IMG/VR virus record: IMGVR_UViG_3300005573_000022
Span: 1 to 41,054 of that record
Length of the DNA: 41,054 nt
Direction: 5' to 3' (one strand)
From: a virus
Shown here: positions 1 to 41,054 of the stretch, piece after piece
Position numbering within the stretch: position 1 is the first letter of the stretch
How the letters are laid out: each line of letters begins with the position of its first letter
Position numbers and translations under genes: made by a program
The notes under the pieces: generated by a model
What the model was told of the DNA's origin: nothing
Seen by the model: only the letters and a program-made list of their open reading frames with translations
Databases searched by the model: none

Positions 1-121
1 TATATCATTATCAGAAAGAGTAGTTTTTTCAGTTAAAGCATTGATTTCGCCTGCGGTAGTTTTAGAGAGTTTAGTATTATCTTGAGTATCTACATATGCT
101 TTCCTTACTGCCTGATTATCA
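1..121. repeat. Terminal overlap: bases 1-121 are identical to 40934-41054 (circular contig closure, not a physical genome end)
   Basis: Direct comparison of both window ends gives 121/121 identical. The repeat falls inside an uninterrupted minus-strand reading frame. Confidence 0.95.
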
Positions 122-324
122 GAAGTTGGGTCAGAAGCGGGTAAAGTAGGAATATTATAAAAAGTCACTGCACCCGAAAAAGCTTTATTTCCAGTAATAG
201 TCTGTGCATCAGGGATAGTCACTACTCCATTATCAATATCGGATTGTAGTTGTCCTAAATCAGCACCATATAAAATAGTCCCGTCATCCGAAGCACTCCA
301 ACGCTTTGTCCAATTTATAGCCAT
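1..324 (-). CDS. Glycine-rich tail fibre, N-terminal 108 codons (gene continues across the circular junction into 40154-40933; 367 aa in total)
   Basis: ATG at 324 is preceded by AAGAGGTGA. Translation MAINWTKRWSASDDGTILYGADLGQLQSDIDNG...PTSDNQAVRKAYVDT carries a fibre-type 'avrKaYVD' motif. The frame is continuous with 40154-40933 (324+780 nt = 368 codons). Confidence 0.8.
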   Translation of the reverse strand, partial: MAINWTKRWSASDDGTILYGADLGQLQSDIDNGVVTIPDAQTITGNKAFSGAVTFYNIPTLPASDPTSDNQAVRKAYVDTQDNTKLSKTTAGEINALTEKTTLSDNDI

Positions 325-337
325 AAAAAATCACCTC

Positions 338-949
338 TTATCTAATATCTTCTACTACAACAAAGAAAAAAGTTATTTCTCCTTGTGTAGCAGTATTTAA
401 ATTATGAGAAGCAGTTGCTTTTGCTTTAATTATAGTAGAACTTGATATTATATATGTCCCTCCCGCTTCAAAATAAGCACCTTTTTGGTTTGCAGATTTA
501 CAACGGTATCCTGTAGTTGCTCCCGTAAAAACATTTATTCCATTAGTAGTATCATTATCATCTAAAATTCCGTCGATATCATTATCATCTCCAACCTGTA
601 TGTAATAACTTGTGATTGACCCTCCACTAAAAGTTGTAGTTAAATAACAAAAAGCGTCTAAAATTATAGTATCTGCAGGAATTGTTATTAAATTTATTGT
701 ATTTGTAGTATTATTAGTAGAAAAATCAGCATAAGTTTTTGTTATTGAAAGTATTTGATATTTAATATATCCTCCTAAAGTATCAACTTTAGGTGCTTGA
801 GAAAATGTTTTTAATCCAGTTATAGTTTGAGTTCCGCCCAAAGTCACACATTGAGAATTTAAATCTCCTTGAAGATTAGCCAAATCTACAGCACTTAATA
901 CGGAACCATCATCACTTGATGTCCAAGTTTTAGTCCACACAAAAGGCAT
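338..949 (-). CDS. Second (short) tail fibre/receptor-binding protein, 203 aa
   Basis: N-terminus MPFVWTKTWTSSDDGSVL...TQTITGLKTF parallels MAINWTKRWSASDDGTIL...AQTITGNKAF of the neighbouring fibre. Its ATG overlaps the upstream stop (TAATG). Confidence 0.6.
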   Translation of the reverse strand: MPFVWTKTWTSSDDGSVLSAVDLANLQGDLNSQCVTLGGTQTITGLKTFSQAPKVDTLGGYIKYQILSITKTYADFSTNNTTNTINLITIPADTIILDAFCYLTTTFSGGSITSYYIQVGDDNDIDGILDDNDTTNGINVFTGATTGYRCKSANQKGAYFEAGGTYIISSSTIIKAKATASHNLNTATQGEITFFFVVVEDIR

Positions 950-1152
950 TATTCCTCCTTATAATCTTCTCCAAAAAATTCTTTATGCATTTGTAAAAAA
1001 TATTCTTTATTTTTCATTAAAGAGTTAATCCAGTTATTCACCACAAGATTAGGATAATCCTCTGGTTTATGTTCTGGTCTTAAAGGTCTAACTTTAAAAT
1101 ATAATTTTAAAAATTTTTCTTGTTCTTCGTTTAATTTAACAATATACTCCAT
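949..1152 (-). CDS. Hypothetical 67-aa protein in the fibre module (possible fibre assembly factor)
   Basis: The internal ATG at 1152 overlaps the stop of the upstream ORF (TAATG), and its own stop overlaps the next ATG. The longer 116-aa track ORF has an implausible aromatic low-complexity N-terminus. Confidence 0.45.
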   Translation of the reverse strand: MEYIVKLNEEQEKFLKLYFKVRPLRPEHKPEDYPNLVVNNWINSLMKNKEYFLQMHKEFFGEDYKEE

Positions 1153-1676
1153 TACAATAACACTGCCCTCCAACAAAAACCTGAATAATAAGTAGAATCT
1201 AAATTTCCACCTGTAGTAGAAAATAAAGTTGCTGTAAATCCAGTAGTAGTAATTCCATAACAAATAACTGACCTTAAAGTTAATGCTCCTGTAAACCAAG
1301 CAGGTCCATTAGGAGTTCCATCAGAAATTTTACGCGAACCTATATAATTTATAAAAACTAAAGGAACGGAAGAAAATTGTTCATTAAAACTTACTGCTTG
1401 ACTTACATAAGGAGAACTTGCTTCAGTAAAATATCCCCAACCAAATTGCTCATTTCTTAAAGGAGTATAATACCAATTACCATTTATAAATCTATAAAGT
1501 CTTTTATCATTAGATGAAAAATAAATTAATCCTTCACCTTCTTGAGCACTAAATCCAGGTATTTGATTTAAAATTGATTCTTGATAAAGCCCTAAATTTA
1601 AAAGGTCTCTAACTTCGTTTAACAAATCTTCTAATTCTTGTGGTTTTCTAATAATGTTATACTCTTGAATTCTCAT
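1152..1676 (-). CDS. Hypothetical virion/tail-associated protein, 174 aa
   Basis: ORF tightly packed in the tail-gene run, with non-repetitive sequence. Confidence 0.5.
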   Translation of the reverse strand: MRIQEYNIIRKPQELEDLLNEVRDLLNLGLYQESILNQIPGFSAQEGEGLIYFSSNDKRLYRFINGNWYYTPLRNEQFGWGYFTEASSPYVSQAVSFNEQFSSVPLVFINYIGSRKISDGTPNGPAWFTGALTLRSVICYGITTTGFTATLFSTTGGNLDSTYYSGFCWRAVLL

Positions 1677-1677
1677 T

Positions 1678-3204
1678 TCACGCCCCTTTACTAACTGCTA
1701 AATACTCTACAGGAACATCTATTCTTAAAAGATTCCAAGCAGGACTTTTAGAATTATCACTAACTTTAAATTGTAAAAGATTCGCTAATTTTGGAAGATT
1801 AAAAACTTTAGTCAATGCTTCTTTCCCGCCTAATTTTGACTGACCTAAAATAAATGTAGAACCCAATAAACTTTCATCAGTATATTGTGTAATATTTTCT
1901 GTAGAAGTCCAAGTAGATTCCCAATTTTTTCTATAATAGAAATTTAAAGGGAAATTCCCTATTGTTTTAACCGTAACCCAAACTTCAGACCCTTTTTTAA
2001 GAACAGGGTATTGCTGAATATCAAATCTCTTACTTAACCAATAAGATTCTATATTTTCTCCGTTATCAGAGTTCCCATAATCTTGTAAATAAGCAGTTCC
2101 ATCATAATTAGCAGTATAAATTCTTTTTTGTCCTAAATTATCTACTACTAATGTTCCAGATAAGTTATACATATTAGAAAAAGCCCAAAAACTATTAGAA
2201 GCATAATCCCAAATAATCCAAACATTATTTTTTGAAGAGTTTCTATTTGCTAAACATAAAATATACCAGTAATAAGGCTCATAATTTAAAGCCCAAGCGT
2301 ATTTTAAAATATTAATATCTTTATCAATAGTTCCTAAAGATACTGGAGCAATACCATTATCTTCCTCTATTTTTGTAGAAATAGGATAAGCGTCAGAACC
2401 ATCAAAAATATAAATTCTTGCATCAGGACCTAAAAATGCTAAAACTTCTCCTCTATCAGGAACGGTTATATTACAAATACTTCTTGGTGCAATAGTTCCT
2501 ATATTAGCAACTTTTTTTCTTGTATATAAAGGTGAAGACCCAGTATAAGAAAGTCTAAATATTGAATATCTTTTAAAAGCATATAGAATTCCTTTTAACT
2601 CTCCCCAACCTACAAAATAATCTCCATCAGGAGTAGGTTCATCATAATAAGTGTTATATGAAGTATAAGAACCAGCATCAGAAACATATATTCTTGAAGA
2701 TAAGTATCCTAAAATAAAAACTCTATTTTGATAAACTTTAGGAGCAGTTCCTGCAGGAGCATTAGGAATTGCTGAAGTAGTAGAAGAAGAACCATCCCAA
2801 ATTTGCGGTTGGTCTTTAGCCCAATTACAAATGATTAAATGACTATTCCCAGAAGAATCTACAAAATTATCAAATTGATAAATGGAATCACTCATACCTG
2901 TTTTTAATAAGTCCCATTCTCCATCAAGATTATCCATTTTATAAATTGATGTCCCAAAGCAACCAACTAATTTTCTTAATGTAGAAGATACTGCAAAATC
3001 ATAAAGACCATTTCCGTTTAGTTGACTTAGAGGAGTATTATTTAAAGGAACAAAACCTCTGCGTTTTTTTAAAGTTTTAAAAATATTAGTATGAACATTA
3101 ATACAGCAAGGAGTTTCATTATCTGCAATATTTAAAGGACCTGCTTTTGTATTTAATCCTCCAGAAAAATCCGTTAAAAATCCTATTCGTTCTGGTCTAA
3201 TCAT
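1678..3204 (-). CDS. Large tail protein, possible nozzle / tail-tubular-B analogue (508 aa)
   Basis: The N-terminal pattern 'DFSGGLNTKAGPLNIADNE...N...LKKRRGF' resembles, from memory, the N-terminus of podovirus nozzle proteins. It sits just upstream of the fibres. No search was done. Confidence 0.35.
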   Translation of the reverse strand: MIRPERIGFLTDFSGGLNTKAGPLNIADNETPCCINVHTNIFKTLKKRRGFVPLNNTPLSQLNGNGLYDFAVSSTLRKLVGCFGTSIYKMDNLDGEWDLLKTGMSDSIYQFDNFVDSSGNSHLIICNWAKDQPQIWDGSSSTTSAIPNAPAGTAPKVYQNRVFILGYLSSRIYVSDAGSYTSYNTYYDEPTPDGDYFVGWGELKGILYAFKRYSIFRLSYTGSSPLYTRKKVANIGTIAPRSICNITVPDRGEVLAFLGPDARIYIFDGSDAYPISTKIEEDNGIAPVSLGTIDKDINILKYAWALNYEPYYWYILCLANRNSSKNNVWIIWDYASNSFWAFSNMYNLSGTLVVDNLGQKRIYTANYDGTAYLQDYGNSDNGENIESYWLSKRFDIQQYPVLKKGSEVWVTVKTIGNFPLNFYYRKNWESTWTSTENITQYTDESLLGSTFILGQSKLGGKEALTKVFNLPKLANLLQFKVSDNSKSPAWNLLRIDVPVEYLAVSKGA

Positions 3205-3208
3205 TTCT

Positions 3209-4291
3209 TTAATACCTTCCTAAAATATGTGTATAATGTCTCATATATTGTCGTCCAAATCTTTTTCTCGCTCTCCTTGCCATATCTAAATCTAACGCTC
3301 TTAAATACGCCATTAAATATCCTTGAACATTTTCTCCTTGTTCTAAAGCAGATAAATAACAAGCACCATAAAATAAAGCCTCTTGAAATTGATAAGGCAT
3401 ATCTGGAGCATCGCAAATCGTATAATTTTTATTAGTATTACTTGAAGGATAAACGCTATCTAAAGTCAAAGTATTTCCAGAAATAGAAATAATTTTTTTC
3501 CAAGTCCCATCATCATCAACTCTAAAATATTGTCCTATAGAAATATAGGAAGAATAATCACTTGATAAAGTGACTGTAGCAGAACCCGCAGTAGTAGTAG
3601 CAGTTCCAGAAGTAAAATCAATCATTTCTGGTAATGCTTTAATATATTCATAAGAAATAATCCTTGAAGTATTTACCGGTGGCATAAATTGAACTTGATA
3701 TAATCCTAAAGAAGTTTTATCAGGGCATTCTCTCCAATAAACTGGAAAATCCGCAGGCTGTGTAGTATAATATCTATACCAATTATAATCATCTACCCAT
3801 TTTAATCTTTGTCTTCCTTGAGAATAATCATAATAAAATCCAGGTTCGTTAGTAGGTCTTGAAAAATCATTTGCCAAAGTATAAGTATCTTGAAATAATA
3901 AATAAGATAATCCAGAAGCAGTATTCCCCATATAAGAAGGAGTTATAGAACCTTGTGTAGAAGATACATAAGTGAATGTATAAATTTCGTGAGTTGAAGG
4001 AATAGTAAACTTCATACCTGTATGAGAAGAAGTCCAATTAGTTCCAGAACCTATTATTGTAGAAGAACCTTTAGTTACTGATACTGTCCCAGTATTATAA
4101 GAAGCGGATAAAACAATAGTTCCTGTTTTTCTTAGCCAATCCCATTCAAACCGAGAAGGAATATCTTTAGTATAAATATCATTAACTCTGCGTTTATATT
4201 TTCTTTTTACAGATTCTTCCGTAGAAGACTCTCTCATTTCTAACATTACATCTTCTACAATTTGTATGAATGGCTTTACATAAAGTGGCAT
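3209..4291 (-). CDS. Virion protein, possible adaptor / tail-tubular-A analogue (360 aa)
   Basis: 360-aa ORF immediately upstream of the putative nozzle gene. The call is positional only. Confidence 0.3.
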   Translation of the reverse strand: MPLYVKPFIQIVEDVMLEMRESSTEESVKRKYKRRVNDIYTKDIPSRFEWDWLRKTGTIVLSASYNTGTVSVTKGSSTIIGSGTNWTSSHTGMKFTIPSTHEIYTFTYVSSTQGSITPSYMGNTASGLSYLLFQDTYTLANDFSRPTNEPGFYYDYSQGRQRLKWVDDYNWYRYYTTQPADFPVYWRECPDKTSLGLYQVQFMPPVNTSRIISYEYIKALPEMIDFTSGTATTTAGSATVTLSSDYSSYISIGQYFRVDDDGTWKKIISISGNTLTLDSVYPSSNTNKNYTICDAPDMPYQFQEALFYGACYLSALEQGENVQGYLMAYLRALDLDMARRARKRFGRQYMRHYTHILGRY

Positions 4292-4301
4292 ATTTATCTC
4301 C

Positions 4302-4535
4302 TTATTTTTGCTTTAAAATCGCTTCTATCGTGCTTAATCTCTTTTCTAAATTTACCTCTAATTCTTGATGATGGCATAGATGATTTTTCATATCAACTTT
4401 CAAGTCTTTAATATCTTCTTTAATACCTGAAATAATGTATAAAATTAAAGTTATAAGGATAGGAGTAATAAATCTTAAAATTATACCTATCCCGTTAAGG
4501 TTATCTTTAGTTTGGGAATTCATCACCACCTCCAA
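4302..4535 (-). CDS. Small membrane protein, one TM helix plus coiled coil (holin/spanin-like candidate)
   Basis: 77 aa with hydrophobic stretch GIGIILRFITPILITLILYIISGI followed by a charged helical tail. GGAGGTGGTG lies before the ATG. Confidence 0.35.
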   Translation of the reverse strand: MEVVMNSQTKDNLNGIGIILRFITPILITLILYIISGIKEDIKDLKVDMKNHLCHHQELEVNLEKRLSTIEAILKQK

Positions 4536-4632
4536 GATACCTTAAATCCCCAATACTTTTGAGAACCTGCCCATTCTGGGGTCTCGCAGTAGCCTATTTG
4601 AATTTGAAGTTTATATACCGTAAATGCTCTAA

Positions 4633-4824
4633 CTACTTTGAAGACCCCGAGGACAAGTTTTTTGAGATACCTGCTCTAATAAACATACCCATCAAAGCAG
4701 TCACTATCAAATTCCAGTTAAGCTCTCCGCCATCAATCCAAGCAACAATACAACCTAAAATAGTGATAATCCCGGTGATGTAAGTTTTTTTGCCTGCTAA
4801 CCACTCACGAATTTTCTCAAACAT
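4633..4824 (-). CDS. Small two-TM membrane protein (holin-like candidate)
   Basis: 63 aa with two hydrophobic segments (YITGIITILGCIVAWI, LIVTALMGMFIRAGI) and a polar C-terminus. Confidence 0.4.
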   Translation of the reverse strand: MFEKIREWLAGKKTYITGIITILGCIVAWIDGGELNWNLIVTALMGMFIRAGISKNLSSGSSK

Positions 4825-4939
4825 TTTTCCCTCCTTTCATTCTAATAGGTTGTGGAGTTCCACATTGAGAACAAATCCACCTTTTTCCATCTCTAAACTG
4901 AACGGTATGAACTCTACAATTTACACAAACAAAATCCAT
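4820..4939 (-). CDS. 39-aa zinc-ribbon micro-protein
   Basis: Own translation: MDFVCVNCRVHTVQFRDGKRWICSQCGTPQPIRMKGGKNV, with CxxC...CxxC. It overlaps the start of the next ORF. The SD is weak. Confidence 0.35.
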
Positions 4940-4959
4940 TCTTGTTTTTTTGCTCTTTT

Positions 4960-5268
4960 TTATTCCCACAATTTTTTAACCTCAACTGCTTTAGGAAGTT
5001 TAAAATCTTCCATCCTTTTTGCTTCAATCTTCCAATCACAACCTGGATTTAAACATATTACATATTTATCTTGTAAGGCTAACAACTTTCTTCCACATCT
5101 TGGGCATCCATCATTCATACGTCTATCTTTTAAAATCTCTGCCTCTGCACAGAGCCAATCTCCTAATGCTGAACCTGAAATACCTTTTTTAAGTCTTTCT
5201 TGATAGATTTCATAGGCTCTTTTTTCTATTTTTTGTTTAAGTTCGGGATTCATTTTTCTTTTCCTCAT
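4960..5268 (-). CDS. DUF2934-like N-terminus plus zinc-ribbon protein (true start possibly the second ATG at 5253)
   Basis: 'KRAYEIYQERLKKGISGSALGDWLCAEAEI' matches the remembered DUF2934 pattern (AYxIwexRG...DWxxAE), followed by CPRCG...CLNPGC. Confidence 0.45.
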   Translation of the reverse strand: MRKRKMNPELKQKIEKRAYEIYQERLKKGISGSALGDWLCAEAEILKDRRMNDGCPRCGRKLLALQDKYVICLNPGCDWKIEAKRMEDFKLPKAVEVKKLWE

Positions 5269-5282
5269 ATAGGTCTTTTAAG

Positions 5283-5453
5283 TTAGCCATTACTTATCTC
5301 CTGTAATTTAATCAAAGTAGACTTACTTTCCATTAATTCTTTTTCAATTTGAGCATATTGTTCAACATTCCCTGATGTATAGGCTTCAGTTAAAGCCCGT
5401 TCTAATGTAGCAATTCTATTTTGAACAAATTGAATTAACTGCTCTATATTCAT
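5283..5453 (-). CDS. Hypothetical 56-aa helical protein
   Basis: Own translation: MNIEQLIQFVQNRIATLERALTEAYTSGNVEQYAQIEKELMESKSTLIKLQEISNG. AAGGGGG lies upstream. It is below the 60-aa track cutoff. Confidence 0.45.
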   Translation of the reverse strand: MNIEQLIQFVQNRIATLERALTEAYTSGNVEQYAQIEKELMESKSTLIKLQEISNG

Positions 5454-5462
5454 ATTGCCCCC

Positions 5463-7049
5463 TTATCTTTGTATTGCTACATTCCAAAACACTGAACCAG
5501 AATTTTGAATTGTATATAGAAATGCCAATTTAGTTGTTCCATCAATAAATAAAGCAGTTGCCACTTTTTCTCCTGCAACCGCAGTTCCTTGTGCATAAGG
5601 TAAATAGCACCAAGGTTCAAGCACTCTATTTAAAACATCAAATCTTGCAAATCTTTGAGTTCCATTTATGCTTATATATCCATACTTCCCTGAATTAGTT
5701 GCACCATCATAACAAGATGATGTGCCTGTGGTAAATGTAGTTGCTCCTGTTTGACCACCATAAACAATTGCTCCTGTCCAAGCCCCTGTTCCTGCTGCTC
5801 CAGCAATATCAAGTAAATCAAGAGTATTTGACCCACCACCCCTAAACCAGTAAATATAACTATGTCTGGCATTCTTGGCAGTATCTAAGGTTAAGCCCCA
5901 AGAAGGTATAGCACAAGTTCCTGCACCTGAAGCACCAGGTCTTGCGGCATAAGCCAATGCTCCATTTGTCCCTACCGTTCCTGTATAAGACCAAGTGCCA
6001 TCTGCAGTAAATCCACCCATTCGGTAAGAATACATAGTTGTTGAAGCAGAAGTTGATAAGATAACATCGTTATTATTCTCAATAACAAATATAGCATTAG
6101 CAGAAGGAGTAACTGTCCAAGCAGATGAAAGAGTATAAACAGGAGAAGGACCTGCAGTATGAGAAGAAATAATCCTGCGCTGACCGACAGCAGTTGGAGT
6201 TGTTATATCTTGAACAATTCTAATCTGAAAGTTTCTATATTCATTAGCCAAAACTCCTGCATCTCCACCGCTTGCCTGTCCTGTTATAGTATTTGAAGAA
6301 GTTGCAGTAGCAGTAAGATTACCAAAAAAACCTTCACCGGGATTTCTGTTGTTAGGAACAAACTGCTCATCAAGAACAATAAACTCTGAGTCTGTCCCAA
6401 TTGTTGCAGGAAGGTTAGTTTGGGTTATGGTAATATAAGAATTAGTAGCAATATCATAAGCTTTAACAATACCAGACGCTAATGTCCCTGCAGACATCAA
6501 TAACACTCTTCCAGATAATATCTCATACCTATCCCCAGCGATAGGAGTAAAACTTAATGGACTATCAAGATAGATTGTAGGAGTAGTTCCGCCAGTATTT
6601 CCAATAATGTATCTTTCTTCTGTTTTTCCCGATGAGCCTGAAGCATTACCAATTATTCTTATCTTATACCCTACACCATCTCCTCTATTAGCAAGCTGAT
6701 TAACACCTACTGCTGCTGGTAAAGCAGTTGAAAGAACAACAGATGTAGTAGTATTACCTGATGCTAAAGTTCCTGAAGGTCCTGCGGAAGCAACAAAAAC
6801 TGACCCTGCTCCTGCTCCAAAAGTTCCTGTCAATGCTGGAGAAGTTAAAGTTTGCCACTCATCATTTAAGATATGGTATCTTTGAAAAGTAGTTGCATTA
6901 ATTAGAAGATACAAATAAGGGTTTCTTGATGTATCATTTCTATTATCACAACATATACAGGAAGCTGCAGCAGTTGAAGTAATAGAGTTTGCCAATGTCC
7001 GCCATTGCGGTAAATCAATTAGGTCTTTAAAATTAAGTGTTGTTGCCAT
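5463..7049 (-). CDS. Thr/Gly/Ala-rich repeat-containing virion protein, 528 aa
   Basis: Long ORF with an internal duplicated module (YKIRIIGN...RYIIGNTGGTTPTIYLDSPLSFTPIAGDRYEI versus FQIRIVQD...RRIISSHTAGPSPVYTLSSAWTVTPSANAIFVI). Confidence 0.5.
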   Translation of the reverse strand: MATTLNFKDLIDLPQWRTLANSITSTAAASCICCDNRNDTSRNPYLYLLINATTFQRYHILNDEWQTLTSPALTGTFGAGAGSVFVASAGPSGTLASGNTTTSVVLSTALPAAVGVNQLANRGDGVGYKIRIIGNASGSSGKTEERYIIGNTGGTTPTIYLDSPLSFTPIAGDRYEILSGRVLLMSAGTLASGIVKAYDIATNSYITITQTNLPATIGTDSEFIVLDEQFVPNNRNPGEGFFGNLTATATSSNTITGQASGGDAGVLANEYRNFQIRIVQDITTPTAVGQRRIISSHTAGPSPVYTLSSAWTVTPSANAIFVIENNNDVILSTSASTTMYSYRMGGFTADGTWSYTGTVGTNGALAYAARPGASGAGTCAIPSWGLTLDTAKNARHSYIYWFRGGGSNTLDLLDIAGAAGTGAWTGAIVYGGQTGATTFTTGTSSCYDGATNSGKYGYISINGTQRFARFDVLNRVLEPWCYLPYAQGTAVAGEKVATALFIDGTTKLAFLYTIQNSGSVFWNVAIQR

Positions 7050-7060
7050 TTTCCCTCCTT

Positions 7061-7321
7061 TTAAGTTATGCGAGGACGAATATTCTGTCCCCAGGCCATT
7101 CTATCAATATACATTCCAGTAACATTTGCAGTTCCTAAATTAGTAAGTGTAGTAACTGTGGCAGTTGTGCTTATGTTCCAAGTCCCAGATTGAGTTGCTG
7201 TTACATCCGCTTTCACCCTTGAAGTTGTTGGGTCAACCCATAACGGACGGGTTAAGCAATTAATAATCTGTTTTAACGCTGTATGTATATCTTTTAACAT
7301 TATCGCTGAAAAATATGACAT
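7061..7321 (-). CDS. Hypothetical virion protein, 86 aa
   Basis: ORF with an SD, tightly packed upstream of the 528-aa gene. Confidence 0.5.
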   Translation of the reverse strand: MSYFSAIMLKDIHTALKQIINCLTRPLWVDPTTSRVKADVTATQSGTWNISTTATVTTLTNLGTANVTGMYIDRMAWGQNIRPRIT

Positions 7322-7333
7322 TTCTTGTCTCCT

Positions 7334-7678
7334 TTATATTATGCGCCAATTAGAACCATCTGAAATAATCGTTATTGTATCATCTTCATTTAAAAGTATT
7401 TGAGTTAACTCTCCATCTATAGTTTCATTTCCGTATGCATCTATAGTAATTGTATTAGATGAACTATCTATCTTTTTAATTGTGTATTGTTTTCCTACAA
7501 TTTCTACTGCAGTTGGTAAAGTAAGAGTAAAAGATGATATTGATGCATCAGCAAGAATTATGTTGTCAGATGGAGTAAGAGTATAATCTGCTGTTTTAGT
7601 TTTAATGGATACTGCTGTCTCAATTGCTCCTGTAATATCAAGTGTTCCTGTAAACGGATTTAATACCCATTTAGACAT
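7334..7678 (-). CDS. Small fibre-like / beta-helix-like structural protein, 114 aa
   Basis: N-terminal 'LNPFTGTLDITG' and the pattern 'ADYTLTPSDNIILADAS...LTLPTA...GKQYTIKKIDSSSNTITI...DGSNWRI' look like short phage fibre/spike modules (by memory). Confidence 0.4.
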   Translation of the reverse strand: MSKWVLNPFTGTLDITGAIETAVSIKTKTADYTLTPSDNIILADASISSFTLTLPTAVEIVGKQYTIKKIDSSSNTITIDAYGNETIDGELTQILLNEDDTITIISDGSNWRII

Positions 7679-7679
7679 T

Positions 7680-7916
7680 TTAACTATAATTTAAACTTTC
7701 TCTATTATTCCAAATATTATCATATAATTCATTACCATCAGCCCAAAGTTCTCTCGTCATTACATAATTACTACCATTAAGTTCCCAAACATATTTTTTA
7801 ATTTTCCAAATCGCAGAAGATTTATCTGCTCCTTTTCTTTTAGCCCATCCCTCATAAACAGGATTTCCATTACTATCATATGCTATTTCGTGAGAACCTA
7901 TGCTTGGAGTTCCCAT
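7680..7916 (-). CDS. Hypothetical protein, 78 aa
   Basis: ORF in the operon. Its stop abuts the next start. Confidence 0.5.
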   Translation of the reverse strand: MGTPSIGSHEIAYDSNGNPVYEGWAKRKGADKSSAIWKIKKYVWELNGSNYVMTRELWADGNELYDNIWNNRESLNYS

Positions 7917-7917
7917 A

Positions 7918-8235
7918 TTAGTCCTCCTGAACTACTAATAAATAAGATATATCTTCATCTATAGTAGCATTAGAAATTCTCATAGTATAAATTCCTACTA
8001 AAGGAATATCTACTTTACTTAAATTTAAAGAACCTTCTATCGCAGTTGCGGAATCTTTATCTGTAGGAAAAACTGTATTTCCGTTTTCATCTATCAAAGA
8101 AAAATCAAAAATATTAGTAGAGGTAGTTGCTTTTAATACAATTTGTCTTAAAACCCCCATAGAAAATTTAGGAGTATTTCCAGACCAAGAACCACTTGAT
8201 ACCGTAGCAACTCCTTTTATTTTATGAAAAAGCAT
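7918..8235 (-). CDS. Hypothetical protein, 105 aa
   Basis: ORF in the operon. Confidence 0.5.
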   Translation of the reverse strand: MLFHKIKGVATVSSGSWSGNTPKFSMGVLRQIVLKATTSTNIFDFSLIDENGNTVFPTDKDSATAIEGSLNLSKVDIPLVGIYTMRISNATIDEDISYLLVVQED

Positions 8236-8237
8236 TT

Positions 8238-8768
8238 TTATTCCTTTTTAATTATCATATCTAATATTTCTAATTTTGCCTTTATTAAAGAAACATCTTT
8301 TCCTTCTCTTTCTTTAGTTAAATACTCTTCATAAAGGCGTTTTCTTTCTTGAAGAAGTTTTTCTCCTAAAGTCTGAATATTCTGTTCTATTTTTTGTGCT
8401 TCTTGTTTTTCTTTCTCTTTCCATCTTTCTTCTAAAATTGGTTGTAATAATAAACTTTTTAAACGAGCAAAATCTTTATTATCAACCTGATGTGCTAAAG
8501 ATTCTATTAATGATATTTCTTTTTGTGCTTTAAATATTTTTTCTAAAGTGTCAAAATACTTATTAATCATTTCAGAACGAAATTCTGTCAATTTTTTCTC
8601 TATCTCCAATTTTAAATAATCTAATCTCTTATTAAGATTATCAATTTTTTCATCTTGCTCCTTCTTAATATGAACCATAAATGAATTAATATAATTTTTA
8701 AGAGTTTCTGTATAATTATATAAGCAGTTATCTATAGTTTTTAAAATCTCTTTATCCCGATTAAACAT
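8238..8768 (-). CDS. Coiled-coil protein, 176 aa
   Basis: Lys/Glu-rich sequence with heptad-like spacing throughout. Confidence 0.5.
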   Translation of the reverse strand: MFNRDKEILKTIDNCLYNYTETLKNYINSFMVHIKKEQDEKIDNLNKRLDYLKLEIEKKLTEFRSEMINKYFDTLEKIFKAQKEISLIESLAHQVDNKDFARLKSLLLQPILEERWKEKEKQEAQKIEQNIQTLGEKLLQERKRLYEEYLTKEREGKDVSLIKAKLEILDMIIKKE

Positions 8769-8778
8769 TTTAATCTTC

Positions 8779-9072
8779 TTATCTTAAATATATCATTACT
8801 ATTGAAGTTCCGTCATAATTTCCATCACTTACTTTTAAAACCAAGCCATTACATCTAATAGGACAACAAGGAGAAAATTCTATAGTTTGATTATTAGACG
8901 ATGTTTGAATATTAACCACAATTTGTCCTGAATTATCTTTTAAAACTAATTTATCAGGTGCAGTTTGTGTATACATTGTAATTCCAATAATTTCACAAGG
9001 TGTAGAAGAAATAATAATATCGGAAGAAAAAGTATCCAAATAAAAAATATTTCCGTTATTTTGATTACTCAT
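8779..9072 (-). CDS. Hypothetical protein, 97 aa
   Basis: ORF in the operon. Confidence 0.5.
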   Translation of the reverse strand: MSNQNNGNIFYLDTFSSDIIISSTPCEIIGITMYTQTAPDKLVLKDNSGQIVVNIQTSSNNQTIEFSPCCPIRCNGLVLKVSDGNYDGTSIVMIYLR

Positions 9073-9076
9073 ATCT

Positions 9077-9475
9077 TTACCTCCTTGGTCTTAATCTGTC
9101 TATGTTATAATCTTTAGGGTCAGCTCCTATAGCCTTCATCGCTTTTTTAAATAAATCTATTTTAGGATATGCTTTAAACTCACTCTCAATCATTTTTTTA
9201 ACATTATTTTCAGTAGGTTTCCAGCATTCAGTTTTTGAACATAAAGCGGATTTTATTTCTTCTTTTAAATCTTTGGCGAGTTTATATAAACTATTTTTTT
9301 GGTATGAAGTAAGTTTTATTGGTTTTCCTTCTTTATTAACAACAATTGGAGTTTCTTGTTTTGGTTTTTCTACTTCATCAAAATTTTCACTATAATCTAT
9401 CTCAGGTTTCTTCCCAAAAATCCTTTCGTAATTTTTTTCACCTTCTTTACTAAAAGGTTTAGAATATATAGTCAT
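9077..9475 (-). CDS. Hypothetical protein, 132 aa
   Basis: ORF in the operon. Confidence 0.5.
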   Translation of the reverse strand: MTIYSKPFSKEGEKNYERIFGKKPEIDYSENFDEVEKPKQETPIVVNKEGKPIKLTSYQKNSLYKLAKDLKEEIKSALCSKTECWKPTENNVKKMIESEFKAYPKIDLFKKAMKAIGADPKDYNIDRLRPRR

Positions 9476-9481
9476 AATACA

Positions 9482-9808
9482 TCACTTCTTCTCCCAATTA
9501 GAAGCATTACAAAAAGGACAACCTGCAGTAGAAATAGGGTTTTTAGCATTAGCAGTTTTACCATCAGGTAAAATTATAGGTTCTACTGCATCGTTTCCCC
9601 AACCACTACCAGGAGTATTAACTTTTGTATTTATAATAAATCCGCAGTGAGGACACCGAATAAACTTTGATTCCTCACCATCACAACCAGAATAGGGAGG
9701 TAAATTTACGCCTTTAAAACTTTTTCCCGCTGAAGGAGAGGGATGAAGATTAGTAAATTCTACCTCTGGTGCTTTAGTTATTTCTTCAAATTTTTCTGGT
9801 CGTTTCAT
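9482..9808 (-). CDS. Zinc-ribbon protein, 108 aa
   Basis: CPHCG...(about 50 aa)...CPFCN. Confidence 0.5.
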   Translation of the reverse strand: MKRPEKFEEITKAPEVEFTNLHPSPSAGKSFKGVNLPPYSGCDGEESKFIRCPHCGFIINTKVNTPGSGWGNDAVEPIILPDGKTANAKNPISTAGCPFCNASNWEKK

Positions 9809-10119
9809 TATTTCTTTCTGCCTTTTACTTGCCCACCAAACCCCTTCACTTGAACACCAAATTTAGAACCATTTCCAAAAGAAGAAACTTTACCTTTAGG
9901 AACATAACTGGAAGCACCTTTTTGATTTCTAATACCTTTAACTTGTGTTGCAAATCCTCCGGAGTCTTTAGAAGATGCTTGCTTAGTTAAATAAACATTA
10001 GGAGCATCTCCAGGATTAGGTCTTCTATCGTGTCCAGTGTCATCATAAGACCTTATCCCATATTCAACTGCTTTTTTAGAAGTTCCCTGAATTCCGTGTT
10101 CTACAGTTTTAATCATCAT
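9808..10119 (-). CDS. Basic Gly/Lys-rich protein with QVKG repeats, 103 aa
   Basis: ATQVKGIRNQKG / GVQVKGFGGQVKGRKK. ATGATGA overlap with the upstream micro-ORF. Confidence 0.5.
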   Translation of the reverse strand: MMIKTVEHGIQGTSKKAVEYGIRSYDDTGHDRRPNPGDAPNVYLTKQASSKDSGGFATQVKGIRNQKGASSYVPKGKVSSFGNGSKFGVQVKGFGGQVKGRKK

Positions 10120-10256
10120 TTACCTCCCTTTTTCTTCACTTTTTTACTTTTAGGTTTTTCTTGCTCTATATCAACCTTAATATCAGTTGGTGCATTTGCG
10201 GTATTACTTACAGGTTGATACTGTATTGCAGAAATAATATTAGACCCTTTAGCCAT
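10116..10256 (-). CDS. 46-aa micro-protein
   Basis: Own translation: MAKGSNIISAIQYQPVSNTANAPTDIKVDIEQEKPKSKKVKKKGGK. AGAGGTGA lies upstream, and its stop overlaps the next ATG. Confidence 0.4.
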   Translation of the reverse strand: MAKGSNIISAIQYQPVSNTANAPTDIKVDIEQEKPKSKKVKKKGGK

Positions 10257-10268
10257 AGAATCACCTCT

Positions 10269-10874
10269 TTACATATAGTTATGGTCAAACTTCAAAAACA
10301 ACCCGTAGAATTTATACACACTCGTTGCCTGAGCGGTAATTGCGATTTCAATTATTATTTTTTGGTCTGAAGTAGTGGCAAAAGCAGGTGTCCCTAAAGT
10401 TATTGTAGAAACATAAGGATTAGTTTGTGTTGCAGTTGCTAAAGAACCGCTTAAAGTTCCGCCAAAATCTGCTACTGATACTGCAGTGTTATTAGCATAA
10501 GTTACTGCCTTAACTGCTACAGAATGAGTAGTTAATGCTGCAGTTCCAATAGAGTATACTACATCAAAAGATGTTAACTTTAACCCTTTATCAGAAGTTG
10601 TTCGCATTAAATTAGTAATATCAGCGGCAATATAAGTAGTATCAGCAGCAGCAGTTTTATCAAGAGAATAATTTCCTGCGGCATTTCTGGTTATTGTCCA
10701 AGTGCCACCAGAAGCAATTACATCATTAACCCCTAAAAATATTTGACCATCAGTTTTAGCAACTTGGTTTTTTAACTCGCCAGATTGACTAATAACTTCT
10801 ACTTCAGAACCTTTAGCACCTACTGCATAACCATTTGACTTTGTAGATAAAGCATTAAAATGTGTATATCCCAT
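10269..10874 (-). CDS. Head-associated protein (decoration / auxiliary capsid candidate), 201 aa
   Basis: Immediately downstream of the capsid gene after a hairpin. GAGGAGG SD. Ala/Thr/Gly-rich and looks beta-rich. Confidence 0.35.
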   Translation of the reverse strand: MGYTHFNALSTKSNGYAVGAKGSEVEVISQSGELKNQVAKTDGQIFLGVNDVIASGGTWTITRNAAGNYSLDKTAAADTTYIAADITNLMRTTSDKGLKLTSFDVVYSIGTAALTTHSVAVKAVTYANNTAVSVADFGGTLSGSLATATQTNPYVSTITLGTPAFATTSDQKIIIEIAITAQATSVYKFYGLFLKFDHNYM

Positions 10875-10900
10875 TTTAACCTCCTCACTTTTTTAAAGCA

Positions 10901-10924
10901 GGAGGGGCAAATAAATGCCCCTCC
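10901..10924 (-). terminator. GC-rich stem-loop just after the major capsid gene (partial terminator / RNA stabiliser candidate)
   Basis: ggaggggca-aataaa-tgcccctcc gives a 9-bp perfect stem. On the minus strand it is followed by only a short TTT, so termination is probably leaky. Confidence 0.45.
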
Positions 10925-10934
10925 CAATTCGGTT

Positions 10935-11855
10935 TTACGATACTGAGTGTCCGTATACCCATCTCCAATCTGACCACCCAAAACTAAATCTGCAATATAC
11001 TGCAAATTTAGCAATAAGGGTGTCAAAAGACTTATCTTGGAAGAATTCTAAAGGTATACGGTCAAACCACTGCAGGAACATTTTAGCCATTGCTGAATCA
11101 ATCATAAACCAGTTGTTAGCATCAGTGAGATAATCCCAAACTGCTAACTTGTATTTCCCAAAATGGAAGTTAGCATTATTCTCTGCAGTGTCAACTTTAC
11201 CTTTAGAAGAAATTATCTCCCAAGCAGTCTCTTCCAAATTTCTGGGAACCAGGAGTAAATCTGGTTGCACTGCAATCAAATTGTCACGGTCATCTTTAAA
11301 CTGAGTCATTAAAATTCTCGTTGCCTCTACAGAAGTCGCTGATAAAGAACTTGACCCGACATTAGATTGCAGTGTAGAAGTTGCTGGAGACGGATGTGAG
11401 CTATTACACAAAGAAACTCCTTCAGTGTTGTTTAAAATAGTCACACCTTCAATCACAATCTTCCCACCACCTGAGAAAGCGGTATTAAACACATTAGCAG
11501 CAAGTTTTTCCATTGTTCTATTTGCCGCTAAAGCCAATCCTCTGGGTTTACGGGATATGACATTGTATAAATCATCATCAAAGAGTTTTCTCTCAACCTT
11601 AAAACCCTTCGCAAATTCTGCGTGGGTATAGGTCACATCATATCCCTGATAAACTTCATCGTAAGCGATAGTTCCAGTAAACACTGTTAAATCACCGAAA
11701 GCACCAACGGAACTATCTTTTTCGTATGAAGTTCCCGAGGATTGAACATTAAAAATCAATGGCCGCATCTCAGGGAGTTGGTTATATTGTTCTGTGAAGA
11801 TTTTCCTTAAACCTGGCTCCAATAAATCACCAAAACTCTCTGAAATTGCTGGCAT
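10935..11855 (-). CDS. Major capsid protein (HK97-fold type), 306 aa
   Basis: Typical size and position (after the scaffold). N-terminal region 'LRKIFTEQYNQLPEMRPLIFNVQSSGTSYEKDSSVGAFGDLTVFTGTIAYDEV..GYDVTYTHAEFAKGFKVERKLFDDDLY' resembles the gpT/E-type capsid families as I remember them. Confidence 0.7.
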   Translation of the reverse strand: MPAISESFGDLLEPGLRKIFTEQYNQLPEMRPLIFNVQSSGTSYEKDSSVGAFGDLTVFTGTIAYDEVYQGYDVTYTHAEFAKGFKVERKLFDDDLYNVISRKPRGLALAANRTMEKLAANVFNTAFSGGGKIVIEGVTILNNTEGVSLCNSSHPSPATSTLQSNVGSSSLSATSVEATRILMTQFKDDRDNLIAVQPDLLLVPRNLEETAWEIISSKGKVDTAENNANFHFGKYKLAVWDYLTDANNWFMIDSAMAKMFLQWFDRIPLEFFQDKSFDTLIAKFAVYCRFSFGWSDWRWVYGHSVS

Positions 11856-11871
11856 TGTAAATCACCTCCTA

Positions 11872-12657
11872 TTACACAAACAAATGGTCAACCATTACCA
11901 AATCAGCAAGAAGTTTTCCATTTTTACCAACATTGAGTTGCCCTGGAGATACATAGCTTAACAAAGGTGTTAAAGGAACTTGAGGACTGTACACATAACT
12001 GCAAACTACTTTTAGTTTAGTAGCGCCTTCAGGAGCATCAAGAGTAGGTGTGCAATCTAAATACCTTGCATCACCACTTACTAATCTCACTGCATTAGAA
12101 TGCTTAGGATTAGCAAAAATATAGTTATCGTTCGTTGTTGGAGTAGCACTTAATGCAGGAATAGTAAAGTAAGTAGCAGTATTAGCAGTTATTATCCTCA
12201 AATCCCCTTCAATAGCCGAAGTAGCACAATTAACAAATAGAACCCAGTATCCATCCAAATTATTAGCACCTATAGTTGATAATGTTTCATAGATGTTAGT
12301 AGATGTGGAACTGGATTCTACTGCAATATCGTGAGCAGTATCATTAGCATACTCTGCTAAATATACTGCACAGGGATTAATTATCACTTTGCCCAAATAG
12401 ACACCGGAAGTATCATCAACGGTTCTATTCGGAGCAATTGATGCATAGGTATTTTCTGCTAAAATACCTACAGCATTTGTAGCATCACTTGATGCAGTTC
12501 CAGTTCCTGCAGTAACAAGTGATATACCCCCATCAGCAGTATTATTAGCGGATGTGCCTAACATTAACAATTCACCTTCGGCTAAAGAAGATGCATCGTA
12601 AACAGGGCAATCTCTAATAATCGGCTCTGCTCCAGTTAAATCATAGTGCCATCTCAT
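11872..12657 (-). CDS. Head-module protein of unknown role (decoration-like?), 261 aa
   Basis: Lies between the scaffold and capsid genes. The segment 'AVGILAENTYAS...GKVIINPCAVYLAEY' is reminiscent of small decoration-protein motifs. The call is weak. Confidence 0.3.
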   Translation of the reverse strand: MRWHYDLTGAEPIIRDCPVYDASSLAEGELLMLGTSANNTADGGISLVTAGTGTASSDATNAVGILAENTYASIAPNRTVDDTSGVYLGKVIINPCAVYLAEYANDTAHDIAVESSSTSTNIYETLSTIGANNLDGYWVLFVNCATSAIEGDLRIITANTATYFTIPALSATPTTNDNYIFANPKHSNAVRLVSGDARYLDCTPTLDAPEGATKLKVVCSYVYSPQVPLTPLLSYVSPGQLNVGKNGKLLADLVMVDHLFV

Positions 12658-12673
12658 TTTTCTTCTCCTCCTT

Positions 12674-12713
12674 TCTGGGATTACCCAGACTTCATCAAAT
12701 AGGGATTACCCTA
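12674..12713 (-). promoter_or_regulatory. Two tandem near-identical mini-hairpins built on GGGATTACCC
   Basis: tctggg-atta-cccaga (12674-12689) and taggg-atta-cccta (12700-12713). The second overlaps the TAG stop of the zinc-ribbon gene, and both lie just upstream of the 261-aa gene's SD. Confidence 0.5.
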
Positions 12714-13022
12714 CTTGATGGTTTGTGGTTTAGATTTTTTCCATTTTTCAATCACCTGTTGAAAAATGGATTTCTTAAACGGACCATAAGGGTGATTCCT
12801 CAAAAAATCTTCGTTATTTGAGAAATCATACTGTATAGTCCTCCCACATTTCCGGCATTGATAACGAATCCTGACGGGCGTAACCATTTCCACAAATTTC
12901 CAACTGGTGCCTCCGCATACCCCATCTTTCGTAGGATGAGGACACCTCAAGACACCTCTAAAAGCGCCAGGATTAATCTTCATCTTAACCGGAATGTGTA
13001 GAACTACTATCTTAGGTTCCAT
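12711..13022 (-). CDS. Zinc-ribbon protein, 103 aa
   Basis: CPHPTKDGVCGG...CRKCGR. Confidence 0.5.
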   Translation of the reverse strand: MEPKIVVLHIPVKMKINPGAFRGVLRCPHPTKDGVCGGTSWKFVEMVTPVRIRYQCRKCGRTIQYDFSNNEDFLRNHPYGPFKKSIFQQVIEKWKKSKPQTIK

Positions 13023-13937
13023 TTAAGCCACCTTTGGTTTTGGTAGTCCTTGATATTTTTTATAATATTCTGCATTTGTAACTGGACTGCGTTTTTTATA
13101 CTTTAAATATTCAGAATCAGTTAATCCCATTTTTCTGGCAACTAATTGTTCTTCTGGAGATAAACTTACTGTAGCGCTTTCTGTAGGTATTCCAGAAACA
13201 CTGGCACTGGAAACTACTGATGCCGCAGAAGTCCTCTCTATTCTTTGCCTTTCTTCTTCTGCACCTTTCATCTTTGCTTTTTTAATCTCCTCATTCGCCT
13301 TAAATCTTCTTTCGGCAATTTCCATAGCAACTACTGGTCCTCTGGGAAGATAAATAAGTTCAGGAAATTCTTTATAAACTTCCTGCATTGTTAAATAAAA
13401 AGGAACTTCCTCTGGTCTCTTAAGACCTTCATCAACATCTAAAACTTCTGGATGTTTTTCCCAAACTTCGGCATTAGCTTTATTTCTCTCCTCCTGCGTT
13501 AATGAAATTTGTTCCTCCATAGTTAAATTAGAAATAACTTCTCTTTTAGCTTTTTCTACTTCCATACTAACAAGTTTTCTAATAGTATTTATATCTAAAG
13601 TTTTTCCTTCTTCGGCAATTTTTTCTATTTCTTTATCAACTTCTTTACTTATCGGTTGTTCTTGAGTATATCCCATTAAAGAGCGATATTGATTAGTTAA
13701 GCGCTCTATCCTTTTTCTAATTCTTGATTTTCTTTCCTCTTCAGTCTCTTCTGGTTGTTTTTCTTCAACGGTAGAAATTTGCGCTTTTTCTTCCTCTTTC
13801 TTCTCTTCTGGGATTGGAACTTGTTCAGTTTTTGGAACTTCTACTCCTTGTTGCTTTGCTTCTTCAACTGCTTTTTTTACTAATTCAGCATCACTAAGTT
13901 TTTGTTGCTCTTCGGGTTTTTTTACCTCTTCTGCCAT
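13023..13937 (-). CDS. Scaffolding protein, 304 aa
   Basis: Highly charged Glu/Lys-rich, helical-looking protein located between the portal and capsid genes. AAGGAGG SD. Confidence 0.6.
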   Translation of the reverse strand: MAEEVKKPEEQQKLSDAELVKKAVEEAKQQGVEVPKTEQVPIPEEKKEEEKAQISTVEEKQPEETEEERKSRIRKRIERLTNQYRSLMGYTQEQPISKEVDKEIEKIAEEGKTLDINTIRKLVSMEVEKAKREVISNLTMEEQISLTQEERNKANAEVWEKHPEVLDVDEGLKRPEEVPFYLTMQEVYKEFPELIYLPRGPVVAMEIAERRFKANEEIKKAKMKGAEEERQRIERTSAASVVSSASVSGIPTESATVSLSPEEQLVARKMGLTDSEYLKYKKRSPVTNAEYYKKYQGLPKPKVA

Positions 13938-13938
13938 A

Positions 13939-14181
13939 TTAAACCTCCTTTGTTTTTGATTCTTCGGCTTCTATCTCTTTTATCATTAATTGAGGTAGGC
14001 CGAGGAACCATTCAATTGCCTCACACCAGCCTAATGCCTGATGTGCTTTGTTATACTCCTCCGACTTCAGGTAAGTTCGGAGAAGTTGTTTCTGGCGTTC
14101 CAACTCCTGTCTCAGTCTCGGCTGGATAAGGTCTTTCCAAAACTGGCTCTGCAATTCCTCCCGTAGCAAATCTTTCAACAT
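13939..14181 (-). CDS. 80-aa helical protein encoded out of frame over the last 131 nt of the portal gene
   Basis: The ATG at 14181 is preceded by AGGAGGAGGA (7-nt spacing) inside the portal coding sequence. The product MLKDLLREELQSQFWKDLIQPRLRQELERQKQLL... looks non-random. Confidence 0.5.
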   Translation of the reverse strand: MLKDLLREELQSQFWKDLIQPRLRQELERQKQLLRTYLKSEEYNKAHQALGWCEAIEWFLGLPQLMIKEIEAEESKTKEV

Positions 14182-16243
14182 CTAAATTTCCTCCTCCTAA
14201 TCCCGATATCTCCTGCGAAACCATTTGCACTAATTGTCTTTTAGTTTCTAAAATATGTAAATCCAGAAGTCTTCTTGCCTCTGGAGTTAAATTCAAGCCT
14301 TCTGGAGATTGAGCAAAATATAAATGACCTAATAAATGTTCCATAACATTATCTGTAGGTTTAGTATAAACTTGTTTTCCTTGCATAATTAAAGCATTTT
14401 CTTCAGCAACAGTTTTAGTAATTTCTTGTGGAACTTGTGGTTTAGGTCCAATATATCTTTCTACATCAAGTTTCCCTGCTGCTCTTAAAGTATCCGCGGT
14501 TAATTCCCATAATCCTGCAGGGTTAGATAAAATTAAAGGATTACTAATCATTCCCTGATATAATATCGCAGCAGTTTCTCTTTCTAAAATCTTAGAACCG
14601 CCTGTAGAATCTAAACCTAAATAAACATCATAATTTCCTGCAATATCTTCTGGAGAAATCCCTTCAGGAAAGATTGGTTCTCCACTATCTCCTAAAATTC
14701 TTTGTTCTAATCCTGGAGGAATATTTTGTTGATACTGTTGTAAAATATGAACTAAAATTTTTGCTAATGATTGTTGTATTCTTTTAGCCAAAGTATTAAA
14801 TCTAACTTCTCCTTGTGCAATAATCGCTAATGTTCCTCTGGCAGTCGCTCTGGTTCTAACAATATCACTTTCTTGTCCAGATTGATACGCTCCTACAGAA
14901 GAAATTTTTTCTATTAACTCCATAAGCATTCTTATTGCTTGATAAGAAATTAAAACATTATTAGGCATAACTAACCATTTGGCATCATTAACATCATCTA
15001 ATGGTATCCATAATCCTGGTTTTAATTGTATTTCTTCAGGCGTCATACCTGATGCCGCTCTATAAACTCCTGGTGGAATTATTGTCATTGTTCCTGCATC
15101 TAAATATTGATTATAAATAGAATCCATTTCTTTCTGTAACTCTTTAACAAAATCGGCAATTCCTTTCCCATACATTCTATTAGTTCTTCTTACTAATTGT
15201 GCGATAACAAAAGGTCTTCTATTAATTCTGGATACATTAACTAAAGGCATCCCACCTAAATAAGTCTTAGAATTTTTCTCTACCCAGAAAATACATTCTA
15301 TTTTACCATAACCAGGAACATTATATTTTCCATACCATTCTATAAGTTCTAAAGGATAACGCTCTTTTTCCAGATTAACTTTTCTTACCCCTTCTGCCTC
15401 CATTTTAGTTTTTTCTGTCCCTTGAGTAAGTTGATTAACAACCCAATCAGAAATTTTATCCACATTTATAAACCATCCTTCATCTTGTTTTTGTCTTAAA
15501 TCATCAATAAAAGGTCTGGTTCTATGCCAGATATGCCTTAATTTGTTTTCATCACTTCCGGGTATAGAATAAGGGGGAAAACCTACATCTTCCAAAGGTA
15601 TTAATTCTACAACACAATTTTCAAATTTTTTATAATCATAAATAACCTCAAAATCTTCATCGGTAGTTCTAACCGTTGTTTTTTTACCAAATAAATTAAG
15701 TATAACATTTTTTATTCTATTAATTATCTTTGATTCTTTAGGAATTTTTCTCTGAACCCATCGGTATTCTGTTTCCCATCTTATTTTAGCAACTGCAGTT
15801 CCTTCTAAAACTAAATTTTTAACAAAATCATCAACAAATTGCCCAAATTTCATATTTCTTAAAGCCCATTTCATAAACTTTCCAATATTATCCGCAGTAG
15901 CAATGTCAGATTTTTCTTGTGGTATCCAATAAACTAAATCTTCATTAAAAACTGCGGGAAACAACCGAGAATGAAGTAGTTCTACAACCATAGCCACAAT
16001 CATTGTCTTAACATTAGCACAATTAGGAAATGGGTCGTTTTTTTCTTTTTTAATCCCTTCATAAAGTTCTATTATCTCTTTTCTATTTTCCATAAATTCT
16101 GTTCTTGATTTTTCATCATCCTCTACATCTTTAATAACCATTTCTACGATATCTCTCTGGATATCTTCAGATAAAGAAAACATTAATTTCTGTTGCTTAG
16201 CTTTTTCTTCCTCTAAAACTTTTTTCTGTTTACTAATATCCAT
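14051..16243 (-). CDS. Portal protein, 730 aa
   Basis: Largest ORF in the head module, positioned between the terminase region and the scaffold/capsid genes. Size is typical of portals. No search was done. Confidence 0.65.
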   Translation of the reverse strand: MDISKQKKVLEEEKAKQQKLMFSLSEDIQRDIVEMVIKDVEDDEKSRTEFMENRKEIIELYEGIKKEKNDPFPNCANVKTMIVAMVVELLHSRLFPAVFNEDLVYWIPQEKSDIATADNIGKFMKWALRNMKFGQFVDDFVKNLVLEGTAVAKIRWETEYRWVQRKIPKESKIINRIKNVILNLFGKKTTVRTTDEDFEVIYDYKKFENCVVELIPLEDVGFPPYSIPGSDENKLRHIWHRTRPFIDDLRQKQDEGWFINVDKISDWVVNQLTQGTEKTKMEAEGVRKVNLEKERYPLELIEWYGKYNVPGYGKIECIFWVEKNSKTYLGGMPLVNVSRINRRPFVIAQLVRRTNRMYGKGIADFVKELQKEMDSIYNQYLDAGTMTIIPPGVYRAASGMTPEEIQLKPGLWIPLDDVNDAKWLVMPNNVLISYQAIRMLMELIEKISSVGAYQSGQESDIVRTRATARGTLAIIAQGEVRFNTLAKRIQQSLAKILVHILQQYQQNIPPGLEQRILGDSGEPIFPEGISPEDIAGNYDVYLGLDSTGGSKILERETAAILYQGMISNPLILSNPAGLWELTADTLRAAGKLDVERYIGPKPQVPQEITKTVAEENALIMQGKQVYTKPTDNVMEHLLGHLYFAQSPEGLNLTPEARRLLDLHILETKRQLVQMVSQEISGLGGGNLDVERFATGGIAEPVLERPYPAETETGVGTPETTSPNLPEVGGV

Positions 16244-16253
16244 ATTTTCTCCT

Positions 16254-16679
16254 TTAAAATATATCGCTTAAATACCAATTTCTACTTATCCCTTTAGACT
16301 CTAAAAATTTTAATTTATTCTCTGCTCCAGTTTGGTCAAATTTCTTTATAGCATCTTCTATAGTCACATTTTTAGGTAATTTATATTTTTCTGGAGTCAA
16401 CATATAATTTATAAACTGCTGTTTAATTGCAGGTATTAAATCCTCTTGTCTTTTTAAATAAATAAAATTTTTTCTGCCTTTTTTATTTTTCTCCCAATCT
16501 ATTTCAAATCCGTGAATAGTTTTCCATTTCCTCATTTCCGGTGAAGTTATTCTAAAAGGTGTTTGATAAGGTTCTAACCCTTCGTGCTGAATAATAGCAT
16601 TTATAAACATATTTTGTAAAATCTCTTTATAGTAATCTTTATTAAAATTATAGTTTCTTACTTCAACCTTTTTAGCCAT
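16254..16679 (-). CDS. Hypothetical protein, 141 aa
   Basis: ORF directly upstream of the portal gene. No motif recognised with confidence. Confidence 0.45.
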   Translation of the reverse strand: MAKKVEVRNYNFNKDYYKEILQNMFINAIIQHEGLEPYQTPFRITSPEMRKWKTIHGFEIDWEKNKKGRKNFIYLKRQEDLIPAIKQQFINYMLTPEKYKLPKNVTIEDAIKKFDQTGAENKLKFLESKGISRNWYLSDIF

Positions 16680-16814
16680 TCATTTTTTCACTTTTTTAAA
16701 AAATTCTATCTGCCTTAATCTCTTTATTGCCTGTGCTTTAGTTTTATAAGGTTTACTTAATCTCTTCCCTTTTTCACTAAATACAACCCAACCTGCTTTA
16801 GTTCTCTTTATCAT
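16680..16814 (-). CDS. 44-aa basic micro-protein
   Basis: Own translation: MIKRTKAGWVVFSEKGKRLSKPYKTKAQAIKRLRQIEFFKKVKK. ATGA overlap with the upstream ORF. Its TGA stop directly abuts the next ATG (ATGAATG). Confidence 0.5.
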   Translation of the reverse strand: MIKRTKAGWVVFSEKGKRLSKPYKTKAQAIKRLRQIEFFKKVKK

Positions 16815-17014
16815 CTTCTTTTTTTCTTTCTTTTAGGTCTTATTCCTTTTTTAGCCATCCACATTCCTAAAGCATAAGGTGTTTTAATATGATTTTCGTG
16901 TTTTTCTAATCTTCTACCTAATTCGTGCCCTGCTTTTACTGTTTCTTTAGGTAAAGTAGTTCTTTTAACATATTTTTCCCATTTTCTAATTTTACTTTTA
17001 GTATCTTGAGGCAT
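16811..17014 (-). CDS. Very basic 67-aa protein (paralogue of 17022-17228)
   Basis: About one third Lys/Arg. Shares 'RKWEKYV' and the C-terminal 'KKKRR' with its neighbour, plus a 20-nt identical DNA stretch. Confidence 0.55.
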   Translation of the reverse strand: MPQDTKSKIRKWEKYVKRTTLPKETVKAGHELGRRLEKHENHIKTPYALGMWMAKKGIRPKRKKKRR

Positions 17015-17021
17015 TTTACCT

Positions 17022-17228
17022 TTACCTCCTCTTTTTTTTACCTACAGGAATACCTATTGGACCTCTTCCTTTACCTTTCCCTAAACCTCTGCCCATTCCT
17101 TTAGAACGAATTTTTTGTCCGCCTAAACCTGCGGAATATCCCTCAGGAGTTCCAGGCTTTACATCTTTTTTCCCTGTATGTTCCCTCACATATTTTTCCC
17201 ATTTTCTTTTTTTGTCTTTTCGCGTCAT
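17022..17228 (-). CDS. Very basic 68-aa Gly/Lys/Arg-rich protein (paralogue of 16811-17014)
   Basis: MTRKDKKRKWEKYVREH...GMGRGLGKGKGRGPIGIPVGKKKRR. Confidence 0.55.
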   Translation of the reverse strand: MTRKDKKRKWEKYVREHTGKKDVKPGTPEGYSAGLGGQKIRSKGMGRGLGKGKGRGPIGIPVGKKKRR

Positions 17229-17311
17229 TTCTTCTTCCTCCTTTTTTTATAACTTATTCTTATCCTTTTATACCCTGGTTTAGTTAATGCTTTTAATTTT
17301 TTAGAAGTCAT
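17225..17311 (-). CDS. 28-aa basic micro-protein
   Basis: Own translation: MTSKKLKALTKPGYKRIRISYKKRRKKK. TAATG overlap upstream and ATGA overlap downstream. Confidence 0.35.
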   Translation of the reverse strand: MTSKKLKALTKPGYKRIRISYKKRRKKK

Positions 17312-17712
17312 TACCATTCTTTATTAGCCTCTCTTTTAAAAAATTCTTTTCTATAACCTATAATTGGTTTAGATTCTATAATTTCTTCTTTAGTTTCTTT
17401 TGCTAATGATTTTATCTCATCTATAACTGATTGATTCCATTCTCTAAAACGGTATCCTCTATCATCTACATAAATAGAACAACTTGGGACTTTTTTATTA
17501 GTGACTTCTAATTCTGGAAAATCGTTTTTTCTTAGCCATCTTTTAACATTCCCAATATCAGAACGCGCAGTATAAATAATTACTTCAAACCCATCTTTCA
17601 AAAAACTTTCTATCGCATCTCTGGCTCCAAAAACTATATCTCCAAATTCTCCTGGTTCTGATTCTTTAACTGTATTTATAACGCCATCAAAATCTATTGC
17701 AATCTTTACCAT
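17311..17712 (-). CDS. HAD-superfamily phosphatase / nucleotidase-like protein, 133 aa
   Basis: Motif I 'IAIDFDGVI', motif II 'IIYTARS', and the distal 'K...YVDDRG' fit a HAD phosphatase core. Confidence 0.55.
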   Translation of the reverse strand: MVKIAIDFDGVINTVKESEPGEFGDIVFGARDAIESFLKDGFEVIIYTARSDIGNVKRWLRKNDFPELEVTNKKVPSCSIYVDDRGYRFREWNQSVIDEIKSLAKETKEEIIESKPIIGYRKEFFKREANKEW

Positions 17713-17912
17713 TTTTTACCTGCAGATATTTGAAAAAACTTTTTATCAAATTTAGGCTTAGCAGTTATTGGTCCTCGTCCTGTTTTTAAAATACTTTCAG
17801 GAACATTTAAAGATTTTAATTTTGTTTTAGGTAACCCCTTTAATTGTCTTACTCTTATCCTCTGTGTTCTCATTTTCTTAAGCTTTGATTTCTTTAAACC
17901 AAATTTTGGCAT
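17706..17912 (-). CDS. Very basic 68-aa protein
   Basis: MPKFGLKKSKLKKMRTQRIRVRQLKGLPKTKLKSL... Confidence 0.5.
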   Translation of the reverse strand: MPKFGLKKSKLKKMRTQRIRVRQLKGLPKTKLKSLNVPESILKTGRGPITAKPKFDKKFFQISAGKKW

Positions 17913-17924
17913 ACCCCTCCCTTC

Positions 17925-18752
17925 TTAATATCCGGTAACTGCTTCAGCAGTTGGTCGAGGTCTTACCCAAATCGGAGCAGGACGATATCTCTCAAAAGTT
18001 TTAGGATTATATAATACTGCTACTAAATATCCTAAAGCATCCATTAAATGTTCATAATACCCATCTTTCTCTGGATTATCTTCTTCATCCCGTGTATATC
18101 CTCCTAAAAATCCATCAATTAAAATTTGACAATTTTTATCTATTTTAAACCGCGGAGAACCATCAGGTCTTGGTAATAATAAATTTCTCAAAAGGTTTAT
18201 TCGCTCTCTAACTAACATCGGCCTTGTCTGTATTCTTATGCCATAAGACCTTAAAATATCCGCGGTAGTTCTTTCTGATTTATCACTTTTAGCTCTTACC
18301 GCAGGGTCTCCCGCATCTTTAAAATCATAGCCATAAAATAACTTTTTACTCATTTCAATAACCTGCTCTGCAAATTTATTTATAACTACTTCCTCCCCCA
18401 TTAACTCCGCTAAAATGCATAATCTATCTTCTAAATCTACTTGTGCCCAAACGCAAGCGGGATGATGATATCCAAAGTCCCACCCTCGCCAAATCTCTCT
18501 ATTAGGTATTGGTTTAAGTTCATAAATATGTAATTCTTGTTTAAACTCAGGATAAACTCTTCTTCCAACTGCTTTTGTAAAATCAAGCTCCATCTCCTGA
18601 TTCCATAAATCAAGAGAGGGATAAGTCTTTTTAACCTCCTTTACCCATTCTTCATTCTTCTCCTCATCCGCAGAATAATGTAAATATGCTACAACAAACC
18701 CGTTTCTATTTTTCTTATAACTAAGACCTCTGCAAAGGACTTCTTCTCTCAT
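17925..18752 (-). CDS. terL: Large terminase, C-terminal nuclease part (separate ORF, 275 aa)
   Basis: RNase-H-like nuclease landmarks 'WDFGYHHPACVW', 'DAGDPA', 'HLMDALGYL'. The ATG overlaps the stop of the ATPase ORF (ATGA). Confidence 0.7.
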   Translation of the reverse strand: MREEVLCRGLSYKKNRNGFVVAYLHYSADEEKNEEWVKEVKKTYPSLDLWNQEMELDFTKAVGRRVYPEFKQELHIYELKPIPNREIWRGWDFGYHHPACVWAQVDLEDRLCILAELMGEEVVINKFAEQVIEMSKKLFYGYDFKDAGDPAVRAKSDKSERTTADILRSYGIRIQTRPMLVRERINLLRNLLLPRPDGSPRFKIDKNCQILIDGFLGGYTRDEEDNPEKDGYYEHLMDALGYLVAVLYNPKTFERYRPAPIWVRPRPTAEAVTGY

Positions 18753-19483
18753 TCTTGTATATCGTGGACTAATTTATAAAACAAATTCCTTTTACCATTA
18801 GGAGTAGAAACTCCCGTAAATTTTGGTAACGCTATATAAGTATCTCCAACTTTAATTTTAGTCTTTTGTCCGTCTAAAGTAGGTTTTACCGCAGCAAATA
18901 CTTGTTCTGACCTCTCTTGAAAAGCCATTTCATCCGAAAATAGTGAAGATGTAGTATACTGCCTTACCGCATCAGAATCTTGCGAAACTGCGTGTATAGT
19001 TGAATTTTTATGCGGAAATGTTAATATCGCTGGTTGTGAAGAACGCTTATAATATATTTGCATTTCTTTAGGAAGATGATTATAAATAAACATCGCCCTT
19101 GATAATAAACTTAAATTAGAACTAAACCCCGCATCATCCTCTTTCTTTGAGACAAAGAAAATATATTGCCCATTCTGTGTCATCGCTAACCATAGATTTA
19201 AGGCTACAAAAGTCCAAGTCACCATCATCTGCCTTGACTTCACTACTAATAATAAATGTTCATTTAACCATAAGTCTATGAGTCTTTTAATATATTCTTT
19301 CTCAGGAATTCTCTTAACCGGGCTTACTGGGTCGTGCGGGTCTAATGTATATGTATATTTAAATACAAAATCGTAAGGAGATGCTACCGGAGCAAGTCTT
19401 GCATCTACGCTCCCTAACATCTTAGAGAGCTCTAAGAATGGATTATCTAAAACAACTTCAGGATTTATTTTTACTCTGGGCAT
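18749..19483 (-). CDS. terL: Large terminase, N-terminal ATPase part (separate ORF, 244 aa)
   Basis: Deviant P-loop 'VKSRQMMVTWT' (lambda gpA-like KSxRxxxS/T), Walker B 'SLFSDEMAF', and coupling motif 'GVSTPNG'. Confidence 0.7.
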   Translation of the reverse strand: MPRVKINPEVVLDNPFLELSKMLGSVDARLAPVASPYDFVFKYTYTLDPHDPVSPVKRIPEKEYIKRLIDLWLNEHLLLVVKSRQMMVTWTFVALNLWLAMTQNGQYIFFVSKKEDDAGFSSNLSLLSRAMFIYNHLPKEMQIYYKRSSQPAILTFPHKNSTIHAVSQDSDAVRQYTTSSLFSDEMAFQERSEQVFAAVKPTLDGQKTKIKVGDTYIALPKFTGVSTPNGKRNLFYKLVHDIQE

Positions 19484-19518
19484 ATCCTCTAAAAATATTG
19501 GTCTTTTAATCCACGTTT

Positions 19519-19586
19519 AATCCAGATAAAATGAAATTAAAAAAACATATAAAACCATTAACTGAAGAAGAAAATTTATCTGGATT
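19519..19586. repeat. 12-bp perfect inverted repeat (aatccagataaa / tttatctggatt) with a 44-nt spacer
   Basis: Read directly: 19519-19530 pairs with 19575-19586. It lies in the only sizeable non-coding gap just upstream of terL. Confidence 0.7.
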
Positions 19587-19645
19587 TAATCTACGCGAAA
19601 AAACCATAGTTTTGATAAACTGAGGAGAAGAAGCCATAAATAAAT

Positions 19646-19786
19646 TCAAATTTTTGCCTCCCCCAGGGTTTCCGGTTTTTCAATTTCAACCCTATTATCT
19701 AATTTTAATTTTTCTCTAACTTTTTCTCTCTCTAAATCTATCTGTTCTAATATCTTGCGTATCTTTAAAATCTCTTCTTCAGTCAT
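19646..19786 (-). CDS. 46-aa helical micro-protein
   Basis: Own translation: MTEEEILKIRKILEQIDLEREKVREKLKLDNRVEIEKPETLGEAKI. AGGAAG SD. Confidence 0.4.
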   Translation of the reverse strand: MTEEEILKIRKILEQIDLEREKVREKLKLDNRVEIEKPETLGEAKI

Positions 19787-19821
19787 CTTAACTTCCTATA
19801 ATAAATATTATGTTAACTTCA

Positions 19822-20496
19822 TTATTTTACTTCAACTTGTTCAGTCTCAACCACTTGTATATCTTTTAAGTCTTTTGTAAGTTTTTTAATCTCACTTTCT
19901 TTTTCAACTTGTAATTCAACTCCGATTTTATAAAGTTCTTGAGCAATTAATTGCTTTGTGCTTTTGTCCGTGATGAATTTGTCAATAATAACAACTATTT
20001 TTTGTAAAACTATCGCGACTGTTTGTTGGGCTTTTTCAAAATATTTATCCTGGAGTTCAATTCTTTTTATGGTCTCAGTTAAACGACGTAGGTATTCAAT
20101 CACCTGTAATTGTATTGCTAACTTTTCTGGAGTAATATTCTGGTCAGCAGTTTGATTTATTAACTCTTGCATAACGCTTTGTAAATACGCTAACTCATCG
20201 TGCAAATTTAAAATGTTTTTATCTTGAAGGTTTTTTCGATAAAGATATCTTAAAAATGTTGAAGGGATATTATAACGCTCTGGGCATTGCTCAAGTTTTT
20301 CTTTTAAATGTTTTAACGAGGGTATTTTTGAATGAAACCGGCAATAATCGGAACCTACAATTGCGATGTTTTTGCAAGGAGTGCCATCTTTTTTTGTTCC
20401 TTTACAGTGCCGTTGCATATAATAAAACTTCTTTTGAAACTCTGACAACCTTACTTCCATAGTTTCTTTATTATGGTTATTAATACCTTGTTTCAT
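19822..20496 (-). CDS. Zinc-finger DNA-binding-type protein, positional candidate for small terminase (start uncertain)
   Basis: First gene of the minus-strand operon. Motif 'HCKGTKKDGTPCKNIAIVGSDYCRFH' followed by a long helical region. None of the candidate ATGs has a clear SD. Confidence 0.3.
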   Translation of the reverse strand: MKQGINNHNKETMEVRLSEFQKKFYYMQRHCKGTKKDGTPCKNIAIVGSDYCRFHSKIPSLKHLKEKLEQCPERYNIPSTFLRYLYRKNLQDKNILNLHDELAYLQSVMQELINQTADQNITPEKLAIQLQVIEYLRRLTETIKRIELQDKYFEKAQQTVAIVLQKIVVIIDKFITDKSTKQLIAQELYKIGVELQVEKESEIKKLTKDLKDIQVVETEQVEVK

Positions 20497-20545
20497 TTTA
20501 TTAACTAATATTAAAACAATTATATTTACTTAATTTTCTAATTAA

Positions 20546-20573
20546 AATATAACTTAAAATCTTAAAATGTCAA
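20546..20573 (-). promoter_or_regulatory. Leftward sigma-70-like promoter for the virion operon
   Basis: On the minus strand: TTGACA (20573-20568), 16-nt spacer, TATATT (20551-20546), about 50 nt upstream of the first minus-strand ORF. Confidence 0.4.
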
Positions 20574-20603
20574 GCGAGACAGTCTGATTTTTATTTTTTA
20601 AAG

Positions 20604-20633
20604 TTATGAACAGTATTAACAGATTATGAACAG
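20604..20633. repeat. Two direct copies of TTATGAACAG, 20 bp apart (operator/iteron candidate)
   Basis: 20604-20613 and 20624-20633. The flanks are also similar (ttatgaacagtattaac / ttatgaacagattaatc). Confidence 0.7.
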
Positions 20634-20651
20634 ATTAATCTTTATTTTTTT

Positions 20652-20681
20652 ATTTTATTTATTTTATTTATTTTATTTATT
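20652..20681. repeat. 9-bp AT-only tandem repeat (attttattt x3 plus a partial copy); candidate DNA-unwinding element
   Basis: Read directly. It sits in the divergent intergenic region next to the TTATGAACAG repeats. Confidence 0.7.
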
Positions 20682-20799
20682 AAGGAACGACATATAGGTA
20701 ACATATATATAAGAGAGATATTATATAAATATAACATAAGCAAAAATAAGTTAGAAATTAGGCCTTACCTTTTATGACAGAAAAATTTAAAAAAAATAG

Positions 20800-20828
20800 T
20801 TGCCAAAACTTAAATTTTGTGGTATAAT
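20800..20828 (+). promoter_or_regulatory. Early promoter P1: TTGCCA, 17-nt spacer, TATAAT with TGTGG extension
   Basis: -35 at 20800-20805 and -10 at 20823-20828. The context aaaaaatagTTGCCAaaa...ttTGTGGTATAAT is duplicated 97 bp downstream. Confidence 0.7.
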
Positions 20829-20896
20829 TACAGTAGATGAGCGGAAGGAGTAAAATTAAAAAGTTTGTAGGTTTTAAAAAAAATACAAAAAAACAG

Positions 20897-20925
20897 TTGC
20901 CAAAATACAAGTTTTGTGGTATAAT
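20897..20925 (+). promoter_or_regulatory. Early promoter P2 (near-duplicate of P1)
   Basis: -35 TTGCCA at 20897-20902, 17-nt spacer, -10 TATAAT at 20920-20925, preceded by TGTGG. Confidence 0.7.
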
Positions 20926-20991
20926 ATAGTTGTAAAATAGAAAAGGATAGAAAATGGCAAAAGCAAGAATAAGCAGGGTAAAAATAAAAAT

Positions 20992-21066
20992 AAACCTCGT
21001 AGACTGGAGGCTCAAACCTCCTGCCGGTATTGTTACCGGTTCTTGCGGTCTACGAGGTTTTTTATT
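20992..21066 (+). terminator. Branched GC-rich RNA element with U-tract in the early leader (attenuator / terminator-like, or a small structured RNA)
   Basis: A 13-bp perfect closing stem (aaacctcgtagac / gtctacgaggttt) encloses two hairpins (ggagg-ctcaaa-cctcc; ccggta-ttgt-taccgg), followed by a T-run and then the SD of the first early gene. Confidence 0.5.
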
Positions 21067-21080
21067 TAAGGAGGTGGAGT

Positions 21081-21587
21081 ATGGGGTTAACAATTCACTA
21101 TGAACTCGAGTTTGTGGGTAATGAAGCGCAGGTAAAAGATAAGCTTTTAAAAGTAAGGGACAAAGCAAAAGAGTTAGGATTTGCAAAAGTAGGAGAATTA
21201 AAGAAGTTAGATAATGGATATGTAATAAATTTATGCGCTGGTGACGGATGTGACCCAACTAATATTAGTTTAATAACCGCAGATGGAGTCTATTGGGTAG
21301 GTGATGATTTTACAAAAACTCAGTATGCAAAGGACTTTTTACGATGCCATCTTTTGGTAATTGCTATTCTGGACTATATAAAAGAGCTTGGATTTCTAAA
21401 GGAGGTGTATGATGAAGGAGGATATTGGGAGTCACGGAGTATAGAAAGACTTGCAAAAAATATAAATGCAAACACTACAGCCATTATATCCCTTTTGAAT
21501 GAGTTTCAAAGTGCCGGGCTAAAAGTAATAAGTCCAATAGATAAATGTAAAAATTTTATGGTAGTCAAAAAAACCCACAGAATTTAA
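21081..21587 (+). CDS. First early protein, unknown function (168 aa)
   Basis: ATG at 21081 is preceded by AAGGAGGTGGAG. The track ORF begins further upstream at a non-ATG codon inside the RNA structure, which is unlikely to be the real start. Confidence 0.55.
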   Translation: MGLTIHYELEFVGNEAQVKDKLLKVRDKAKELGFAKVGELKKLDNGYVINLCAGDGCDPTNISLITADGVYWVGDDFTKTQYAKDFLRCHLLVIAILDYIKELGFLKEVYDEGGYWESRSIERLAKNINANTTAIISLLNEFQSAGLKVISPIDKCKNFMVVKKTHRI

Positions 21588-21605
21588 TTTAAAGGAGGTG
21601 AGAAG

Positions 21606-22025
21606 ATGGAGATAAAACTTTCGGAAAAAGTGAAGATTACCAATCCGCAAGAAATTGCAAAAATTTTTCAACAAATTTTAAAATCAGAAAATCAAATTGA
21701 CCAAGAAAAAGAACATTTTTGGGTTGTAGGGTTAAATGCACGGGACATAATTAAGTATTTGGAATTGGTAAGTCTCGGAACTTTGAATAGTAATTTAGTT
21801 CATCCCAGAGAGGTTTTTAGGTTAGCGATTTTTAAAGGAGTGGCGCAGATTATAATTGGACACAATCACCCTTCAGGAGAACCCGAACCATCAGAAGACG
21901 ATTTAGAAATTACAGCAAGACTAAAAAAAGCGGGGAAAATTATCGGCATTGAGGTAGTTGACCATATTATTATTACAGATGATAACAACAATTATGTAAG
22001 TTTTAAAGATAAGGGGCTGATTTAA
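21606..22025 (+). CDS. radC: RadC-like JAB/MPN domain protein
   Basis: JAMM motif 'GHNHPSGEPEPSEDD' plus the upstream 'E' (PREVFR), at a size typical of the stand-alone RadC C-terminal domain. Confidence 0.75.
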   Translation: MEIKLSEKVKITNPQEIAKIFQQILKSENQIDQEKEHFWVVGLNARDIIKYLELVSLGTLNSNLVHPREVFRLAIFKGVAQIIIGHNHPSGEPEPSEDDLEITARLKKAGKIIGIEVVDHIIITDDNNNYVSFKDKGLI

Positions 22026-22091
22026 TAAAAGATAGAGCGTAGGGGATAAAGATTAGTATTATTAAAATCCTTCTTTTATAATCTTATATAA

Positions 22092-22120
22092 GCAAGTATT
22101 TAGGGGGTTGGTGTTATAAT
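22092..22120 (+). promoter_or_regulatory. Possible extended -10 promoter (TGtTATAAT)
   Basis: TATAAT at 22115-22120 with TG at 22112-22113. The -35 is poor. Confidence 0.3.
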
Positions 22121-22139
22121 AGTATTGGGAGGTGAGAAG

Positions 22140-22322
22140 ATGAAAGTAGAGCGTATTAATAAAGAGACAGGGGAAAAAGAAAGCATATCTGTTATAGAGG
22201 CAGTTAGAAAAATACAGGGTTATTATACACTGAAAGCAAGCGAGATAATTAAAGATTTAGAAAACGGGGTAGTATTTACAACGAAGGGGTTTATTTATAA
22301 ACAAAAGGGGGGTAAAAAATGA
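22140..22322 (+). CDS. Hypothetical early protein, 60 aa
   Basis: ATG at 22140 follows GGGAGGTGA. Confidence 0.5.
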   Translation: MKVERINKETGEKESISVIEAVRKIQGYYTLKASEIIKDLENGVVFTTKGFIYKQKGGKK

Positions 22323-22471
22323 AAGTAAATGAACCATCACAAACTCTTGCTGTAGTTGGCGGAATAGTAAGTATGGTTGCATACTTTCTCAAATGGATAT
22401 CTTTTGAGTCTTCTGTTGTTCTTTTGCTATGGGCGATTGTCATTACAATAGCGTCAATCCAGAATAATTAA
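22319..22471 (+). CDS. 50-aa membrane micro-protein
   Basis: Own translation: MKVNEPSQTLAVVGGIVSMVAYFLKWISFESSVVLLLWAIVITIASIQNN. ATGA overlap with the upstream ORF. Confidence 0.45.
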   Translation: MKVNEPSQTLAVVGGIVSMVAYFLKWISFESSVVLLLWAIVITIASIQNN

Positions 22472-22487
22472 AATGAGGAGATGAAAT

Positions 22488-22625
22488 ATGAATAACCTGG
22501 ACATTTTGTTTAAGGAAATGGAAAAACGAAAGGTGAGTTTTGCAGACTTAACAGAATTTGATACTTGGGTGAACGTTGTATGTGGGTGTAAAAATGTAAA
22601 GGTGGAAAATGAAAAAAAAGTTTGA
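22488..22625 (+). CDS. 45-aa micro-protein
   Basis: Own translation: MNNLDILFKEMEKRKVSFADLTEFDTWVNVVCGCKNVKVENEKKV. GAGGAG lies 7 nt upstream. Confidence 0.4.
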   Translation: MNNLDILFKEMEKRKVSFADLTEFDTWVNVVCGCKNVKVENEKKV

Positions 22626-22827
22626 AGTATATTATTGGGATGTAACTTTAGTTGAGGTTGCTTTATGCTATATGCGATATAAAAAAATAAAAATAACTCC
22701 AGGTAATTTGTTTTGGGTAATGGAAAAAATTTGTAAAAAAATAGACCTTATAAACAAAAACAAAAAAGAAAAAATTATTAACTTCATAGATGGACATTGC
22801 GAAATAAAAATGCCGGTTGAAAAGTAA
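22609..22827 (+). CDS. Hypothetical early protein, 72 aa
   Basis: ORF preceded by GGTGGA that overlaps the end of the previous micro-ORF. Confidence 0.45.
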   Translation: MKKKFEVYYWDVTLVEVALCYMRYKKIKITPGNLFWVMEKICKKIDLINKNKKEKIINFIDGHCEIKMPVEK

Positions 22828-22878
22828 ATCTTACCTTTTTTACCTACCTTTAATTCTACTGTGAAATAAAAATATTAA

Positions 22879-22908
22879 TTGGAGAACAAAACTCTGTTGT
22901 GGTATAAT
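22879..22908 (+). promoter_or_regulatory. Promoter in front of the 7-deazaguanine operon: TTGGAG(AAC) ... TGTGGTATAAT
   Basis: -10 TATAAT at 22903-22908, preceded by tgtTGTGG. -35-like TTGGAG at 22879-22884 (18-nt spacer). Confidence 0.6.
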
Positions 22909-22928
22909 AAAATTAGGAGGTGAGAATT

Positions 22929-23261
22929 ATGTGGTATATTGAAAAAGAAGTTACCATAAGCGCTGGTCATCATTTAAATAACTATGAAGGACCTTGTGCG
23001 AATAGACACGGCCATAATTGGAAAATTACAGTATATTGCAGAGGTGAGAAACTAAACTCATTGGGCATATTAGTTGATTTTAGAGATATTAAAAAAGCAG
23101 TTAGTTTTTTTGACCATAAATATTTGAATGATTTATTTCCTGAAGACGAAAATCCTACCGCAGAAAATCTTGCTAGAAGAATTTGCGAAAGCATACCTTA
23201 TTGCTATAAAGTAAAAGTAATAGAACAAGAAGGTAGTATTTGCGAATATGTTAAAGATTAA
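22929..23261 (+). CDS. queD: 6-carboxy-5,6,7,8-tetrahydropterin synthase
   Basis: 'ISAGHHL...CANRHGHNWKI' is the Cys/His zinc-catalytic signature of QueD. The ATG lies 8 nt after AGGAGG. Confidence 0.85.
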   Translation: MWYIEKEVTISAGHHLNNYEGPCANRHGHNWKITVYCRGEKLNSLGILVDFRDIKKAVSFFDHKYLNDLFPEDENPTAENLARRICESIPYCYKVKVIEQEGSICEYVKD

Positions 23262-23829
23262 TGAAATATTTTACAGCATACAAGGTGAAGGTTACTATAC
23301 TGGAATGCCCGCGATTTTTGTAAGACTTGCTGGTTGTAATCTCTCTTGCCCGTTTTGCGATACCGATTTTAGGGTTAATAGAGTAATGTGTGAAGATGAA
23401 ATAATAAAAGACATCAAGACATATAAAAACAAAAATGTAATACTAACTGGAGGTGAGCCTCTAATACAAAATCTTGACAAACTAATTAAGAAGTTAAAAG
23501 CTAATGGGTTTAATATTCATTTGGAGACAAACGGAACTATCGATACAAAGTTACCTTTTGACTGGATTACGGTTTCTCCAAAAAGCATGATTAATATCAA
23601 AAAAGCTAACGAATTTAAAATAATAGTTAAAGCATCGGACAAATTATCAAAAATTAAAAAATTAGTTCTTAAGTTAAAAAAAATTACTCCTTTAATTTAT
23701 TTGCAGCCTTGTTGGGATAAAAATCCGGAAATTACAAGGAAAAATACGGAAGTATGTGTTAAATATGTAAAGGAGGTGAAAGATTGTCGTCTAAGCCTGC
23801 AAACTCACAAGTTAATCGGTATAAAGTAA
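23248..23829 (+). CDS. queE: 7-carboxy-7-deazaguanine synthase (radical SAM)
   Basis: 'IFYSIQGEGYYTGMPAIFVRLAGCNLSCPFCDT' is the QueE N-terminal and cluster-binding motif. Confidence 0.85.
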   Translation: MLKINEIFYSIQGEGYYTGMPAIFVRLAGCNLSCPFCDTDFRVNRVMCEDEIIKDIKTYKNKNVILTGGEPLIQNLDKLIKKLKANGFNIHLETNGTIDTKLPFDWITVSPKSMINIKKANEFKIIVKASDKLSKIKKLVLKLKKITPLIYLQPCWDKNPEITRKNTEVCVKYVKEVKDCRLSLQTHKLIGIK

Positions 23830-24191
23830 GTTGGGAAGAATACGATAAAGATATTAGAATATTAGCTAATTTAATTAAAAAAGGAGGTGATGATAAATGT
23901 AGGGTTATTTATACACTTTCAAGAGGAGGATTGGTCATTGCTTGCCATTTAAGTCACTTGCTTAATATTAAAAACATTGTTGTTGATATTACTCCGCTTA
24001 TGCCGTATCCTATTTTAGTAGTAGATGATGTATCGGACACAGGAAAGACATTAAAAGAAAAGGTATTGCTTTGGAGAAGCCCGCATATAACAACTATTGC
24101 TACTTTATACCGAAAAGATGGAACTATGGTAGAACCAAAGTATACAGTTAAAACAATAAATAAATGGATAGTTTTCCCGTGGGAGGAATAA
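23784..24191 (+). CDS. gpt: Xanthine-guanine phosphoribosyltransferase-like protein (Gpt family)
   Basis: TTG start 7 nt after AGGAGG. 'LSRGGLVIACHL', PRPP loop 'ILVVDDVSDTGKTL' and C-terminal 'KWIVFPWEE' run parallel to E. coli Gpt (VSRGGLVPGALL / FIVIDDLVDTGGTA / TWIEQPWD) as I recall it. Confidence 0.75.
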   Translation: MSSKPANSQVNRYKVSWEEYDKDIRILANLIKKGGDDKCRVIYTLSRGGLVIACHLSHLLNIKNIVVDITPLMPYPILVVDDVSDTGKTLKEKVLLWRSPHITTIATLYRKDGTMVEPKYTVKTINKWIVFPWEE

Positions 24192-24209
24192 GATAAGAAA
24201 GGAGGAAAA

Positions 24210-24425
24210 ATGAATAACAAAAAACGAATAACTGGAACTCAAAAACTTTTAAACGCACTTAAAGAAGAAAAAACACTTGAAGAACTTGCGCAAGAAACTG
24301 GATTAAAAATATCTACAATAAGAATACAGCTGGGGTATCATTTGCCTAAAAAAGGCTATATTATTAAAAAAGGCCAAAAGAATGGCCAATTATCTTATAC
24401 TTTAGAGCAAGAAACCTCAAAATAA
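24210..24425 (+). CDS. Small winged-helix/HTH protein, 71 aa
   Basis: 'KTLEELAQETGLKISTIRIQLGYHL' is an HTH-like segment. GGAGGA SD. Confidence 0.5.
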   Translation: MNNKKRITGTQKLLNALKEEKTLEELAQETGLKISTIRIQLGYHLPKKGYIIKKGQKNGQLSYTLEQETSK

Positions 24426-24455
24426 AATTTTAAAAACAAAAAAGGAGAAAGAATA

Positions 24456-25016
24456 ATGAATCATAAACTTATTGAGGAGAGTATTCGCGCAATAATTCAA
24501 GCGATTGGAGAAAATCCGGAAAGAGAAGGGTTAAAAGAAACTCCTTTACGTATTGCTAAAGCCTATGAATTCCTGTTTTCTGGATATAAGCAATCACCTA
24601 AAGATATTCTTTCTAAAACATTTACGCAAGCTTATGATGAAATGGTAGTTTTAAAAAACATAGAAATATATTCTATGTGCGAACACCATTTATTACCTTT
24701 TTTTGGTAAATGTCACATTGCTTATATACCCAATGGTAGAGTTGTAGGAGTTAGCAAATTAGCAAGACTAATGGAATGTTACGCCAGAAGATTGCAAATA
24801 CAAGAACGCCTTTGCAATCAAATAGTAGATGCAATAGAAGAATACTTAAAACCGCTTGGTAGCGCTTGTATCATTGAAGCACAGCATTTTTGTATGACAA
24901 GCAGAGGTATTCAAAAACAAAATAGTGTAATGGTTACTTCTGCTTTGAGAGGAGTTTTTAGAGAAAAAATTGAAGCACGAGAAGAATTGATGAGATTGAT
25001 AAAAAATGGAGATTAA
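24456..25016 (+). CDS. folE: GTP cyclohydrolase I
   Basis: '[14 protein letters not shown]', '[18 protein letters not shown]', '[10 protein letters not shown]...RLQIQERL' are canonical FolE blocks. Confidence 0.9.
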
Positions 25017-25885
25017 TGAAATTATATTTAGCAGACTGGGAAGCAGCAAATTCTTTATTAACTAACACAAAAGAAATTGTTAGAAATATTCTTACCACTT
25101 ATTACTACAATAAAGATATACAATTTTATAAACAAATGAAACTTGAAAATAAAAATGTATTTTTAGACAGCGGAGCATTTAGTGCTTGGTCGCAAAAAAA
25201 AGAAATCAATATTTTTCAATACGCGCAATTTCTGCATAAAGTAAAAGAATATGTTGAAGTATATGCAACCCTCGATAGCATTGGAGATTATAAAAAAACA
25301 ATGGAAAATACAAAATATTTAGAAAGCGAAGGGCTGTCACCTTTACCTTGTTTTCATTACGGAGAACCAATAACGATTCTTGATAAATATGTAGATAAAT
25401 ATGAATATATAGCGTTAGGGGGAATGGTTCCGATTAGCACACCGCAACTAATGTTCTGGCTCGATGATATTTTTCATCGACATCCGAAAGTAAAATTTCA
25501 CGGTTTTGGATTAACTACACTTTTTTTGATTAAACGATATCCTTGGTATAGTGTAGATAGTTCCTCCTGGTGTAGCGGTGGTAAATTTGAGAGAGTAATT
25601 ATAAAAGATAGAACATTTGATTTTGGACGCGACCAATCTTCTCCAGATGCTTGGACAAAACAATCGTCTTATATTCAAGAATACTATAAAGAAATTTTAC
25701 AAAAAGAATATAATATTACACCAGAAGAATTATTCAACTCATATAAGCGCAGAAATGATGTAAATGTTTTATCTTTTTTACAAATAGAAAAAGAATTAAC
25801 TTTAAACCCACCAAAAATATTTCAAAAACCACAAATGGAATTTTTTGATATTTCGTTAATAGGAAAAAGAGAGGAGGAAAAATGA
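25016..25885 (+). CDS. dpdA: DpdA-type DNA (7-deazaguanine) transglycosylase, TGT superfamily
   Basis: 'VFLDSGAFSAW', 'IALGGMVP', 'FHGFGLT', 'SVDSSSW' match the phage DpdA landmarks I recall. It is embedded between folE and queC with TAATG/ATGA overlaps. Confidence 0.75.
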   Translation: MKLYLADWEAANSLLTNTKEIVRNILTTYYYNKDIQFYKQMKLENKNVFLDSGAFSAWSQKKEINIFQYAQFLHKVKEYVEVYATLDSIGDYKKTMENTKYLESEGLSPLPCFHYGEPITILDKYVDKYEYIALGGMVPISTPQLMFWLDDIFHRHPKVKFHGFGLTTLFLIKRYPWYSVDSSSWCSGGKFERVIIKDRTFDFGRDQSSPDAWTKQSSYIQEYYKEILQKEYNITPEELFNSYKRRNDVNVLSFLQIEKELTLNPPKIFQKPQMEFFDISLIGKREEEK

Positions 25886-26541
25886 AAGCAGTTTGTATTT
25901 TATCCGGAGGCATAGATAGCACAACGCTATTATATCGAATGCTCAAAGAAGGTTTCGAGGTATTACCGATTTCATTTTTCTATGGACAAAAACATTCAAA
26001 AGAATTGAAAATGGCAAGTTTAACCTGCGCTAAGTTAAACCTAAAACATAAAATAATTGATTTATCTTCAATGTCCGATTTATTAAAAAGTGCTTTGACT
26101 ACTAAAGATATTGCGGTTCCTGAAGGACATTACCAAGCAGAAAATATGAAACAAACTGTAGTCCCGAATAGGAATATGATATTTTTAAGTATTTCTGCAG
26201 GAATAGCGTATTCTACAGGAGCAAAAATAATAGGTATTGGCGTGCATACAGGTGACCACGCTATATATCCCGATTGTAGAGAAAGTTTTATTCAAGATTT
26301 TGAAAGACTGGTTAATAAAGGAAATGAATGGTTTGATGAATTACGTATTTACGCACCTTATATTAATAAAAATAAAATCGATATAGTAAAAGATGGTCTA
26401 AGTATAGGAGTAGATTATTCTCTTACCTGGACTTGTTATAAAGGCGGAGAAAAAGCTTGTGGGAAATGTGGTTCTTGTATTGAAAGATTAGAAGCGTTTA
26501 ATAAAAATAACGCTCAAGACCCTTTAGAGTATGAAAGTTGA
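25882..26541 (+). CDS. queC: 7-cyano-7-deazaguanine (preQ0) synthase
   Basis: PP-loop 'AVCILSGGIDSTT' and the C-terminal zinc site 'CYKGGEKACGKCGSCIER'. Confidence 0.9.
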   Translation: MKAVCILSGGIDSTTLLYRMLKEGFEVLPISFFYGQKHSKELKMASLTCAKLNLKHKIIDLSSMSDLLKSALTTKDIAVPEGHYQAENMKQTVVPNRNMIFLSISAGIAYSTGAKIIGIGVHTGDHAIYPDCRESFIQDFERLVNKGNEWFDELRIYAPYINKNKIDIVKDGLSIGVDYSLTWTCYKGGEKACGKCGSCIERLEAFNKNNAQDPLEYES

Positions 26542-26749
26542 ATTACGCGCTAATTTACAACCTGCCCCTAAAAAATGGAACAAAGCAGAAATTGCATTTT
26601 TATTAAAATACTATCCACTGTATAAAGCTGGACACCCTAAATACACTGCTGGAGTATTAAGAGGAGCTTTGCAAGGGAGAACAATGGCCGCTATATCAAA
26701 AAATATTGGTCAATTATGGGAAGCCCGCATAGCAAAAACCTTAATATAA
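26531..26749 (+). CDS. Myb/SANT-like small DNA-binding protein, 72 aa
   Basis: 'KKWNKAEIAFLLKYY...GRTMAAISKNIGQLW' fits the Myb repeat spacing. It overlaps the queC end by 11 nt. Confidence 0.4.
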   Translation: MKVELRANLQPAPKKWNKAEIAFLLKYYPLYKAGHPKYTAGVLRGALQGRTMAAISKNIGQLWEARIAKTLI

Positions 26750-26792
26750 ATCAATACTTGTTCGATTTTGCTCGCGATAAACTAAAATAAAT

Positions 26793-26822
26793 TTGGAGAA
26801 CACAATATTAGTGGCGTATAAT
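26793..26822 (+). promoter_or_regulatory. Promoter in front of the recombination/replication genes: TTGGAG(AAC) ... GTGGCGTATAAT
   Basis: -35 at 26793-26798, 18-nt spacer, -10 at 26817-26822. Same TTGGAGAAC box as at 22879. Confidence 0.55.
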
Positions 26823-26841
26823 ATAATTGAGAAAGATAAAA

Positions 26842-27018
26842 ATGCAAAACAAAAAAAGATTATTATCGGATGAAGAAGTTGAGTATCTTGCTGAAGCATA
26901 TCTAAAACTCAAGCAAGACCCTACCTACCAAAATCTATACAAAACATTTCAAGAATATATAGACAATTTTTTGGAAACCGAGTTACAAATAATTAAAAAA
27001 ATCAAAAAAGGAGTTTAA
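26842..27018 (+). CDS. Hypothetical 58-aa protein
   Basis: First ATG downstream of the predicted promoter. The track start at 26827 would precede the predicted transcription start. Confidence 0.4.
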   Translation: MQNKKRLLSDEEVEYLAEAYLKLKQDPTYQNLYKTFQEYIDNFLETELQIIKKIKKGV

Positions 27019-27019
27019 A

Positions 27020-27904
27020 ATGGAAGAACGAAATTTTATTGGCGGTTCTGATATTGCGGCAGTAATGGGTTTAAGTCGATATAAAACCCCTTTAAGGCTA
27101 TGGGCAGAAAAAGTAGGACTAGTAGAACCAGAAGATTTAACTAATAAAGAATATGTGCAACTTGGTAGCGAACTTGAGGATTTCATTGCAAAAAAATTTG
27201 CTAAATCAACAGGTATGAAAATACGGCGCGCGCCACGAAGATATGTTCATAAAAAATATCCTTTTATGACTTGCCAAGTTGACCGTTTAATCGAAGGAAC
27301 CGATATGCTACTGGAGTGTAAAAATGTTTCAGCTTGGAAAGAAAAAGAATGGGGTGGAGAAGAAATACCGATTGAATATATTTTGCAAGTTTCTTGGCAG
27401 TTAATGATTACTGGTAGAAGTAAAGGTTACATAGCCGTTCTTATTGGGGGGAATAAATTTAGATATAAGGAAATTCAAGCTGACCAAGAAATGTTTGACA
27501 AAATGACAGAATCTGCGATTAAATTTTGGGATATGGTGCAAAATAAAATTCCCCCTGCAGCAACCGGAGAAGATAATGAAATATTACTCACTTTATATCC
27601 TCAATCAAACGAGCAAATACAAGCAATAGAAGAAATGAATAATTGTATTGCACTTTTACAGCAAGTTAAAGCCAATATAAAAGAATTAGAAGCACAGAGA
27701 GATGAATTAGAAGCAAAATTAAAAGAAGTAATTAAAGATAGCCTCGGTATAAGAACAAGTGAATACATTGTAAAATGGATACCACAAACAGTATCGTTAC
27801 TTAATTATGACGCATTAAAAGCGGATGGATTATATGAAAAATATCTTATAAAAAAAGAAACAAGAGTTTTAAGAGTTTTTAAAAACAAAGGAGGTGAAAT
27901 ATGA
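27020..27904 (+). CDS. YqaJ/RecE-type 5'-3' recombination exonuclease
   Basis: 'GGSDIAAVMGLSRYKTPLRLW' and the downstream 'CQVDRLIEG...LLECKN' PD-(D/E)XK core. Paired with RecT by an ATGA overlap. Confidence 0.8.
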   Translation: MEERNFIGGSDIAAVMGLSRYKTPLRLWAEKVGLVEPEDLTNKEYVQLGSELEDFIAKKFAKSTGMKIRRAPRRYVHKKYPFMTCQVDRLIEGTDMLLECKNVSAWKEKEWGGEEIPIEYILQVSWQLMITGRSKGYIAVLIGGNKFRYKEIQADQEMFDKMTESAIKFWDMVQNKIPPAATGEDNEILLTLYPQSNEQIQAIEEMNNCIALLQQVKANIKELEAQRDELEAKLKEVIKDSLGIRTSEYIVKWIPQTVSLLNYDALKADGLYEKYLIKKETRVLRVFKNKGGEI

Positions 27905-28938
27905 GTAATAATTTAGAAAAAGCAAAACAAGCAATAGCGACGGCACCACAGATAACAACAATATACGATTTTTTTGAGAAACAAAAAGACCTTATTAAAA
28001 ATGCTTTACCTAAAACAATTACGCCTGATAGAATGGTATCGCTTTTTACTATGCTCGTGAAATCTTCACCGGAGATAATGAATTGTAGTCAAGTTTCGCT
28101 CATCGCGGCAGTTATTCAAACTATACAACTTGGTTTTTTGCCCATACCTTCCACAGGACATGTTTATTATGTCCCGTTCGCTAATCGTAAAAAAGATGGC
28201 ACTATAGTAAAAGAAGTTCAATTCATTTTAGGATACAAAGGAATGATAGATTTAATTAATCGTAGCAGAGATGCCGCTGTTTTATGTGCTGAATGTGTCT
28301 ATGAAAACGACTATTTTGAATATTCTCTCGGGTTAAATCCTGTGCTTATACATAGACCAACAAAAGAAAACAGAGGTCAAATAATAGGAGTATACGCGAT
28401 AGGTAAAAATAAAGTAGTAGATGAAAAAATATTTGTATATCTCACAAGAGATGAAATTGAAAAAGTACGTGCCGCATCAAAAAGCGGTAACGCAGAATAT
28501 TCCCCATGGGTAAAATGGTATGAAGAAATGGCTAAAAAAACCGCGATAAAACGCCTTGCAAAATTACTCCCTCTATCAATAGATATACAAAAACAACTAG
28601 CGACTGATGAAACGATTAAAACCGAAATTGCTCCTGATATGACTATAGTTAAAGATGAGACTAACTGGAATAGTGAAGAAGAACAATCAAGTTTTACTTC
28701 TGAAAAACAAACAACTCAAACAAATGTTATAGAAGTTACGCCGCGTAGCACAATTACTGAAAAACAAGAAAATGCTATAAAAGAACTGGCTAAAAAAAGA
28801 TATGCTGAAAAATGGCAAGTTGAAATTTTAAACAGAATTGGTAGCGAATTCGGTGTAGAAACCTTAAATATGCTCACCGATAAACAAGCCGAAATACTAA
28901 TAAAAGAACTGCAAAAAGAAAATGAAAATAATAACTAA
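27901..28938 (+). CDS. recT: RecT-family single-strand annealing protein
   Basis: 'QVSLIAAVIQTIQLGFLP', 'ILGYKGMIDLINRS', 'SPWVKWYEEMAKKTAIKRLAKLLPLS' are RecT family blocks. Confidence 0.85.
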   Translation: MSNNLEKAKQAIATAPQITTIYDFFEKQKDLIKNALPKTITPDRMVSLFTMLVKSSPEIMNCSQVSLIAAVIQTIQLGFLPIPSTGHVYYVPFANRKKDGTIVKEVQFILGYKGMIDLINRSRDAAVLCAECVYENDYFEYSLGLNPVLIHRPTKENRGQIIGVYAIGKNKVVDEKIFVYLTRDEIEKVRAASKSGNAEYSPWVKWYEEMAKKTAIKRLAKLLPLSIDIQKQLATDETIKTEIAPDMTIVKDETNWNSEEEQSSFTSEKQTTQTNVIEVTPRSTITEKQENAIKELAKKRYAEKWQVEILNRIGSEFGVETLNMLTDKQAEILIKELQKENENNN

Positions 28939-29489
28939 TGATAAATTATGTCCCTTTCTATACGAAATTATGGTCAGATAAAAAATTTAAAGGACTGCCG
29001 TTAACATCAAAATTTTTATTTATTTATCTCTTTACTAATGAAGCAGTTACACTTTGCGGTATATATGTGCTTGATATTGAAGTCTGTCAAGCAAGAGTAA
29101 AACTTGGTGATGATTTTAAACCCGCAATGGATAAAATAATTGAAGCGGGGATGGTTAAGTGGGATGAAAGCACTGATACTATATTCATAGTAAACCGATT
29201 TAAATATATTCCTAATAAAAGTCCTAAAATAATAAAAGGCGTAATTAATGAGCTTAACCTAATCAATCACCCCTTTAAACAAGAATTTCTTAATATATAT
29301 AAGAACGACTTAGGTGTATACAAAACAACCCTGCTGGGATATAATGCAGAAGAAGATAATTTGCTCACTCCAGAACAAATAAAAGCTTTTGTAAAATTAG
29401 GTTGGCAAAAAGAAAGAATTAAAAAATTTTATACAGACAGAAATTATCCTGAAGAAAGAGTCGATGCAATACTTGAAGATTTTTTTTAA
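28938..29489 (+). CDS. Replisome-organiser / replication-initiator-like protein
   Basis: N-terminal 'VPFYTKLWSDKKFKGL...KFLFIYLFTN' resembles the phage replisome-organiser N-domain as I recall it. It sits after recT. Confidence 0.35.
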   Translation: MINYVPFYTKLWSDKKFKGLPLTSKFLFIYLFTNEAVTLCGIYVLDIEVCQARVKLGDDFKPAMDKIIEAGMVKWDESTDTIFIVNRFKYIPNKSPKIIKGVINELNLINHPFKQEFLNIYKNDLGVYKTTLLGYNAEEDNLLTPEQIKAFVKLGWQKERIKKFYTDRNYPEERVDAILEDFF

Positions 29490-29500
29490 ACATTAATTAA

Positions 29501-29812
29501 ATGAAAAGAAAATTTAAACTTATTAAAATTTTCTTTGAAATTCTAAGAGATAAATACAAAAAACGATTTACAAAAAATCAACTTAACCAACTATGTAAAT
29601 TCATTTTAAACAATAATATTGATTTGGATTTTTTAATAAAAGAAACCCAATTTTTAAAAAATAAACAGCCATTTTATTATTATATACAAAATTTAAATAG
29701 AATAAAAGATAGATTTTTGTCTTCTTATAGAGATAATAATTGGACAATAAATGAACCTATTCAAATTAAAGAAATTATTAATCAAGTATTATCAAACAAA
29801 AAGGAGGCTTAA
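29501..29812 (+). CDS. Hypothetical protein, 103 aa
   Basis: ORF in the operon. Confidence 0.45.
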   Translation: MKRKFKLIKIFFEILRDKYKKRFTKNQLNQLCKFILNNNIDLDFLIKETQFLKNKQPFYYYIQNLNRIKDRFLSSYRDNNWTINEPIQIKEIINQVLSNKKEA

Positions 29813-29974
29813 ATGGAAAAAATAACATTTAGGGCATCGTTGTATAAAATGCAAAGAGATTATGAAGATGAATGTAAAATTACTTTTCAAGTGCCAGCAT
29901 CAGAATTAGAAGAAGTTGTAAAAGTTCCTGCGCAAAAAGAATTATTAATTGAAATTTTAGTGAAAGAAAAATGA
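29813..29974 (+). CDS. 53-aa micro-protein
   Basis: Own translation: MEKITFRASLYKMQRDYEDECKITFQVPASELEEVVKVPAQKELLIEILVKEK. AAGGAGG upstream, and ATGA overlap with the methyltransferase gene. Confidence 0.45.
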   Translation: MEKITFRASLYKMQRDYEDECKITFQVPASELEEVVKVPAQKELLIEILVKEK

Positions 29975-30657
29975 TTACTCCTTATTACGAAGAAGAAGGA
30001 ATAAAGATTTATTTAGGTGATTGTCTTGAGGTTATGAAAGAAATACCAGATAAGTCAATAGACCTTGTATTGACTGACCCGCCTTGGGCATTAGGTAAAA
30101 AAGAATATGATACAGAAAAAGAAATGTTTACTTTTAAGAAAGCAATGCCCGAAATAAATAGAGTATTAAAAGATAATAAACATTTCTTATGTGATACGAG
30201 TTATACACAATTATTTAAAACGAATGAAATTATAAGCCCATTTTTAATTTATCGCCAACCTATAATTCTTTATTGTAATAATCAAATTGGACATCATAGT
30301 TTTGTGGGGTGGAATCACTTTAGAATGATTTTATGGTATTGTAAAACTAAACCCAATAAGCCTGTAAAACGATATAGAGATGTAATAGAGTTTCCAATGA
30401 AATCTACAAAAAAAGAAGGATGGAATTTTCCTAATCCCAAAGATGTTTATACTTATAAAAAGTTAATAGAAATGTTTAGTAATAAAAATGACTTAATTCT
30501 TGACCCCTTTCTTGGCTCTGGCACTACTTTAGTTGCCTGTAAAGAATTAGGCAGGCAAGGTATAGGTATAGAAATTAACAAAAAATATTGTGATATAGCA
30601 GTTAGGCTACTTAAAAATACTATACGACCTTTATTTTATGAAAGCAAAACTTGTTAA
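29971..30657 (+). CDS. Beta-class DNA amino-methyltransferase (N6-adenine or N4-cytosine)
   Basis: Catalytic 'DLVLTDPPW' precedes the AdoMet motif 'LILDPFLGSGTT', which is the beta-class order. Confidence 0.8.
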   Translation: MITPYYEEEGIKIYLGDCLEVMKEIPDKSIDLVLTDPPWALGKKEYDTEKEMFTFKKAMPEINRVLKDNKHFLCDTSYTQLFKTNEIISPFLIYRQPIILYCNNQIGHHSFVGWNHFRMILWYCKTKPNKPVKRYRDVIEFPMKSTKKEGWNFPNPKDVYTYKKLIEMFSNKNDLILDPFLGSGTTLVACKELGRQGIGIEINKKYCDIAVRLLKNTIRPLFYESKTC

Positions 30658-30907
30658 AATCATTCCTCAAAAAGATAAATATGGTAAAGATGTTTTTTTA
30701 ATTTGCTTAAAAGGCGATGATGGAAAATCTTATAGAACTTGGACAGGAAAACATTTCGGAAACTACATTCGTTGGTTTAAAGTTATTGATATTTTTAGAG
30801 CGGGTAAAGAAGTTGTTTTAGATGGATTAATAGTTAAAGGAAAATCATTGATAGATGCTGATTCTTTATTTATCTATAAAGTGATAGAAACTTTAGCGCA
30901 AGTTTAA
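30638..30907 (+). CDS. Hypothetical protein, 89 aa
   Basis: ORF overlapping the methyltransferase 3' end. Confidence 0.45.
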   Translation: MKAKLVKIIPQKDKYGKDVFLICLKGDDGKSYRTWTGKHFGNYIRWFKVIDIFRAGKEVVLDGLIVKGKSLIDADSLFIYKVIETLAQV

Positions 30908-30921
30908 AAAGGAGGTGAAAA

Positions 30922-31095
30922 ATGAAAAAAGACCTTGCTTATACAATGGATTGTCCCTTTGTTGCTCGTAAATGTAAAGCAGATAAATGTATAGGATGGT
31001 TAAAAACTGGCGATAACGAAGGCACTTGTGTGTTGTTAGCTGATAAAGCAATATCTATATTAGAATATAAAGAATCAGAATCTAATAAGAAATAA
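30922..31095 (+). CDS. 57-aa Cys-containing micro-protein
   Basis: Own translation: MKKDLAYTMDCPFVARKCKADKCIGWLKTGDNEGTCVLLADKAISILEYKESESNKK. GGAGGTGA upstream. Confidence 0.45.
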   Translation: MKKDLAYTMDCPFVARKCKADKCIGWLKTGDNEGTCVLLADKAISILEYKESESNKK

Positions 31096-31128
31096 ATGGT
31101 AAGAAATAAATGGTAAGAAATAAATGGC
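31087..31128. repeat. 14-bp tandem repeat x3 (aagaaataaatggt, aagaaataaatggt, aagaaataaatggc)
   Basis: Read directly. Copy 1 contains the stop of the upstream ORF and copy 3 contains the ATG of the downstream ORF. Confidence 0.9.
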
Positions 31129-31369
31129 CTGTAAAGATTGCTTTTATTGTAAATTAATATTACCTATTAATAAAAAAAAATTTTTTTCAACTTCACTATG
31201 GGGAAACTTGCATACAAAAGTTAAATGTGTAAAAGGTTGGTGGTTAAATTATAAAGTTGAAGAAGTAGAACATACTTTACGTTCGGTTTTAAGAAATAGT
31301 GAAAAAGTTAGAAAAGCATATAAAACTTGTCCATATAAAAATGAAAATGAAGAAGAAAAAAATATTTAA
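31124..31369 (+). CDS. Cys-rich hypothetical protein, 81 aa
   Basis: MACKDCFYCK...C..KGWW...CPY. Confidence 0.45.
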   Translation: MACKDCFYCKLILPINKKKFFSTSLWGNLHTKVKCVKGWWLNYKVEEVEHTLRSVLRNSEKVRKAYKTCPYKNENEEEKNI

Positions 31370-31511
31370 TGAAGTTTTACCTTGGTTAATTTCTCAAATT
31401 ATTACTTACGGAGACTTATTTTTTGAATGGTGGGAAAAAGAAGGCAAAGAATATTTTATGAAATTTTTAGATTTAAAACTAAAAGAAAGAGCGAGAAATG
31501 GCAAAAAATAA
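31341..31511 (+). CDS. Hypothetical protein (start uncertain: 31299 GTG or 31341 ATG)
   Basis: ORF overlapping its neighbours, with no clear SD. Confidence 0.3.
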   Translation: MKMKKKKIFNEVLPWLISQIITYGDLFFEWWEKEGKEYFMKFLDLKLKERARNGKK

Positions 31512-31827
31512 AGGGAATTATTATAAAATAAAAACAAAAAAATGGTTTATTGGCAAAGGTTATGTGTGCGAATATACAGAAAAATCAATGAGAATTGTAT
31601 CAAAAGGAAAAGTTATTTTTGTTAAAAAAGATTGTTTCTTTAGCGATGGCATAGCGGTTAATAAAGATGAATTGATTTTCTGGAATTCTGTTTTTGGAAG
31701 AGCCAATATTGCTTCTCATATAAAACAATACGCTTCTTTTGAAGTTCCTAATTGTGAACATATTAAAAAATGGGTAATTATTTGGGAAAAAAGAAAGTCA
31801 GAACCGGAGATAGAGGAAGTAAAATAA
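31498..31827 (+). CDS. Hypothetical protein, 109 aa (weak resemblance to small PD-(D/E)XK resolvase-type nucleases)
   Basis: 'KGNYYKIKTKKWFIGKGYVC...DCFFSDGIAV' loosely follows the Hjc-like N-terminal layout, but the E-x-K element is not evident. Confidence 0.25.
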   Translation: MAKNKGNYYKIKTKKWFIGKGYVCEYTEKSMRIVSKGKVIFVKKDCFFSDGIAVNKDELIFWNSVFGRANIASHIKQYASFEVPNCEHIKKWVIIWEKRKSEPEIEEVK

Positions 31828-31888
31828 TCACAAGCAGGTTCAAAATTAAAAGAGGCGGATTCTTAAGTGAAAAGAAAGGAGAATAAAA

Positions 31889-32071
31889 ATGATTAACATT
31901 ACCAAAATTACTTTTGGATATTGTCATCTTTGTCAAAAACCGAGTATAGTAGGGATATTTGAATTACATCGCTGGCGACATACTTTTATGCTCTGTAGTA
32001 ATTGTTTGCGTAAATTAGGAGAAAAGATAGATATAGAAGGGACGAGGATTTTAGAACATAAAAACAGATAA
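31889..32071 (+). CDS. Zinc-finger protein, 60 aa
   Basis: CHLCQ...CSNC. Confidence 0.45.
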   Translation: MINITKITFGYCHLCQKPSIVGIFELHRWRHTFMLCSNCLRKLGEKIDIEGTRILEHKNR

Positions 32072-32074
32072 GAG

Positions 32075-32389
32075 ATGGCAAATAGATATAAACTTTTACA
32101 CAGGCCAATAAATTTAGGTAAAAAAATTAAGATGGGGTATGTATGTATTGCAATTTTGCAAAATTGTCTTATCAATGAGAAGAAGTGGATGTTTGTAATT
32201 GGGAAACCAATAGATGAAGAAAATTGGGAGTATTATCCTGTTGATAAAAGAAATTGGCAAAATCAAAGTATATTAGAACAAATAATACTTGTATTAACGC
32301 CTCGAGATTGGGTTGAAATATTAGAAATAACAGAAAAATTTGATAAAATATTCAAAGAAAGGCAGGCGAGAGAGGTAGAAGATGAGTAA
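32075..32389 (+). CDS. Hypothetical protein, 104 aa
   Basis: ORF in the operon. Confidence 0.45.
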   Translation: MANRYKLLHRPINLGKKIKMGYVCIAILQNCLINEKKWMFVIGKPIDEENWEYYPVDKRNWQNQSILEQIILVLTPRDWVEILEITEKFDKIFKERQAREVEDE

Positions 32390-32648
32390 GATAAAAGAGA
32401 TAATAAAACGAAATCATAAGTGTAGAATAATACCGCCCGAAGATGCTGAGATAGATTTTGATATAGATAAAACAGAAGCCGAGATTGAAGCCGAATTTCA
32501 AAAGAGAAAAGAAGAATGGAAGAAGGAATTATTGGAGAAGTTGCCGAGTAAAGAAAATCTCTATAAAGAAGGAACAAAAGAATGGGAACGGATAGAAGGA
32601 TTTTATGATTGTCTTTTCAAAATCAAAAAACTTATAGAGGGGGCATAA
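32382..32648 (+). CDS. Hypothetical acidic protein, 88 aa
   Basis: ORF in the operon. Confidence 0.45.
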   Translation: MSKIKEIIKRNHKCRIIPPEDAEIDFDIDKTEAEIEAEFQKRKEEWKKELLEKLPSKENLYKEGTKEWERIEGFYDCLFKIKKLIEGA

Positions 32649-32649
32649 A

Positions 32650-32847
32650 ATGGATAAAACAGACGGAGTTATAATAAAACTTGACCCTTCAAAAAAGTAT
32701 ATCTTTATCATAGACCCTACTTCTCCACTTGTGAGTAGGATTGAACGGTCTAAAATGGTTTTATATATAAATCCGCAAGACATAAAAGTTATTGAGACTG
32801 AAAATGAAATATATATAAAAGTTATAAATAAAAAGACAGGTGAGTAA
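32650..32847 (+). CDS. Hypothetical protein, 65 aa
   Basis: ORF in the operon. Confidence 0.45.
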   Translation: MDKTDGVIIKLDPSKKYIFIIDPTSPLVSRIERSKMVLYINPQDIKVIETENEIYIKVINKKTGE

Positions 32848-32850
32848 AAA

Positions 32851-33078
32851 ATGCGAGATATTAATTTAAAGGTTAGAGATGGCATAGACATTTTAGGTGT
32901 ATTTGCAGTTATTGACGGAAAGTTGTATGCTGAATACGATGAGTGTGATTTTAAAGAAGAAAATTCTACAAATTCTAAATGTAGAAAAGCAATAGCGCAA
33001 ACTTTACTTAACGCATTAGAATTGACTATAAAGTCGGGATTGAGAGTTAGCAAAATACAATATGTAAAAAAAGAATAA
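32851..33078 (+). CDS. Hypothetical protein, 75 aa
   Basis: ORF in the operon. Confidence 0.45.
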   Translation: MRDINLKVRDGIDILGVFAVIDGKLYAEYDECDFKEENSTNSKCRKAIAQTLLNALELTIKSGLRVSKIQYVKKE

Positions 33079-33120
33079 AAAATAGGAAGAAAGCAATAAA
33101 ACTATTAAGAAGTTAACAAG

Positions 33121-33255
33121 ATGATTAAAATCATTGGAATAATTATAATTTTAGATGGAATTTTAAGTATTCTTTTTGCTTTTGAGCCCAGATTTCTTTG
33201 GCAGATGGGTAGATTGCTAAGAATTTTTTTAGGAATTTTACTTTTACTTGTTTAA
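33121..33255 (+). CDS. 44-aa membrane micro-protein
   Basis: Own translation: MIKIIGIIIILDGILSILFAFEPRFLWQMGRLLRIFLGILLLLV. Confidence 0.35.
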   Translation: MIKIIGIIIILDGILSILFAFEPRFLWQMGRLLRIFLGILLLLV

Positions 33256-33266
33256 AGGAGGTCAAA

Positions 33267-33737
33267 ATGAACATTAACAAAATCAAAAAAGAAATTTTAA
33301 AAGGTTATAATAGTATTCCTTTAGGAGTTGAAAAAATAAAATGGGATACAGGAATTTATGTTTATAAAAATGAAAAATACAGATTTAAAGAATATGCTTT
33401 TTATTTTCCGTATTATTTAGACAAAGAAGACTTACGGGAAGTTGGAAAAAATATGAAAAGATTAGAAATTTATCTTACTTATGATTTTGAAGGATTTTTT
33501 GACCCTATAGTTTTTCACGGTGAAGTATATCCTATTACAAAATTATTATCAAAATTAGAACAATTTCGGATTGAAGTGCCTATGAAAAGAGATGAAAAAA
33601 ATGAAAACGAAAGAGTAATAAATCCCAATCATAAAATTATTTTTGTAGAAAGAGTGCCTTTAGAAATAGGGAAAGAATCGGTATGTAATATTGGAATGTG
33701 CGAAATTTATACAAGATTTTTAGTTATTATAGATTAA
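33267..33737 (+). CDS. Hypothetical protein, 156 aa (last plus-strand gene)
   Basis: AAGGAGG SD. Its stop overlaps the stop of the convergent ATP-grasp gene. Confidence 0.5.
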   Translation: MNINKIKKEILKGYNSIPLGVEKIKWDTGIYVYKNEKYRFKEYAFYFPYYLDKEDLREVGKNMKRLEIYLTYDFEGFFDPIVFHGEVYPITKLLSKLEQFRIEVPMKRDEKNENERVINPNHKIIFVERVPLEIGKESVCNIGMCEIYTRFLVIID

Positions 33738-34981
33738 AAATTTATTCCTACCTTTTTACCTTTCTCAATAATCTCTTTTATTTTAATTAGTCCGTTGATA
33801 GTATCAGTTTCTAATCCATATCCAGATATTTTTTCGGAATACTTCTCTAAATTATCAACAACTTCTTCTATTGAATTCCCGCCATAAACTACAACTGCTA
33901 CCGTAGGGTTTCCTTTAACCGCAAAATATTCTTTGTTAGAAGAACCCGCAACTGATATAAATCTAATATATTCTCTATCTTTTTTATCGACTATCAATTT
34001 GACCCAGTTTTTCTCAGCGTGAGAACAATGGATAGGAACTGCACCTACATATTTATAAGGAATATCTAACTTAACAGATTGTTTTAAACCAATTTTATAT
34101 ATTACTTCTGGCCAATTTTTTATAATAACTGGATATAAATGACCTAAAGGATTAGGAAGCCTTGCACAAAAATCTAAAAAATAATGTTCTTTTTCTGATA
34201 AAACTTTTTCTTCAGTAGATAAAGCGCCTCTATAATCCATTTCTTTTAAGACTGGTCTTAATTTTTCTAAAGTCTCTTTTAAAGGATAAGGTAAATCTTC
34301 AAATTTTTCACAGACTTTTCCTAAGTAGCACGCCTTTGAATATTCATAACCGTATATAATGGGAGAAACATAATCTTCTCCCCAGAAGAAAGTATCAACT
34401 CCAGGCTCTACATCGGTATCTATATAATCTTCAACGATAAAATCATAATCTTCTTTAAAAGGACCTAACATCGAAGCAATTTCGTCAAACAATAATTCTG
34501 AAGATTTATAATCTTTAGCGTGAAATGAGGAAATATCGTGTCTAAATATATCAAATTTTATATATTTATTAGGATTTTCTTTAATATATTCTTTTAAAGC
34601 GGATAAACCAGTAATTTTAACCGTCTCTTGAACAGGAAGATTTATTTCACTAAGCATTTGTTTTAAAGACCATCTCTCATTCTCAAGCATTTCTCCAATA
34701 CCAGAACCAAAAATAGATTTATCAGGATATTGTTTTTTTAAAAAGACAATTAAATCGTTAAAATGAACATCGAAATTTACTATACAATCAGCTTCTTCGA
34801 TATAGTCAAAAAAATATAAAATCTTTTCTAAATGTTCAAAATCTTTACCAATGGCATAATCTTGGAATTTAGGAAAAGCGGTTTGCCAAGGAGTGTAATA
34901 ATAGACTTTATTTTTACCGTTATCACTTAAAGCGTTTGCTTCTTCAACGAATAATCCTAAATCTAAAACTAAAAATTTCAT
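33734..34981 (-). CDS. ATP-grasp fold ligase, PurD-like layout (415 aa)
   Basis: By-eye colinearity with PurD: 'MKFLVLDLG', 'IFGSGIGEMLENERWSLKQMLSEINLPV', 'KYIKFD', 'FIVEDYID', 'HYFLDFCARLPNP' (PurD: IFGP..LEGSKAF.K.F....IP / VIKAD / IEEFL.G / VIEFNCRFGDPE). Confidence 0.6.
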   Translation of the reverse strand: MKFLVLDLGLFVEEANALSDNGKNKVYYYTPWQTAFPKFQDYAIGKDFEHLEKILYFFDYIEEADCIVNFDVHFNDLIVFLKKQYPDKSIFGSGIGEMLENERWSLKQMLSEINLPVQETVKITGLSALKEYIKENPNKYIKFDIFRHDISSFHAKDYKSSELLFDEIASMLGPFKEDYDFIVEDYIDTDVEPGVDTFFWGEDYVSPIIYGYEYSKACYLGKVCEKFEDLPYPLKETLEKLRPVLKEMDYRGALSTEEKVLSEKEHYFLDFCARLPNPLGHLYPVIIKNWPEVIYKIGLKQSVKLDIPYKYVGAVPIHCSHAEKNWVKLIVDKKDREYIRFISVAGSSNKEYFAVKGNPTVAVVVYGGNSIEEVVDNLEKYSEKISGYGLETDTINGLIKIKEIIEKGKKVGINF

Positions 34982-35085
34982 TCGTCTTCCTCGTATCCTT
35001 CTTCTTTATCCTTTTCATTTTCTTCAGTTAAAAGGAAAAAAAGAAAAACCATAAAAAGAAATATTGAAGCGGTTAAAGAACTCAT
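34978..35085 (-). CDS. 35-aa micro-protein: hydrophobic helix plus hyper-acidic C-terminal tail
   Basis: Own translation: MSSLTASIFLFMVFLFFLLTEENEKDKEEGYEEDE. ATGA overlaps at both ends link it to the 637-aa gene and to the ATP-grasp gene. Confidence 0.45.
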   Translation of the reverse strand: MSSLTASIFLFMVFLFFLLTEENEKDKEEGYEEDE

Positions 35086-36995
35086 TCTCTTTTTTGTAAA
35101 TATCTAATAACTTGTTCTTCCGTTGGTCTTATTGTAGTTAATTGTTGCCAAGGATATCTTAATAATCCCGCCGTTCTTAATAAAGTTTTATAAGTTGCTG
35201 GTAAAGTTCCTAAAACCATTATACCGCCACCTAAAGGACCAGCTAAACTTGTGCCAAATATCATAGATGCTAACATATTTAAAGCACGACCTCTAAATAT
35301 ATGTGGGTCTGTAAGTCTCCAAGATTGTGCTGCTAAAAATTTTCTAATATCATTAAATAATTCCGGGTCAGTATTTTCTAATCTCTGTCTTAAAATAGAA
35401 CCAGGCTCTATAATATTTCTTAATCTTTTTACTAATTCATCAGCCCCTACTGCTTCCCAATAACCTTTTCTTGTAGGATTAGTCACAATATTTTTCCTAA
35501 TTAAATTAGAATCTTTCATAAACTCGTGATAATTTCTTTTGGCTTGTTGATATTGTTGTGCTAATCTTGGACTTTTTGCAGAAATTGCTTGCGTAATAAG
35601 ATTTCCTAAAGAATTATAAATATCCCATAGCATATTCTCATATCTTGATATATCTTCACCACGATGACTTTCTAATTTATTAGCGATAGATTCCATCGTA
35701 AGTTTAGCTTGATTAATATTTTTAATATTTACTAATCTATCAAAAGTTCTCATTAAATATTTTGTTATACTTGTAGTAGCTTCTTCATCTAAATCAATCT
35801 TAAAAAGTTTTGATAATTCTCTTTGTGATAAAGGTCTTTCTGCCGCTTGTGCTACTTTTCTTAACTGTGCTATTTCTACTGGAGATAATAATCCTACTGC
35901 TTCTAAGTTTGTTTGTAAATTTTCAGCTAAAGGTCTAACATCAATAGGTTCTTGTCTAAATTGGTCTAAAATTTTAGAAACTCTTTCTCCTAATTCAGTC
36001 TTTGTTTTTTGTAAAGTTTCTAATATATTAGGAATTATTTTTCTTGCAGTTTGTGGATTTCTATTTATAGGAGTATCAACATTTTCTATTCCAAATTCAT
36101 AAGTAGTATCAATATCTTCTTTTGGCATTCTTGAAGCAAATTGCGCAATCATACTAAAAATATTTTTAGGATATTTTTCTAAATTTTTTATAAAAGACCT
36201 TGTATAAGTTTCTATTTTTCCCATTGGCCTTTCTCCAACGTAAGGAGCACGTTCTGCGGTTGCTAACTCTGATTTAGTTAAAGGTCTTTCGGGATATAAT
36301 CCTCCTAAGCCTGCTCCAATTAAAGTTTGTGAAATAGTTTCTTCTTTAGGAGGAGTTTCTCCAAAAAGTTTTGGAATTTGCGCCGTCGTTCCTGCTACTG
36401 CCCCCATTCCTGCTGCAGTCATCGGTCTTGCTAACCATTGAGTAGGTGCTAATCTACCAATTCTTGCACCAGCGTGCCATAAAGGATAAGTAGCCCCAGA
36501 AAGTAAAGCAGATGGTAAAGTTTGTATAGGATGCCCTTCTAAAGTTCCTCTAAGTTGAGTATAGCCTCCGATTCCTAACATTCCTGATATAATAGGTCTT
36601 AAACCTAAAGCTCTTAATGCACCAATTCCTCCAGCAATAAAAGGTAAATCTCTTCCTGCTTGTGTAAGACCTACGGTTAAATATTCAGGTAAAGTTTTAG
36701 GTTTTTCTGCCTCCGCTTCTCTTAAAATTCTTTCTGCATATTGTTCTCTTGTTTCTCCAGGTCGTCTAACTGCAGGACCAGCCATAGTCCAGTATAAACC
36801 TTTTCTTAACCAACGAGGATAAAGTTCTGCTAAAGATTCTGCTCCCATTATTGCTAAACGCCAAGGGTCTAATGGTTGTTCTACAGTTTCATTCCAAATA
36901 TTATCTAAAGAACGCCTTTCACTTGTAATTTTAGGAGTTAAACCTATTGTTTCGTTATATATATCATCTAATGACCTTTGTGGCATTTTTACCAC
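35082..36995 (-). CDS. Internal virion / DNA-ejection-type protein with glycine-zipper membrane segments (637 aa)
   Basis: Hydrophobic Gly/Ala-rich stretches (FIAGGIGALRALGL..ISGMLGIGGY; AAGMGAVAGTTA). N-terminal duplicated decapeptide RSLDDIYNET / RSLDNIWNET. Positional analogy to podovirus core proteins. Confidence 0.4.
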   Translation of the reverse strand: MVKMPQRSLDDIYNETIGLTPKITSERRSLDNIWNETVEQPLDPWRLAIMGAESLAELYPRWLRKGLYWTMAGPAVRRPGETREQYAERILREAEAEKPKTLPEYLTVGLTQAGRDLPFIAGGIGALRALGLRPIISGMLGIGGYTQLRGTLEGHPIQTLPSALLSGATYPLWHAGARIGRLAPTQWLARPMTAAGMGAVAGTTAQIPKLFGETPPKEETISQTLIGAGLGGLYPERPLTKSELATAERAPYVGERPMGKIETYTRSFIKNLEKYPKNIFSMIAQFASRMPKEDIDTTYEFGIENVDTPINRNPQTARKIIPNILETLQKTKTELGERVSKILDQFRQEPIDVRPLAENLQTNLEAVGLLSPVEIAQLRKVAQAAERPLSQRELSKLFKIDLDEEATTSITKYLMRTFDRLVNIKNINQAKLTMESIANKLESHRGEDISRYENMLWDIYNSLGNLITQAISAKSPRLAQQYQQAKRNYHEFMKDSNLIRKNIVTNPTRKGYWEAVGADELVKRLRNIIEPGSILRQRLENTDPELFNDIRKFLAAQSWRLTDPHIFRGRALNMLASMIFGTSLAGPLGGGIMVLGTLPATYKTLLRTAGLLRYPWQQLTTIRPTEEQVIRYLQKRE

Positions 36996-37681
36996 CCTTT
37001 CTTTTGTAGATAAGCTATAATTTCGTCATCAGACCAACCTTCTGCTTTCGCTTTTCTTACAAATTCTTGCAATTGAGGATTAATTTGTTGTGCAGGTATA
37101 ACGCCAGAACCTGCAGTTGGATATGGAACTCCAGTCGCTCTTGAAATTTCTGATAAAATTTCTTCTCTGGAAGGATGTGTAAATATACCCATTAATCTTT
37201 GAAATAAGGGAAATCTACTTTCTATTTGTCTTTCTGCTAATTTTTCTACAGGTATTGCTTTTCCTCCTTTACCAACTCCTCCATATAATCTTTGATAAGT
37301 TTCTACTGCTTTAGCCCAAGGGTCTATAGTTTCTTTAGGAGTTATAGGTTCTATTGTAGTAGAAACCCTTCCTTGTTCATCAACTTTATAAGAAACTTTA
37401 TATTGTCCACTTTGAATAATATCTTTCAATTGTTCTAAAGATGTAGTAGGTTTTGTCCATTCACCTAAACCTATTTGTTGTAAAAATCCAGCGGGAGGTT
37501 GATATCCAGCACTAATCATAGAACCCATCATTCCCATCTGAAGTTGTCTTAAATATTGTTCCTGTTGTTGTCTTCTTGCCAAAGTATAATTTAAAAAATT
37601 AGTTAAAACATCATTTAAAGGAGAAAATCTTCCTCCGGTTTGATAACCGGTTAAAAATCCTCTACTAATTTGTCCATCCAT
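36989..37681 (-). CDS. Internal virion protein candidate, 230 aa
   Basis: ORF overlapping both large neighbours. Gln/Gly-rich N-terminus. Confidence 0.35.
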   Translation of the reverse strand: MDGQISRGFLTGYQTGGRFSPLNDVLTNFLNYTLARRQQQEQYLRQLQMGMMGSMISAGYQPPAGFLQQIGLGEWTKPTTSLEQLKDIIQSGQYKVSYKVDEQGRVSTTIEPITPKETIDPWAKAVETYQRLYGGVGKGGKAIPVEKLAERQIESRFPLFQRLMGIFTHPSREEILSEISRATGVPYPTAGSGVIPAQQINPQLQEFVRKAKAEGWSDDEIIAYLQKKGW

Positions 37682-37693
37682 ATTTGTCCTCCT

Positions 37694-39526
37694 TTAAAAT
37701 AATAATCTACCACCAGCAACAGGACTTAATGCTCCAGTTCCTGCTAACATAAGTCCTAAACCAGCAGTTCCAAAAAGTTGTCTTAAAGATTGAACATTAG
37801 CAACATCAACTCCATATTTCATTGCCGCTTGTTCTACAGAAAGACCAGTTAAACCTACCAATTCTTGTAAAGTATTTTGGTCTATTCCTGTTGCTTGTTG
37901 TAATGCCATTAAACGCGTATTAATTTCTTCAGTTCTTCTTTGAACTCCAAATTGCGCAAGAAAATCTTCTTTATCTTTTTGAATTTGTTCTTCCCAATCT
38001 CTTAATGCTTGTAAATGTTCAGAAGAATAAGGAGAGCCAAATTGAGTATAATAATCAGTTATCCGTTTTCTTCCTTCTTCTGCCGCTTCATCCATTTGCC
38101 TTAAAACTGATTGTATATAAGGGTCAGAAGTGACATCAGGATAAACTTGACCAAATGGAGAAGTTAAAATTCTTTGAAGTTCTTTTTGAGCAGTTTGACC
38201 AATCGGAGTTAAATATCCTTGTCTTACAGTTTGTAAAGTTTGTGATAATTCTTCCGGCATTTTAAATTGTGGAGTAGGAAGTAAAGCACCCATTCCACTA
38301 ATTGCTAATCCAGGTAGTGCTCCTCTTAAACCTGATAAAATTCCCGCTCCTGCTGTAGTTGCCCCTGTAGACATAGCACCTAAACCAGTCGCCACTGGAG
38401 TTGCGGTTAAACCTCCTGCCCCTCCAGTAATTGTATAAGGAACTCCACCGAAAGTGACTTGTGTCCCTAATCCGGAAGCACCTGCTAAACCTCTCGCTCC
38501 CGCAGTAGTTCCTAAAAGACCTCCTAAAAATTCTCCTCGCGGAGTTATTCTAAAAATATTACTAATACCTGAACCTATTCTTTGACCTAAAGTCGCGCCT
38601 TGACCTGCAGCGCCAAAACCACTTATAAATCTACTTCCTGCATAAGGTAACGCCGCTAATGCTATTTCTGAAGGTTGAGCTTCCCCTCTTTGCACTGCTC
38701 TTGCAGTAGTTCCTACTGCAGTTGCTAAAGCAGGTAATTGCCAAGGTCCCGGTATTGCCGATGCAATAGTAGCTAAAGGTCTGATAATTTGTCTTGCTCT
38801 TTTCCCGCCTTTAACTTTTTTTGCTTCACTATCAGTTATTACATATTCAGGAATTAAAGTAGGTGATAAAACATAAACCTCATCTGGTAAAATTGATAAA
38901 TCAACTCCATTTTCATCTTCCCAGACTTCAAAATGGTGATTATAGTGAATAATATAAGGAAATGGTAATTTATTTAGTTCTGTTTTAGGAATTCTCATAG
39001 GATACAACAAAAATTCATTATCTTGCGCTATCTTACATAAAGTATCTAAAGATATTTTGTTAGTTCTTCCATTAAGACTTCCTACTAACTGGTCAAAAGC
39101 CAAAATTCCGCAATTGTTTTTCATTTCATTATACCTCCTTTTTGAAATTTTAAATTGATTTCTTTTATTTATCCAAAGCCCTAAATCTATATCTTTTTCT
39201 TTCATTTCAAGTTTTCTTACTAAATCACTTATCTTACAATTATTATTTTTAACTAACAAATCTATATATACCAAATCCCCATCAGTATAATTTTTAGGCA
39301 ATTCCCAAGTTTGATAAAGTTTTAAAATTTCTTCAATATCATTTTCAGTAATTTTATAATAAGTTAAATATCCATCAATAGAACCATTATTAGAATAAAC
39401 TATAACTTGCTTTTTATCCATTAAATTCTTCAAATAACTATAAAACTCATCTAAAGGATATGGCTCTATATTTTTACAATGTTTTATAGTAAAAAGTATT
39501 AAATCGTTAATAGAAAACTCTTTCAT
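37694..39526 (-). CDS. Multidomain virion protein: acyltransferase-like N-domain, C39-like cysteine-peptidase domain, Gly/Ala-rich membrane-active region, helical C-terminus (610 aa)
   Basis: 'NNCGILAFDQLVG' (Cys site) and 'FPYIIHYNHHFEVWED...LPDE' (His/Asp) fit the C39 papain-like pattern. The first 130 aa or so loosely parallel HlyC-type acyltransferases. Long GxxxG/A-rich tract between about aa 250 and 410. Confidence 0.45.
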   Translation of the reverse strand: MKEFSINDLILFTIKHCKNIEPYPLDEFYSYLKNLMDKKQVIVYSNNGSIDGYLTYYKITENDIEEILKLYQTWELPKNYTDGDLVYIDLLVKNNNCKISDLVRKLEMKEKDIDLGLWINKRNQFKISKRRYNEMKNNCGILAFDQLVGSLNGRTNKISLDTLCKIAQDNEFLLYPMRIPKTELNKLPFPYIIHYNHHFEVWEDENGVDLSILPDEVYVLSPTLIPEYVITDSEAKKVKGGKRARQIIRPLATIASAIPGPWQLPALATAVGTTARAVQRGEAQPSEIALAALPYAGSRFISGFGAAGQGATLGQRIGSGISNIFRITPRGEFLGGLLGTTAGARGLAGASGLGTQVTFGGVPYTITGGAGGLTATPVATGLGAMSTGATTAGAGILSGLRGALPGLAISGMGALLPTPQFKMPEELSQTLQTVRQGYLTPIGQTAQKELQRILTSPFGQVYPDVTSDPYIQSVLRQMDEAAEEGRKRITDYYTQFGSPYSSEHLQALRDWEEQIQKDKEDFLAQFGVQRRTEEINTRLMALQQATGIDQNTLQELVGLTGLSVEQAAMKYGVDVANVQSLRQLFGTAGLGLMLAGTGALSPVAGGRLLF

Positions 39527-39921
39527 ATTCCTAATAAAACTAAAGCAATTATCATAACTAAATTAAACAAAACAAATATCGTCAATCTTGTAGCCCAATT
39601 TGCGGATTTATAAGGCAAAAACTTAAGATAAAATCTTCCTAATGCTGAACCTTTATCGGTTTTATCTGGCATACCATAGCCAATAGAAACTACCCCACAA
39701 AGAAAAGGAATAACTAAAAATAGCCAAATATTTATAAAAGATAAACTAATCCCTACAACTAAAGGAACACCTAATCTTCTAAATAATTTCTTCCCTGCAC
39801 CACCTATTGCCCATAAAAAAGCACAAATAATACCTGGTATAACCGCTAACCAACTAATTAAAGGCCAAGTAGAACTTCCATACAAAAACCCACATAAAAT
39901 CTCTTCTTTATTTAATTTCAT
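39523..39921 (-). CDS. Four-TM integral membrane protein, 132 aa
   Basis: Four hydrophobic segments. ATGA overlap with the 610-aa gene. Confidence 0.5.
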   Translation of the reverse strand: MKLNKEEILCGFLYGSSTWPLISWLAVIPGIICAFLWAIGGAGKKLFRRLGVPLVVGISLSFINIWLFLVIPFLCGVVSIGYGMPDKTDKGSALGRFYLKFLPYKSANWATRLTIFVLFNLVMIIALVLLGI

Positions 39922-39964
39922 TTTATTATCGCCTCTATCTCCTCATCAGTTAAACCTAAAGTTT

Positions 39965-40147
39965 TTAATTTTGCGATGGTTTTTCTTTTACAAACTCTCC
40001 ATCTATATATTTATCTCCTATCGCAGCAATATCAGATTGAACTAACTCCACTCCTTCTTCAGGATATTGATAAGGAGTTTTACCATCCCATTCTATTATG
40101 TTTATTACTATTCCGTTTTTTATGACTGCATATTTCATAATCATCAC
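39965..40147 (-). CDS. Small protein commonly seen next to fibre genes (60 aa; possible fibre chaperone)
   Basis: 'YAVIKNGIVINIIEWDG...P.EGVELVQSD..AIGDKYIDGEF' matches a small-protein pattern I recall downstream of phage fibres. Confidence 0.4.
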   Translation of the reverse strand: MMIMKYAVIKNGIVINIIEWDGKTPYQYPEEGVELVQSDIAAIGDKYIDGEFVKEKPSQN

Positions 40148-40153
40148 CTTTAA

Positions 40154-41054
40154 TTAAAAGAAGGTATATACTCTGACTTCACCTCTTGCTCCAGAACCTC
40201 CATTTCCGCCTCCACCACCTCCTGGTGGATTACCACTGCTTGTCGCTCCTCCTCCACTTCCTCCGCAAACGCTTGCACCACCACTACCATTACCTCCGCC
40301 GCCTCCACCTCCACCAAAAACAGAACTTCCACCACTACCATTACCTGACCCTCCACCGCCTCCACCCCAAGCAGAAGCACCTCCATTTGCTCCTGTGCTA
40401 TCTCCTCCACCTCCACCGCCAAAACCACTATTAGAAGTTCTTGCGCTACTTCCTCCTGGACCACCACCTGAACCTCCAGTAGAAGAGCTACCAGTTCCTC
40501 CTGTTCCCCCTATTCCACCTCCACCTCCGCCTCCACTGGGACGAGCTAAACTACTTCCCCCTCCTCCCCCATAAGCATAAACATAACTTCCAAAACTTGA
40601 AGCTCCTCCTGCTCCTCCATAAGAGGCATTAGGTGAATTAGCAGGACCTCCAGCACCTACAGTTATTGCTACAGAAGAAGGTAAATTACTAGCTATAAAT
40701 AATGACCTATTATATGCGCCACCACCTCCGCCGCCTCCATCTCCACCGTAATTTGTTCCAGCACCTCCACCTCCACCCCATAACTCAACTATAACAAATT
40801 TTGCTCCAGAAGGTTTATTCCAAGTTCCAGAGGAAGTAAAAATTTGAATATCAGTTGAAGGAATAGTAGGTGCTAAACTACTCTTTTTTGCTTTTTTCTT
40901 TGCATAATTTGCCTCGCTATCTTCTATCAAAACTATATCATTATCAGAAAGAGTAGTTTTTTCAGTTAAAGCATTGATTTCGCCTGCGGTAGTTTTAGAG
41001 AGTTTAGTATTATCTTGAGTATCTACATATGCTTTCCTTACTGCCTGATTATCA
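40154..41054 (-). CDS. Glycine-rich tail fibre, C-terminal part (open to the window end; 40934-41054 duplicates 1-121)
   Basis: The frame is open from 41054 to the stop at 40154. 'FVIVELWGGGGGAGTNYGGDGGGGGGGAY' is followed by several poly-Gly blocks interrupted by short beta-like segments. Confidence 0.75.
   Translation of the reverse strand, partial: DNQAVRKAYVDTQDNTKLSKTTAGEINALTEKTTLSDNDIVLIEDSEANYAKKKAKKSSLAPTIPSTDIQIFTSSGTWNKPSGAKFVIVELWGGGGGAGTNYGGDGGGGGGGAYNRSLFIASNLPSSVAITVGAGGPANSPNASYGGAGGASSFGSYVYAYGGGGGSSLARPSGGGGGGGIGGTGGTGSSSTGGSGGGPGGSSARTSNSGFGGGGGGDSTGANGGASAWGGGGGGSGNGSGGSSVFGGGGGGGGNGSGGASVCGGSGGGATSSGNPPGGGGGGNGGSGARGEVRVYTFF
40934..41054. repeat. Second copy of the 121-bp terminal overlap (identical to 1-121)
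   Basis: Same comparison. Base 40933 is the last unique base. Confidence 0.95.

Follow-up and report, generated by a model that had tools for sequence, protein, structure and literature searches.

A short-form purine phosphoribosyltransferase without catalytic loop II recurs beside phage 7-deazaguanine DNA-modification genes

Carrying 7-deazaguanine in their DNA is one of the main ways in which phages counter restriction and CRISPR. The accepted pathway, which consists of FolE, QueD, QueE and QueC together with the transglycosylases DpdA1-4 (Hutinet 2019, Cui 2023), is regarded as solved. The published schemes contain no phosphoribosyltransferase (PRT), and the words “phosphoribosyl”, “PRT” and “salvage” are absent from both of these key papers. 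Replacement of 100% of G has been reported for the CP220, phiST and immuto groups (PMC10516641).

Two PF00156 proteins of the actinomycete tubercidin and toyocamycin clusters, TubE and ToyH, are encoded with homologues of FolE, QueD and QueE (and QueC). TubE has been shown to act as a CDG:PRPP phosphoribosyltransferase; for ToyH, the corresponding reaction on preQ0 has been proposed. Each is ~194 aa long and comes from a secondary-metabolite cluster that has no DpdA but contains GMP-reductase, PurA/PurB-like, Nudix or HAD tailoring genes.

In the HGPRT and XGPRT mechanism, the Asp of the “DTG” motif is characteristic of 6-oxopurine substrates that carry N7. In E. coli XGPRT (Gpt; PDB 1A95; NF006613), the base contacts are D92, K115 and W134. 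The host HPRT and XGPRT are shut down by (p)ppGpp.

The window analysed here is a whole stretch of viral DNA of 41,054 nucleotides. It encodes the full preQ0 pathway and a DpdA1-like enzyme, and FolE, QueD, QueE, QueC and the DpdA-family transglycosylase all give strong profile matches. In contrast to the published phage schemes, its operon also holds a PRT gene, in the order queD-queE-PRT-orf-folE-dpdA-queC. The features of the operon are as follows.

22920..23261, + strand: queD, 6-carboxytetrahydropterin synthase (Pfam PTPS 8e-27; TIGR03367 QueD 1.2e-24)
23248..23829, + strand: queE (TIGR04508 1.1e-36; phrog_2076 8.4e-41), its 3' end carrying the PRT ribosome-binding site and start codon
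23771..23776, + strand: AGGAGG Shine-Dalgarno of the PRT gene, inside queE, read from the sequence
23784..24191, + strand: PRT gene, short-form (loop II-less) 6-oxopurine-type phosphoribosyltransferase, 135 aa
24210..24425, + strand: 71-aa ORF between PRT and folE, weak winged-helix/HTH similarity
24456..25016, + strand: folE, GTP cyclohydrolase I, first preQ0 step (PF01227 6.2e-76; NF006825 1.4e-77)
25016..25885, + strand: dpdA, DpdA1-like DNA guanine transglycosylase (phrog_887 4.4e-55)
25882..26541, + strand: queC, 7-cyano-7-deazaguanine synthase (PF06508 5.9e-68; TIGR00364 2.1e-60)

An earlier note on this DNA had placed the PRT gene in a preQ0/DpdA operon, with a TTG start 7 nt after an AGGAGG site and a 46-nt overlap with queE. 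All of these details are confirmed: the 7-nt spacer leads to a TTG at 23784, queE ends at 23829, and the QueD, QueE, FolE, DpdA and QueC neighbours are supported by their profile matches. The gene does lie between queE and folE as the note stated, but not directly, since the 71-aa ORF intervenes before folE. No alternative in-frame start was found before residue ~72, and the identical 135-aa product has been called independently on three public contigs. Together with more than 100 homologues, these observations rule out a spurious ORF or another start. The database search returned 145 homologues, and 12 residues are invariant across 40 aligned sequences, so the ORF is far beyond chance. An antisense 88-aa ORF opposite the gene (23954-24220) is without support. 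Upstream, queD is listed with a GTG start, and an ATG three codons downstream is used in public gene calls.

The window DpdA falls below the cutoff of the NCBIfam DpdA model (1.5e-6). A tblastn comparison aligned ~90% of it with the DpdA proteins of CAjan, Nonagvirus, PaMx25-like phages and Rosebush at 33-36% identity. Because queC has no Gat domain and queF is absent, preQ0 is predicted to be the base inserted. No kinase, RNR, dGTPase or other dGTP-removing enzyme, or polymerase could be recognised in the window. The GMP reductase, PurA/PurB-like, Nudix and HAD tailoring genes that accompany TubE and ToyH were not found either, whereas DpdA, absent from those clusters, is present. No near-identical genome was found in the phage collection searched. 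The best cellular match of the PRT is in a Saccharibacteria MAG, which has no other gene in common with the window.

The PRT is a type I phosphoribosyltransferase of the 6-oxopurine clade. It exceeds the gathering score of Pfam PF00156 Pribosyltran (37.2 bits, 2.3e-9, against 26.3) and matches PHROG 8995 “phosphoribosyl transferase” at 1.5e-15. The AlphaFold (AF2) model (pLDDT 90.4, pTM 0.84) has the Rossmann-like core and the hood fold. Foldseek returned 329 PDB matches with E<=0.001; the best 50 of the 329 are all purine PRTs, led by HGXPRT and XGPRT. The earlier claim of a purine PRT thus stands on both profile and structure searches. The non-purine types (ComF, PyrR, OPRT, UPRT), and with them a ComF-like or regulator-type assignment, are ruled out, since the top sequence and structure matches are all 6-oxopurine/purine PRTs.

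The nearest solved relatives are archaeal. The best by sequence is Pyrococcus horikoshii PH0095 (PDB 1VDM; 5.4e-13), and Sulfolobus solfataricus HGXPRT GpT-2 (PDB 4Z1O, 4ZFN, 5BQO, 5BQP) matches at 1e-9, while E. coli XGPRT reaches only 0.017. Archaeal 6-oxopurine PRTs also give the best Foldseek matches (E ~1e-13, TM 0.78-0.81, 27-36% identity). They share with the phage protein the RGG loop, the VDDVSDTGKT motif, the Lys and the C-terminal KWIVFPWEE hood. The phage PRT differs from them in a short N-terminal extension, in lacking ~20-25 residues, and in its genetic setting, which is a DNA-modification operon and not a housekeeping one.

The segment that is lost lies between the alpha2/beta2 region and the PRPP motif and corresponds to the flexible catalytic loop II with its flanking strands, a beta-hairpin of ~20-25 residues. 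This region is present in the 1VDM-type, Thermococcus and E. coli enzymes, and the RGG-to-DD spacing is 51-54 in these enzymes versus 34 in the phage PRT. The comparison with Gpt made in the earlier note is valid at the clade level. The three motif matches quoted there hold up as aligned columns when the product is compared with the verified sequence of E. coli XGPRT, and the fold and the PPi, PRPP, N7, O6 and stacking residues align. The proposal that the product tracks Gpt from end to end does not hold, as identity is only 28% and loop II, which contains SSY in the E. coli enzyme, is missing with its flanking strands. NCBIfam xanthine PRT NF006613 matches at 3.3e-13 with 49.5 bits, split over two stretches, against an equivalog cutoff of 138; this score and the missing loop rule out a Gpt equivalog.

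Outside loop II, the ligand-binding residues are conserved. The PRPP motif ILVVDDVSDTGKT occupies residues 77-89, and the PPi loop is formed by S46-R47-G48-G49. In the 40-sequence alignment, the invariant residues include R47, G48, G49, D81, D82, D85, G87, K111, P118 and E134. The R37G38G39, D88D89 and D92 of E. coli XGPRT correspond to R47G48G49, D81D82 and D85, and its K115 and W134 to K111 and W128. The XGPRT residues for PPi, ribose-Mg, purine N7, O6 and the ring face thus align with invariant or near-invariant positions. An enzyme without loop II may be slower, or its catalysis could be poor or lost. More speculatively, the loss of loop II may make the PRT insensitive to (p)ppGpp.

Short-form PRTs are a viral family, and a survey suggested in the earlier note strongly bore out their enrichment near que/dpdA genes. 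Counting linkage within 10 kb on the same strand, que (FolE/QueD/QueE/QueC) and/or DpdA-like genes are found near the PRT in 54 of 69 short-form viral loci, compared with 0/80 cellular loci and 1/11 long-form viral copies (que genes). Clustering of the PRTs gives linkage in 24/35 clusters at 70% identity and in 14/16 at 50% identity. Co-encoding with FolE, QueD and QueE homologues recurs at 48/69 short-form viral loci. Neither que nor dpdA genes were seen at 15/69 loci, and in several of these the contig breaks off near the PRT. Most often the order is FolE-PRT-DpdA: 17 loci have FolE immediately before the PRT, and 15 have DpdA immediately after it. DpdA was detected near the PRT in 12 loci by tblastn and one HMM. 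A second, divergent TGT-family group (DpdA_B, PF01702) is directly 3' of the PRT in 34 loci, and a third candidate TGT/DpdA type beside the PRT is assigned from its DSGG motif only. The association spans clusters below 50% identity, three TGT/DpdA types, FolE or FolE2, and gene fusions. Other recurrent neighbours (HD phosphohydrolase, glycosyltransferase-like, polymerase) reflect lineage-specific synteny and are not cross-lineage partners.

Queuovirinae and a Sphingomonas phage encode the PRT domain as an N-terminal fusion to FolE (Pseudomonas NP1 and PaMx25; Vibrio VpKK5; Sphingomonas MMDA13). The fused domain, at ~115 aa, is even shorter than the free-standing form. Through these fusions, the domain is linked to the entry step, which consumes GTP. 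They are not classical consecutive-step fusions, because two kinase steps separate the PRT and FolE. Homologues or fusions are found in the model phages of Hutinet 2019 and Cui 2023 as well (immuto, phiST, CP220 and Nipunavirus relatives of iggy). All three groups reported to replace 100% of G, CP220/CP21, phiST and immuto, have a PRT homologue.

Since the PRT is operon-coupled to FolE and DpdA in many lineages, fused to FolE in Queuovirinae and present in every known full-replacement group, a conserved extra enzyme is coupled to the pathway, which suggests that the accepted scheme is short of one step. The pairing with 7-deazaguanine modules recurs across many unrelated phages, and what can be read directly (the fold, the conservation of the ligand-binding residues, the position in the operon, the association with que/dpdA genes across lineages and the FolE fusions) points to an overlooked helper step with a putative chemistry. 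Our literature search returned no paper linking a PRT to phage dpdA clusters, and this link appears undescribed. The earlier note had considered both of its ideas, guanine salvage (a) and phosphoribosylation of a 7-deazapurine (b), to be undescribed; the latter has a precedent in TubE and, as proposed, in ToyH.

For the PRT, we infer a substrate, a catalytic competence without loop II and a physiological role as follows. Our preferred reading, held tentatively, is that it is a minimal 6-oxopurine PRT serving the 7-deazaguanine module as a guanine sink and salvage enzyme. DpdA would exchange guanine in the phage DNA for preQ0 and release free guanine, which the PRT would join, along with other pool guanine, to PRPP to give GMP. 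Host Gmk and Ndk would then convert GMP to GTP, the FolE substrate, and the displaced purine would be recycled into new preQ0. At the same time, guanine, a competitor of preQ0 for re-insertion at the DpdA-DNA intermediate, would be removed and the modification pulled forward, and this would account for a reversible base exchange running to completion. In line with this role, the PRT is nearest in sequence and structure to 6-oxopurine PRTs. Also, the “DTG” Asp is invariant although the associated phages differ in their base (preQ0, fdPreQ1, dDG, dADG, G+), and guanine is a common denominator of all the PRT-associated 7-deaza systems. For the window phage, we rank idea (a) above idea (b) because its DpdA is of the DpdA1 type and no kinase, reductase, dGTPase or polymerase can be recognised among its own genes, so that base-level exchange is the only self-sufficient route. 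On the other hand, since a Gpt or Hpt is expected in most hosts already, it is not evident what the phage would gain. The DpdA1 phages CAjan and 9g have no detectable PRT, yet reach ~25% modification, and the two kinase steps between the PRT and FolE also speak against this reading.

The doubtful but best-placed alternative is that the PRT acts like TubE and ToyH, converting CDG, preQ0 or a derivative with PRPP into a ribonucleotide, and so opens a pre-replicative route alongside or instead of DpdA. The encoding of TubE with FolE/QueD/QueE homologues is a parallel to the phage operons, and the homologues in all three full-replacement groups fit such a route. CDG is likewise a common intermediate of all these pathways, and the validation of DpdA3 in E. 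coli is reported to have been unsuccessful (PMC10516641). Gene contexts in other phages would fit a base-to-dNTP route: the phiST cluster combines the PRT with a weak dNMP-kinase-like gene and RNR, Brevundimonas phages carry RNR, dNMP kinase, FolE and the PRT, the immuto cluster has a MazG-like NTP pyrophosphohydrolase and Tmk, and in one lineage (L052-type) an HD phosphohydrolase adjoins the TGT-like gene. The phiST and Brevundimonas contexts, where the PRT homologues adjoin dNMP-kinase-like and RNR genes, fit a nucleotide-level route as well as salvage. However, the N7-interacting D85 does not vary, contrary to expectation for a substrate substituted at C7, and if CDG is not the substrate in every case, a single conserved pocket would have to accept C7 substituents that differ greatly. 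The fusion partner is FolE, the first step, and not QueC or QueE, the last steps. The window itself has a DpdA1-type enzyme, a class acting on the free base with partial replacement, and lacks the kinase, RNR, dGTP-removing and polymerase genes.

A broader form of this alternative, which we consider unlikely, makes the short-form PRTs the missing enzyme of a nucleotide-level route, in which base and PRPP would give NMP, NDP, dNDP and dNTP for incorporation into DNA by a polymerase, with DpdA left for proofreading or top-up. Such a route would explain the 100% replacement in CP220, phiST and immuto, all with a PRT homologue, and host enzymes would complete it in small DpdA1 phages like the window phage. 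Under either the salvage or the 7-deazapurine reading, the PRT bears on how complete base replacement is reached.

It is less likely still that the PRT is a non-catalytic or barely catalytic PRT-fold module that binds guanine, GMP, PRPP or (p)ppGpp and regulates or scaffolds FolE and/or DpdA. The purine repressor PurR, which has a non-catalytic PRT-fold domain, is comparable. Such a module would be consistent with the loss of the whole loop II hairpin, with the even shorter domain on the FolE N-terminus in several phage genera, and with the translational coupling of the free-standing PRT between FolE and DpdA. Against it, the catalytic and ligand residues outside loop II, including the Mg/ribose-binding DD pair and the catalytic Asp, are invariant at <35% identity, which suggests chemistry rather than binding alone, and the PRT has no DNA- or RNA-binding feature.

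Least probable is a generic auxiliary metabolic gene for purine salvage that would raise the nucleotide supply for replication and sit in the que operon merely by inherited synteny: the 15 short-form loci without que/dpdA genes, the rarely que-linked long-form copies and the short-form copies that adjoin NAPRTase and a second ORF (NadE-like by motif), follow a DNA ligase-like ORF (by-eye assignment) or lie near structural genes would fit it, but several of those 15 loci end at a contig edge near the PRT, cellular relatives are unlinked, and the association holds across distant clusters, TGT/DpdA types, FolE variants and fusions.

Whatever its substrate, the PRT is a naturally minimised, loop-less scaffold that deserves attention in enzymology and in the synthesis of 7-deazapurine nucleotides. 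The 71-aa ORF that follows it is also kept on the public contigs. It has sub-threshold matches only (WHD_MCM8 0.006, HTH_40 0.0075, ORF80_fam 1.3e-4) and is possibly a regulator.

The phosphoribosyltransferase (PRT) gene of the window lies in an operon with the order queD, queE, PRT, orf71, folE, dpdA, queC. The que, folE, and dpdA genes have strong profile support. The earlier note's assignment of the PRT to a preQ0/DpdA modification operon stands. The operon comprises:

22920-23261, queD
23248-23829, queE
23771-23776, AGGAGG, with a 7-nt spacer before the TTG of the PRT
23784-24191, plus strand, PRT ORF, TTG start at 23784, stop at 24189-24191, 135 aa
24210-24425, orf71, 71 aa, weak winged-helix/HTH similarity
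24456-25016, folE
25016-25885, dpdA
25882-26541, queC

The ORF, its TTG start, the AGGAGG 7 nt upstream, and the 46-nt overlap of its 5' end with the end of queE (23829) are exactly as first read in the sequence. No further in-frame start is present in the ORF upstream of residue ~72, and gene callers recover the identical 135-aa PRT, in the same operon, from three independent public contigs (ENA and Logan). The gene had been placed between queE and folE; queE does adjoin it, but orf71 intervenes before folE. Orf71 recurs on the related public contigs and may regulate the operon. The window DpdA is DpdA1-like, with 33-36% identity over ~90% of its length to the DpdA of CAjan, the 9g group, PaMx25-like phages, and others. 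Since the window QueC lacks a Gat domain and QueF is absent from the window, dPreQ0 is the predicted product.

The assignment of the PRT as a purine, 6-oxopurine-type enzyme, already made in the earlier note, is well supported by matches in sequence, structure, and residues. The protein scores above threshold with Pfam PF00156, hits PHROG 8995 ("phosphoribosyl transferase"), and gives a weak match to the NCBIfam xanthine-PRT model. Its best sequence relative among solved structures is the Pyrococcus horikoshii purine PRT 1VDM (5.4e-13), followed by Sulfolobus HGXPRT GpT-2 (1e-9), with E. coli XGPRT far weaker (0.017). An alignment of 40 sequences yields a confident AlphaFold2 model (pLDDT 90.4, pTM 0.84), and the top Foldseek matches listed are all 6-oxopurine PRTs (TM ~0.7-0.8), including Sso HGXPRT, 1VDM, H. 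pylori XGHPRT, and the E. coli and Yersinia XGPRTs. A ComF-like or regulator-type placement is excluded by these relatives. The PRT residues align with E. coli XGPRT (sequence verified as identical to PDB 1A95) as follows, with roles as in the XGPRT and HGPRT literature:

R47-G48-G49, XGPRT R37-G38-G39, PPi loop
D81-D82, XGPRT D88-D89, ribose/Mg
D85, XGPRT D92, Asp of "DTG", partner of purine N7
K111, XGPRT K115, O6
W128, XGPRT W134, ring stacking
P132-W133, XGPRT P138-W139, C-terminal hood

The PRT does not, as had been claimed, track Gpt from end to end. As a Gpt equivalog it scores 49.5 bits against a cutoff of 138 bits, and it lacks a ~20-25-residue segment, the beta-hairpin and flexible loop II of the archaeal and E. 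coli enzymes. RGG and DD stand 34 residues apart, compared with 51-54 in 72 of 74 cellular relatives. The PRT is therefore a naturally loop-less variant. Complete deletion of loop II in B. subtilis HPRT abolishes pppGpp binding, which by analogy suggests, speculatively, that the PRT may be (p)ppGpp-insensitive.

An IMG/VR scan returned 116 viral relatives, and 80 loci were examined with 10-kb flanks, annotated by tblastn and iterative HMMs. A locus was counted as linked when que and/or DpdA/TGT-like genes lay on the same strand no more than 10 kb away. The co-occurrence survey suggested in the earlier note finds linkage at 54 of 69 viral loci with a short-form PRT, without loop II (42 with both, 6 with que only, 6 with DpdA only), versus none of 80 cellular loci (archaea and CPR), which are nearly all long-form, with loop II; among viral long-form loci, 1 of 11 is linked. 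The viral linkage survives dereplication: it is seen in 24 of the 35 PRT clusters formed at 70% identity and in 14 of the 16 formed at 50%. The observation extends to a viral subfamily of loop-less PRTs that is widespread and dedicated to modules for 7-deazaguanine DNA modification. The most frequent arrangement is FolE-PRT-DpdA, the genes overlapping or abutting; 17 loci have FolE immediately upstream of the PRT, 15 have DpdA immediately downstream, and FolE2 replaces FolE in at least one locus. Three transglycosylase types accompany the PRT: a window/immuto-like group, a divergent 390-aa TGT-family group named DpdA_B here (PF01702, 8.6e-7), and a candidate type assigned by its DSGG motif only.

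DpdA_B (~390 aa, GDSGGFQ motif) lies directly downstream of the PRT at viral locus L052 (10396-11577) and 33 other viral loci. HMMs started from the window DpdA and immuto DpdA3 did not pick it up. Among isolates, hypothetical proteins of jumbo phages (PA5oct group, Xanthomonas and Sinorhizobium phages) come nearest to it, and the group may represent a DpdA subfamily yet to be classified.

Among 50,697 phage records searched by tblastn, PRT homologues were found in Flavobacterium phage immuto (queD-queE-..-PRT-folE-..-dpdA3), Cellulophaga phages phiST, phi13:1, and phi19:2, and Campylobacter phages CP220, CP21, and CPt10. The immuto, phiST, and CP220 groups are exactly the three in which essentially full replacement of G is reported, by fdPreQ1, dDG, and dADG, respectively (PMC10516641). 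Escherichia phages of the CAjan or 9g types gave no match in these records. DpdA1 systems therefore do not require the PRT, which is accessory to them.

In several other phages, namely Pseudomonas NP1 and PaMx25 (Nipunavirus), Vibrio VpKK5, and Sphingomonas MMDA13, a "GTP cyclohydrolase" of ~295-300 aa begins with a PRT-like domain of ~115 residues. Such PRT-FolE fusions lie at:

4872-5795, PaMx25 (L090, NC_041953.1)
2402-3295, locus L172
3917-4819, locus L171
4953-5840, locus L089

The annotated start of PaMx25 folE is too far downstream, and the in-frame upstream stretch has PRGG, IDDLIDSGST, and WIVFPWEG. These Rosetta-stone fusions tie the PRT domain functionally to the pathway, and to FolE specifically. 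PaMx25 gp38, a "hypothetical protein" overlapping folE, is an out-of-frame call.

We tentatively favor a role for the PRT as a guanine sink and recycler. DpdA would release guanine, the PRT would join this to PRPP to give GMP, and kinases of the host would regenerate the GTP that FolE uses. This role is favored because guanine is common to all these systems and the guanine-type pocket, including the N7-partner Asp, is conserved across phages with differing final bases. The usual gene order and the fusion to FolE point the same way, as does the window phage, which has a base-exchange enzyme only and no nucleotide-processing genes of its own: no DNA polymerase, nucleotide kinase, ribonucleotide reductase (RNR), MazG, or HD dGTPase is recognisable in the window. 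With a plausible, still putative role, the subfamily bears directly on how complete guanine replacement comes about.

The main rival, a TubE-like 7-deazapurine PRT feeding a nucleotide-level route, is rather unlikely, attractive as it is for phages with 100% replacement. It fits the kinase, RNR, MazG, and HD neighbors in phiST, Brevundimonas, immuto, and L052-type phages. In phiST (L087, 8989-13085), downstream of the PRT come a weak dNMP-kinase-like gene, a gene of unknown function, and the gene for the RNR large subunit, and Brevundimonas phages (L001 and L002, 3684-8498) carry, in this order, RNR beta, RNR alpha, a dNMP kinase, FolE, and a long-form PRT; between them, these would supply the enzymes that a base-to-dNDP route needs. 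An HD-domain metal-dependent phosphohydrolase (phrog_28876, 6e-13) is kept beside the TGT-like gene in the L052-type lineage (L052 11587-12363, L044 12666-13466, L040 11992-12714). DatZ of Z-genome phages is reportedly an HD dATPase, and by analogy the L052-type protein could be a putative dGTP-removing enzyme.

A non-catalytic sensor or scaffold, at which loop II loss and the PRT-FolE fusions hint, is improbable with the catalytic residues intact. A generic salvage gene is the least probable reading, given the cross-lineage linkage to que/dpdA and the unlinked cellular control.

The earlier note was aware of no description of 7-deazapurine phosphoribosylation, but the chemistry has precedent and is established in actinomycetes, where TubE is a 7-deazapurine PRT using PRPP and CDG, with ToyH proposed as the equivalent for preQ0. 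The link to phage DpdA clusters does appear to be undescribed: the literature searched, with subscription-only papers beyond reach, contains no paper joining DpdA, phosphoribosyltransferase, and phage. Hutinet 2019 and Cui 2023, the reference papers for 7-deazaguanines in phages, make no mention of phosphoribosyl, PRT, or salvage, and the Queuovirinae/iggy paper has only "hypothetical genes inserted in between". Cui et al. proposed that all such modifications are post-replicative, noted the ADG nucleoside in the cytoplasm of CP220-infected cells, and reported failed attempts at DpdA3 validation.

At viral contig L022 (8256-10384), FolE2 (PF02649, 1.6e-78) and a DHH/DHHA1 phosphoesterase precede a short PRT, with no detectable QueD/E/C genes within 10 kb; its large ORFs look RNA-polymerase-like by eye. 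The short form occurs in only 2 of 80 cellular loci, both CPR metagenome bins (L091 10001-10330, Saccharibacteria; L137 2544-2912, Giovannonibacteria). Beyond the PRT they share no gene with the window, they have no que genes nearby, and they may be prophage or mis-binned viral DNA.

The window (41 kb, 32% GC) looks like a small siphovirus-type genome, with genes that include portal, RecE/RecT, a DnaD-like replication organiser, and an N6/N4 methyltransferase, the last a second DNA-modification function in the same early/replication gene block. Further features are:

21606-22025, RadC-like JAB-domain protein (PF04002, 3.3e-39), upstream of the modification operon
29971-30657, N6/N4 DNA methyltransferase (phrog_67, 1.4e-53; PF01555 on public contigs)
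33734-39921, minus strand, five successive large ORFs (415, 637, 230, 610, and 132 aa)

None of the five ORFs matches a PHROG at E<=0.001; they probably encode tail or host-recognition proteins from a lineage not yet sampled.

Follow-up and report, generated by a model that had tools for sequence, protein, structure and literature searches.

Known ATP-grasp ligases that act on protein tails recognise a terminal acidic run preceded by an aromatic residue; the tubulin tail modified by TTL and TTLL, for example, ends in ..GEEY and the LysW tail in ..EDWGE. RimK is an ATP-grasp ligase that acts on the acidic C-terminus of S6 (PMC10375531), and LysX, an ATP-grasp ligase with the acid-tailed protein LysW, is mentioned in PMC3249071. 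Among phages, the "gamma-glutamyl amide" operon of LUZ24, phiRIO-1 and TC6 combines an ATP-grasp protein with a COOH-NH2 amidoligase and a glutamine amidotransferase (Iyer et al. 2009, cited in PMC4819975 and PMC6209634).

The stretch of viral DNA analysed here (41,054 nucleotides, IMG/VR record IMGVR_UViG_3300005573_000022; hereafter the window) contains a minus-strand chain that runs from a 637-aa ORF (35082..36995) through a 35-aa micro-ORF (MSSLTASIFLFMVFLFFLLTEENEKDKEEGYEEDE, 34978..35085) to a 415-aa ATP-grasp ligase (33734..34981), with an ATGA overlap at both junctions. As in the RimK-S6, TTL/TTLL-tubulin and LysX-LysW systems, where the acidic run often follows an aromatic residue or Gly, the tail of the potential partner is acidic and ends in Glu or Asp. 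In contrast with those systems, however, an acidic partner accompanies merely ~15% of the ligase lineages, the ligase is itself acidic overall, and it belongs to the PurD branch of the fold rather than to the RimK/GshB/Ddl branch of the RimK-type ligases. The ATP-grasp of the LUZ24/phiRIO-1 operon is likewise a phage enzyme predicted to form peptide or amide bonds of an unusual kind, perhaps on protein substrates, but it is ~270 aa long, belongs to a different family (BFVD matches such as that of Pseudomonas phage Bjorn reach TM 0.37 to the window ligase) and lies in a non-structural operon, whereas the window ligase lies in a virion module. No COOH-NH2 (GCS2-like) ligase or glutamine amidotransferase Pfam was detected among the neighbours of the ligase in the window or at homolog loci. 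Graspetide clusters also place a short peptide ORF directly upstream of an ATP-grasp gene, although MdnB and MdnC represent a different fold branch, and the conserved Thr/Ser/Lys-Asp/Glu core, leader, protease and exporter of these clusters are absent here.

Genomic setting of the ligase

The ligase is the final gene of the minus-strand block in the window. It meets a convergent plus-strand ORF (33267..33737) tail to tail, its stop sharing 4 nt with the end of that ORF, and a search for terminator-like sites found none. A sequence-only reading of the window had reported the ORFs, their ATGA overlaps and an LDFCAR motif in the ligase, all of which we recovered. It had also placed the ligase last in the virion operon, which is correct for the window phage but does not extend to its relatives, in which tail-fibre/spike genes come after the ligase. 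The ligase has a GAGGA Shine-Dalgarno sequence (34988..34992, minus strand) 6 nt before its ATG and inside the final acidic codons of the micro-ORF, and analogous GAGGA/GAGGAGG elements sit upstream of the ligase at three related loci (L006, L023 and L024). This element accounts for at most the final 3-4 acidic residues of the window micro-protein.

The 637-aa protein contains Gly/Ala-rich hydrophobic segments and coiled-coil-like stretches, and its C-terminal LLRTAGLLRY has a homologous counterpart at the end of the protein immediately adjoining the ligase in a related locus (L059). It gave no significant family match in Pfam or PHROG, and from its size, position and Gly/Ala-rich hydrophobic segments it is presumed to be an internal virion or ejection protein. 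Proteins of 400-1,400 aa occupy the equivalent upstream position in relatives; these large proteins have no PHROG match that would assign them to the internal virion class.

The only deposited records with a ligase homolog are Aquificae viruses, which carry the gene between portal and terminase. The Pyrovirus paper makes no mention of it, and our literature search returned no paper describing an ATP-grasp in a podovirus virion module. In T7-like layouts the ligase lies between large virion proteins and tail-fibre/spike genes, and a member fused to a HAD phosphatase adjoins TerL and a portal-like gene. At the loci examined, no biosynthetic or pur gene was adjacent to the ligase, and the setting was a virion module in very different layouts. 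These comparisons show that the ligase is a constant member of the late gene module (virion/ejection/head-morphogenesis) across a wide range of uncultured tailed phages. It shows 47-57% identity even between phages for which BLAST detects no match of portal to portal or capsid to capsid.

The ligase family and its relation to PurD

A profile of the ligase family matched PurD (PDB 2yw2) end to end over the N, A and C domains (E=3.7e-11), and an AF2 model of the 415-aa protein (pLDDT 95.7, pTM 0.93) had PurD as its best Foldseek match in the PDB (TM 0.71), in agreement with the PurD-type ATP-grasp layout previously proposed by eye. The best 50 of the 556 Foldseek matches at E<=1e-3 were all PurD, PurK, PurT or biotin carboxylase, and none of these 50 was RimK, TTL or MdnB/C. 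The ligase accordingly groups with enzymes of small molecules. Viral TTL-like models in BFVD match it at TM ~0.3 or less, and the BFVD fold search returned no close viral structure (best TM 0.47). Single-sequence scans of Pfam, PHROGs, PADLOC and the PDB (phmmer) gave no match, in Pfam not even at E<=1. Homologs comprise 94 word-indexed sequences and at least 957 cluster representatives (50% identity) at E<=1e-30, while a search of 185,579 species genomes gave no cellular relative; the family is confined to viruses and is without annotation in Pfam, PHROGs and BFVD.

Judged by these alignments and models, the ligase is a three-domain ATP-grasp enzyme of the PurD fold with its catalytic residues intact, having the same N, ATP-grasp A/B and C architecture as PurD (2yw2, 1gso), PurK, PurT and biotin carboxylase. 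It has in common with PurD the LExxR/K motif, the ATP-binding Lys, the hinge Glu, two acidic Mg ligands and the catalytic Arg. K142, which aligns with the PurD ATP-binding Lys, is invariant in the 47 family members compared, as are E257, D270 and R274, and position 184 is Glu in 46 of them. The family is, however, merely 12-16% identical to PurD and differs from it in several loops: the R-F-G-D-P-E that follows the catalytic Arg in PurD is replaced by R-L-P-x-P (also given as R-L-P-N-P), the N-terminal G-x-G-G-R-E-H-A by D-x-G-L (consensus LVxDxGLxxExA), and the B-domain G-L-A-A-G-K-G by F-R-G-D-x-E-S-F. The PurD models GARS_N, GARS_A and GARS_C of Pfam missed 44 of the 47 members, the other three touching GARS_A, and the purine-biosynthesis context of PurD is absent. 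The prospect that the homologues might prove to be bona fide PurD was thus not borne out: the ligase is neither PurD nor a purine-pathway enzyme, and we consider it very likely to be an active ATP-grasp enzyme specific to viruses. It is acidic (pI 5.1, net charge -17) and has many conserved Asp/Glu residues, a composition that would be unfavourable for gripping a polyanion.

The metal/catalytic motif, D270-F-C272-A-R274 (codons 34160..34174, minus strand), aligns to E-F-N-V-R of Aquifex PurD and is the family's form, D-x-C/T-x-R, of the ATP-grasp E-x-N-x-R. Position 272 is Cys in 32 of the 47 members and Thr in 13, and the Asn of the E-x-N triplet is found in none; the family consensus continues as D-x-C-x-R-L-P-x-P-L. 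D-x-C/T-x-R is therefore a hallmark of the family. While the sequence-only reading was right that D-F-C stands in place of E-x-N, the non-canonical chemistry that it drew from this does not follow, because D-x-C/T is family-wide and PurK and PurT also lack the Asn, so that its loss is not disqualifying for the ATP-grasp superfamily. About 11 of the best 150 representatives carry an intein between residues 271 and 272, within the motif itself. Inteins typically target indispensable sites, and we take this one as a sign of the importance of the ligase. Three representatives are fused to a HAD phosphatase (P0263 by Pfam above cut-off, P0220 and P0205 by motif), suggesting a phosphorylated substrate.

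This branch of about a thousand 50%-identity clusters, confined to viruses, exceeds the surrounding capsid and portal genes in conservation. Knowledge of its substrate would give a function to widespread phage "dark matter" and reveal how ATP-dependent amide-bond chemistry serves virion assembly or genome delivery.

Micro-ORFs upstream of the ligase

The window micro-protein consists of a hydrophobic, TM-helix-like segment encoded by a T-rich tract (LTASIFLFMVFLFFLL, residues 4-19, 35029..35076, minus strand) and an acidic tail (TEENEKDKEEGYEEDE, residues 20-35, 34981..35028, minus strand) in which an aromatic residue is followed by a C-terminal D/E run (..GYEEDE). Ten of its last 16 residues are Asp or Glu, whereas the runner-up among the 266 small ORFs of the window (25-90 aa, six frames) has five. 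Hyper-acidic micro-ORFs occupy the same slot in six other lineages, namely L006, L010, L023, L024, L026 (weaker) and L069, the last from a distant clade. They encode 28-45 aa, and their C-terminal design is an aromatic residue followed by 4-7 D/E. The acidic micro-ORFs overall have 0-2 Lys/Arg, those other than the window's 0-1. The tails compared, the window's included, read ..GYEEDE, ..GYDEDDE, ..VYEEEDDE, ..IWDEDEEDD, ..VWAEEEDE and ..FMDDDE. The window peptide shares with the others this tail design and its position, but not their D-x-aromatic-Y-D core. When we surveyed 679 kb of the window and related loci, comprising 4,880 distinct ORFs of 25 aa or more, the tail design was found in L006, L010, L023, L024 and L069 and elsewhere in just one dubious ORF. 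A C-terminal run of at least four D/E occurred in seven of the 4,880, six of which lie in the slot and five of which are chained directly to the ligase start (Fisher p ~2.5e-10 for these five). All acidic micro-ORFs found are 5' to a ligase, and in five of the seven cases there is an overlap with the start of that ligase. The L006 and L023 micro-proteins are 69% identical, compared with 59% for their ligases, and the substitution rates of this pair (pN 0.20, saturated pS 0.76) show purifying selection.

The same comparison showed that an acidic partner is absent in ~85% of sampled lineages, so the question of whether homologous ligases have an acidic-tailed micro-ORF upstream is answered positively for six other lineages but negatively for most. 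Among close relatives the slot may hold an acidic ORF, a ~130-aa ORF, a basic 43-aa ORF, a hydrophobic or Pro/Gly-rich ORF, or no ORF. One alternative occupant, class B, is a ~125-aa protein with an invariant HExxE..D..H..E, coupled upstream of the ligase in four lineages and also downstream of one ligase with merely 24% identity; near-identical ligases can have an acidic cassette in one lineage and a class B cassette in another (L023 vs L005). Another, the class C basic mini-protein (43-44 aa), sits away from the ligase in the window, beside the portal. Given this variability and the placement of class C, the adjacency of ligase and micro-ORF may reflect a hotspot for small genes. No ligase residue varied convincingly with whether an acidic partner is present; the highest-ranking columns, R340 and N277, are common to class B clade-mates, and their signal is thus phylogenetic.

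Conservation of the micro-ORF, which the earlier reading had looked for, did not hold up close to the window: the four closest ligase relatives have none, their ligase start overlapping the upstream gene directly. The window micro-ORF is probably a lineage-specific gene, inserted into a slot of hypervariable content that follows the last large virion protein and precedes the ligase. Because the nearest relatives lack it, it amounts to a 104-nt insertion, and this absence would also suit an unlikely reading in which the 35-aa ORF is no gene but a low-complexity T-tract/purine-tract spacer that holds the ligase ribosome-binding site and is open by chance. Consistent with such a spacer, the low-complexity sequence has no detectable homolog, its own Shine-Dalgarno sequence is weak (AAGAGA adjoining the ATG), the ligase GAGGA falls within its final codons and two of the three frames of its purine tract are open. 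Against it stand the exact ATGA coupling at both ends, an acidic tail that is the most extreme among the small ORFs of the window, the recurrence of the tail design in the same slot and the constraint on the L006/L023 pair. A T-tract/purine-tract RNA hairpin in place of a gene was rejected because its folding (MFE -24.8 kcal/mol) was no better than that of dinucleotide shuffles (z=-0.19). On three other contigs of this phage the ORF was predicted by independent gene callers as well, and it is probably a real gene.

Candidate substrates and partners of the ligase

Like other ATP-grasp ligases, the enzyme would use ATP to turn a carboxylate into an acyl-phosphate that is then joined to an amine. 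Its most likely target would lie within the virion module, as a protein or peptide, and not among free metabolites, because the gene stays in that module, has no metabolic partners and is repeatedly coupled to small dedicated proteins; that it acts on a protein or peptide is a proposition we rate just short of even. In lineages having an acidic micro-protein, the latter would be the best candidate for the carboxylate substrate, or else for an adaptor or regulator of the ligase, since the acidic C-terminal design recurs in the same slot and recalls RimK-S6, TTL-tubulin and LysX-LysW. It would be an accessory partner and not a universal substrate, as most lineages are without one. This account, a virion-module ligase with the micro-ORF as a candidate accessory partner, is our best overall explanation and a tentative one. 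Its narrower part, in which the acidic micro-protein is a substrate or partner of the ligase, is plausible but unproven and rather doubtful, because no acidic partner accompanies the ligase in ~85% of lineages, the ligase is itself acidic and its fold is not of the RimK, TTL or graspetide kind.

The two genes could quite possibly be unrelated neighbours, the micro-protein being the product of one among many small accessory genes that gather in the hypervariable slot behind the ejection-type proteins, and the ligase having some other target; the micro-protein could then be an acidic DNA-mimic or anti-defence peptide that is packaged or co-ejected, an acidic internal peptide of the head or, in the window, a small membrane protein. 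The varied slot contents among close relatives, the cassette swaps and the displaced class C protein fit this reading, as does the prevalence of ATGA coupling in the window operon, which joins even the TerL halves, and in L010 an HNH gene splits the micro-ORF from the ligase while the micro-ORF still adjoins the large protein. In L024, however, it is the large protein from which the micro-ORF has been parted by another gene, its overlap with the ligase start being kept; the consistent 5' position of the acidic micro-ORFs and a tail design of the kind that known protein-tail ATP-grasp ligases recognise likewise speak against chance neighbours. Should the micro-ORF be irrelevant, the ligase might instead work at the small-molecule or nucleotide level, joining an amino or other small acid to an amine on a phosphorylated sugar, nucleotide, polyamine or nucleic-acid moiety needed late, for example one packaged with or attached to DNA. 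Such an enzyme, which we regard as possible but on the doubtful side, would be in keeping with the exclusively small-molecule character of the best 50 structural matches, the PurD-type N and C domains, the HAD fusions, an acidic pI and conserved acidic residues suited to a cationic amine, and the many lineages without a peptide partner. It is harder to reconcile with the strict confinement of the gene to virion modules across very different genome layouts, where a biosynthetic gene is never adjacent, and with the loss of the PurD signatures for PRA binding (R-L-P-N-P and D-x-G-L in their place). The fused HAD domains are moreover small and capless-looking, a type that often acts on macromolecules.

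Two more specific chemistries fare worse. The window encodes QueE, FolE and QueC, an Aquificae virus with the ligase (TGBSV) carries a TGT/DpdA-like gene, and PurT-type ATP-grasps acylate amines, so the ligase might serve the 7-deazaguanine DNA-modification pathway encoded on the opposite strand, for example by amidating carboxy- or aminomethyl-deazaguanine. Yet the co-occurrence expected from the link drawn in the sequence-only reading was not found: the complete ACSV genome has the ligase without an annotated TGT or Que gene, AJCSV has no TGT/Que gene in 33.5 of 39.4 kb, Que, FolE and DpdA homologs are absent within +-10 kb of the ligase on nine viral contigs, no neighbour of any homolog matched a Que Pfam, and in the window the ligase lies in the late operon on the opposite strand, ~7 kb from the Que cluster. 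This reading is largely refuted and very improbable. Equally remote is a graspetide-type RiPP in which the ligase would macrocyclise Thr/Ser/Lys with Asp/Glu side chains of the micro-peptide. The precursor-like ORF directly upstream and the T20, K25 and K27 interspersed among the acidic residues in the window would suit it, but the fold is PurD-like and not of the RimK-like MdnB/C type, the other acidic micro-ORFs are poor in Lys/Arg and share no Thr/Ser/Lys-Asp/Glu core repeat, and the surroundings are a virion module in which no leader/core organisation, protease or exporter was found nearby.

Returning to the acidic micro-protein as a partner of the ligase, a fuller and distinctly speculative version, built by analogy with the known tail ligases, would have protein-tail ligation on a PurD-type scaffold. 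The ligase would activate the terminal carboxylate of the micro-protein and either extend it, as RimK and TTL do, or conjugate it to amines such as lysines in the basic C-terminal regions of the neighbouring ejection proteins, the micro-protein serving as a Pup- or LysW-like tag or carrier for assembly or host delivery. Should the acidic micro-proteins turn out to be the substrates, protein-tail ligation would for the first time be known from a phage, and for the first time on a PurD scaffold.

The class B protein would act as a hydrolase elsewhere in this scheme. It is unrelated by hhalign or BLAST to the proteins beside the ligase in Pyrovirus (134-144 aa and 125-130 aa), and a fold search with it gave nothing significant, only weak resemblances to zincin proteases (SPRTN at E=0.15, BlaR1 and PprI), which would be compatible with a ligase and a hydrolase working as a pair on peptide bonds.

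Locus organization and identity of the ligase

The window is a phage genome of ~41 kb with a GC content of ~28% (profiled over 30-41 kb), whose minus strand carries the large terminase, portal, major capsid, and tail-fiber genes and whose plus strand carries QueE/FolE/QueC, YqaJ/RecT, and a DNA methylase. On the minus strand, a 637-aa ORF (35082-36995), a 35-aa micro-ORF (34978-35085), and the 415-aa ligase ORF (33734-34981) are joined in succession by ATGA overlaps, and the ligase gene closes the minus-strand block, with its stop overlapping a convergent 156-aa ORF. The 35-aa product, MSSLTASIFLFMVFLFFLLTEENEKDKEEGYEEDE, has a hydrophobic, TM-like stretch ahead of a 16-residue tail in which ten residues are Asp/Glu, and a GAGGA Shine-Dalgarno sequence for the ligase gene lies within its final acidic codons. 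This phage was also found in metagenome assemblies from hot springs, in which gene callers likewise predicted the 35-aa ORF.

On its own, the ligase sequence matched nothing in Pfam, PHROGs, PADLOC, or the PDB, BFVD held no close structure, and all 94 of its word-indexed homologs are unnamed. The PurD-type ATP-grasp layout proposed by eye in the sequence-only reading was nevertheless borne out by profile and model. A 47-sequence ligase profile matched Aquifex PurD (E=3.7e-11) over all three domains (N, ATP-grasp, and C), and the best 50 PDB matches of a very confident AlphaFold model (pLDDT 95.7, pTM 0.93) were all PurD, PurK, PurT, or biotin-carboxylase-type enzymes and were led by PurD (E=2.4e-18, TM 0.71, 12-16% identity). 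No RimK, TTL, or graspetide ligase was among these 50. The invariant columns of the family (E100, R103, G125, K142, R147, G194, E257, D270, and R274) form the ATP-grasp core.

The D-F-C triplet found in place of E-x-N is real and is a hallmark of the whole family: in the 47-sequence alignment, the Asp and the Arg of the motif are present in 47/47 members, with the third position being Cys in 32 and Thr in 13. Since the Asn of E-x-N is also absent in PurK and PurT, this substitution alone does not imply unusual chemistry, and the non-canonical reaction suggested earlier does not follow from it. The ligase is not a bona fide PurD, because PurD-specific loops are not kept in the family and the Pfam GARS models fail on 44 of the 47 members. 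The ligase is an intact PurD-fold ATP-grasp enzyme of a large, virus-only family, and we infer that it joins a carboxylate to an amine through an acyl-phosphate.

Distribution and genomic context of the ligase family

When 1.84 billion cluster representatives were searched exhaustively with the profile, 957 matched at E<=1e-30, a number that rose to 2,155 at E<=1e-3, while 0/185,579 representative bacterial and archaeal genomes contained a relative. Only three deposited phage records carry a homolog, all from hot-spring Aquificae viruses, in which the gene lies between portal and terminase and is labeled a purine enzyme or a hypothetical protein; the paper on these viruses does not discuss it. 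In the closer relatives, the ligase gene is flanked on one side by large virion proteins (400-1,400 aa) that could not be assigned to a family and on the other by tail-fiber/tailspike genes (K1-lyase_C, Gly_rich_2, and a pectate-lyase-like protein), so its position as the last gene of the operon holds for the window but not for these relatives. The family is fixed in late/virion modules.

Ligase identity is 47-57% between phages with portal and capsid proteins that tblastn does not match to each other. For example, the ligases of IMG/VR phages (loci L048-L056) are 47-50% identical to that of the window, yet the portal, capsid, tail-fiber, and replication genes gave no tblastn match within +-10 kb. 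The window TerL is similar to its counterpart in the Aquificae Pyroviruses (28-29%), while the window ligase is closer to those of non-thermal metagenome phages. This pattern suggests strong constraint on the ligase, its horizontal exchange, or both.

Approximately 11 of the top 150 family representatives are 740-786 aa long due to an intein with a LAGLIDADG domain (P0136, P0137, P0138, P0139, P0151, P0167, P0169, P0173, P0176, P0183, and P0225; also P0094). The insertion position was read in P0136, and the other ten were inferred from length and a split profile match. In P0136, the intein lies between residue 271 and C272 (…HYFLDM/C…GN/CARLP…), inside the catalytic D-x-C-x-R motif, with C272 serving as the +1 extein nucleophile; the equivalent codon in the window is 34166-34168. 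Three representatives (P0263, P0220, and P0205) carry an N-terminal extension of ~120 aa, which in P0263 is a small HAD-family phosphatase domain passing Pfam HAD thresholds. The P0263 gene (locus L061, 2333-3940) is flanked by a terminase-like gene and a probable portal gene and is preceded by a 138-aa ORF.

Variable content of the slot upstream of the ligase

Across ~45 distinct lineages, the content of the slot ending at the ligase start is hypervariable. It can hold a hyper-acidic micro-ORF of 28-45 aa (class A: the window, L006, L023, L024, L069, L010, and, more weakly, L026), a conserved protein of ~125-130 aa (class B: L003, L005, L032, and L042), a basic 43-aa protein (class C, four lineages), a hydrophobic ORF of 41-52 aa (class D), a Pro/Gly-rich 130-aa ORF, a 68-aa ORF, or nothing; in class E, no ORF intervenes, and the stop codon of the large gene is overlapped by the ligase start. 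An acidic-tailed micro-ORF upstream of homologous ligases, as the sequence-only reading proposed to look for, was found in six other lineages but not in the four lineages whose ligases are closest to that of the window (52-57% identity), which are class B or E. Together with the homology between the tails of the L059 upstream protein and the window's 637-aa protein, this distribution indicates that the window micro-ORF is a 104-nt lineage-specific insertion. In the ligase tree, classes A and B alternate between near-identical ligases.

The occurrence of class A ORFs at this position is highly non-random. Only 7 of 4,880 distinct six-frame ORFs (at least 25 aa, 679 kb) end in at least four Asp/Glu residues; the seven comprise five ORFs overlapping the start of a ligase gene, the L010 ORF, and an Arg-rich, probably spurious ORF (Fisher p ~2.5e-10, with an approximate count of 34 chained ORFs). 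An aromatic residue immediately precedes the terminal acidic run in all six slot ORFs, and a D-x-aromatic-Y-D core is common to five of the seven class A ORFs (L006, L023, L024, L026, and, less clearly, L010) in an alignment that left out L069. The window peptide lacks this core, having only tail and position in common with the others. Between L006 and L023, the micro-proteins are 69% identical compared to 59% for the adjacent ligases, with pN of 0.20 and a saturated pS of 0.76. These values indicate that class A ORFs are real genes. Acid-tailed micro-proteins thus form a class that recurs, under selection, in the position immediately preceding the ligase. An RNA hairpin within the micro-ORF was rejected, as it scored no better than shuffles. 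In L010, the acidic micro-ORF is separated from the ligase by an inserted HNH_3 homing-endonuclease gene, which lies on the opposite strand and overlaps the micro-ORF's end (3452-3577 and 3556-3864).

Class B comprises ~41 unannotated proteins of ~125 aa with an invariant H-E-x-x-E…D…H…E pattern. Its genes are start/stop-coupled to the ligase, upstream in four lineages (L003 3615-4004, L005 3605-4000, L032 626-1021, and L042 1123-1500) and directly downstream through an ATGA overlap in L020 (4092-4463). Since the L020 ligase is only 24% identical, the linkage is old; a class B protein was also found alone in a Pacebacteria MAG. The confident class B model (pLDDT 96.8) had no significant PDB match, and its weak top matches were the zincin metalloproteases SPRTN (E=0.15), BlaR1, and PprI, which is only suggestive of a hydrolase.

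Candidate substrates and other features of the genome

Given the fixation of the family in virion modules, a protein or peptide of that module is our tentative choice for the ligase target, with a little under an even chance. That the acidic micro-protein would be an accessory substrate, adaptor, or regulator of the ligase in lineages having one is plausible, though less likely than not. There are two main rivals, which are compatible with each other. One, that the micro-protein is an unrelated small accessory gene in a hotspot, is slightly more probable than this pairing; the other, that the enzyme acts on a small or phosphorylated molecule, is suggested by its fold relatives and by the HAD fusions and is about as probable as the pairing. 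The ligase is itself acidic (pI 5.1, net -17), as are most homologs, which is mildly unfavorable for binding a polyanion. The residues that best tracked an acidic partner, R340 and N277, are clade markers also present in class B clade-mates. The boldest reading, in which the phage would ligate or tag protein tails with an enzyme built on a PurD scaffold, is improbable.

Two more specific proposals of the sequence-only reading fared worse. Neither the ligase fold nor the peptide features fit a graspetide system, and a link to 7-deazaguanine was not supported: the complete genome of the Aquificae virus ACSV has the ligase without an annotated TGT or Que gene, no deazaguanine genes were found within +-10 kb of the ligase in nine viral contigs, and only one ligase-bearing Aquificae virus examined, TGBSV, has a TGT-like gene. 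The ATP-grasp class is known; no description of this ligase branch, its context, or its possible pairing with acid-tailed micro-proteins was found in the libraries and literature searched.

Elsewhere in the window, a basic 44-aa ORF (16680-16814, minus strand; MIKRTKAGWVVFSEKGKRLSKPYKTKAQAIKRLRQIEFFKKVKK) is a homolog of the 43-aa class C slot ORF and precedes a 141-aa ORF and the portal gene. The large terminase (17925-19483, minus strand) is encoded by two ORFs that meet in an ATGA overlap (18749-18752), a 244-aa ATPase part followed by a 275-aa nuclease part. The cause may be a true division of the gene, a frameshift, or faulty assembly. A 258-aa protein (40154-40930, minus strand) consists mostly of poly-glycine runs (GGGGGG..SGG..), producing a 55% GC island in a genome that is otherwise much poorer in GC, and a Gly_rich_2 protein comes after the ligase in L010. 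Further GC-rich islands at 36.2-36.8 kb and 38.2-38.8 kb correspond to Gly/Ala/Pro-rich parts of the 637-aa and 610-aa proteins. The latter (37694-39526, minus strand), a virion-module protein, has an N-terminus weakly resembling Peptidase_C39 (E=0.014, which does not reach the cut-off) and, after it, an extended region rich in Gly/Ala; it is a possible ejection protein bearing a cysteine-peptidase-like domain. The plus-strand 7-deazaguanine precursor cluster and adjoining genes (23248-26541, 27020-28938, and 29971-30657) encode, in order, a radical-SAM QueE-like protein, FolE, an unassigned 289-aa ORF that may be a DpdA-type transglycosylase, QueC, the YqaJ exonuclease/RecT recombination pair, and an N6/N4 DNA methylase.
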